Assembly: GCA_040182905.1 (NCBI GenBank)
Contig: JARQWU010000047.1
Coordinates: 1-49,006 of the forward strand
Direction of reading: 5' to 3'
DNA: 49,006 nt
Source of the DNA: Barthelona sp. PAP020
Lineage: Eukaryota
Position numbers and translations under genes: made by a program. The notes below the pieces were generated by a model. It had not been told where the DNA came from. It searched no databases and was given only the letters and a program-made list of their open reading frames with translations. Position 1 is the stretch's first letter; every line of letters begins with the position of its first letter. This document shows, piece by piece, positions 1 to 49,006 of this stretch.

Positions 1-322
1 AAATTTACTAGAATGAGTTTTCTGAGTTTACTTTCTTTGTAAATAAATATAGTTGTTTCACAACTGGACCAATAAATTCCGTTCATTGAGCATGAACTTC
101 CACATTATCATTGAAATGAAATAGCTCTTTTACTCCTTTGGGGCTTTAATTTGTTTGAATGAATTTTCTAATTTTTCCTTTCTTATGAATAAATTTTACT
201 TTTTCACAATTGGGTCAATTCTTCACTAAAAGTACATTTGATAAAATTTTCAAAAAATATCTTCTTTGAAAGATTAAAAGTAAATTGTCAAAAAATCATT
301 TTTGTTTGAATATTTAATCGAT

Positions 323-393
323 GGTCTTATGGTCTAGGGGTATGACTTCAGACTCTGAATCTGAATGCCCCGGTTCGAATCCGGGTAAGACCA
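323..393 (+). tRNA. tRNA-Gln, anticodon CTG
   Basis: Cloverleaf folds by eye: acceptor GGTCTTA(323-329)/TAAGACC(386-392), anticodon stem TCAGA/TCTGA around loop CTCTGAA (CTG at 355-357), T arm CCCGG-TTCGAAT-CCGGG, discriminator A393. No encoded CCA and no intron. Confidence 0.95.
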
Positions 394-394
394 A

Positions 395-399
395 TTTTT
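395..399 (+). terminator. RNA polymerase III terminator (T5) of the tRNA gene
   Basis: TTTTT run starting 2 nt after the discriminator base. Confidence 0.7.
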
Positions 400-471
400 C
401 AACAAAAAAAAAGAGGAAACAGGATCGAGTCTGACAATTCACCTCTTCCAAACTGAAAATGATTAAAAGCT

Positions 472-576
472 TTCACTCGACAAAAGAATAAACATTTAAT
501 AAAAGCTTTTACTGTTCAAGGTTAGAGTTTGGGTTACTTGTCACTGGTCTGTTGTGCGTAGATTGGTTCAGAACTC
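472..576. repeat. ~105-bp repeat unit, copy 1 (diverged, tandem with copy 2)
   Basis: ttcactcgacaa...ggttagagtttggg-ttacttg...ggttcagaactc aligns colinearly with 577-683. Confidence 0.85.
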
Positions 577-724
577 TTCACACGACAATAATAACAAATG
601 TTTATAAAGATCTTTATTGTTCTCGGTTAGAGTTTGGGGGTACTTGCAACTGAGTCGCTTTGTGTGGATGGTTCAGAACACTCTTAAAAAAAAAAGAAAT
701 ACTTTAGGTGTGGATGGGGCGATT
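577..724. repeat. repeat copy 2 (~148 bp including A-run and G-rich tail)
   Basis: Near-identical to 1107-1255, sharing ctttattgttctcggttagagtttgggggtac and ggatggttcagaacactctt(A)n-gaaatactttaggtgtggatggggcgatt. Confidence 0.92.
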
Positions 725-896
725 TTTCAACAATAAATTCTGAACAGTTTATATCCAACTCTTAGGTGTGGGGGGTTGTGGTTGAGATGTTAGCAGCGTG
801 ATCTTTCTTTCCCTCTTATATTAAATAACATAAAAAAAAAAAATAAATTTTGCGAAACCGGACTATCACAACAACAAATTAAATGTAAATAAATTT

Positions 897-938
897 AAAC
901 TTTTGAAAACTTTTGAAAACTTTTGAAACCTTTTGAAG
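897..938. repeat. 10-bp tandem repeat (TTTTGAAAAC) x ~4
   Basis: aaac ttttgaaaac ttttgaaaac ttttgaaacc ttttgaag read directly. Confidence 0.9.
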
Positions 939-1106
939 ATATTTCTTTCCTTTACGACTTGCCAAATTTCCCTTCCACTTTGATGGAGCTCTGGTGTAAA
1001 CTGTTACATACTTCCGTACAAGTATTGAAACCTGTACGAGTTGGATATGTTCAGATGTTGAAAATTTCGCTGTACCAGCTCAAAAAATCAAAGGCTTCAA
1101 TTTATA

Positions 1107-1255
1107 TTCACACGACAACAATAATAAATGCTTATAAAGACCTTTATTGTTCTCGGTTAGAGTTTGGGGGTACCTGCAACTTGTTAGTTTTGCATGGATG
1201 GTTCAGAACACTCTTAAAAAAAAAAAGAAATACTTTAGGTGTGGATGGGGCGATT
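1107..1255. repeat. repeat copy 3 (direct repeat of 577-724)
   Basis: Aligns directly to copy 2 with scattered substitutions and an A-run one base longer. Confidence 0.92.
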
Positions 1256-1529
1256 ATCCAAATAAAAGTATAATAATCTTTTTCCTTCTTACCAATAAAT
1301 TTCAATTGTTTTTTCCTTGTAATTCCTTACTAACTTATTACGTAACGTACACTTGTATCCTTCTTATCATGAATCATTTGATTCTTTGCTGTCATTTCAC
1401 TTTCAATTTTGACATCCACTAATATCAGAAATTGCAAAAAGAAACCTTAAACACATTTATATTGTCTTTTACGCGAAATTTTCTACTCCAATCTAATAAT
1501 TTTTACAAATTCACCCCATCAATTAATTA

Positions 1530-4500
1530 TCAATTGGTTTGATCCGGCAAAGACCCCAAAAACAATTGATCCTGATCTAATATTTTTTCATTTAACAAAG
1601 CAATTGAAGGAATTAACTTGTCAATTTCATGTTCAAACTTGAGGTACAATTGAGACACTTCAGCATCTTTCAAAAACATCGAATCTTGATTACCCTCTCT
1701 TCTGCAAATCAAATCAACTCTTTTTGATATTTTTTTTAGGGCAGTTTCCAACTCAAGCTTGAGTTCAACAATATCAATGGTTAAGTTTTCCTTTATCTTT
1801 GAAATGACTCTCAATTGGTTTGACAAATTCTTATTTTCTAATTTTAGATCGATTAATTCAGTCTTATCATTAACTTGAACTTTTTGAAGATGTACAACGA
1901 ATTCATTTCTATCTTGTAGAAGGTCTTCCAATTCAGTATTTCTCACATAAAATTTTTCATTGCATTCCAAGGCCGTTTGAAGTTTTTTTTTCAATTCTGA
2001 ATGATCTTCTTTCTTTTTTCCTAACAGTTCTTCTTTTAAACTAATGCTTTCTTTTAGTTCATTGATCATATATTCTTGATTTTCAATAGTAGCGTCCAAT
2101 TCTTCGATGATCTCATTTTTTTTCGAAAGAGCTTCTGTTAAAATATGAACTTGATCAATATTTTTCGATAATTCGTTGTTTAAATCAAAAATTTTCATAG
2201 TTTTTTCTTCGAGGTGCTCATCCATGGCTTTTATTTGAGCATTGCACTCTTCCAGTATTTTATCCATTTCCCTGATATACATATCTCTTTCTTCCACTGC
2301 AGTGTCTAATTCACCGATGTATACATCCAAAGTTTGTAAATCGGTGTTCAATTTTTCAGTTTCTAAATGTTGAAGGTCAAGTTCATTGTTAAGTTTAATC
2401 AACTGCGAAGATTGAACACTGATGGTGTTTTCCATCTCTTGCATGTCTTTATCCTTGACAAGCTTTTCTTGAACATATTGATCAAAATCTAACTGTAGAT
2501 TGTTAATTAGCTGTTTATTTTCATCAATCATTTCATTCAAATTGTCAATAGTTGATTCTTTGTCTGTAATCGTATGATTTAAACCATCAATCATTTCTTC
2601 ATTGCCGTCCATTTTCTGTTGATAATGAATTATGGTTTCTTCCAATTCACCAATGATCTTTACATTATCTTCAACATTTTTTTGAAGAGAATTGATAGAA
2701 ACATCTTTTTGTTCAATAATTCTCTTCAAATCTTCTCCAAAAGCTTTTCTTTCAATAACTTCATCCAAATACTTTTTCAATTCTGTTTCTTTTTGAATGA
2801 TATCTGTTTGGAGATTTGAAACCAATGAATCTTTTTCTTCAAGCAAAATTTCTTGCTCATTTGCTTTGTTCTTTAAATCATTCATTTCATTGAAAATCTT
2901 GAACAATTTCGTTTCAGATGTGTGTAGCAATCTCTTCATGTTAGCATTTTCATATGATTTTTTGTTAGACTCATCAATCAAACCCAAATTTTCATCATCT
3001 TTAGACTTTAATTCATCTTTTAATTTTTTAACCAAGTTTTCAAAATTTACAAATGTTTCTAACTTTTCTTCTAACGTTTGAACCATTTCATTTAAAATTT
3101 TAACCTTTTCGTTGATATTTTTGAAATATTCTTTATTTTTCTTCTCTTGCATAAACAACTGATTTGTTAATTCATTGATTACATTTTCTTGATTTACCTT
3201 CGACATCTCCAATTCTTCATTTCTTTCTTTCATTCTATCACAAACATCTTCTTGTAAATTTAACTCTTTGTTTAATTTCACAATTGTTTCACTTTGTTGA
3301 AGGTTTAAATTTTCAACTTCATGAAGGTGTTCAATTGTATCATTAAGTTGATTGATTTCATGTTTTGCATTTTCATAATCGATTTTCAATCGTTCCAAAA
3401 TAGTTTCAAATTGTTTTTCCTTTTTCACCTTCAATTGAATATTTTTTTCCAGTTCATTCATCAATTCTGCTTTATCAATAATTTCCGTCTTAGTTTCTTT
3501 AAGTTGAACCTGCAATGAATTAATCAATTCTATGTGCTCACAAATATTCATTTCTTGTTGTTTAAACTCCTCATTTAACGTCTCAAATTCTTTTTCTTTG
3601 TTCCTTAACAGCAAATGCAATTTTTCACTTTGTTCCATTTGTTGGATCTTTTCAATCCTTTCAGTATTCAATTGGGATGTTACTTCATTTCTGCTCTTCA
3701 CTAGATCTTCGTTTATCTTGTTAAACTCGACGTTTTGGGATTCTGTCAAATGTTTAAAAGTTTCGATTTCCTTCTCTTTTTCAAAAATATACTCTTTTTG
3801 TGCCTCAACCTCTTGATCTTTTTTCAAATAATCTTGTTTCAGTGAAGCAATCTCCTGATTTAATGTCTCAATCTCTACACGCCTGTCACCTTCAATTTCT
3901 TTTACATGCTGTTCAAGTTCTTCAACCTTTATCTTTAAATCGGTGTTTAATGAATCTAAAATTGAAACTCTTTCGTTGTTTTCCTCAATCATTCGTTCAT
4001 CCTCAACCACCTTATCTTCTAATTTTAAAGATTTTTCATATTTCTGCTGTAAAAGCATCTTTTCACACATCTGCTCAGTTATTTCTTTTTCCAGCTTGCT
4101 TACTTGTAAACTTAGAATATCACCAGTCTCTTGTTGACACTTAACTTTGGTCTTATAATCGTTGACTTCCTCTTGTAATTCTTGGATTTCCATCAGCTGA
4201 TCGATCAACTTCTTTTCCAATTCTTTAATCGTTTGTTTATCACATTGATTCATATCCTTAAATTTATCATTTATGACATGTAATTCCTTCAGTTTTTTTT
4301 CATTTGTCCTCATTTCAGCTTCAAACAATTCACATTTCTTTTCATTCCTTTCATTTTTTTCCACTTCAAATTTCAATTGTTCAGTCAACTCTGATATCGT
4401 TTTATTGCCTGAATTTTCAATCTCTTTTATTCTAGACATTACTTTTGCATTCAGTACTCTCACTTTCGCTAACTTACTGTCAGAAATTTGCAAATCTTTC

Positions 4501-6293
4501 TCAATTCCTGCATTATTTTTTATCAGTTCCTCCTTTTCCCTTAGAAACTCATTACTTCGTTCAGTTAAAGTCACATTTTCTTCATTTAACGCATTAATAT
4601 TATTTTTCAAAATTAAATTCTCATTCACAACCTCTTTTAACTTATTAATCTTCATAGGACCAGGATTAGGTCCTGAACCAAACCCTTGTCCCCAACCAAA
4701 ACTTGAATAAAGTCTTTTTTTCATTTTCAATTCTTCAACTAACTCTTGTTGTACACTCAAATCATCCCTGAGTTTGAAAACTTCACGTCTTGAACGATGT
4801 AATTCCTCAAGTATTTCTTCTCTGTTTTGCATGCTTTGTTCTTTCATCTCGTATTCATTCAAAAGTCGTTGTAAATTTTTTATTTTTTTGTATATATCAT
4901 CATCTAAGCCATCATCCACATCTAAAACATCTTTTGCCTGTTGGACTTTCCTTAAAACACTCAAATAAACATGTGTCTGAAAATCACAAACAATATCATC
5001 ATTCTCCGAGAAACTCACATATTTGTTCGTAAATAACCTTGCTACAACATCAGCAAACTCACTATTAGTTAGAATCATTCCTTCATTGAGCAATTGTAAC
5101 ATGCGATCTTTTCCTAAACTCTGAAAAAGAGACCCTTCTTTTGTTATTCGCTCCCACACATGTCCCTTTCCAATACTTACATTAATCAACAAAGACTTTA
5201 ACTTATCAAACTCTCTATTCAACAGAAATCCGAAAGCCTCTATGTTTTCAACAAAAACCAATCGCTTTACATTGAAACTATCAGTCTTATCAACACAAAA
5301 TATATCAAACAAATCACACTTGTAGTTATTAGCCATTTGACCGATGACATGTCCAGTACCTCCGGAAATGTTCCCAATATTTTGTTCAAAAATCTCAAAA
5401 ATAAGATCACCATCTCTAAATTTCCATCTAAAGAAAATACCTTCCCGAGTTTCTCCAAAAAGCTCATTTGGTCGAATAAAAGACATTTTTAAAATTGATA
5501 AACCAAGCTCATTCGAGGTAAAGAGACAAGTTCGAGTAGAAACATCCCAAATTTTGACAACTCCTTTCTCTGTCCCTGAACCAAATAAACCACTCCTCAA
5601 ATCACAAGCAAAACAACTGGCAGGCTCATTATGTCCATGCAATTCCTTGGGACTTTTATCACCTTTGGAACAAAAAAATATTTCGGGGCTGCTATGTGTG
5701 GAATAAAACAAATGAGAACTACTTTCATCAAAAAACAGGGTTTTACAATGATGAATGAAATCATACAATTCATCATTAAACGTCAAAAAATACTCTTTCC
5801 CTTCATCTTGATTATCCTTATGCTTTTCACCAAATTCACAAAAATAGCCATTGCCATCACTATCAACCAAAATAAAACTAATACTTTCATCATCTTCATC
5901 TTCATCTTTATCATTGGGTACACAACATATTTGACGAATTTTAACAATTTCACAGTTCGAAACAATTTTATCGGATTCAAAAAGTACAGTCCAATTAGAC
6001 GTGTCATATATGATTAAAACATTTGAACAACTGATCAAAATAGAATCATCCAAAGAAAAACATGCGAAATTAATAGAAGATGAATGATCAATCAATCTTG
6101 TGATGAGTGTTCCATCAATATTATATACAATTATGGTATTATCTTTCGAGTAAGTTATAAATAATTTATTATCTGATGATTTGTTTAAACCAATGATTTC
6201 TTTTGAATGGTCGTTTATTAAATCAATGGATTGGATTGTGGGTTCAAAAATCTTTTCATTATTTGAAAAATATTCAATCAATTTCTCATTCAT
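1530..6293 (-). CDS. WD40-repeat protein with ~1100-aa C-terminal coiled coil (1587 aa)
   Basis: Uninterrupted ORF. WD40 motifs in aa 1-340 (LHGHNEPASCF...GSGTEKGVVKIWDV; DHSSSINFACFS). E/K/N/Q-rich heptad pattern from ~aa 465 to the end. Confidence 0.85.
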   Translation of the reverse strand: MNEKLIEYFSNNEKIFEPTIQSIDLINDHSKEIIGLNKSSDNKLFITYSKDNTIIVYNIDGTLITRLIDHSSSINFACFSLDDSILISCSNVLIIYDTSNWTVLFESDKIVSNCEIVKIRQICCVPNDKDEDEDDESISFILVDSDGNGYFCEFGEKHKDNQDEGKEYFLTFNDELYDFIHHCKTLFFDESSSHLFYSTHSSPEIFFCSKGDKSPKELHGHNEPASCFACDLRSGLFGSGTEKGVVKIWDVSTRTCLFTSNELGLSILKMSFIRPNELFGETREGIFFRWKFRDGDLIFEIFEQNIGNISGGTGHVIGQMANNYKCDLFDIFCVDKTDSFNVKRLVFVENIEAFGFLLNREFDKLKSLLINVSIGKGHVWERITKEGSLFQSLGKDRMLQLLNEGMILTNSEFADVVARLFTNKYVSFSENDDIVCDFQTHVYLSVLRKVQQAKDVLDVDDGLDDDIYKKIKNLQRLLNEYEMKEQSMQNREEILEELHRSRREVFKLRDDLSVQQELVEELKMKKRLYSSFGWGQGFGSGPNPGPMKINKLKEVVNENLILKNNINALNEENVTLTERSNEFLREKEELIKNNAGIEKDLQISDSKLAKVRVLNAKVMSRIKEIENSGNKTISELTEQLKFEVEKNERNEKKCELFEAEMRTNEKKLKELHVINDKFKDMNQCDKQTIKELEKKLIDQLMEIQELQEEVNDYKTKVKCQQETGDILSLQVSKLEKEITEQMCEKMLLQQKYEKSLKLEDKVVEDERMIEENNERVSILDSLNTDLKIKVEELEQHVKEIEGDRRVEIETLNQEIASLKQDYLKKDQEVEAQKEYIFEKEKEIETFKHLTESQNVEFNKINEDLVKSRNEVTSQLNTERIEKIQQMEQSEKLHLLLRNKEKEFETLNEEFKQQEMNICEHIELINSLQVQLKETKTEIIDKAELMNELEKNIQLKVKKEKQFETILERLKIDYENAKHEINQLNDTIEHLHEVENLNLQQSETIVKLNKELNLQEDVCDRMKERNEELEMSKVNQENVINELTNQLFMQEKKNKEYFKNINEKVKILNEMVQTLEEKLETFVNFENLVKKLKDELKSKDDENLGLIDESNKKSYENANMKRLLHTSETKLFKIFNEMNDLKNKANEQEILLEEKDSLVSNLQTDIIQKETELKKYLDEVIERKAFGEDLKRIIEQKDVSINSLQKNVEDNVKIIGELEETIIHYQQKMDGNEEMIDGLNHTITDKESTIDNLNEMIDENKQLINNLQLDFDQYVQEKLVKDKDMQEMENTISVQSSQLIKLNNELDLQHLETEKLNTDLQTLDVYIGELDTAVEERDMYIREMDKILEECNAQIKAMDEHLEEKTMKIFDLNNELSKNIDQVHILTEALSKKNEIIEELDATIENQEYMINELKESISLKEELLGKKKEDHSELKKKLQTALECNEKFYVRNTELEDLLQDRNEFVVHLQKVQVNDKTELIDLKLENKNLSNQLRVISKIKENLTIDIVELKLELETALKKISKRVDLICRREGNQDSMFLKDAEVSQLYLKFEHEIDKLIPSIALLNEKILDQDQLFLGSLPDQTN

Positions 6294-6354
6294 TATACAA
6301 TAACATGTGAAAAAATTACAAAATACACGTTAGAAAAACAAAAAAAAAATTGCT

Positions 6355-9300
6355 TTAATATTTACAAAAATCCAATAAGGATTTGTATTTTCTCACCGGC
6401 ATTTCTTTTGAAACAAATAAAATAGGATTATTCAAAGCATATCCTGGTAAGAAATCAAGGTTAAATGGAATATCTGAAGAAGCTTTGAAAAGGTCCAAAC
6501 CATTACCATTGCAAGTTTTAAATTCATTACATAATATGAAACTTACATGTCTTTCGATTGTTGTTAAACGGTCAAAAGGATCAAAGCTTTTAATTAAGTT
6601 ATTATAACCGATAAGTTTGCTAAAAATTAAATCACAATCCAAGGAATTTTCAGCAATTTGAGTTATTTTAAATAAATTCAAAAGACAAGTACAAATAGTT
6701 AAAAATTCTGAGCCTTTAAAATTGTCTGTGATTAAACTTGAAATCTGTTTTGAAAACATGGGTAAAACGACTGGTAACATGAAAACCACCCCAGCGAGTA
6801 GTTTGTTTTTCACAAGATATTCAAAGAATCGTAAATGTTTTTCATCATTGAGCATACAGAATTGAGAGGCAGAATTAATGGCTAAATTAGTCTTTTGATT
6901 CAATAACATGTCCAGCAACATTTCATCTAATTGAATACCTTTTGAAATATCGTTATTGATCACAATATCTACACAAAACATTTGCAAAACATTTGGAAAA
7001 TCATCAAAATTTAATTTACTCTCATAATAAAAGTTTGTTAATTCTTTCAAAAACTTTCGTTCATTCAAAAGGCAAAATGGGTTCTTAATTTCAATCAAAG
7101 AAAAAAAAGGTTCATAATGCTTACTTTCCCTGGGCTTTAAAAGGTAATACAGTTGTTGGGTGTTGCACAAAAATTGAAAATCTTTCAACATTTCACAAAC
7201 ATACGTAAAATATTTAAAAATGAAGGAATCAAACTGTTCCATAATAAATAAGAACGTTGGTGTTATTTGAAGACCAAACATAGTATGATACTCAAAGAAC
7301 AGACTTAAATTTTTTCTGATGGTTGTGTTGAAGAACAGACAATTGATTGCATTTGTTGACAAATCAAAATTACTTAATTCATGGTTTTTAGATTGTTTAA
7401 TTTGATTGAAAAATATAACACTCCAAGGATAAAAGCCGATTCCCAATGAGATATGATTATTGATGTGTTCAGTTATGAGTTGAAAATTCCAATCAATTTC
7501 GTTGGTGAATTCCTCTTCTTTCATAATGAATAAATGATGAAAATCGGGTAATTTTATCAATAGAATGTTAGCAAATTCATCATTATTGACTAAATAAAAA
7601 ATATTTTGAAAGAGAACTGTAGCAAAATCAGGTATACTTTCAAATTTCATATAAAACATAAGTAACTTTTCAAAAATTGCTGTACTAAATCCAAATCTCT
7701 TTGTAATCTCCAAGAATTTAATCAAAGATTTATTTTTAAACTTTGTATCTTCTTCTTCTCTTTCATCATTTTCATAATATTGCCATTCAATCAATCTCAT
7801 CATTTGTTTGACATCATTTGATTCATTTCTACTCAGAAACATACAATGTTCAAAATTCTTCAACAATTCAATTGGTATATGTCCATTATAACTCAAAAAT
7901 AGATCAATAATATGCTTGATTTCAATTGAACAAGACCCATTAACAAGAGTAAAGTGTAAATGAAGGATAGAATTGATTCTTTGATTTAAAACTTGCAAAT
8001 TCTTTATAGATGAAATTTTTTCTAATTTAACTAATTCATTAATAAATAATTCTGTCTCTTCATCGTTTGGATTGGTGCTTTTGAAACGATAATAATCAAA
8101 TTGTACTAAAAATTTAAACAAATATGAAACTTTGTGCTTTAAAACTTCATCACTCAATAATACAAGAGAATTATTGAATAACTTAAAGGTTTGAATGAAA
8201 TCTTTGGTTGTTCTGGGCACATAATAATTAATTAAGCATTCAATCCAATCTTGATTATAACTACCTTCAAATATAGTTTGAAAAATTCTATTGTTGATGT
8301 TATATAAATTGGCGCTTTCATCTTCGATATTCAAACTTAAAAACACCAAGAATTTGACAAACTCCTCCTTGATTGTATTCAAAGGATGCTGTTGTTTCTG
8401 AGGAATGTTTGCTAACATGATCAGAATAATCTCTATAGCATCAGCATTGTTTATTGCTACACGCGATTGTGTTTGTTGGGAACCAACTGTATTGAAATTA
8501 TAAATCATCAATTCAGGAAGAAATAAAGGAGTATTACAATTGAGATGAAACATAGCCAATAGTGAAAATAGACTTTTTGCCAGTCCATTCACATCAAAAC
8601 TCATCTGATACAATAAAGTTTCTTTCAATTGTTCTAGAATTTGACCAACAGAAACCACTCTTGTTGAAATATCTCCTAACAATGGCTTTTGTAATTTACA
8701 TGCATCATTTGAGCAACGATATTCCGTAACTGCCCTTTGGATATTGAAAATCTTCTGTAAATGCTGAAAATATTCCGCAAAATTATACTGAATGGAAGAA
8801 AGCATATCGTTAAATCCATTTGTTTTGGTACAGACATTATTCAATTGTTTTTTGATGGTATTTGCATATCTTGCAAGAAATAAAGGATTAAGAATATTTT
8901 TGGGATGAGTAAATTTGTTTTTTGTTACTGAAGAAGTGGGAAGACTATTCATTGAGAATATGGATGTTGTTGTTGTAGATATTGCAGAAGAAAATTGATT
9001 TGATTCATATAATTTGACATTTTTGCTAACATCATACAATTTTAAAATATCAAAAGCATCTTTCAAGATGTCCATTGGAGGGGGTATTTCAGCAAAACAA
9101 TTCAAAGATTCTAATCTTATATTAAAAGCTTCTCTGTATAAATCTATTTTATAATTATCATTTGAGGAAGATAGAAGTTGAATATTTTGTAAAAGATTTG
9201 ATAAATTTTTCTTTTGAAAGTTTGGGAAAGTTTTCAATAAAGTTTCCAAAAAATAATGAATTATTATAATATTTTTGGTTGAAATGTTTGATGCTGTTAA

Positions 9301-12237
9301 AATTTGATTGATATTTTTTTCTGATAAAATATTTTGTTGAGCAAGGTATAACATGATAGCTGAATGATAGAAAGGATAATTAGGTAAAATTTTGATATCC
9401 CATTTAATGAGAGTTCCAAATAAAGATTTATCAGAAGTGAAGATTAAATCTTCAAAATTACTAGCAGAAATGTTAGAATTAACTTTATTTTTAGAAAATA
9501 ATTCAAAAATTAATTCAAAATTTTTAGTTAACAATAAATTCAGCATGATCAATTCTAACAAATCAAACATTCTAGTTTTTCTTTCAAAAATCACTGAAAA
9601 AAATGTTGATTGTAGTTCAAATAAATTTTTATTGGGATCAATACAACAAAATAAATGAGATAAGTATTTTTCAACAAAAATACTAATAATTTTCTTATCA
9701 AACTTATCATTCTTGTTGAATTCGATGAATAAAATAGTATTTTCTTCTATTTCTGCTAGATACCAATCAATAATCAATTCAATACATTTTTTTAAACATA
9801 AAGATTTATTTTCACTATTATCATTTGTATCCATCGAATATAAAAAATGAATCAAAGCAATACAACAATGAAATAATTGTTTGAAATCATATTTTAATTT
9901 ATTTGTATTTTTTGAATATTTATAATGTTTTAAAAGTTTTACAATTATTTCATAAATATTATCAAAAGAATTTATTAAATTGAAATCAATTGATAAATAA
10001 ATCAATAAAATTAATTTTGCTAAACTAATTTTAATTATATTATTTGATTCGTTTGATTTTGCTAAATGTTTATTATATTCTACAATCAAAAAGTTTAAAA
10101 AGTTTTGATTTTCATCATTTTCATCATTATTATCAAAATTTTGATGAAAATGAAAATTGAATAAAAAGTTTGAATTATAACAAAATAAATTTCTTAAATA
10201 AATCAAAATAAACTCAAGTATAGCAAAATCATTCACATCTACTAAATTTTTATAAACATTAATCAAAAATTCAATCTTTTCTTTATCATCATTTTCTATT
10301 AAATTATCTTTAATTTTAGTAAAATTCAAAAATTTTGAATGAAAAATATAAGATTGAGATTGTTTTAAAGAATTTATAAATAAATATATGATAAATACTT
10401 GTAAATCAGAATTTTCTTCATTTATTAAAATATTCTTCACTAATAGTAAAATTTCAATATTTGCTAGATTTATTTTAATTTCTGTTAAGTATAATATAGA
10501 AATTTGTTTATTTTTTAACATATTAAAAATGATTTTCAAAAATTCAATAATATTCTTCTCTTTAGCAATATCAAATAAATCTTTTAAAAATAAATTTTTC
10601 TTTTCTAAAGGTAATTTCAATATAATATTTTTGAAAATCTCTTTTGTTTCAGAAATAAGTTCATAATTTGCTAAAATGTATTTGATTAAACTTAAATATG
10701 AAATCAATTGAATTTCATCATTTTCAAAATGTTTTATCAATAAATTTTCAAAATTTTTGGATAAATTTTTTAATATTTGAAAAATTTGATTATCTTTTAA
10801 AAAAAATTTTTTTTCAATTTTTTGAATTTTTTCAATTTTTATATTATTAATTGGAATAAATAAATGTAATAATTGAAAAAAATTTTGTTTTAAACAAAAA
10901 ATAATTAAAGAAGTAGTTAAAAATGAAAGTTTTAAATTTTGACAAATTTTTGCCAATAAATTAAAAACAATTTTAGATATTCTTAACAAACCATTATTTT
11001 TCAGCAAAAACTTTCCAATCTGCTCAAAAATAGTAACAACACCATAAAGTATCAATAAATCATAATCAATCTTTGTATAATCAATTATCATTAAAGCAAT
11101 TTCCAAATCATATTCTTCAATTTTGAAAACTTCTTCAATAATTTCAATAAAATTTTCATCATCTTCTTCTTCTTCAATATTTTCTTTTTTTTCTTTTTTA
11201 TCTCTTTCTTCTCTTTCTTCTCTTTCATTATTATTTTTCAAAACTATATCAACAGTAGATTCAATCCCCGAAAAACAACAATCTTTCAAAGCATATAGAT
11301 ACGTTAACACTAGATCATTCGGTACATTCTCGATTTGATAATCAAGAGAATAAAAAAATTGAATGGCATTGGGAATAACCAATAACTTGATTAACAATTG
11401 CAAACAAAATTCACTAGATAATGTTTGTTTGGCTTCATCAACAATCCAATGTACATAAGGAACAACAATCTCAACAAAACTAATTTTCTTTTGAGGATTT
11501 TGGACATTTTGTCCTTTGTCTTCAATCTGAGCATTGTCAAAAAAGCTTAAAACCTTTTCCAACGTTAAAACCTCCATTTCTTTAATTTCATCGATAAATA
11601 CATTTTGTTCACATAAAATTCCAGATAAATCACTCAAAAATTTCAAAAGATAAGTTTCAATGACAGTAGATTTAGCCTTTATTAATTCCAAAATCTTTGA
11701 AAAAATGGTAAACGTTTTGTAAGTATAAACTTGTACAATTACAAGACTGTCATAATATTCGTTAATGGTATCAAACATATCTTCAAAATTGAAAACCTCC
11801 ATTGCAAATTCGTGATTAAACTCTAATTGTTGGTTATGAACCAATTTTCCTTTCTTACAATTAATACAAGGAATTGAAGTTTCAACCGATTTCCAAAATT
11901 CTCGAGGTGTTATCTCAATGCTCTTGCAATATTCTTGCATCTTATCCTTTAATTCATTACATTTTTCAATGTTTTTTCTATACTCATTAAAAATATTCGA
12001 AATATCTCCTTCATTGCTAAAATCAACAAAATTGGAAAAAAAATCATTCCAACTCTTACTTTTTTGTAAACATTCATCTAAATAATGTTTATCTAACTCA
12101 GTTAACTCAATTTCTTCAAATAAATCATATATATCAGGTAAAACAATCAATTTCTCATTTCTATCTTTTTCATTTCTTTCTTCAATTTGTTCCTCAAATG
12201 GACTATATTCATCGGGTAATATTATTTGGTTTTCCAT
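6355..12237 (-). CDS. large helical protein, EPG5-like (autophagosome-lysosome tether) (1960 aa)
   Basis: The ORF itself is secure. Two blocks resemble EPG5 as recalled: N-terminal NEYRKNIEKCNELKDKMQEYCKSIEITPREFWKSVETSIPCINCKKGKLVHNQQLEFN and internal RLESL..AEIPPP...LQKIFNIQRAVTEYRCSNDACKLQKPL...QILEQL. Family assignment is by eye. Confidence 0.55.
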   Translation of the reverse strand: MENQIILPDEYSPFEEQIEERNEKDRNEKLIVLPDIYDLFEEIELTELDKHYLDECLQKSKSWNDFFSNFVDFSNEGDISNIFNEYRKNIEKCNELKDKMQEYCKSIEITPREFWKSVETSIPCINCKKGKLVHNQQLEFNHEFAMEVFNFEDMFDTINEYYDSLVIVQVYTYKTFTIFSKILELIKAKSTVIETYLLKFLSDLSGILCEQNVFIDEIKEMEVLTLEKVLSFFDNAQIEDKGQNVQNPQKKISFVEIVVPYVHWIVDEAKQTLSSEFCLQLLIKLLVIPNAIQFFYSLDYQIENVPNDLVLTYLYALKDCCFSGIESTVDIVLKNNNEREEREERDKKEKKENIEEEEDDENFIEIIEEVFKIEEYDLEIALMIIDYTKIDYDLLILYGVVTIFEQIGKFLLKNNGLLRISKIVFNLLAKICQNLKLSFLTTSLIIFCLKQNFFQLLHLFIPINNIKIEKIQKIEKKFFLKDNQIFQILKNLSKNFENLLIKHFENDEIQLISYLSLIKYILANYELISETKEIFKNIILKLPLEKKNLFLKDLFDIAKEKNIIEFLKIIFNMLKNKQISILYLTEIKINLANIEILLLVKNILINEENSDLQVFIIYLFINSLKQSQSYIFHSKFLNFTKIKDNLIENDDKEKIEFLINVYKNLVDVNDFAILEFILIYLRNLFCYNSNFLFNFHFHQNFDNNDENDENQNFLNFLIVEYNKHLAKSNESNNIIKISLAKLILLIYLSIDFNLINSFDNIYEIIVKLLKHYKYSKNTNKLKYDFKQLFHCCIALIHFLYSMDTNDNSENKSLCLKKCIELIIDWYLAEIEENTILFIEFNKNDKFDKKIISIFVEKYLSHLFCCIDPNKNLFELQSTFFSVIFERKTRMFDLLELIMLNLLLTKNFELIFELFSKNKVNSNISASNFEDLIFTSDKSLFGTLIKWDIKILPNYPFYHSAIMLYLAQQNILSEKNINQILTASNISTKNIIIIHYFLETLLKTFPNFQKKNLSNLLQNIQLLSSSNDNYKIDLYREAFNIRLESLNCFAEIPPPMDILKDAFDILKLYDVSKNVKLYESNQFSSAISTTTTSIFSMNSLPTSSVTKNKFTHPKNILNPLFLARYANTIKKQLNNVCTKTNGFNDMLSSIQYNFAEYFQHLQKIFNIQRAVTEYRCSNDACKLQKPLLGDISTRVVSVGQILEQLKETLLYQMSFDVNGLAKSLFSLLAMFHLNCNTPLFLPELMIYNFNTVGSQQTQSRVAINNADAIEIILIMLANIPQKQQHPLNTIKEEFVKFLVFLSLNIEDESANLYNINNRIFQTIFEGSYNQDWIECLINYYVPRTTKDFIQTFKLFNNSLVLLSDEVLKHKVSYLFKFLVQFDYYRFKSTNPNDEETELFINELVKLEKISSIKNLQVLNQRINSILHLHFTLVNGSCSIEIKHIIDLFLSYNGHIPIELLKNFEHCMFLSRNESNDVKQMMRLIEWQYYENDEREEEDTKFKNKSLIKFLEITKRFGFSTAIFEKLLMFYMKFESIPDFATVLFQNIFYLVNNDEFANILLIKLPDFHHLFIMKEEEFTNEIDWNFQLITEHINNHISLGIGFYPWSVIFFNQIKQSKNHELSNFDLSTNAINCLFFNTTIRKNLSLFFEYHTMFGLQITPTFLFIMEQFDSFIFKYFTYVCEMLKDFQFLCNTQQLYYLLKPRESKHYEPFFSLIEIKNPFCLLNERKFLKELTNFYYESKLNFDDFPNVLQMFCVDIVINNDISKGIQLDEMLLDMLLNQKTNLAINSASQFCMLNDEKHLRFFEYLVKNKLLAGVVFMLPVVLPMFSKQISSLITDNFKGSEFLTICTCLLNLFKITQIAENSLDCDLIFSKLIGYNNLIKSFDPFDRLTTIERHVSFILCNEFKTCNGNGLDLFKASSDIPFNLDFLPGYALNNPILFVSKEMPVRKYKSLLDFCKY

Positions 12238-12527
12238 TTGTTTTCAATCAAAAAGAATAGTAAATTATATTTTTTTCTACACAAATTTTTGGATTTTTTT
12301 ATAAAAACCCTTATTTATGTATGTTTTTGGTATATTTTTTATTTTTTAATTGATTAAAGAAAAATATTCAACAAAATATCTCGCAAATCGATTTTAAGTT
12401 CCATGTACTTTTCTTTTAATTGTGATTTTTGACTATTTAAGTATAAAGGAAGAATTTATCATTTATTAAAACATTGAACAATTGAAAAATATAAACGATT
12501 TTTATATTTTTGTGAAATATTATTCAA

Positions 12528-13337
12528 ATGGACAATTGCAACAATAATATAATATTATTTGATCCCGATTTAAGCAATTGGTCATCAGTAGATTGTTCAA
12601 TTGGGTATTATATTGATGTAGACGAACAAATGCTTCCTAATTTGAATCAAATATTGAAGCAAATCAAGCGATTATTTCCTTTAAGTGAAAAATTAAAACA
12701 TATTAAGCGAATATGGAAAAAAAATGGTTCTATGAGATTATTTATTGGTTTATGTGAAGATATTGACAATTTAATTGATTGGCCCATTACATATTTTGAG
12801 TTTTCAATCATGCAAAGAACAGAAATTCCTTTAAAAACACCATATACCAAACACAATCATAAATTAGCAAATGATATATGGTCATCTCACCTTTTACAGT
12901 ATCCTATGGGTTGTAGCTTGGTTCATCCCGATTTTACTAATTTTGATGCGATAGAAACTCGGTTGTTCTCTTTGATTGAAAGTTATCAACAGCCTTTCGT
13001 TATTTTTTTTGATAAAGAAAACAGTATATTTGAGAGTCTAACTTTATTTGAGGAATTAATAGATTGTACACATCCTTTAAAGAGCCTATATTTAACTGCT
13101 ATTGACCGTTTAGTACATTCAACAAATCCTTTAAAACCTGGGTATCTTCTTACTGAACTTGATTGTTATGCTTATTTAGAACCAAATGTATACGAAGCCA
13201 TGTGTTTGATTCATTCTAGATGCAGAAGATTGTTCTTTCATAAGAAAATAAAGGCAAATGGTGGAATACAGTATGAAGTTCAATTGAAGGTGCCAAATCA
13301 CAAAATGTTTGTTGCACAAATTCTTGACAAAGCTTGA
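12528..13337 (+). CDS. TAD3: tRNA A34 adenosine deaminase non-catalytic subunit (ADAT3/Tad3)
   Basis: Tad3 hallmarks in the expected order: LKHIKRI, HPL, GYLLTELDCY..LEP...AMCLIHSRCRRLFF, GG, NHKMFV. Confidence 0.85.
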   Translation: MDNCNNNIILFDPDLSNWSSVDCSIGYYIDVDEQMLPNLNQILKQIKRLFPLSEKLKHIKRIWKKNGSMRLFIGLCEDIDNLIDWPITYFEFSIMQRTEIPLKTPYTKHNHKLANDIWSSHLLQYPMGCSLVHPDFTNFDAIETRLFSLIESYQQPFVIFFDKENSIFESLTLFEELIDCTHPLKSLYLTAIDRLVHSTNPLKPGYLLTELDCYAYLEPNVYEAMCLIHSRCRRLFFHKKIKANGGIQYEVQLKVPNHKMFVAQILDKA

Positions 13338-13586
13338 CTTCTAGTTGACTTTTGCACAAACAATTTTCGAAGTTTTGAGTGTTGGTTGATTTTAGTTCAT
13401 GACTATCTCACATAGTGTTGACATGTCAAAATATTCTTCCTTTTTTCAGTTTTTGTGGTCTCTTATTTTGAGCTTGCCACACTGTTTCCGATTGGCCTTT
13501 ATTTGTTTGTTTTGAACAAACATTTTATAAATTAAACTGACAGATTTTTATTTACAAGAGAAAATTTCCGCAATAAGAGAGACTTT

Positions 13587-13773
13587 TCAAGTTTCCACAT
13601 CAAATATAAAAGCTTTATCCCAATTATCAACCGCAAAATATTTTCCATCTGGTGAGTATCTGTGAAATATGTCCTACAATGGCAATTTTTTTCATTTCTC
13701 TCACATTTTTTTCATATATCTTTGGAGGAATCACATCATGCATAATTTTCGTCATCAATTCACGTATCGAGTC
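13587..13773 (-). pseudogene. 5' fragment of the local WD40 family, with a frameshift and an in-frame stop
   Basis: Manual translation: DSIRELMTKIMHDVIPPKIYEKNVREMKKI / frameshift near 13660 / RYSPDGKYFAVDNWDKAFIFDVET*. Matches ILPPKIDESSVSEIEDL...YSLDGKHLVIGSFPQAHVIDVET of 25162..26373. Confidence 0.8.
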
Positions 13774-14204
13774 AAAAGATATATCAAAAGATAAAAGAAA
13801 TTAGATTAAATTCTAAAATCTTTATTAAACAAATCTTTCCCAATTCTCTCTTCATTTTTATCATATTGGATTCAGATACTAGAAAGAAGTCATGTGAGAT
13901 AAAAATTTGAAAAACTCCATTGAAGTTGTTCTTTAGTCCTTTAGAATTTTGTTTCTCAATGAATTTACCTTGTTGATAATATTACATTTGTTATATATTG
14001 TACTTTTTGATAATTTTGGTGTTTGATTTGATAGATCTATAAATAACTTCAATTGTTTGAATGAGCGATGTCATTTTGACATGGATGTTTTTTGGTTTTT
14101 ATTGAATAATCAAATTTAAATATCTTTGGAATATAAAAGAATCCTGCATTTATTAACTGATCATTGAAATACAATGAAAAATATTGATTTTTTATATATA
14201 TTAA

Positions 14205-17200
14205 ATGGAAAGAATAGGATTATATGGATTTTTATTGCTGATTATTGTGTTCTTTAATTGTTTCCAATTGATATATGGAAATAAAATCACAGAAAAATCA
14301 ACCTACAGAATATTTGAGAATCGTTGTGAATATCCTTTAGAACCTGGATTTAAATTAGTCAAAACAATAAAAGGAAGCAATATTAATGAGTATTTAGGTG
14401 AAACAAAAATAGAATTTTGTGATGAATTCATAATTATTCATTCGAAACAAGAAAACATGATAAATATTTATCGTAAGAATACTTTTACGTACATTCAAAG
14501 TCTTTATTTGGGTACTTCAACTGATTTTGCAGCTGTTGATGATACCATTGCTGTTGGTTATGGTTTAGATGATAAAAAGATTGAATTTTACATGTTCAAC
14601 AGAACTTTAAGTCAATTTACGTTGTTTCAAACGTATTACGATCCTAATAATATGTATTTTGGAAAATTTTTATCAGCAGGTTCTGGAAGATTTGTTATTG
14701 CTGGACAAACTTTTTTTTCTTTGAATGTCTTCATGTTTTCCCCAACGGAAAATCTTTGGAAGAATGTTTTTGAAATGAATACAACCTCTTTAGTTGATAT
14801 TGACATTACATCCATTAAAATGTTTGATCATGAGTTTTTAGTATATTTGAACGATACTACTGTGAAAAGATATGTATTTGATGTATTTAATAATTCATAT
14901 TATTGGTTGGAAACTGTAAATTACAATTCATCCCGTGTTATTTGCACTTCTTCTTTTCTAAACACTTTTACATGTGATTATGACATTCATGGATTAATGT
15001 ATCAAATTCATCATTACGATTATGGTGATAATATCATTAGCTACGATCTTAATGACAATATTGCAGTTGTTTTGCAAATAAAGCAATCAAATTTTGAAGT
15101 TTTTGCGATTGTTTTATCATTATCTGATGGTTTACACCCTCAACAGATAATGAAAATAGAATTGGATTATTATACAGACTATCAAACTGTTTCTTTAAGT
15201 GAAGATAACGAGTATATTGTGTTTTTTCGTAATGGTACCGATAATGTTGGAATAAATTATGTCTATTATCTATCATGTTTATATTCTACGTCTATTTGTT
15301 CAAAGGATACTAAGAATTGTCGTTGTGAGCAAGATAATAGTGTATATGATTGGCAATTTTTGGGTACAAAGGAATTTTTAGGCTATCCCCAAATAGTTTT
15401 AACCAATCCTAGTTTTGAAGTTATTTCGAATGACTTTTCAAGTACTATAGAGATCTACAGGTATAATGACCATTTAGATATGAAAAGTGTTCATAAAAGT
15501 TATCCACAAAGTGATTCTGTTGTTTTAACCCCTTTTGGGATTGTTCAAGGGTATAAAAATGAAAAGAAAGTTAATGGTAGTTTAATAAATATGATTTTAA
15601 AAGAAGAATGTAATAATTTTGGGAAAAGAATGGTAAGTGGTTTGAAAATTTTTGGTGTTATTGGAGATTGTCCTTATATCTATCTTTTTAGTGATAATAG
15701 TAATCAAACGATTGATTTAGATTTTATTCCATCAGATTCATGTTATTTTGCTATACTAGAGGAATACATTTTAATTAACTCTACAGATTATTTGTATATT
15801 TATGATTATTTTGGAGTTTTATTTCAAAAAATTGCTTTATTTGATATATCCTCAGATCCATCAGATTTATCAATTATTGCTATTGATTCAATACCTAAAT
15901 TTCAAATTTTTATAGGTAATTTGTTTATTGGATATAAACAATGGATATTTAATGATGTTTTAAATATTTTTGAATTAAATGAAAATGAATTTGATTTTTG
16001 TAGTGAAGAAGATACGTATAATCTAGTAGACATTCAATTATATGCTTCAAATCATTTAAGTCAATTAAACATTTTATGTATATATAAAAACGATTACAAC
16101 AATGATCATTTGACAAAGATTGAAAGTTTTATTCAGTATAACACTACTTTTAAGCTTAAAAATTCCATCAAAAAACATGTTTCAACTGTATTAACATCAT
16201 CTTCTAATTTTTATTCAAATATTAAAGGATTTACGTTTGATGATTACTTTTTTATTTCTAATGCCACTCATATTGACATATTTCATTTGGGTTGTTTGGG
16301 TTGTAAAGAAGGTTTTTATCCTCTTAATAAATGTAATAGACAATATAACATTAGTCAAGCAAGTTATGATATTGTTGATGGAATTTTTCCCATTAATGGT
16401 TATGAATCTTTGTTCACAGAAACTATGTTTTCAACAGTAAGTGGAACAACAAATTTTGCTTATGAGGTTGTTTATAATTCATTTCTTGATACCTTGCTTG
16501 TTGGACAAAGAGTTGATACAAGCAGTGGTAAGGCTTTTTCCATTCTTCAAAGGAATTCCAGTGATTTATCTTCCTTTTCCTTAAAATATTTTCATTCTGC
16601 TAACAGTTATGAATATGTACCTGTTCACATGTCTTATTCAACTGCTTTTATTGCAGTTTCATCTAGTTTTGTATCAACTGGTGAATATATTGTAAGGTTG
16701 TACATCTATGTTGACTCATCAAAATCTTGGAATTTCGTTTTTGACCTTCGAAAAGCAAATGTCGATACATCTCTTTTAAATTCGGGTACACCTGCTTCCA
16801 TGACTTTTGGTTATCAGAGTGTATTCTTTGAAAATATTTTATTCATAAGTGAAAAAACATCTTACATTCACGTGTTTAAATTTATGTTTGATATATCGAA
16901 CAATAAAATATCGTATGAACATATGAAATCGATATTCATTGATTCTGTCAGTTCATTAGTGATAAAGCGTCACAGCAAAGGACTAGCCGTTTGTTTACCT
17001 GATGAGAGAACAGTGAGAATATATGATATGGAAGATTTGGATGTTTACCACACCTTTACAGCACTTTCCTTGACAACCTACACTTTTGTTGATTTTAGCA
17101 TAAGTGGGAAATTTGCTTCGATTGGGTACACCAAGTCAGGAGAAAGTTATAATGTGTATGTTGATATTTTCAAAAGGCAAAGTGATTCATCATGGATTAA

Positions 17201-20200
17201 CGTTCAAACTATCGAATTTATCGGTACTGGTTCAGTTGTTTCTTTGAGTATGACCGATAATGTGCTTGTCATTGGTTTATCAGGTGTGAATACAGCCTCT
17301 TCAAATGACATTTTGAAAATTTTTAGATATTCAACATTTTCAAACTCATGGATCGAATTTCAATCACTTGAAACTCATGAGGAAATCGATGTCACCAGTG
17401 AATTTGGTCGAAGTGTTGATATAACTCCTGATGGATTGTCAATTATTGTTGGTATGTTGCGTTCTTCCGGTTATATTTCAGTATTTGACATTACGTTTGG
17501 AATTTCATCCTTTGAACATATTGCAAGTGGAATCACAAGTTGTCCCAACAATACCTATTTTGACGCAGTAACTAATAATTGTATTGCATGTCCTATTCAT
17601 CATACATGTGTCAGACAACAAGATAATTCTGTTGTTATCCAAGAATGTGACACGGATGAGTACACAGAGGACAGTTTGGTTTGTAAAATGTGTCCTTATG
17701 GTATATTTGACATTGAGTTGAATATGTGCAAGGTATCATTGATTGATACTGCTATTGGAAGTTCCAATGATGGTTTTGGACATTATGATAGTTGTTCAGA
17801 AGGGTTTGTTATTTCTGCTGATGGAACAAAGTGTATTTCTTATCTGCAATCAGATTGTGATAATGAATGTTCAAATCTTGGTGTGTGTGACGTTAGAGAA
17901 TGTCGGTGTGATTGTGAAACTGGTTATGGTCGAAGATATGAATTTGATGATATTTCAAATCTACGCTATGTTCCATATCACGATAATTCATTTGAATATG
18001 TAGATTTTGTTGCAAATAAAGCTGGATACATTTTACTGATTCATCAAAACGTTACCACAATATCTCTAACCATGTTTGGTCCACATAATTATATTGTACC
18101 TCTGAAGAATTTCAACATTCCTCGAAGGCTTTTTGTGAAAGCAGCAATATCTTTGAATAATGCGGTAATATTCACAGATTTATCTTTAGGGTATTTAATA
18201 AGTTGGAATAAAGCTGTTAATGATGGTTCAATTACAGATTTTTCATCAATAGAAATATTCATGAATTCTACTGTTGTTATTAGTGAGAAATGGTTAGTTA
18301 TTGATAGTCATGTATATAATCTAGCAGATTTAGCTGCTATTGCTTATCAAATCAATACAAATTTATGTACTTCTTTATCAAACATACCTTTAGAATATAA
18401 TGTTGAGATTTCAACAAATTATTTAATGTTTTCTTGTGTTAATCATGTAGATGATTCAATTACAGAAGGTATTGTATTCTTTTTTGAATATAATAATGAT
18501 TCATGGGGATTAAAAGAGATTTTATCTCCTGATAACAGTGATTACAAGTATTTTGGACATCCTTTAAAAATTTCAAAAGATGAAACTGAATTAATTGTTG
18601 GTTTTGAAAAAGGTTTATTGTTTTATGAAAGACAAACCACCGGTTGGGTGATTAAGAATAAATTGATCACTGGAAAGCCTGTAATTACGGTTGACTTTTC
18701 AGCAGATCGATTATTAATTGCTGATGAGGAAAATTTATCCATTTTCCAACGAGATGGTTTGATTTTGACAAATATTTGGACGTTTTCAATGTTGTCAAAT
18801 TCTGTTAGTTTTGATAACCCCAGAATTTCAATGTTGAAAAATCGAGTTGCAATTCTTGTGAATAACACGTTTGTAAGTCTTTTAAAAGAAACTTGTAATA
18901 CTTGTATTTCCCCTCTTATTTATGATTCATTAGAAAACAATTGTGTTCCAACATATGCTTCATCTTTGATTTGTGAAGATGGTTATTTTGATAATTTTGG
19001 GGAATGTCAACAGTGCGATGGACCATACATTTGTATTTCAAATACTAAACAATCGTGTCCAAATGGAACAACTCCAGCAAATAATCGTACAAAATGTGTT
19101 GAATGTCCATCAGGTCGTTTTTGTGTTGAAGGAGAGTTTCCTCAAATTTGTCCAATAAATCAGGCACCTTTTCCCATTGTTGCTGCGGATCATTGTGAAC
19201 AATGCTCTTCTGGATACTATGGAAACGGTATCGAATGTGTGTTGTGTCATGAACCTTATGTATGTACAAATGGATACAGGGAATTTTGTTCCTCTGGTCA
19301 AAAACCTGCCGGAATTGATTCTTGTACTAACTGTATTTTGCCAGAATTATGTCCTGATGGGTTTGTGACGTATTGTCCTGCTGGACAATATGCAGTTTCA
19401 TTAACTCAATGCAATACATGTCCAGATGGTATGGTTTGTACTGGAGATTCTGCTCCTACAGGTTGTGCCAGTAATCAGATTATTTCACCTGATCGTACAG
19501 AGTGTCTTTCTTGTCCAACAGAAAATTATTGTATTGATGGGGTTGTATACTCTTGCAACCAAGGATATACCCCTAATGTTACTCACACCGGTTGTGAAGA
19601 ATGTCCTCAAAACCGAATTTGTCTTTATGGATATGCTGAGGCCTGTCCAGAAGGTTCACTTCCTGATGCTTCACAAACCTATTGTGATGTTTGTCCAGTT
19701 GGAAAAATTTGTATAAATGGGTATGAAATGGGTTGTGATGCTGGTACATTACCAAATGAATCTCAAACTGAGTGTGTTTCTTGTCCTGCAAACAGCATTT
19801 GTGAGGATGGATTCGCTGCTGATTGTCCTTCTTTATATGCTCCTAATAGTGATCAAACCGCTTGTATCAGTTGTCCAACAACAAACATTTGTCCAAATGG
19901 ATATATTGAAACATGTCCCAGTGGACAAATGCCTAATTCCTTTTTGTCTTATTGCATTGTATGTGAACAGTATCATTATTGTGCCAATGGTTATGCTGAA
20001 CAGTGTCCAATTGGAAAAATGCCTAGTGTTGATCAGACAACATGTGTTGATTGTTATGAGGGGTATGCTTGTTCACCAGGTGTCGCAATTACTGAATGTA
20101 TTGGAACTACTTATGTTAATAATGTGTTGGGGATTTGTGATGCCTGTCCCACTGGACATTATTGTGAAAATGGTCAAGTAAAGACATGTTTGAGTGGTTT

Positions 20201-23200
20201 TGAACCGTCTGTAGATCAATCATCATGTGTTTCTTGTTCAGTTGGAAAGAATTGTTTGAATGGAGTTGCTGAATCATGTAATTCCGGTTTAATGCCAAAT
20301 GAAGAACATTCTGACTGCGTTAAGTGTTTGGACAATATGATATGTGTTGATGGGATTCCTCAAGCATGTCCTTCAGGATTTTCAGCAAATTATGATCAAA
20401 CAGCTTGTGTTGCCTGTGCGGCAGGTTTTATTTGTCCTTCAGGATATTTGGAGACTTGTCCTACAGGATATCGTCCCAAAGATACTGTGAGCTGTGAAGA
20501 AATTATGTTAAGTTGTCCAGATGGTACTGTTCCAAACGGTGAATTTACTGAATGTTTAATTTGTCCATCGAATCATATTTGTAGAGATGGTATCGCGTCA
20601 GTTTGTTCTGCAGGTTATCAACCTGATATTAATAAGATAAATTGTATTGAATGTGAAATGCATAAAGTATGTCCCAATGGGGTGCCTGTTTCATGTTCTG
20701 CCAACAAGTATGATTCAGAAGATAACATTCGTTGTGAAGAGTGTATTTCCAATCGAATATGTCCAAATGGATATTTGGAAGAATGTCCATCTGGTTTTAT
20801 TCCTAGTGAGAACGGAAATGATTGTGTCACATGTCCTGTTGGACATGTGTGTAATGATGGATTAACTTCCCTTTGTACTTCTACCACTATACCTGATTCA
20901 AGCAATACCAGTTGTATATCTTGTCCGATTGGTAAAATTTGTGTTGAAGGTATTGCATACACATGTACTGCAACCAATATGGTGCCTTCTTTAGATCAAA
21001 GCAGTTGCGTTCCTTGTGATGATTGTTTATTTGAGTTCGTACCTGTTTATTTGCCAAAAGGATTGACTAATCGAACTATTGAAGTAAAACTTCACAAAGA
21101 AGTAATCGTTACTCATGGTCCGTTCCTCATTTTACCTTCATTTGGTTTAAATTTGACATTGATGTCTCATTATGATGATAAGTATGTTTTTGAATTTCCA
21201 TCTATTTTTGACACGAGTTATTTAAGTGATTCAGACACTATTGAAGGAAATTTTGTATATTCTTTAGATAGTTGGTTGAATACATTGGAGCCTATCAAGA
21301 TATACAGTAATCCGATCTTTTTATCTGTTGAACCTTCATCATTACCATGTGATTCCACTAGAACAGTAAAGTTAAGTGGGTTAAACATTCAAATTTTGTA
21401 CAATCCAATTCTAGTAAAGCTTCAGAACCCTGCTACGTCATGGGAAACCATTGTAAATGGTACCATTGATGAAAATGCTAATTACATTATATTTGACCAT
21501 CCTCCCATGAATTTAACGGAAGAATATGAGATATTGCAGATAATAGCCTCATTGAACAATCGAGATTTTCCTTTGAATGGCATGTCATTTACACGTTATC
21601 AAAAACCAGAAGTTTTATCGTTAGAGCCTTCAGAAATTGTCTCTTATGGAGGGGAAAACGTAATTATCACTGTATCTTCGTTATTCAAATCTTCGAATGT
21701 TATTCTTGGGTTATTTTATTTAAATGAAGCACAGACGACATCAGAAATAAGTGAATTTTCCAGAATCAGTGTGCGATTCATTGCTGGTAACACAATATTG
21801 ATCACAACTCCTGTATTAGACTCAACTATTGACAAGTATTATCCAGTTCTTTCATTGAATGGTGAAGACTTTGATCTGAAGATTAATTCTAGCTCCAAGT
21901 ATTTGACCATTGATGACAGTAATTTTTTGGAGTTATCCGGATTAACACCACAGGCTGTTATTCATCCATGTTCCGATACTTCCTCTGTTGAATTTCAATT
22001 AATTAGCAGTCATGCAAATGAAGATCTTTTTGCTAACATAACAACATACGATAGTGAAGGTAGTTTAAAGAATTTTTATCGAGCTGTTGAAAAAATTGGT
22101 TTAAATACGTACAGATTGACGTTTGAAGATGTCAGTTGTAGATATTACAAAAACGCATTGTATGTGAACTTTGTTCCATACTTTAATTCAATAACCACTG
22201 TAATTCAAGTTCAAACAGTTAGCTTTTACTCCATTGCTGCTATATTTGATGACATTTTTCCAAAAGTCAGTCCTCAAGTTGGTGGAACTATTTGTAATAT
22301 AACTGGTGCTAATTTCAAAATATTGGATTTGAAAGCTCGTGTTATGATAGGCCAATATGAGGTGAATACTGAAATCAATCAAACATCTAATCTTATCTCC
22401 TTTGTTATACCTTCAATTCCAGTTCCAACTGAATTAAACATATCCGTATCTTTAGATGAAGCTAGTTGGATATCAACAGGATTGAAAATAACTTTTGAAG
22501 GGTGTGTCATGGGATATTATGCGCCAACTTATAAATTTGCATGCCAACCATGTCCAAAAGGGTATTACATTGATGTTGAACATGCAACTTCTTGTAAGAA
22601 ATGTGAAGTTGGCACGTATAATGAGTTTGAAGGTGTCACTTCTTGTATATCATGCCCGGGAAACGCTACTTCTGATGGAGCTTCTTCAAATTTGACTGAT
22701 TGTCGCTGTAAAATTAATTATTACGGTATTTATGGTGAAGAATGTCATCCATGCCCTTCAGGTGCAACATGTCCTGAGGGATCAATCCATCCGATTCCTG
22801 ACCCAGGATATTGGGCAAGTCCAACAGATTTAAATACAGTTATTCATTGTATCCCTGAGGCTGCTTGTAGTGGTGGAAATTCAACAGCAGAAAATGCCAC
22901 ACTTTTGAGCAGTATGTGTATAAATGGGTTTACTGGTGATCGTTGTGCTACTTGTGCTGTTGGTAGCTATATAAACAGTGATGATGAATGCAAAGTTTGT
23001 CCTGATATTGGTTTTTTCAGCTATATTCTCTCTCTTGTTGTATCATTTATAGTTGCTTTCGCATTGATTTGTTTGACCAAAATTTCAGATCAAGATGAAG
23101 CTCCTGATGAGACCTTTGAAACTGGTGCTCGAGCATTAGATGCCATTGAAGACATGGGTACAGGGGCTATTTCCAAAGTGTTATTGACTGCCTGGACAGC

Positions 23201-24623
23201 TTTAAGACAAAACGCCTCATTTTTTACGATTGGTATTAATTTTGCACAGGTCACTGCAATGTTGCGCAATTTTAATTTTGCTTGGCCTGAGAGCTTGAAG
23301 AAGATTTTCAATTTGTTAAGTAATTTTGACTTCAATATCAAGCTTGTGTCCCCTTCTTGTCTTTTTGCGGTTGGTTTTGTTCAACAAACGTTTTTACAAC
23401 TTGGCTTGCCAATTCTATTCATTATTATATATATCATTCTATATTTTACACTTCGTCACAAGATGAAAGTCGATAACAAATTGGCTCAATGGTTTCGAAA
23501 TGTTTTGGCGGCATTTATATTATTGATGGTATACCTCTATCAGTTTTTAGGCGGTTCAGCACTGGATTATTTTGATTGTACCACATTAGAGAATGGAGTT
23601 AGTGTGGTGACTAATTCTGCTGATATTGTATGTGGTTCACCTTATCATACATCCAACATGTGGTTACCCACAATTTCTGTGATTGTGTATATATTCGGTA
23701 TTCCTCTATGTTTCCTTTTTGCTTTGTTATATTTCAGCAAGAAGAATAAATTGGAAAACCCTGCTGTCAAACAAACAATGGGTAAATTGTACGAAAACTT
23801 TGTTCCAGAATTTGCCTATTGGGAAACCTTCGTTATGTTAAGAAAGTTGATCATTTTGCTTTGTATTGTATTTTTGGCGACAAGTGAAACAGACAAAGCT
23901 TTGTTATCTGTATGCTTTTTATTTTTAGCTTTGTTGGCTCATACTTTTATTAGACCATACAAATCACCCAAATTTGATCTTGTTGAATTTGCATCGTTAT
24001 TAACATCCATGATTGTGCTATTTACTGGTATTGTTATGGATCATGCTCAGGTTTCCAGTCTTGTAAAATCATTGACAAATGCATTCAGTGTTTTATCAAT
24101 CCTTTTCACCGTTGTCATGTTTATAATGGTAGTTTGGACCAATATCAAACCTATAAAATGGTTTGATAATTTATTCCCAGCAGATGAAAAGAATCGGGAA
24201 CCGATGTTATTTTCTAAAGATATTCCCCGTTTAGAACTGGAAAAATTGAAGATAGATGATGAATGTGACGATTTAAAATCCACGAAAGAAAAAGAGAATT
24301 CAGCATCAGACACAGATGATAGCATTTCTGATTTGGATTCTGTGTTGGACATTCATAAGACTCAAAGATTCAATTTGAAACCTCAGGATTCAGCACAAAA
24401 TTTAACTTCTGAATTTGTTGAATTTATTAATGGCAAACACATATATTCAGTTGATTCTCCAAAGAATGATGTTGTTACACCAGATACTCCGATCAAAAGC
24501 GTTTCCCAACAGTTCAATTTTGCTGAATTAGCTTCATCAACTGATGAGGACACGCAATTCTCATTCACACAAAGTAATCAACTGTTAAATTTGAAAAACA
24601 TTGGAGAAATAGATTCAGATTAA
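14205..24623 (+). CDS. giant cell-surface multi-pass membrane protein: signal peptide, propeller-like blocks, EGF-like module, Cys-rich repeats, IPT/TIG-like domains, ephrin-receptor-like Cys repeats, TRP-like multi-TM region, acidic tail (3472 aa)
   Basis: Hydrophobic N-terminus; FG-GAP-like strings (YFGKFLS, EFGRSVDI, YFGHPLKI); CSNLGVC..CRCDCETGYG; LSVEPS, LSLEPS..SYGGENVII and FPKVSPQVGGTICNITGANF; CQPCPKGYY..CKKCEVGTYN; ~8-9 hydrophobic segments with LYENF..YWETFVMLRK and RPY motifs. Confidence 0.85.
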   Translation: MERIGLYGFLLLIIVFFNCFQLIYGNKITEKSTYRIFENRCEYPLEPGFKLVKTIKGSNINEYLGETKIEFCDEFIIIHSKQENMINIYRKNTFTYIQSLYLGTSTDFAAVDDTIAVGYGLDDKKIEFYMFNRTLSQFTLFQTYYDPNNMYFGKFLSAGSGRFVIAGQTFFSLNVFMFSPTENLWKNVFEMNTTSLVDIDITSIKMFDHEFLVYLNDTTVKRYVFDVFNNSYYWLETVNYNSSRVICTSSFLNTFTCDYDIHGLMYQIHHYDYGDNIISYDLNDNIAVVLQIKQSNFEVFAIVLSLSDGLHPQQIMKIELDYYTDYQTVSLSEDNEYIVFFRNGTDNVGINYVYYLSCLYSTSICSKDTKNCRCEQDNSVYDWQFLGTKEFLGYPQIVLTNPSFEVISNDFSSTIEIYRYNDHLDMKSVHKSYPQSDSVVLTPFGIVQGYKNEKKVNGSLINMILKEECNNFGKRMVSGLKIFGVIGDCPYIYLFSDNSNQTIDLDFIPSDSCYFAILEEYILINSTDYLYIYDYFGVLFQKIALFDISSDPSDLSIIAIDSIPKFQIFIGNLFIGYKQWIFNDVLNIFELNENEFDFCSEEDTYNLVDIQLYASNHLSQLNILCIYKNDYNNDHLTKIESFIQYNTTFKLKNSIKKHVSTVLTSSSNFYSNIKGFTFDDYFFISNATHIDIFHLGCLGCKEGFYPLNKCNRQYNISQASYDIVDGIFPINGYESLFTETMFSTVSGTTNFAYEVVYNSFLDTLLVGQRVDTSSGKAFSILQRNSSDLSSFSLKYFHSANSYEYVPVHMSYSTAFIAVSSSFVSTGEYIVRLYIYVDSSKSWNFVFDLRKANVDTSLLNSGTPASMTFGYQSVFFENILFISEKTSYIHVFKFMFDISNNKISYEHMKSIFIDSVSSLVIKRHSKGLAVCLPDERTVRIYDMEDLDVYHTFTALSLTTYTFVDFSISGKFASIGYTKSGESYNVYVDIFKRQSDSSWINVQTIEFIGTGSVVSLSMTDNVLVIGLSGVNTASSNDILKIFRYSTFSNSWIEFQSLETHEEIDVTSEFGRSVDITPDGLSIIVGMLRSSGYISVFDITFGISSFEHIASGITSCPNNTYFDAVTNNCIACPIHHTCVRQQDNSVVIQECDTDEYTEDSLVCKMCPYGIFDIELNMCKVSLIDTAIGSSNDGFGHYDSCSEGFVISADGTKCISYLQSDCDNECSNLGVCDVRECRCDCETGYGRRYEFDDISNLRYVPYHDNSFEYVDFVANKAGYILLIHQNVTTISLTMFGPHNYIVPLKNFNIPRRLFVKAAISLNNAVIFTDLSLGYLISWNKAVNDGSITDFSSIEIFMNSTVVISEKWLVIDSHVYNLADLAAIAYQINTNLCTSLSNIPLEYNVEISTNYLMFSCVNHVDDSITEGIVFFFEYNNDSWGLKEILSPDNSDYKYFGHPLKISKDETELIVGFEKGLLFYERQTTGWVIKNKLITGKPVITVDFSADRLLIADEENLSIFQRDGLILTNIWTFSMLSNSVSFDNPRISMLKNRVAILVNNTFVSLLKETCNTCISPLIYDSLENNCVPTYASSLICEDGYFDNFGECQQCDGPYICISNTKQSCPNGTTPANNRTKCVECPSGRFCVEGEFPQICPINQAPFPIVAADHCEQCSSGYYGNGIECVLCHEPYVCTNGYREFCSSGQKPAGIDSCTNCILPELCPDGFVTYCPAGQYAVSLTQCNTCPDGMVCTGDSAPTGCASNQIISPDRTECLSCPTENYCIDGVVYSCNQGYTPNVTHTGCEECPQNRICLYGYAEACPEGSLPDASQTYCDVCPVGKICINGYEMGCDAGTLPNESQTECVSCPANSICEDGFAADCPSLYAPNSDQTACISCPTTNICPNGYIETCPSGQMPNSFLSYCIVCEQYHYCANGYAEQCPIGKMPSVDQTTCVDCYEGYACSPGVAITECIGTTYVNNVLGICDACPTGHYCENGQVKTCLSGFEPSVDQSSCVSCSVGKNCLNGVAESCNSGLMPNEEHSDCVKCLDNMICVDGIPQACPSGFSANYDQTACVACAAGFICPSGYLETCPTGYRPKDTVSCEEIMLSCPDGTVPNGEFTECLICPSNHICRDGIASVCSAGYQPDINKINCIECEMHKVCPNGVPVSCSANKYDSEDNIRCEECISNRICPNGYLEECPSGFIPSENGNDCVTCPVGHVCNDGLTSLCTSTTIPDSSNTSCISCPIGKICVEGIAYTCTATNMVPSLDQSSCVPCDDCLFEFVPVYLPKGLTNRTIEVKLHKEVIVTHGPFLILPSFGLNLTLMSHYDDKYVFEFPSIFDTSYLSDSDTIEGNFVYSLDSWLNTLEPIKIYSNPIFLSVEPSSLPCDSTRTVKLSGLNIQILYNPILVKLQNPATSWETIVNGTIDENANYIIFDHPPMNLTEEYEILQIIASLNNRDFPLNGMSFTRYQKPEVLSLEPSEIVSYGGENVIITVSSLFKSSNVILGLFYLNEAQTTSEISEFSRISVRFIAGNTILITTPVLDSTIDKYYPVLSLNGEDFDLKINSSSKYLTIDDSNFLELSGLTPQAVIHPCSDTSSVEFQLISSHANEDLFANITTYDSEGSLKNFYRAVEKIGLNTYRLTFEDVSCRYYKNALYVNFVPYFNSITTVIQVQTVSFYSIAAIFDDIFPKVSPQVGGTICNITGANFKILDLKARVMIGQYEVNTEINQTSNLISFVIPSIPVPTELNISVSLDEASWISTGLKITFEGCVMGYYAPTYKFACQPCPKGYYIDVEHATSCKKCEVGTYNEFEGVTSCISCPGNATSDGASSNLTDCRCKINYYGIYGEECHPCPSGATCPEGSIHPIPDPGYWASPTDLNTVIHCIPEAACSGGNSTAENATLLSSMCINGFTGDRCATCAVGSYINSDDECKVCPDIGFFSYILSLVVSFIVAFALICLTKISDQDEAPDETFETGARALDAIEDMGTGAISKVLLTAWTALRQNASFFTIGINFAQVTAMLRNFNFAWPESLKKIFNLLSNFDFNIKLVSPSCLFAVGFVQQTFLQLGLPILFIIIYIILYFTLRHKMKVDNKLAQWFRNVLAAFILLMVYLYQFLGGSALDYFDCTTLENGVSVVTNSADIVCGSPYHTSNMWLPTISVIVYIFGIPLCFLFALLYFSKKNKLENPAVKQTMGKLYENFVPEFAYWETFVMLRKLIILLCIVFLATSETDKALLSVCFLFLALLAHTFIRPYKSPKFDLVEFASLLTSMIVLFTGIVMDHAQVSSLVKSLTNAFSVLSILFTVVMFIMVVWTNIKPIKWFDNLFPADEKNREPMLFSKDIPRLELEKLKIDDECDDLKSTKEKENSASDTDDSISDLDSVLDIHKTQRFNLKPQDSAQNLTSEFVEFINGKHIYSVDSPKNDVVTPDTPIKSVSQQFNFAELASSTDEDTQFSFTQSNQLLNLKNIGEIDSD
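19056..21026 (+). repeat. intragenic array of ~20 Cys-rich 30-aa repeats (C-x12-C-x2-C-x5-C-x7)
   Basis: Examples: CPEGSLPDASQTYCDVCPVGKICINGYEMG / CDAGTLPNESQTECVSCPANSICEDGFAAD / CPSLYAPNSDQTACISCPTTNICPNGYIET. Confidence 0.9.
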
Positions 24624-24625
24624 AC

Positions 24626-24645
24626 AAGAAAAGAAAAGAAAAGAA
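24626..24645. repeat. (AAGAA)4 microsatellite just after the stop codon
   Basis: Read directly. Confidence 0.8.
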
Positions 24646-25161
24646 AAATTTGTCTTGTAAATAGAACTAACGTTTATTTTTGTTGTTTATTCATTTGCAT
24701 CGCTCTTTGTTGAACACAATTTCATTTGGAAACAATTTTCTCTTTTCTTGCTTCAACTAATTGATCCTTAAATCTGTGTGAAGCACAATTTGAATCAATA
24801 TTCAAGCTTTAAGTAAAAGATAGTTTCAAGGTCATATAGAACACTCATCAATCCAAAAAGAAATGGTAATCAAAAAATGTCAAAAACATACAACTTTGTT
24901 AAATTAACCTGAATTTGCTACATACACTAATATATATACTCTTAAACAAGAAATTTCTTAAAAGTATTTCGTGGCGTTTGTTAAATCTGTCACAATAGGC
25001 AACTTTGAATTCAAAGACAAGAGTCAAAAAGAAGCATTCAAAAGGGTATGTTGAGAGGGCATTCCCGGAAATGAGAAAATCTTGAGACATATTTTATGAA
25101 CAAAGGACAATCAATCTCACTAAATAAAGTGGAAGTGTTGGTTATGTATTAGCAAGACCAA

Positions 25162-26373
25162 TTAGTCATCATCATCATCGTCATCAACGCCACAACTTTG
25201 TTCATTCATAAATGAGTGCATATTACCACCATTGGTTTCATTGATGTCAACCAAATCCCAACATGTATCCGCAATCATCTTGAACTCCTCTTCATTCATG
25301 CAAATACCAGCAGCTATCAATTGTCTGATGGTTTGAGTATCCATATTCACAGCAAAAAGATTCGACACCACATTTCCACCATCCTTTGATAACTCTATGA
25401 GTTCAGTTTGATTTGAGGGGTTATATTGAGGGGCAATTGAGTAAACTTTGATGCTATGGCCTTTACATTTTCCACATGATAACTCTCTCTTATCAGGGGA
25501 AAGAGCAAAGGAAAAGTCATAAGGATCACAACCACAATGTACTTTTTGAATTTCCTCAAAACTATCTACATTGTACGACGTAATATAACCATCACCAGAC
25601 ATAATAAGTAAGACGCTAGGTGTTAAGAAATTAATGCAATATACTTCACCGCCCACATTAAAGGTATGTATAAGTGATCCATCGTCCATATTCCAGAGTT
25701 TGACCTCGCTTGAACGATCACCAGTAGCAACTATTCTTTCTGTTGGGTGGAAATCAATAGCTTCAACACGATTTGTATGATTGAATTGATGCAAAAGAGA
25801 AAAATTGTCGGGGTTAACCAACATTGCAAATTTATTCCCACCACCAATCAAAAGATGTTTACCGTCACATGAAAGCTTTACTTTACAAATCCAGCTGGCA
25901 TTAATTTCGGTTGCCAAAACAACATTACCATCGTGTATATCCCATTTCTTCAAATATCCATCGCCACAACCAGTATATACATAATTTGAACAATTGGAAA
26001 AAACTACTGCACCAACAGAAGAATCATTATTTAATGTAGACAAAATGGAGAAATCTTGAAGGTTGTATATAATAATGGACCAAGAACTTGAACATGTTGC
26101 TAGTTTTTGTCCATCTGGTGAAAAGGCAACACTATAAACACTGCCTCCATGATCTTTCAAGGAACGATTTAGCGTTCTAGTTTCAACATCAATTACATGA
26201 GCTTGTGGAAAACTACCAATGACTAAATGTTTGCCATCCAGTGAATATTTGCAATCAAACATGTAATCAGAAACCAAATCCTCAATTTCACTCACACTAC
26301 TTTCATCAATTTTAGGAGGGAGTATACCATTGATTATTTTTCTCACCAATTCCAATCTTGAGTCAGAATACAT
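25162..26373 (-). CDS. WD40 beta-propeller protein with C-terminal helical module, paralog A (403 aa)
   Basis: WD repeats (DHGGSVYSVAFSPDGQKLAT; GCGDGYLKKWD; TGDRSSEVKLWN). Colinear with 32911..34107. Ends in poly-Asp. Confidence 0.92.
   Translation of the reverse strand: MYSDSRLELVRKIINGILPPKIDESSVSEIEDLVSDYMFDCKYSLDGKHLVIGSFPQAHVIDVETRTLNRSLKDHGGSVYSVAFSPDGQKLATCSSSWSIIIYNLQDFSILSTLNNDSSVGAVVFSNCSNYVYTGCGDGYLKKWDIHDGNVVLATEINASWICKVKLSCDGKHLLIGGGNKFAMLVNPDNFSLLHQFNHTNRVEAIDFHPTERIVATGDRSSEVKLWNMDDGSLIHTFNVGGEVYCINFLTPSVLLIMSGDGYITSYNVDSFEEIQKVHCGCDPYDFSFALSPDKRELSCGKCKGHSIKVYSIAPQYNPSNQTELIELSKDGGNVVSNLFAVNMDTQTIRQLIAAGICMNEEEFKMIADTCWDLVDINETNGGNMHSFMNEQSCGVDDDDDDD
25226..25446 (-). repeat. 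221-bp near-identical segment, inverted copy of 33835-34055
   Basis: Manual alignment gives 7 mismatches in 221 bp and no indels. Confidence 0.9.
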
Positions 26374-26778
26374 CTTAAAGTGTCAACAAAAAATAAAAAA
26401 CTGCCAGAATGATCAACATAAATATTATTTTACCCCAAACACATAGATTAATGCTATCTTTTTCAGACTTTACGTATAAATAGAGCAATTTTTTCCTGAT
26501 TTTATAATCTAAGACCAACCGTTCTCAAGCACAAAATCCAAAAAAAAAAAACCTTTCAACAAGTTCCACAAAAAAATTAAGAGCCCAAATCTTGTTCGAC
26601 AGAAGCGAACAATTTTCTTTTTTTTTTTTTGTGTAAAACTGGTATTGAATATTTTTAATTTGTTTAAAACATATGAAAATTTACTCTATATCATGGAATC
26701 AAACAGGAAAAAATAATAAGAATTGAATAAAAAACATTTTTTTTTAAAATTTCGTTTATTAATTGAAAATGTGATAAG

Positions 26779-29700
26779 ATGATGACGTTGGATTTGGTTT
26801 CAAATTATGTTGACACGAAGTCATTTACCAATTTTTCGATACTTTTAATATTTTTTTCATTACTCTTATATTCGAGATTAAATGAAGTAAAATGGCTTAA
26901 TAATATGAAATATAGGTTGTTAAAAATATTTTTAATAAGTTTTTTAATAATTCTTTATTTGTTAACTTTATTTTTTTTGATTGTTCATGTTTTTTCTTTT
27001 GGTTTTGATAATATTGAGGGACAAATATTTTATAGATATATAATTTTATTTGGATTTGTAAGTTTAATAATCATATCCTTTATGTCTTCACATTATCTAA
27101 ACTTAAAAACTATTATTCAACGTAAGATGATTGTTCTTTGGGTTGTTTGTGTTATAATTTTTGCAATGAGTATGTATATGATAACTTTTGCATCAAAAAT
27201 GGTAGGATTTCAAACACATTTGGCTTTTTTAATTCCTGGAACATTTGTTTATTTGATAATGATGACAGTTCAACCAATTTATCCAAATATTACAATTGAA
27301 TCCATTCATCATTTTTTTATGAAGCGTAATAATGTACAAACACAAAATAGTAGGCTTTTCCTATATTTTTTCAGTTTTATATTAGATTTGGTTGGTATTT
27401 TTGGAGAGATTTGGTTTGTTTTGACTAGCCCTACGATATCAGATGATGATTGTAGGAAACTCTTTGATTTTGTCTATCTGTTTTTTTATTTTTTGCTAGT
27501 AGTTGAAATAATACCTTTACGAAGTTTAATGAGAGTACCTATTTTTGTTATTTTGCCACTTCTTATTAGTATTGAAATATTAATTATTTTTCTGAATTTA
27601 AATTGTATATATTCTGCTGAAATAAGTCAAATAACTTTCATAATAATTGTTTTATTTCTTTTATATAAAGAAAAGAAGATGACAAAGGAAAATGATTTGA
27701 AAATAGTTAATTATATGTTAGAGCCTCTTGCAAAGTTTGAAGAAACTTATAAAATTCCGATATCTTTTTCTAAAATATCTAAGAAAATTAATTCTGTTGA
27801 ATTTTTTATAATATTATCTAATTTCAACATATTTTTTGTCAAATTTTTTGAAATATTGATCAATCCTGAATTGAAACCATATTTTGGAAATTTTTTAAAA
27901 ATTTATTTGATTATGTTTATTTGTTTGATTAGTATTTATTATATTTTTGCTAGAGTATTTGTTTTTCAAAGAAAATATTTATTATTTGTTGAAAAATATT
28001 ATAAATATTATATTAATGAAGAATTTTTGAAAGTTTATAAAGATTTGAGATTTTTTAAAGGTAAAGATGATATAGAAGGAATAAAAAAAAACTATTCTTT
28101 AAAATTATTCAGTGTTCTGATAATTTCAATATTTTTAACTATTTTTTCAATTGGTTTGGCAATTTTTTATGTTTTTACTGATCTTTCTGAATCATTCAAA
28201 TATTTAATCTTAAGTTTTTCTTTAATATTTATATTTTATATCTATTTTTCTTATTTGATTAATTTCAACAATAAAAATATCCAAAAAATTGAAAAAAATA
28301 TCCAAAATATCCAAAATATCCAAAATATCCAAAATATCCAAAATATCCAAAATATCCAAAATATCAAAAATATCAAAAATATTCAAAATATTCAAAATAT
28401 CCAAAAAATTGAAAAAATTATAAAAATTGAAAAGAAAAAAATTTATTTTTCTATCAATTTTTTCAAATTTTTTGGATATTTTTTTCAATTTTTTGGATAT
28501 TTCATTATAATATTTAAACAAAATGATTTAAAACAAATTAATAATTTATTATACATTTTTTGTATCTTTTCTCCAGCATTATATTGTTTTTCTAATGATA
28601 TAATTGCTGAAAAAACTTTTGATTTCATTAAACCAAAATTTAAAACTTTGTTTCATTATATAGTTTCAGCAATTTTCATTCATTTCTTTTCCAAACCTTT
28701 AGATATTTCAAATAATATCATACCAACAGTTGAAGAAAAAATTTCAGAAATCACAAACCTAGATATTTCATCAGTAGTAATCATTTGTTTAATATTTATA
28801 TTATCTGTCAAACAATCACTACTATTTCTCAAAAGTTTTAAATTTACAAAAAGTTTCTCCAAATTTAATCTCTATTTGTATATCCTATTATTTTTTATTG
28901 GTTTATTATCCTATTATCCTTTATTTATAATTATTTTACCTAATAATAAGTTATATGTTGGTTTGATCTTTGTGATTTTGTATATCATGTATCCTAATAT
29001 CATAACTTTTAGTCATTTAAAAATGGAACACAAAAAAAAAGGAAAATATTTTTTGATAGGATTAATTTCTTTTATTTATTTCTTGACTATTTTTATATTG
29101 TTGTTAATTAAATCTGTTGTTGATATTCATGATATTTTGGTTGATTTATTAATGTTTTTAGTATTTTATGGAATATTTCTAGCACTAAATGTATTGTATA
29201 ATAAAGATTTTTTATTTGGTGGTTCAAATGTATTTGTTTCAAAAGATTATAAAACTATCTTATTTAAAGATAGTGCTGATACTGATATTATTATTAAAAA
29301 CAAAGCCCCAGTTTATTTAATTGTGATATTTTTGTCAAGTTTATTTTTGTATGCATTTACTGGATATTTCACATATCCTAACGATAATCGTTTAGTTTTT
29401 TTTATTGTTTTGTTGATTTTTATGGGTATTTTTTTGTTTTTTTTTAAAGTTAATGATATTCAATTGTATAAATACAGGAATCTATTTAATGAAAAAATGT
29501 ATGCATTAGCTTGTGAAAATGTTATTAAAAGAGGAATGAATAGATTCTTAATGAGTTATTCTTTATATTCAGATATTTATCATACTTATATTTCTGAGAA
29601 TTTTCAAAGTGTTTCAATTGAACAATTAGATTGTATGATCAATCAAAAAAAGATTATTGAATTATTGAATGAAAGTTCCATTGACAATGTCTCTTTTTTG

Positions 29701-32700
29701 AAAACACTTGGAATTGATGAAAACAATGATGAGGACAATTGTGATGTGAAATATTGTGAAAAAGAGCTTAATAACAATATTATAGATCCTGCAATGATTA
29801 AAACAGATATGAAACAAGTTATGAAACAAGAGAAAATAGATGTTGTTGATTTTATTGGAAATAAATGTGTTGTTGAGGATATTGATACTCATTTTCGCAA
29901 TTCTAAACATGTCTTATATTGTGAGAATAGGGAAATTATTAATCACAAGAAAATCACACTTGATTCCGATAATCATGATGATTTTTCATTGAATCATCAT
30001 CATATCAAAAATAACATTGAACAATTAGATCGAGCAAAAAGAGGAAAAAAGTCTAAAAAGACAAAGAGGTCAAAAAAGTTGAAGAAATCAAGAGAGAAAC
30101 ATGTCATCAACACAAGACTTCAAAACAAAAAGAAAGTTTTTATTGATGAAAAGTTGAAAAGATGTCAAAAGACTTTGGAGTTGTTGAAAATGATTCAACA
30201 AGATACTTTTGGTTATATATACTTTGAATTGATGAAGATGTGTGAAGTTGAATTGAATCGCACAATGCATTTGATTGAAGAATGGAAAACTTTACATTGT
30301 CCATTTTTTGACACAATGGTTATTGAAGAACTACCTTCATATGCTGAAAAATGTCGAAATTCATTTATCCAATATTATAAAAGTCAAGAACAAGAAAATA
30401 ATTTGAATAAAATTTCAAATGATGAAGGCTTTTTGAATATCCCTTCTTCTAATCTTTGTTTTGACATTGCTCTTAATGTGAAAGAATTAAATGTTTCAAA
30501 TAATTTACAAATAAATATAGATAAAGAAGAAATTTCAGTAGATAGTGAACACAACAGGTATAGTTATGAAGAACTTGAAAGTGAGTATCAATACATGGAA
30601 ATGGAGATTGAAATAAAGCCATATACTCATGAAATAACAAAAGAAGATCATTTGAATGATTTTGATTATGAAGAAGATCTCTTGACTGAAATGTGTTTGA
30701 ATATGACAAAAGAAACATTTAAATATGATCATATGACAGGTTTTGATGATGATGACCATTTTTTGACTGTATTTTCGACAGAATTTTGTCCTTCATATTC
30801 TAATTGTTCTTGTTATGAAAACATCAAAGGTTCCATTGGAGATGGAACTATCATTGAGGAAGCTACCTTAGAAGATATGAAGGAATTTAAAAAAGCCAAA
30901 AAGAGGTTAAGAGGGTTAAAGAAAAAATTATCAAAATTTAAAGAAAATTGGGAAATTATTGTTGAACAATATCTCAAATTGAGTGATGAAAAATTTGGCG
31001 AATTATTTGCAGATTACATTGATATCGAGGCAGATTTGAATGAAATAGATGAAGAGTATGTGATGCTTGATGATGAAACGTATTCAATTATTGGAAAAGT
31101 TTCAATATTTTCTAAGAAAGTTGTTGAATTAAAAAAAAAGATTAAAAGTATGGTAGAAAGAATGACATACCATCTGAATCTAAACAATCGTAATATTCAT
31201 GTTGCTAATAATGAGAACAATGAAAATTTGACAAAAATAAAGAAAAAGTATTTGAATGTTTGCAAAGAATTTCATAGTTCTATTGATAAATGGCAAGATC
31301 ATGAGCTTGATAATTTGTTTGAAAGAAAGGTTGAATTTTTTTATTTATGTGAAGATGTTAACAGATTATCTTTTGATATTGAAGAGAATTTTCAGATAGT
31401 TTCAATAGTAAAATGCTTTAAACTTGCTGATTCTTTTATTCAATTTTTAAGAACATGTAAAAAATATGGACTCTTGATTGAATTATCAAAATGTGTTAGA
31501 TTCATTGATATTGACAGTGGTGTAGCATTAATCAGATATTTTTCTAGTTCTGATGCTTTTGAACAAGATTTTGAACAATATATTTTGATTGATACACAAT
31601 TTCCTATTGATTTTGTGCTTGATGAAATTCTTCCTATTGCTCCTTATGTTGTGGATAATGATGAAGACAATGAAGATGAAGAAGATTGTAATGTTGGTAT
31701 TGAATATGAAGATGATAAGAATAAAAAAGTTATTCCTGTAATTATATTATTGATTGAAAAAATGCTATTTAAATTGTTGAATAATGTTTGTAGCAAAAAG
31801 AATCATTCTGCTATTTCACAGTTAAACATTTTTGATTATTTTTCATTATTATTTCAGCAAAAATCTTTTATTTATTTATCAAAACAAATGAAAATTAATT
31901 ATTATGCTGCAAATTTGATGTTTCAAACCATTGATTCTTCTTTATTAGAAAAGAATCATGTTCTATTGACTCAAACAAAAAGTTTTAAGAACACAAATGC
32001 CAATACTTATTTACAATTACCGTATAATGAAATATTTGAAATTATTGGATCTTTTGAAGACTTTTCAAGAAATTTTAAACGTCAATTAATTCATTTAGTA
32101 CCAATTAATGATAATATTGAATTTATGCAGACACAATTTGATGGATTATACAATTATGAATCAAACAATTGGACTGAAAAATTAAAAGCTTTAGCAAATA
32201 GATCATCTAATGATAACAAAGGGATTTGGGTAACTTTAGAAGAATTCATTGAAAATTTTATTGGATTATATGATGGTTTGTTGATGACGAAATTTTATAA
32301 AAGTTCCCTTAAATTCAGAAAATATTTGATTTCTTGCTGTAAAAAGGATTTTTTTTCCAATAAATCCCCCCAATTTCTGTTAAATTTTTCAAATATTGAT
32401 AAACATAAACATTTGATTAAAATTCATTTTGAAATACTTTTAACTGATTTTTCAATTCCTATTGGTATTATCTTTATTAGACATAAAGAAATTCCAGTTA
32501 ATAATGGACTTTTTGATATTTTTGGAACTCCTTTCTCCATCACATCAAAAAAAACATGTTTTTTTCAAAATTTTGATGTCAAAAACAATATTCATTATTC
32601 TTTAATCCCCTTTGTTGAAGGTGCATCAGTTTCTTCTGTTGACATCAAGGTCAATCTTCAAATTTCTCTTTTTTGTCAAGATGGTATCGTTTCAATTAAT

Positions 32701-32754
32701 TTAGCAAAAGAAAATAGTCATTTGGAATCTTTTTCTTTTGGTGAATACGTTTAA
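26779..32754 (+). CDS. multi-pass membrane protein with degenerate C-terminal calpain-like domains (DEK1-like architecture) (1991 aa)
   Basis: Roughly 20 hydrophobic segments in aa 1-890. The C-terminus keeps calpain landmarks in order: YILIDTQFP, LLIEKMLFKL, NNWTEKLK, GIWVTLEEFIENF, NKSPQFLL, YSLIPF. Confidence 0.65.
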   Translation: MMTLDLVSNYVDTKSFTNFSILLIFFSLLLYSRLNEVKWLNNMKYRLLKIFLISFLIILYLLTLFFLIVHVFSFGFDNIEGQIFYRYIILFGFVSLIIISFMSSHYLNLKTIIQRKMIVLWVVCVIIFAMSMYMITFASKMVGFQTHLAFLIPGTFVYLIMMTVQPIYPNITIESIHHFFMKRNNVQTQNSRLFLYFFSFILDLVGIFGEIWFVLTSPTISDDDCRKLFDFVYLFFYFLLVVEIIPLRSLMRVPIFVILPLLISIEILIIFLNLNCIYSAEISQITFIIIVLFLLYKEKKMTKENDLKIVNYMLEPLAKFEETYKIPISFSKISKKINSVEFFIILSNFNIFFVKFFEILINPELKPYFGNFLKIYLIMFICLISIYYIFARVFVFQRKYLLFVEKYYKYYINEEFLKVYKDLRFFKGKDDIEGIKKNYSLKLFSVLIISIFLTIFSIGLAIFYVFTDLSESFKYLILSFSLIFIFYIYFSYLINFNNKNIQKIEKNIQNIQNIQNIQNIQNIQNIQNIKNIKNIQNIQNIQKIEKIIKIEKKKIYFSINFFKFFGYFFQFFGYFIIIFKQNDLKQINNLLYIFCIFSPALYCFSNDIIAEKTFDFIKPKFKTLFHYIVSAIFIHFFSKPLDISNNIIPTVEEKISEITNLDISSVVIICLIFILSVKQSLLFLKSFKFTKSFSKFNLYLYILLFFIGLLSYYPLFIIILPNNKLYVGLIFVILYIMYPNIITFSHLKMEHKKKGKYFLIGLISFIYFLTIFILLLIKSVVDIHDILVDLLMFLVFYGIFLALNVLYNKDFLFGGSNVFVSKDYKTILFKDSADTDIIIKNKAPVYLIVIFLSSLFLYAFTGYFTYPNDNRLVFFIVLLIFMGIFLFFFKVNDIQLYKYRNLFNEKMYALACENVIKRGMNRFLMSYSLYSDIYHTYISENFQSVSIEQLDCMINQKKIIELLNESSIDNVSFLKTLGIDENNDEDNCDVKYCEKELNNNIIDPAMIKTDMKQVMKQEKIDVVDFIGNKCVVEDIDTHFRNSKHVLYCENREIINHKKITLDSDNHDDFSLNHHHIKNNIEQLDRAKRGKKSKKTKRSKKLKKSREKHVINTRLQNKKKVFIDEKLKRCQKTLELLKMIQQDTFGYIYFELMKMCEVELNRTMHLIEEWKTLHCPFFDTMVIEELPSYAEKCRNSFIQYYKSQEQENNLNKISNDEGFLNIPSSNLCFDIALNVKELNVSNNLQINIDKEEISVDSEHNRYSYEELESEYQYMEMEIEIKPYTHEITKEDHLNDFDYEEDLLTEMCLNMTKETFKYDHMTGFDDDDHFLTVFSTEFCPSYSNCSCYENIKGSIGDGTIIEEATLEDMKEFKKAKKRLRGLKKKLSKFKENWEIIVEQYLKLSDEKFGELFADYIDIEADLNEIDEEYVMLDDETYSIIGKVSIFSKKVVELKKKIKSMVERMTYHLNLNNRNIHVANNENNENLTKIKKKYLNVCKEFHSSIDKWQDHELDNLFERKVEFFYLCEDVNRLSFDIEENFQIVSIVKCFKLADSFIQFLRTCKKYGLLIELSKCVRFIDIDSGVALIRYFSSSDAFEQDFEQYILIDTQFPIDFVLDEILPIAPYVVDNDEDNEDEEDCNVGIEYEDDKNKKVIPVIILLIEKMLFKLLNNVCSKKNHSAISQLNIFDYFSLLFQQKSFIYLSKQMKINYYAANLMFQTIDSSLLEKNHVLLTQTKSFKNTNANTYLQLPYNEIFEIIGSFEDFSRNFKRQLIHLVPINDNIEFMQTQFDGLYNYESNNWTEKLKALANRSSNDNKGIWVTLEEFIENFIGLYDGLLMTKFYKSSLKFRKYLISCCKKDFFSNKSPQFLLNFSNIDKHKHLIKIHFEILLTDFSIPIGIIFIRHKEIPVNNGLFDIFGTPFSITSKKTCFFQNFDVKNNIHYSLIPFVEGASVSSVDIKVNLQISLFCQDGIVSINLAKENSHLESFSFGEYV
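28297..28404 (+). repeat. in-frame 9-bp tandem repeat x12 encoding (NIQ)7(NIK)2(NIQ)3
   Basis: AATATCCAA units read directly; matches the translation. Confidence 0.95.
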
Positions 32755-32910
32755 TCTCTTTGCATTTTTTGAAAATATTTTTAATTCTCTTTTAAGTTCA
32801 TATGTTTGTTTATTTTATGCTTAAGTTTTCCTGTTATTATGTTAAAGACTCAGATTTGTAAACATTCTTTTTGAGAGAGCAGTTTTTTTTTTCTTTTATA
32901 TATTATATTA

Positions 32911-34107
32911 ATGTCAACTAATACAAATATAGAATTGATAGAACGAAATATTCAAAATATTTTAGCACCAAAAATTGATGAAAAAAGTATGAAGGAGATT
33001 GAGGATGTTGTTTTTGATTATGCAAATGCATGTGAATATTCAAAAGATGGTGAATATGTTGGAATTTCAAGTTATGATGATGTGTTTATAATTGATACAA
33101 AAACTGAAGAAGTGAAGTTCACATTGAGTAATCAACAAGTATTTGTTTATTTCACATTTTCCAAAGATGGAAAAATGTTAGCAACTGGTTCTATTGATAA
33201 TACTATCATGATATATAGTCTTCCAGATTTCTCCATTTTGAAAAAATGGAGAAATGATTGCCATGTTTCCGAGATATGTTTTTCAGCTTGTTTAAATTAT
33301 ATATTTTCGGTTGATCACAATGGAAAACTTAAGAAATGGGATATAAATACTGATACTGTTGTTTTAGAAGAAAGAGTACATTCTGGGGCAGTTTGGAATG
33401 TAAATCTTTCGGCAGATGGTAAAGTTATAATGACTGGTGGTTATGATAAGACTCTTAAGTTGATTGACCCAGAAAATTTTTCAATAGTTGCTGTATTTGA
33501 CCAAGGGGAGAAAGTTAGTGCTGTTGTTTGTCATCCAACAAAGAGAATTATTGCTGCTGGTGATATATCATTCAAAGTCAAACTATGGAACATGGATGAC
33601 GGATCACTTATTCATGAATTCGTTCTAGGAGGTCAAGTTTGGTCTCTTCATTTTCTTACTTCAAATATTCTATTTATTATGTCTGGTGATGGTTATATTT
33701 CTTCATACAATGTGAATAGCTTTGAGGAGATTCAAAAGGTACATTGTGGTTGTGACGAGACTTGGTTTTCGTTTGCCATATCACCTGATATGAGGCAGTT
33801 GACATGTGGAAAATGTGACGAAGATATTATTAAGGTTTACTCAATTGCCCCTCAATATAACCCCTCAAATCAAACTGAACTCATAGAGTTATCAAAGGAT
33901 GGTGGACATGTGGTGTCGAATCTTTTTGCTGTGAATATGGAAACTCAAACCATCAGACAATTAGTAGCTGCTGGTATTTGCATGAATGAAGAGGAGTTCA
34001 AGATGATTGAGGATACATGTTGGAATTTGGTTGACATCAATGAAATCAATGGTGGCAACATGAATGAGTTTGTTGAACAAACGAATGAAAGTGATTCTGA
34101 CACTTAA
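32911..34107 (+). CDS. WD40 beta-propeller protein with C-terminal helical module, paralog B (398 aa)
   Basis: WD repeats (FSKDGKMLATGSIDNTIMIY; VHSGAVWNV..TGGYDKTLKL; KVKLWN). Colinear with paralog A. Confidence 0.92.
   Translation: MSTNTNIELIERNIQNILAPKIDEKSMKEIEDVVFDYANACEYSKDGEYVGISSYDDVFIIDTKTEEVKFTLSNQQVFVYFTFSKDGKMLATGSIDNTIMIYSLPDFSILKKWRNDCHVSEICFSACLNYIFSVDHNGKLKKWDINTDTVVLEERVHSGAVWNVNLSADGKVIMTGGYDKTLKLIDPENFSIVAVFDQGEKVSAVVCHPTKRIIAAGDISFKVKLWNMDDGSLIHEFVLGGQVWSLHFLTSNILFIMSGDGYISSYNVNSFEEIQKVHCGCDETWFSFAISPDMRQLTCGKCDEDIIKVYSIAPQYNPSNQTELIELSKDGGHVVSNLFAVNMETQTIRQLVAAGICMNEEEFKMIEDTCWNLVDINEINGGNMNEFVEQTNESDSDT
33835..34055 (+). repeat. 221-bp near-identical segment, inverted copy of 25226-25446
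   Basis: Manual alignment, ~97% identical. Confidence 0.9.
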
Positions 34108-34728
34108 CAGAGCAAAATCATTTTGTGTGCTGAATTGTTTCATTTCAAAAACACCATTGTTCTTTTTTTGCATAAATCTTGTTTTTGTCTTTTTTCAGAG
34201 CATCACTGAAGTGCAGATGAATATGGAACAATGGGAAGTGTTTTTATTGAGATTTTCTCGTTTGTTATCCCTTGTGTGTGTTTTTTATGTATTTTTTTTT
34301 TCTTTAATTCTTTACATTTTAAAGTTGAATGACCATTGCAGTTTCCAGTTTACAATGATCATTTGCTGTGATGATTTTTGTTTACGTTCACAGTCTGAGA
34401 ATATTAATGATCGTATTGAAAGGTTTGAAAGGTTTAATGTTTTATTTTTTGAAGAGTGAATCAATTCAGTAGTGGAAGAAGTTTACAAATTCATTTGCTT
34501 TTTGATACATTTGATGTAAACAAGATTTCTTTTTTTTTTCTAATTTTTCCCTCAGCTCAAAGTGATTCGCTCCAGTTTTCTGGACGGTGTTAATACTGTT
34601 GGATGTGGTGAAATAACCCTTTTTTTAAATTTTTCTTTTATTTTCAAGAAACAAGATAAAAAAATACACAAAAATTACCAGAAAAATTTACACAATTGAA
34701 AGAAATATCACATCAAATAAAAACATGC

Positions 34729-37026
34729 TTATTTATGCGAAAAGTTCGCATATGTGGTGTTGCGACGATGATGAATCCTCTTTCCTGCTATAATAAATAG
34801 ATCATCACAAAAATGAATAATTCCCTTCACTGTCAATGATATCCCCAAACTGATATTATATTTACCTTCTTTGACATGTTTCTCTGTTGGTAAAACAGCA
34901 GATAAGAATGGTGTACCAGCATATTGTAATGGCGTCAAATGTTCAAATATTGAATCACACCCAAGTAATTTTAAAGCTGTTTTTTCAAGTTTATCTTGTT
35001 CATTTATGAATTCCTGTGATAAGCCTTTTTCCTCATTCATTTTTTTGACTTCTTCTTTAATCCTTTCCAACTGACGCATCCCAGTCAGAGTTTCACAAAC
35101 ATCGAACAACATTTCCAGATTCTTTTCATCATTGTCTTGTTCAAATCTTTCAAAAACTATTGGCCACAAACGTACCAGGAACTTTTGTACCCAAAATTTC
35201 TTTTCACTTTTCAATAACTGTAATTCATCAACAAATGAGAAACGATTGTCACTGATTAGTTTTCGGCGGTGTGGAATCATTGTTTCTTTTTGATTAAAAC
35301 TTAAATCAGAAAGAACAATAGCATTTTTTAAATATCTGGTGTTTATATCAGAAGAAATGTTAATATTCAAATGGTTGCCTCTAACAATATGTAAAATACT
35401 TGATAAAACATCACTGAACATCCAATTATCATTTCCTTCAACAAGATAACCTTGATGAATAAGATCTGTGATGTTTATTTCTGGATTCTTATTGATATTT
35501 TTGAAATCTCGAATTTCAGCCGCAATTCGAGGATCAAGGCTCATTTTCGACTTGAGAGATTCAATACTTTCAGCAAATTCCAAATCCATGTTTTCAGAAT
35601 CTCTAGCATTAACTATTTTATTTTTTGTTTTTGGATTTCTTCTTGCTTTAACACTTTTACGATATCTGTTTTCATCCATTTCTTGAGCTTCCTTATTTTT
35701 TTTGAATTTTGTGTCTGTCTTTCCATTAGTCCTATGATTTTCAGCATCATCAACATAATCATTGTTTTCTTCGCGAATAAAAGGAGATAATCCATAAGAG
35801 TTCATGTTAAAAAGAGATTTTGATATATCCGGTTTTTCTGCCAAAAGAATCCTTAACGTATCAAAATTTGTGGGAGTTTCAATCATTTTTATTTCATATC
35901 TATGCATAATGACACAATATAAGAATTGAATTGGGTTTTTCAAAAAAATCTTAACTATGTCAAATATAGAAAAATGTTCACTATCATTAGAATCTTCAAC
36001 TGAATCATCAAAAAATATGTTCAAACAATCCATCGAAATATTTAACATTTCCATCAAAAAATTATTTTCAAATTGCTCAAACAGTTCTTCATCCTTACAT
36101 AGATACAAAATTGGCAAACTATTTGTAAAACTTTCGCTCAATGTGTTCAATTCATCAATTTCCTTCAAAATAAAATTTGGTGGTGCAAATGAGTACTTCC
36201 CATTGATGTCATCACAGAAACACCAGTCATTCATTGTCTTGATTATAGAATAAAACAAAAGTTCTTCATTTAAATCGTTGACGTAAACAATCAAATTTGG
36301 TGGTTGATTCTCATCATAAGTATGAAACACACAACTTGCTAAAAACTTGAATAGATTCATAAATCCACTGTAATTAACATTTGTTTCAAGGTTATTAACA
36401 TGCATACACAGTATATCTTTCATTGCCTCAAAATTCTCAAAATTAAACATTGAAGCATTTCTACCAACTGGAAATGAACAAAAGATCTCTCTTGTTTCGG
36501 TTTCATCATCATCACTATTTGATTCGTTCCCACTATCTTCCTTAAAATTGTCATCATCGTCAGTTTCGTCTTCTTCCTCTTTTTTCTGTTCTTCCTCTTC
36601 TTTTTCTTCTTCTTTTTGTACTTCCTCCTCTTGTTCGTGTTCGTGTTCTTCTTGTTCTTCTTCTTTTTCAATGTGTTCTCTTAAAATGAATTCATAAGTA
36701 TTCCCAAAACAATCAATAAAACAATTTCTTGAATGTTTATAATATGATAAATTATCAACAACATATGGTATTATGGAAGAAGAATTCACACTGTCATTTT
36801 TATCATTTTCCATAAATAGTGTATAATGATCACTTAACAATTGAATATCATTCATGATAAATCCACAATTTTGATTTTTATCATTCTTTGATCTGAAAAC
36901 AATTCTATATTCATCATTTAATTTGATCTTATACAAATTCCCAAAATGATTCTTTAATTCCTTTGTAAAATCATTTAATTTTCCTTGTACAACACTTTGT
37001 ATAATAAGAAAATCGTTTGATTGCAT
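34729..37026 (-). CDS. hypothetical protein with long acidic tract (765 aa)
   Basis: Long ORF. Glu/Asp-rich segment at ~aa 116-180 and a basic NLS-like stretch RYRKSVKARRNPKTK. No family recognised. Confidence 0.8.
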   Translation of the reverse strand: MQSNDFLIIQSVVQGKLNDFTKELKNHFGNLYKIKLNDEYRIVFRSKNDKNQNCGFIMNDIQLLSDHYTLFMENDKNDSVNSSSIIPYVVDNLSYYKHSRNCFIDCFGNTYEFILREHIEKEEEQEEHEHEQEEEVQKEEEKEEEEQKKEEEDETDDDDNFKEDSGNESNSDDDETETREIFCSFPVGRNASMFNFENFEAMKDILCMHVNNLETNVNYSGFMNLFKFLASCVFHTYDENQPPNLIVYVNDLNEELLFYSIIKTMNDWCFCDDINGKYSFAPPNFILKEIDELNTLSESFTNSLPILYLCKDEELFEQFENNFLMEMLNISMDCLNIFFDDSVEDSNDSEHFSIFDIVKIFLKNPIQFLYCVIMHRYEIKMIETPTNFDTLRILLAEKPDISKSLFNMNSYGLSPFIREENNDYVDDAENHRTNGKTDTKFKKNKEAQEMDENRYRKSVKARRNPKTKNKIVNARDSENMDLEFAESIESLKSKMSLDPRIAAEIRDFKNINKNPEINITDLIHQGYLVEGNDNWMFSDVLSSILHIVRGNHLNINISSDINTRYLKNAIVLSDLSFNQKETMIPHRRKLISDNRFSFVDELQLLKSEKKFWVQKFLVRLWPIVFERFEQDNDEKNLEMLFDVCETLTGMRQLERIKEEVKKMNEEKGLSQEFINEQDKLEKTALKLLGCDSIFEHLTPLQYAGTPFLSAVLPTEKHVKEGKYNISLGISLTVKGIIHFCDDLFIIAGKRIHHRRNTTYANFSHK

Positions 37027-37511
37027 ATTTAAAGAAACAATTTGTTAAAGGAACTTTTTTTTTTCTTTTCGAAATGAATTTGTTTTAAACACTTTTATTT
37101 TAATCAGTAAAACTACTCAGTGAGACAATTTTGTTCACTTTTTTTAAGTATCCAAGCGGAAGAGATGAAGAAAATCTTTCGTAAAATTTTTTATCATGTT
37201 TGATGGGTTTTCTTCACAAATACTTTTCTTTCATTAAACAAAAAAGGTGTTTTTAAACCAATGGACCATTTAATCAAATATAATATTGCTGTTGAATGAT
37301 CAAATTCAAATGGAGTAAAATTTGATAAAGAAATTTTGAGAAGTTCTTTTTGGGCAATAAATAACTACTGTTTTTGTTTGAAGATTATTTATTGTCATTT
37401 TCTGAGAAACATTTTTTGAAAAGAAATCATGTTTTTGAAATATTGTAATTTGTAAATGAATCCATCAACCACTTTAATATTTTTTTTACTTGTTTAAACA
37501 ACATTTAATTA

Positions 37512-38024
37512 ATGGAAAACACAGAACATATTGAAGAAATGAAAGAAGAGGAAAGAATTCCTTCTTTTTCTATTGATCATACCAAGTTAAAAAGAGGAAT
37601 CTATGTTTCCAGAACTGATTTGGTTGGGAATGAAGTCATATATACTTTTGATATTAGAATGAAAGAGCCAAACAAAGAACCACCTATGGATATTCAAGCC
37701 TTACATACTATTGAGCATTTGGGAGCTACATTTTTAAGACAACATCCTAGATATAAAGACTTGACCATTTATTTTGGTCCTATGGGTTGCAGAACTGGTT
37801 GTTATCTTATTTTCAGGGGTAATGAACTTACTTCCAATGATATGGTCCCAGTCATCACCGAAATGTTCCAGTATATTGCTGATTTTGAAGGAGTTGTTCC
37901 TGGACTTCATCCTGCTGAATGCGGTTATTATTTGTCTCATGATTTACCCATGGCCAAATATGAAGCCATTAGATATTTGGAAGTTTTATTGAACATTCAA
38001 CCGGAAAATCTTCAATATCCTTGA
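37512..38024 (+). CDS. luxS: S-ribosylhomocysteine lyase (autoinducer-2 synthase) LuxS
   Basis: SFSIDH, FDIRM..PN, HTIEH (H65/E68/H69), GPMGCRTG (C93), VPG..PAECG (C137), HDL..AK, and the C-terminal NLQYP typical of the Bacteroidetes/Clostridia-type subgroup. Confidence 0.97.
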   Translation: MENTEHIEEMKEEERIPSFSIDHTKLKRGIYVSRTDLVGNEVIYTFDIRMKEPNKEPPMDIQALHTIEHLGATFLRQHPRYKDLTIYFGPMGCRTGCYLIFRGNELTSNDMVPVITEMFQYIADFEGVVPGLHPAECGYYLSHDLPMAKYEAIRYLEVLLNIQPENLQYP

Positions 38025-38173
38025 GTCTTCAGAAATTACAAAAGTAGTCTTTATAAATTTGTGTGAAGATTTTTCTCTTTTAAAGCAACAAAAAAAAAAA
38101 AATTACAGATTTACTCGAGCATTCACAAAAAAGTGTTAGCCTCAAAATAAATGGAAAAATTAGAAATATTTAG

Positions 38174-41100
38174 CTAAATGATACTCTCTTCTTCTGGATT
38201 GGTCATGGTGCTGTTTGAATTGGCTAAATTTGGAGATTTAAATGGAAAATTCATGTCTTCAAACGGTATCAACTGTTCCATTTCAATTGAAGGTGAATTT
38301 ACTTCCTCAGTGTTTCTTTTTGTTTCTTCTTCATATTCTGTATCATATTCTGTGATTTCATTAATTTCCACTAATTCTGCAAAATCATCAATTTTAAACG
38401 CTTCATTCTCTTGGTCTTCTTTTGTTTCTCTTTCTTCATCTTCTAAATCATCATTGTCAAACTCGTCATACATATCGTTGTCAACGTCATTATCCTCGTT
38501 GTCAAGGTCAGAAAGATCTAATTCTAAGACTTTTTTTCGCATAGGAGGAGGAGGTTCTGGAACTGCAATCAAAGGTAGATAAGAAATCATATCTTTCCTT
38601 TCATTGTGTTGAGGTTTATACAATAAATCCAAATTTAGCTCAGCCTCTTCCATGGAGGTTTTTTCATACAAAGGATTTAAATCAGGGAATAAAGGTTCTA
38701 AAGGTAAAACATCAGTTAATTCCGGTTCTTCAATCACTGCTCGAATAAATTCAGGAAGTTTGGGTTGATAATCAACGATTGAAGAACAATAAAAAACTCC
38801 ATCAAATAATTTGAATTGCATACAAACAGTATTGCATTCCAAAGGATAATTTTTTTTGATAAATCGTTCATTGTATGATTGAATATTTTTTAAATCCATT
38901 AAGCAATTGCAGATGGATGTATCTTCCTGGAAAATTCGATTTTTTTTAACAAATAGACAAACAAAATAAGAACTTGCCACATATTTTGGATTATCAAGGA
39001 ATTCCTGTACTTTCCTTTCACATTTACTGGTGTTGAAGATAGCACTGAAATTCTTGGTATAAAGTTTCGAGTTTCTGAAATCCAATGTGATAATTGGGGA
39101 TGTGAATAAACTTTCAACTTCAGAAGGCTCAAAATATGCCAAGTCGTTTACATCACCACCACAAGATTCATAGATGTTGAAATAAACATCAATTTTCATT
39201 TCAGTGATCGCTTTAAGAATAGGTTCATCAAATTTTCGACTCAAATCAACCTGTAAGAATCCCAGATGTGCTATGGCTCTGAAACCCAACATATTACTTA
39301 TCTGTTGAACACTCAAGATTTTGGCAGCCTCAATTGCCTTTGAATCAATAGTATCAGGGGCCCATTCTTCGATAGAAGCTACGTACTTCTTCAAAGCCAA
39401 CACATGATCATTTTGATTTTCTTTGTCAATAAATAACTGTTTTGCTATTCTTGTTTGTTCTTCAATGAAATGATCCAATATATCAATACGTTCTTCCAAA
39501 AAACCTATTTTAGTCATTTGAATATTGTTATGACGACGATATTTATCTGCTTGGTCGATTTGTTTATCAACTTCAATAACTAATTGCTCTCTAAATTTGT
39601 CGAAATATTGCCTAAATCTTGCAATAAGTGTATCTTTGAGATAAAACATCTGAGTCTTTAAATATCCGATTTCATCTTCAACTTTTTCATTGCTCAAGTT
39701 CAAAATTTTTTCCATTGCAAGATTGAATTCATGCTGAATCGGCTTAAAATTTTCTGTTAGACGATAATTTTCCTTGCTTAACACCTCAATACTTTTGTTT
39801 TTATTTTCAATTAATCTAGCAAGTTTCCTATATTTAATGGCATGACTTTTTTTCAATGCTGAGATTTGTTGCTCATATTCTTCAATCAATAAGTCCATTT
39901 TTGCTGACCAACCATCATCAATCTTTTCTACAACTTGTCTTTGTTGCTCTTCCATGTCGTTCTTCAAATTTCTAAACTTCTCTTGCAATTCCGTCACATA
40001 TTGTGTTAATCTTTCATTGTTTTTTTCAGCAAGATTCAAATTTAATTCTAATTGAGTGTTCTTCTTGTTTAAAACGTTGTTTTCTTTCAAAGTCATCTCA
40101 TTAGAATTCTGAATTTTGTCATTCTTTTCTTTCAACAATTCAATTTCCTTTTCAAAGCTCTTTACATCTTCTGATAGCTCTTGATTTACAGAAATAATAT
40201 TTGAGTGTTCAATTTTTAAATCTTTATATTGTTGTTCAACTATCTTCAACTCTTCATTTTTCTTTTCAATTTTCATGCACTTTTCAATGTATTTTTGTAT
40301 ATTTTGATAATTTTCAAAAAGTTTTGAATGTTTTTCTTCAAAATTATCCAACTCATTCTTCAATTTTTGTATTTCTTTCAAACAATCATTGTTCTCCTCT
40401 TCTTTTCTTCCAATGATTCTATTTAACATTTGAATTTCACTCTCATATTCATAAAATAATCGTTGAGTTTCAACATCTTTCTTATCTTCAACAACATTTG
40501 TTCTGGTAGGTACCTTCAACTTGGTATGATCTTTTGATAATGATACGCTTCTTGAAACTAGTTTATCATTTTCATGTCCATCAACATTGAATTTAAGTGT
40601 ATTGTCAAATTTAGCCTTCAAATAAGGTTTATCAGCTTGATTTTGTACATTTAAATTCATTTCTTTTTTATCACTATCTTTTGTTATATTAGCATTGACA
40701 ACATCGCCAGTTGAAACTGTACCTTCCTTTATTGTTTTAGAATCTTGAACATTTTGTGCAGATTGTAACAAAACATGAGTGAGAGTGCTGTCATTAGTAG
40801 TATCAACACATTTTTCAATTTCAACAATGTCTTCTTTTTCAATAACAGAAAAGCTCAAATCAACATTTAATTTTCCTCTAAAAATCCTTAAACAAAGATC
40901 AATAAAATCAATCACGCAAATTTCTCCTGAAATGTTGCTAATTTTTCCCAAAGTTTTTTCAATATCATTAGGACACATGTCTCCTAAAATCATTTGAGCA
41001 AATAACATGAAAAAATCGAGATCAAAAAAATCTTTGTACAAATAATGATGTTCTTTTGAATTTATTCTTTTACATTCTTGTAAAATTACAGTGCTAATAG

Positions 41101-41500
41101 ATGCTACAAAGTCAAATTCATTCAAAGATAAAGTATCAGACACAAAATAACAAAATAAATTTATTAATTTGTCGTGATCTCGAAAAACTCGCAAAGCACA
41201 ACAAAATTCATATAGACTTTGTTCAAATAAAATTTTATTGTCAGAAAATGCCTTTTGAAAAAAATCAAAAACAACATCAGATATTTTCAATTGTTTCTCA
41301 ATTGATTCATCGATGATTTCTGTGTAATTTTCTGTTCTGTATTGTAAAATTTGTTCAATTAACTTTCTTGTCCAATTTATCGTCTGTAATGAAGGTTGAA
41401 TTCGTTCAAGATATTTGCATTTCTTTAATATTTGTTCAAATGTAAATTTGTTTAAGATTTCATCTCTTGTTATGCATAATAAGTCAGTTTTCATGCTCAT
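38174..41500 (-). CDS. coiled-coil protein with N-terminal helical domain (loosely TSNAXIP1-like) and acidic C-terminus (1108 aa)
   Basis: Long ORF. WTRKLIEQI...FDFFQKAF...LYEFCCALRVFRDHDKLINLFCYF block, heptad region ~aa 345-700, PEPPPP and Asp/Glu tail. Family call tentative. Confidence 0.75.
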   Translation of the reverse strand: MSMKTDLLCITRDEILNKFTFEQILKKCKYLERIQPSLQTINWTRKLIEQILQYRTENYTEIIDESIEKQLKISDVVFDFFQKAFSDNKILFEQSLYEFCCALRVFRDHDKLINLFCYFVSDTLSLNEFDFVASISTVILQECKRINSKEHHYLYKDFFDLDFFMLFAQMILGDMCPNDIEKTLGKISNISGEICVIDFIDLCLRIFRGKLNVDLSFSVIEKEDIVEIEKCVDTTNDSTLTHVLLQSAQNVQDSKTIKEGTVSTGDVVNANITKDSDKKEMNLNVQNQADKPYLKAKFDNTLKFNVDGHENDKLVSRSVSLSKDHTKLKVPTRTNVVEDKKDVETQRLFYEYESEIQMLNRIIGRKEEENNDCLKEIQKLKNELDNFEEKHSKLFENYQNIQKYIEKCMKIEKKNEELKIVEQQYKDLKIEHSNIISVNQELSEDVKSFEKEIELLKEKNDKIQNSNEMTLKENNVLNKKNTQLELNLNLAEKNNERLTQYVTELQEKFRNLKNDMEEQQRQVVEKIDDGWSAKMDLLIEEYEQQISALKKSHAIKYRKLARLIENKNKSIEVLSKENYRLTENFKPIQHEFNLAMEKILNLSNEKVEDEIGYLKTQMFYLKDTLIARFRQYFDKFREQLVIEVDKQIDQADKYRRHNNIQMTKIGFLEERIDILDHFIEEQTRIAKQLFIDKENQNDHVLALKKYVASIEEWAPDTIDSKAIEAAKILSVQQISNMLGFRAIAHLGFLQVDLSRKFDEPILKAITEMKIDVYFNIYESCGGDVNDLAYFEPSEVESLFTSPIITLDFRNSKLYTKNFSAIFNTSKCERKVQEFLDNPKYVASSYFVCLFVKKNRIFQEDTSICNCLMDLKNIQSYNERFIKKNYPLECNTVCMQFKLFDGVFYCSSIVDYQPKLPEFIRAVIEEPELTDVLPLEPLFPDLNPLYEKTSMEEAELNLDLLYKPQHNERKDMISYLPLIAVPEPPPPMRKKVLELDLSDLDNEDNDVDNDMYDEFDNDDLEDEERETKEDQENEAFKIDDFAELVEINEITEYDTEYEEETKRNTEEVNSPSIEMEQLIPFEDMNFPFKSPNLANSNSTMTNPEEESII

Positions 41501-41629
41501 AAATAAATGTAAATCAAAAAAAATTTCTTCTTTCTCTCTTTTTTAACCCAAATTGAAAAACTCTCAAAACTAATGTTTCATTTCAAAAAAAAAACATAAA
41601 TAAATAAACCTTTTACCTCAACAAATACA

Positions 41630-42505
41630 TCATTCATTGTCAACTGGCTCAGCTTCAACATTCTGTTCAGTCTCAACGATTTCTTCCATTTCTTGAACTT
41701 CTTGAACTGCTTCTTCAACTGTTTCTTGAACTTCTTGAACTTCTGATTCAGTTTCAACAAGCGTTTCTTCAACAATTTCTTTGGGATCTTCAGTGGCTTC
41801 CTCTTTTATTTCTTCATCTTCAGTTTCATCTTTAAATATACTAGCGATTAAAGACATGGTTTCACGTCTTTCAGCCAATTTCATTCTTTTAGAAGAAATA
41901 AATTCACCCTTAAGATGAGCTTGAAGAAGATTATTGATAGAAGGCAACCAACCTTTAATATCAACTCCAGATTTTTTAAATAAAGATAAAAGGGTGAATA
42001 AATGTTTTGGGTGACCATGGGCGTATTCAACACAAATTTTTTCTTCAGAATCTTTGACAGAAGGATCAATTCCTGAATTCAACAAAGCCTTAATAATGTC
42101 ATAACGATAATTAGCACAAGCAATATGGAATAATCCAGAATTATTGTTGGCAAGATGATTGAGATCAACACCACGTTGTTTTAACATTTCTAATGTGTCA
42201 ACATCATCAGCATTTTCAACTAAATAAAAGGCAGCATTCCAACCTCTTGAATCTAAAACGTTAAAATCAATACTTTCACAGAGTGATAATTTTTGTAAAC
42301 AGGTCTTTTGATTTGCTTTAGCTAAAACATGCAAAGGTTTCATACCATCCTTTCCAAATGTACTTTCAAAATCAACATTCTGATTTAAAATTTCACCACT
42401 TTCAGAAATAATCTTTGATAAATGTTTGGACCATATTCTACTATCTTCTTCATTAATCAAAGTAGGAACATTGATAACATGAAAGAAAGACACCTTTTCA
42501 CTCAT
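41630..42505 (-). CDS. ankyrin-repeat protein with Glu/Val-rich acidic tail (291 aa)
   Basis: GMKPLHVLA, DSRGWNAAFY, GVDLNH, LFHIAC...IIKALLNSGIDP; the tail has repeated EVQE/VETE. Confidence 0.88.
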   Translation of the reverse strand: MSEKVSFFHVINVPTLINEEDSRIWSKHLSKIISESGEILNQNVDFESTFGKDGMKPLHVLAKANQKTCLQKLSLCESIDFNVLDSRGWNAAFYLVENADDVDTLEMLKQRGVDLNHLANNNSGLFHIACANYRYDIIKALLNSGIDPSVKDSEEKICVEYAHGHPKHLFTLLSLFKKSGVDIKGWLPSINNLLQAHLKGEFISSKRMKLAERRETMSLIASIFKDETEDEEIKEEATEDPKEIVEETLVETESEVQEVQETVEEAVQEVQEMEEIVETEQNVEAEPVDNE

Positions 42506-42745
42506 TATTTAAGGTAAAAAAAATTGTTTTTTTTTTTCCCTTTTTTCCTTCGGTCAAGATTGAATCAAATTTTTTTCTTTTCTTCAATTCATTGATAAGT
42601 TATTTGCATATAAAAACATTCTCGAACAAAAAATTCAACTGAATAAACAGGAATTGCTTTCTTTTCTTTTTTTTTTGAGAAAAATTTTACAATTCATTTT
42701 TCTCCTTTAAATACGGTAGTACGACCGACAAAAAGATTTTCCCCC

Positions 42746-44236
42746 ATGGCTCTTGACCCTACGATTGGAGATCCATATCAAACTGAAATTTCAATTGAAT
42801 TAAATGAAAAGTACAGTAATACTGTTAACGGTAACAATAACAACAGCAAAAAAAGAGTAGATTGGGTTGATTGGTACAGAATCATCCTCAATCATCTTGT
42901 TGTTTTTGGACATTGGTTTCGATTTTTTGATCGGCATTTTGATGTGATTAAATTACATAATGGTGAAGTTGCACCACATATTGAGGTAATGATGATGATA
43001 GGACATGCTTTTTTAATGTTAAGTTTCTTTTTTGTGTCAGGTGTGTCATTAACTTTGATGTCAAAGAGTAAAAAGTCATACTTCAAGTTATTTTCTTCCA
43101 GATTTATTAGATTATCTGTTCCTTTAATTGGAGGATTTTTGTTAATGGTTATTCCATCCAAGTATTTACAAAGAAATATGGAAGTGCAGTGTCCTGCTGC
43201 TCCTTACGCTGCTCCTGATAATGTGTTTGGATATTATTTTTTCTATTTTCGATACTGTATGGTATCTCAAGGATTGAATTGGCTGTGGTTTTTACCCATG
43301 TTATTTCTTGACACGGCATTATACTTTCCACTAGTTTACAGATCAATGAAAAATCTTCACGAGGAACGGAATCTTGGTAAGACATTTATTTTGTTCATCT
43401 CTTACCTTTTGGCTTTTTCATTGGTTTATTTGTTTATTCATACACCATACACAGTTTTGATTGCAGACTTTATTCTTTTTTCAGTTCTTTGTTGGTTGTC
43501 CTATTTTTATCAATATTTAAACAAATATGTGGTGGGCATTATTGCTTTGTTGTCTTCTTTCATGCCACATATCATTTTAAACATGAAGTTATGTTCACCA
43601 CCGAATGAAATGAATTTATGCAATTTGATCAGAGTTGCAGCTGGTTTCAATGATGCTATGATGGCTGGTGCTATTTTTTGGATGTATAAAGATGAAATTT
43701 TTGATTTGTGGGATGTAATTAAGAGATTTGTCATCCCAGTTATGCCTATTGTACTTATGCTTTCTGGTGGACTAATTTTGCCAATGCAAAGTGGTGAACC
43801 AAATAATTATGACTTAACTATTGGTATTTATGCTACATACACAGAAAATCAAACTTGGAGAATCAATTATTCTTGTTTCGGTATCACTCTAGTAATATTC
43901 CTCTTTTTAATCATGCAAAAAGGTGTCCCTGGATTTTATTACAACATATTGGGAGATTATTTGCAAAGAACTGGTGTTGGTGTCTATATTGTTCATCCAA
44001 TGTGTCAAGTAACAATGGCCGTAATTTTGAAAAAGTTTAACTTAACTTTTACCCAAAACTTTGTATGGATGGGTGTAGCATCTTTTGGCTTCACACATTT
44101 ATTGTTATTCCTTGTTCAGTTTGTTCCCGGTCTAAGATATTGTCTTGGTGTTATGGGTCCCGGTGAATTGGAGGTTAAACAAAGTTTGAAAATTGAAGAA
44201 AAAAGCAAAGAACCTCATTTTGCGACTGAAATTTAA
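42746..44236 (+). CDS. acyltransferase-3 family membrane O-acyltransferase (OpgC/MdoC-like) (496 aa)
   Basis: AT3 motifs RVDWVDWYR..LVVFGH (R-x10-H), FFFVSG, RFIRLSVP, LWFL, YIVH; roughly 10-12 hydrophobic segments. Confidence 0.85.
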   Translation: MALDPTIGDPYQTEISIELNEKYSNTVNGNNNNSKKRVDWVDWYRIILNHLVVFGHWFRFFDRHFDVIKLHNGEVAPHIEVMMMIGHAFLMLSFFFVSGVSLTLMSKSKKSYFKLFSSRFIRLSVPLIGGFLLMVIPSKYLQRNMEVQCPAAPYAAPDNVFGYYFFYFRYCMVSQGLNWLWFLPMLFLDTALYFPLVYRSMKNLHEERNLGKTFILFISYLLAFSLVYLFIHTPYTVLIADFILFSVLCWLSYFYQYLNKYVVGIIALLSSFMPHIILNMKLCSPPNEMNLCNLIRVAAGFNDAMMAGAIFWMYKDEIFDLWDVIKRFVIPVMPIVLMLSGGLILPMQSGEPNNYDLTIGIYATYTENQTWRINYSCFGITLVIFLFLIMQKGVPGFYYNILGDYLQRTGVGVYIVHPMCQVTMAVILKKFNLTFTQNFVWMGVASFGFTHLLLFLVQFVPGLRYCLGVMGPGELEVKQSLKIEEKSKEPHFATEI

Positions 44237-44616
44237 AAACTTATATTTTAAACCTGTTGATTTTGACAATAAACTATCATCTTTTTTTTTCTTGTATTTT
44301 GATAGGGATTAAAATATTAACATTGAAGAAACGAAAGGAAACCGTCCACTTCAAGTCTAAAAAAGTTGGGAGAACTTTTCAATAAAATACAAAAAAAAAA
44401 AATAAAAACTGGAAATATATCCAATTGAGCTTTTATAAATCTAAGTTATACTCAAAGCATATGAAGAAATACGATCTTTAAACTGTAGTTGAGAATATTA
44501 AGATCAACTTGCAAACGGTGACGATTCTGTGTAAAAGAAGTAATTCTTAATTGCAAATTGTTGAATTGTACTGAACACACGTCATTAAAAATAAATGAAA
44601 ATTACCCTTAATCAAA

Positions 44617-45384
44617 TCAAATCCTCCTTAAATCGCTAATTTTCTCAAGACTATTTGAAATTTTTTCTAAATATTGAACAGTTTTTGATAAAGATGGTAA
44701 ATAAATAACTGAATCATCATTAACATACTTTTCCATGTCCAATCTTTTAAGTTCGAACTTTTTCAAATCGTTCTCAGATTTCTTCAATCTTTCTTCAATA
44801 TTCTCCATCTGCAAAAATTGAAATTGATTATTTGGCTTTTTTAACAAAGGAATTGATTTTTGAACATATAAATTTCTCTTTATTTCTTCAAAATCACTAG
44901 AAATCATTTTATTCAATAGATTCACTTGTGTCCTCAATTTTTCGTTTTTCTCTTTGATACAATCAATCTTTTTTTTTACTTTTAAGGCTTCTCTTTGAAT
45001 TTTTTTGAATTTGTTGTATCTTCGCCATCTTTGAATTTGAGCTTTTGCATGTAATCCAACCTTTTGTTTCATCAAGTGATCATAATGCCATCTTGCTAAA
45101 TATCGTAATTTTCTTTCATTTCGTTCAGCTTGATGATTTTCCATTCTTTTAATGGCTTCTAAAGTTTCTGACCACCAATTTGAATCTAATTGTAATTTTT
45201 CAAGCGTTAAAACATTCTCTTTACTCAATTGAACTTGAGTTTTTAATTCATGTTCCATGAAAGAAATACGATTTTGTAATCGAGAATTTTCTTCAACCAA
45301 ATTCTTATTCTTCTCTAATAAATTAATAACTTCTCTTCCTAATTGTAGTAACGTCTCATTGGTGTCAATCGATTCTTGATTCAT
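44617..45384 (-). CDS. small coiled-coil protein with a possible IQ-like motif (255 aa)
   Basis: Heptad-rich ORF; AKAQIQRWRRYNKFKK. Confidence 0.75.
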   Translation of the reverse strand: MNQESIDTNETLLQLGREVINLLEKNKNLVEENSRLQNRISFMEHELKTQVQLSKENVLTLEKLQLDSNWWSETLEAIKRMENHQAERNERKLRYLARWHYDHLMKQKVGLHAKAQIQRWRRYNKFKKIQREALKVKKKIDCIKEKNEKLRTQVNLLNKMISSDFEEIKRNLYVQKSIPLLKKPNNQFQFLQMENIEERLKKSENDLKKFELKRLDMEKYVNDDSVIYLPSLSKTVQYLEKISNSLEKISDLRRI

Positions 45385-45799
45385 TAATTACTATATGAGT
45401 TACAAAACATTTCATCATTATTAATGTTACGAACCAAATGAAAATAAAGGAATAAAGGAATAATTTCATTTTTAATAACTTTTTGACCTTGTATTAATTT
45501 CAATTCAACTACTAACTTTACAATTTCTATAATATTATCATTCGATATTATTCTAAATCAAATTAAACATTATTCTTGAATCTTCATTTCATTTTGGATG
45601 TCATAAAACAATTAAACAATGAAATTCAATTCAATCCATTTTTGAAATCTCTTTTTGATTTCATTTAATTGTACTCTTTTTAACAATTGTTTGATTCAAT
45701 CAAATCAATAAACTATTTTCCTTCATTTGAGTTTGTATAAAAACAACACTTTTTTGAAGTTTTTTTTTTTTAAAACCTTTAAAAAATTGAATTGATGAT

Positions 45800-48124
45800 A
45801 TGAGGGATTTATCTGATGAGTTTAGTTTTAATTCAAAGGATTGGCAATTGGTTCCATTGGGTGTAAGAAGTACTATCGAAAAAATGATTAATGAAATGAG
45901 TTCTGTTGATTTTCAATTGACCGAATGGAGAGATCCTCAAAGTAGTCCAAACCCTAACATACAAAATCTTGCAAAAATGATAGGACAGAGTTTAACGTTT
46001 TTTAGTTTATTATCCAACACATTATTGGCCAGATTAAATTCCACGCATGAAGTTTTATCTTCAAAAATTGATTGTGTTGTTCAACATGTTGCAAATGAAG
46101 ATTATGGTTTGAAAGAATCTTTGTCTTCTCTGGAAACAGATTTAAATTCTCATTTATCTGTAATAAAAGAGATATTAGGTGATATTCAAGTGATTGAAGA
46201 TGGTGGATATCAATATCTACAGATACAAAAACAAAGAAACAGTTCTTCAAAACAATTGGAACAAAGTAGTGGAAATGATCCCACAACAGGGAAAACTAAA
46301 TTGGATAATATGGCTTCAATGGATATAACCACGTTGCCGAGTCCTTTTGTAATTAAAAGTTTAAAGGATGGGAATGTTTCATCAGTTGTTGATTCTGTGA
46401 AAGATAATTCTGTGTATTATGATCATCAAGTCAGTAGAATTCCTTCTGATAAAAGAAGATTAGACATCATTCGTACAACACCTTTTGAGCCTGATACCAA
46501 TCATGCCAAGGAAACAACACAAAACATTTACATTGTCAAAGAACCACATATTAGCACATTAGATTTGGTTGAACAAATTGGAGAACTTCAAACAAAGATA
46601 CATTTACTCAATAAAGCCACACATAACAATGGTGATCGATTATTTGACATGGGAAACATATTAGCTGGATTATCGAAGTCAACAAATGCTTTACATAATC
46701 AAGCACAGATGCTGACATCCTCAATGGATGCTTTAAATACAACTGTACCGACTATGAATGATCAAATGAACAATTTACAAACGACTGTTGGTGAAGTCAC
46801 AGATTTTGTAAATGCCAAGGACAAAATGGTGAATGAAAATTTAAAACGTTTTGGAAAAGTCTATGATTCCAAGTTGCAAAATCTCACTTCAGAAATAAAC
46901 GGTGTTTATGCGAATTTTGATAATTTGCTTGACAATCTATATTCAAAAGTTGTTAAAGATGTGGAGGGGTTGGATATTGAAGGGTTGAAGGCTATTATAA
47001 ATGAAACTTTGAATACAACTAAAGACTTAAAAATTGAGATGGAGGAAGATTTTGAAAAGCGGGATAAAGCCATTGACAGTATGAGTTTAAGGCTTCTGGC
47101 AACTGAACGTGAACTCTCCAGATTAAATAACGATTTGAAAGGGATGGTTTTTGAAACAAATACTGAATTGAAACAAATCTTTACTTCAAGAGCCGCAACA
47201 TTGGATAAAAGATTATCTGAACTCGAAACCGTCACTGATAATCACGTGAAGGCTTTATATCAAACGACATCGGAACACACAGATGATTTGTCGTCATTGA
47301 AGAATCAAACTGTTGAGTTAGAAAAAATTGATGCATATGCTAGCAAGCGATTAGCAACATTAGAGAAATTTTCAAAGAAATTATCAGATGACATAGATGA
47401 TAATCGTTTCCATTCCGAACAGAATGAAAATCGTTTATTACAAGTGGAAGCTTCATTATCTACATATTCCATTGACGTGGGTAGATTGAACCAGACTTTG
47501 AAATCACAATTACAAACATTAAATCGAGATTTTGATCGCATAAAAACTGATTTTACTAAAGGTCAAACAGCTTTGAAAGATTCTGTTTCTTCATTTGAGA
47601 TAGAGTTGAACGCTTTATCTAATACTGTTAAACCTGTATCAGAAGCACGTATTTTTACTATTGAAAAGAAATTAGCAATTGAAAGTCAAATGCGAGAAGA
47701 ATTGAGTGATTCCATTGGAAATGAGATTGATCAAATTCAAACTAACATGCAAACTATTGCTAAAACAATAAAATCTCCACTGGCTAAATCGATGATTCCT
47801 AAAATAGGCACCAAGACTATTGAGATTCCTTCACATTTTGATGATATCCCTCCACCACCTGAATCTGATCGTGCTTTGAGGAGTGGCAGAATCAATTCTC
47901 CCAAAGATAAGGACAGATTGAAAATGAAAATTTCTGAAACTGATGATATTGTCATTAGAGCAGTTGATGCTTCACAATTGTTGGAAAGAAATAAACAGGA
48001 CCAAAGAGACAGAACACTGTTTTTTAACCAAATTGATAGTCCTCATTCAATAAATAAAACAGAAGCTCAAACCACGCAATTACAACATGCACAAGCTTCT
48101 GAAGGTTATTTAACCCCAAGATAA
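45800..48124 (+). CDS. coiled-coil protein, possibly cytoskeletal (774 aa)
   Basis: Long ORF. Heptads at ~aa 255-660 and a Pro/Ser-rich tail. No family recognised. Confidence 0.8.
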   Translation: MRDLSDEFSFNSKDWQLVPLGVRSTIEKMINEMSSVDFQLTEWRDPQSSPNPNIQNLAKMIGQSLTFFSLLSNTLLARLNSTHEVLSSKIDCVVQHVANEDYGLKESLSSLETDLNSHLSVIKEILGDIQVIEDGGYQYLQIQKQRNSSSKQLEQSSGNDPTTGKTKLDNMASMDITTLPSPFVIKSLKDGNVSSVVDSVKDNSVYYDHQVSRIPSDKRRLDIIRTTPFEPDTNHAKETTQNIYIVKEPHISTLDLVEQIGELQTKIHLLNKATHNNGDRLFDMGNILAGLSKSTNALHNQAQMLTSSMDALNTTVPTMNDQMNNLQTTVGEVTDFVNAKDKMVNENLKRFGKVYDSKLQNLTSEINGVYANFDNLLDNLYSKVVKDVEGLDIEGLKAIINETLNTTKDLKIEMEEDFEKRDKAIDSMSLRLLATERELSRLNNDLKGMVFETNTELKQIFTSRAATLDKRLSELETVTDNHVKALYQTTSEHTDDLSSLKNQTVELEKIDAYASKRLATLEKFSKKLSDDIDDNRFHSEQNENRLLQVEASLSTYSIDVGRLNQTLKSQLQTLNRDFDRIKTDFTKGQTALKDSVSSFEIELNALSNTVKPVSEARIFTIEKKLAIESQMREELSDSIGNEIDQIQTNMQTIAKTIKSPLAKSMIPKIGTKTIEIPSHFDDIPPPPESDRALRSGRINSPKDKDRLKMKISETDDIVIRAVDASQLLERNKQDQRDRTLFFNQIDSPHSINKTEAQTTQLQHAQASEGYLTPR

Positions 48125-48433
48125 TTCATGCTGAAAGAAACTGAAAAAAAAATTTTTTTTTTTTTGATGATAGAATCAGGGTGAACTTTTTAGGTTGTAG
48201 ACAATTGTAAAACAAAAATTCTTTTTTATTCATTTATAACACCTTGTTGCTTGAAATTCACAATAAAATTTATAATAATAATTTCTTTTCAAATTTTCAC
48301 ATAGCTATCAATAAACAAATCAAGCAAAACATATTTTAATAATGATCAACAAAGGATATGTATTTATTAAATCAGAAAAGAAATCCCAACTTTGTGAAAA
48401 GACAATATTATTTGTTTGAATTTTTAAAATTGA

Positions 48434-49006
48434 ATGGAACGTGAATACTCCAAAATATTGCATGTATTTGATGAAACATTACATCAATTAAATACTTTAT
48501 CTAGATTGAATGATCAAGTTTTTCAATCAACTGAATTAAAATCTTTATATCCTGAAATATATGATGAAATTTTAAGTTTTGTACGTACACAAAAAATATT
48601 TGATGAATTAGAAAATAATGGAGGTGATGTGCGTGAAATTCGTGATGTTGCTTATGAATTGAGAGCAAGAACAGCTTCTGTTTTAAGATTAATTCAAGTC
48701 AACACAAAATGTGAAACAATATTAGATTTAGTATCCCCAGAAATAAGCTTTGGAATTGAAAGTTTTCAAAATACGTTCAAAAATTTAAAAACTTTAATGA
48801 GTAAAAAATTTACAACTGAAAACGATGAAATAGAATTGTCAGATCAATCTTTAGAGCAACAAGAGAGAAATTTATCACAACAAGTAAAAAGTATAACAGA
48901 TATTATTAAAAAGGAACAAACAGCATTTGAAGATAAAAGAGTGAGACAAGAGGCATTAAAACAGAGTTTGAATAATGAAATTAAAGAGTTGACATTCAGA
49001 TTCCGA
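48434..49006 (+). CDS. dynein regulatory complex subunit 10 (DRC10/IQCD)-like, 3'-truncated by the window edge
   Basis: Absent from the ORF track because it has no stop. Manual translation of 191 open codons gives MEREYSKILHVFDETLHQLNTLS...ELRARTASVLRLIQVN...SFGIESFQNTFKNLKTLMSKKFTTE..., resembling recalled IQCD blocks (RIMSILDE; STKNVLRLL; NFIDSLIELRGFLFEKLLT). Confidence 0.7.
   Translation, partial: MEREYSKILHVFDETLHQLNTLSRLNDQVFQSTELKSLYPEIYDEILSFVRTQKIFDELENNGGDVREIRDVAYELRARTASVLRLIQVNTKCETILDLVSPEISFGIESFQNTFKNLKTLMSKKFTTENDEIELSDQSLEQQERNLSQQVKSITDIIKKEQTAFEDKRVRQEALKQSLNNEIKELTFRFR

Follow-up and report, generated by a model that had tools for sequence, protein, structure and literature searches.

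An intact luxS gene lies between eukaryotic genes in a contig of the protist Barthelona sp. PAP020

The 49,006-nucleotide stretch of Barthelona sp. PAP020 DNA analyzed here (the window) encodes, at 37512-38024 on the forward strand, a true LuxS protein of family PF02664 whose active site and fold are intact. Within the window sequence the gene is contiguous with the eukaryotic genes that flank it. The full reading toward which we lean is that this gene came from an anaerobic bacterium of the Spirochaetales or Marinifilaceae, and that its product recovers homocysteine from S-ribosylhomocysteine in the cytosol. The window protein is a genuine LuxS, in what is probably a new domain of life for the family, with integration and a metabolic role both probable.

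Results

The intron-free luxS coding sequence specifies a predicted S-ribosylhomocysteine lyase of 170 residues, recognized from its ORF, by profiles, by a structural model and by Foldseek. On Pfam PF02664, with a cut-off of 27, the protein scores 182.4 bits; on NCBIfam NF002604, where the cut-off is 158, its score is 205.9 bits over positions 3-158 of the 161 in the profile. Alignment to B. subtilis LuxS (1j98) pairs the metal-binding motif HxxEH (H65, E68 and H69; 37704-37718, forward strand) with H54, E57 and H58, the catalytic Cys93 (37788-37790) with Cys84, and the third metal ligand, Cys137 (37920-37922), with Cys126. The same alignment pairs S18, F19, H23, R49 and R76 with S6, F7, H11, R39 and R65; we take these conserved residues, and C93 as the catalytic cysteine, to have the roles that they have in LuxS generally. 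Compared with 260 homologues, the near-invariant motif residues are intact save for the substitutions T44Y, N77Q, F121Y and N139Y and one residue inserted around position 105. All of these changes except F121Y count against the reading that we prefer. An AlphaFold2 model built from an 86-sequence alignment has a pLDDT of 93.8 and is weak only over the first 10-20 residues, and a Foldseek search with this model ranks LuxS structures first (H. pylori LuxS, E 1.5e-13; best non-LuxS structure, E 0.058). The preliminary description, made from the sequence, had named a complete LuxS with H65, H69, C137, E68 and C93; all of these residues lie where it placed them, both profile cut-offs are passed and the modeled fold is that of LuxS.

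The protein begins with an acidic extension of 12 codons (37512-37547, forward strand), delimited by alignment and by the model, in which its confidence is low. It is 12 residues long relative to 115 of 119 homologues and 9 relative to three others, whose start lies three residues earlier. With a net charge of -5, a mean hydropathy of -1.72 and no signal-peptide character, a targeting role for this segment is excluded, and the window LuxS is predicted to be cytosolic. The extension is thus present and acidic as described earlier, but E14 and R15 already belong to the core, which leaves it short of the 15 residues then quoted. A start further upstream is ruled out by an in-frame TAA at 37506-37508. 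No Shine-Dalgarno-like word precedes either luxS ATG, bearing out another part of the earlier description, whereas such a word is present in 106 of the 156 ATG-started homologous loci. The start context had also been called common to luxS and its neighbors. It is A/T-rich, but its hexamer from -6 to -1, TAATTA, is identical in the ORF at 44617-45384 and differs from the start context, A/T-rich as well, of most other genes.

The window contains 14 long uninterrupted ORFs in the standard code, with WD40, ankyrin and TIG domains among its Pfam matches, together with one tRNA-Gln; the long neighbors of luxS are as free of interruption as luxS itself. Upstream, the gene at 34729-37026 (reverse strand) encodes a 765-residue protein with an acidic low-complexity stretch and no exact match in the protein collection. 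Downstream, the gene at 38174-41500 (reverse strand) encodes a 1108-residue, coiled-coil-like protein that is an exact EukProt entry over its full length. This neighbor, 149 bp from luxS, is among the five of the 14 window proteins with exact EukProt entries. Neither flanking protein has a Pfam family above cut-off, so that their earlier description as eukaryote-style is upheld by the EukProt match for the downstream gene and by composition for the upstream one. The window LuxS lacks an exact EukProt entry, but this is weak evidence against the preferred reading: 8 of the 13 other ORFs lack one too, the upstream neighbor and both WD40 genes among them.

Several other genes of the window deserve mention in their own right. 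The WD40 genes at 25162-26373 and 32911-34107 are paralogues (57% identical), and a search with the C-terminal part of their family hit seven EukProt proteins and nothing else, with identities of 29-59% to the window genes; judged by these sequence matches, the pair is a lineage-specific expanded family. The ORF at 42746-44236 encodes an acyltransferase-3 membrane protein (PF01757) with an exact EukProt entry and is possibly a second transfer in the window, because PF01757 is common in bacteria. A very divergent Tad3/ADAT3-like protein is encoded at 12528-13337 (weak match to mouse ADAT3, E 0.028, and no Pfam match). The gene at 14205-24623 encodes an intron-free 3472-residue surface protein with cysteine-rich repeats, a TIG domain and, at its C-terminal end, a multi-pass membrane region.

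We consider it highly probable that luxS is integrated in the host chromosome. The competing account, an assembly chimera in which a luxS fragment of a low-GC culture bacterium was joined between two host genes, seems to us very unlikely. The GC content of luxS (0.347) and its GC3 (0.257) fall within the ranges of the 13 other long ORFs (0.233-0.361 and 0.182-0.292), in agreement with the earlier remark that the gene is AT-rich like its neighbors, and its CAI of 0.714 falls within the host gene range of 0.627-0.759. A GC3 of 0.36 or less is also found in 46 of 156 homologues, however, which leaves room for a bacterial fragment; the chimera draws as well on the absence of LuxS from the EukProt set that contains its neighbors, and on an upstream flank without an exact database match. 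The codon log-likelihood of luxS is -135.4 under the pooled host model and -140.1 under the best of 150 homologous-locus models. This is a soft test: that best bacterial model is beaten by just 6 of the 13 single-host-gene models, and the pooled host model draws on far more codons.

The DNA on either side of the coding sequence argues against a chimera. The divergent spacer (37027-37511) is 485 bp long with a GC content of 0.23 and T-runs as in host spacers, and it holds neither a Shine-Dalgarno sequence nor a pfs remnant; the convergent spacer (38025-38173) is 149 bp long with a GC content of 0.24 and an A-run. Both lie within the span of the 12 other spacers in the window (61-867 bp, GC 0.18-0.29), with homopolymer runs alike. 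Identity to bacterial loci at the DNA level is at most 75% over at least 200 nt and is limited to 37539-38021, such that the resemblance ends with the coding region. No repeat pairs at the junctions and no mobile-element ends were found around luxS, leaving no repeat pair to account for a mis-join. The N-terminal extension is non-bacterial, and the window is free of N.

The codons of luxS are distinctive in one further respect. Across the codon boxes of Ala, Val, Thr, Ser, Pro and Ile, purine-ending codons make up 7 of 55 in luxS compared with 1572 of 4219 in the host genes (p 1e-4 in a post hoc Fisher test), and the share of A-ending codons in luxS (0.11) is lower than in any of the 13 host genes or of the 46 low-GC3 homologues. 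Avoidance of purine-ending codons is typical of well-expressed eukaryotic genes decoded by inosine tRNAs. The pattern in luxS would fit selection for translation.

The closest proteins to the window LuxS are 66% identical (BLASTP, best 120 of 7997 scored), and in the alignment it reaches at most 67% identity to any homologue. The best genome locus stands at 63% (best 80 of at least 597 loci), the best metagenome locus at 62% (best 80 of at least 585), the best viral locus at 58% (n=22) and phage records below 60% (n=12). Together with the representatives examined (best 150 of 1537), these proteins, loci and records include no near-identical bacterial or viral source. The near-identity to a co-cultured bacterium that the earlier description had weighed against a genuine transfer is thus not observed among these sequences at the level of protein (67% at most) or DNA (75% at most). 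As separate observations, the LuxS relatives on 22 IMG/VR viral contigs (L161-L182; 40-58% identical) may be phage genes or host flanks. Five representatives (P0159, P0163, P0218, P0243 and P0263) are apparent LuxS-Pfs fusions, found in both orders. Another, P0164, carries Trp in place of conserved Gly at several positions, a pattern that would follow if a genome in which TGA encodes Gly had been translated with TGA as Trp.

In phylogenetic trees the window LuxS is nested among bacterial homologues, with no broad eukaryotic family. An IQ-TREE analysis of 75 rows (69 sequences left after thinning those at least 74% alike, plus six distant ones) places it on the Spirochaetota/Bacteroidota side with support of 96/81, in a tree whose bootstrap had not settled and that has no distant outgroup. 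A site-mixture tree joins it, at an open fork (SH-aLRT 80), to Spirochaetales entries, Spirochaeta cellobiosiphila and Labilibaculum. P0002, which has an internal duplication, and identical sequences were left out of the alignment for an initial FastTree, and P0169, on a long branch, was left out of the site-mixture tree. Because of its placement in both trees, the donor was likely a free-living anaerobe of the Spirochaetales or Marinifilaceae; the sequences suggest nothing finer than these two groups. The phylogeny proposed in the preliminary description as a check therefore returned bacterial ancestry and other eukaryote-like copies, but two candidate donor groups in place of a single donor. 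The closest known counterparts of the window protein are bacterial LuxS proteins of the subfamily found in Bacteroidetes, Spirochaetes, Fusobacteria and Clostridia, termed Cluster 1 in the available part of PMC5029033, in which the stem 'eukary' is absent. The proposal of lateral acquisition followed by amelioration agrees with the composition, codon use, spacers, lost bacterial signals and tree placement described here.

It is most unlikely, in our view, that luxS is integrated but silent and drifting as a recent functionless insertion. A few near-invariant residues are altered, as this would predict. Against it, the frame and active site are intact despite a divergence of at least 33% from every sampled homologue, codon use is strongly biased, and the end branch of the window LuxS (0.44, compared with a median of 0.32) was not flagged as long.

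Two of the 80 best metagenome loci (of at least 585) are non-bacterial in character. In the first (L150), luxS at 2950-3480 lies on a contig with a GC content of 0.17 and adjoins a gene for a Ras-family GTPase (PF00071, 106 bits). The N-terminus of its product has a hydrophobic 16-residue stretch that is found in each of the 15 members listed from a cluster of 29, and the protein is possibly a secreted or vacuolar enzyme of a gut ciliate. No secreted form of LuxS was found among the bacterial homologues fetched, and no named eukaryotic relative of the L150 protein among its best 120 matches. In the second (L154), luxS at 1933-2421 lies on a contig with a GC content of 0.21, adjoins a DUF229 gene and encodes a protein without a leader; this protein belongs to a cluster of 56 members, mainly on short contigs. 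The L154 contig has two CCCCAAT words, a weak signal because 14 of 200 shuffles reach two, and it terminates in a permuted unit of CCCCAAT, which is the telomere repeat of rumen ciliates according to the available part of bioRxiv 2022.01.05.474053. We infer that both of these gut contigs are ciliate-like.

The L150 and L154 proteins both exceed the NCBIfam cut-off. The nearest relatives of L150 are Lachnospiraceae-like and those of L154 belong to a different group of Clostridia. A single eukaryotic origin of the three copies was rejected: it appears in 0% of 200 bootstrap trees, and an AU test under LG+G4, for which the three-copy group was named before the tested tree and after a FastTree, gave p 0.024. 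The window, L150 and L154 copies are likely to represent at least three independent gains.

Discussion

The window protein shares with bacterial LuxS (EC 4.4.1.21; PF02664; NF002604) the fold, the HxxEH motif, the catalytic and metal-binding cysteines, 60-66% identity and a score above the equivalog cut-off. Its gene differs from the bacterial ones in standing alone in a eukaryotic array, without pfs or a Shine-Dalgarno sequence, and in having an acidic extension of 9-12 residues and host-type codons. In bacteria, Pfs converts SAH to adenine and S-ribosylhomocysteine, from which LuxS then forms homocysteine and DPD, whereas Eukarya rely exclusively on SAH hydrolase, as stated in the accessible sections of a 2004 survey of 138 genomes (PMC524169). 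The eukaryotic enzyme, SahH/AhcY, resembles the LuxS route in removing SAH and returning homocysteine, but it is unrelated, acts in one step and yields adenosine and no DPD.

A Pfs/LuxS methyl-cycle route in the host is plausible. Transcription of luxS would be driven from the 485-bp divergent spacer and translation would begin at the first ATG, giving a metal-dependent LuxS dimer that would be fed S-ribosylhomocysteine by an unlinked MTA/SAH nucleosidase (Pfs). SAH derived from methylation would be irreversibly removed, leaving adenine and homocysteine for salvage, and DPD, the precursor of AI-2, would be an unavoidable by-product if LuxS is active. Several anaerobic protists own bacterial-type MTA/SAH nucleosidases. 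Although pfs adjoins luxS in 87 of 160 homologous loci, a six-frame search of the window with a 77-sequence Pfs profile recovered none (best E 1.4).

That absence could also be taken to mean that a nuclear luxS scavenges the S-ribosylhomocysteine of prey or neighboring bacteria, in a host that has retained SAH hydrolase and can do without a Pfs. Scavenging is unlikely in our estimation, even though the hydrophobic L150-type N-terminus points to at least one eukaryote that uses LuxS in a vacuole or outside the cell, and the available portion of a supplement on free-living anaerobic metamonads (PMC11316075) names SAH hydrolases but not LuxS. Little can be read from the missing pfs, because genes of a pathway are rarely linked in eukaryotes, and with its acidic N-terminus the window LuxS is predicted to be cytosolic, such that scavenging would require an importer.

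Alternatively, luxS may have been kept for its signal, with DPD or AI-2 from the protist steering how prey or partner bacteria form biofilms, move or aggregate. We regard this as quite unlikely. It is favored by the fact that an active LuxS always produces DPD (PMC524169, sections available), and by the three or more separate gains in eukaryote-like DNA, one of them with a secretion-like start. However, no exporter, receptor or lsr genes are among the Pfam matches of the window, the window LuxS has no export signal, and even in bacteria the role of LuxS is described as largely metabolic in the same sections. The signaling to prey or symbionts that the preliminary description had proposed finds no support in the window. 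A broader version of this idea, that microbial eukaryotes living among anaerobic bacteria gained luxS on at least three occasions and themselves produce or process AI-2, by a cytosolic enzyme here and a secreted one in a gut ciliate-like lineage, strikes us as rather unlikely. If true, protists would be genuine producers of AI-2 that shape prey or gut communities.

The proposed transfer of luxS has parallels among published ones. The CAZyme transfers of rumen ciliates (bioRxiv 2022.01.05.474053, in its available part) resemble luxS in that single ameliorated bacterial metabolic genes reside in compact genomes of microbial eukaryotes, but luxS is not among the bacterium-to-protist transfers in the texts and supplements covered. 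It is absent from the available parts of PMC11316075 and of that preprint, from the text of PMC13198582, from the text and supplements of PMC6925433, and from the supplements of PMC10284877 and PMC8136499. The supplements of PMC10703272 likewise have no luxS and a single M16 peptidase label; eukaryotic 'LuxS/M16 peptidase-like' labels of this kind denote M16 peptidases, which share a fold class, whereas the window protein is a true LuxS. LuxS is handled as bacterial in the available parts of PMC13609882 and PMC12844139. The literature that we searched holds no report of a eukaryotic luxS, although supplements and subscription papers beyond that search could still name one.

LuxS is regarded as a marker of bacteria and AI-2 as their language, and a nuclear luxS would break the exclusivity of SAH hydrolase in eukaryotes. 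Nuclear luxS genes would make the two SAH routes exchangeable across domains. They would also offer a direct test of whether metabolism or signaling is the reason for the retention of LuxS, in cells without a bacterial quorum-sensing circuit. Given the ciliate-like copies, counts of luxS in gut metagenomes and metatranscriptomes may contain eukaryotic genes, and the L150 protein, with its signal-peptide-like start, is a ready target for assay. One further sequence, P0385, is of the L150 type in its N-terminal part and of the L154 type in its C-terminal part; whether assembly chimera or recombinant, this hybrid suggests a sample in which the two types are present together.
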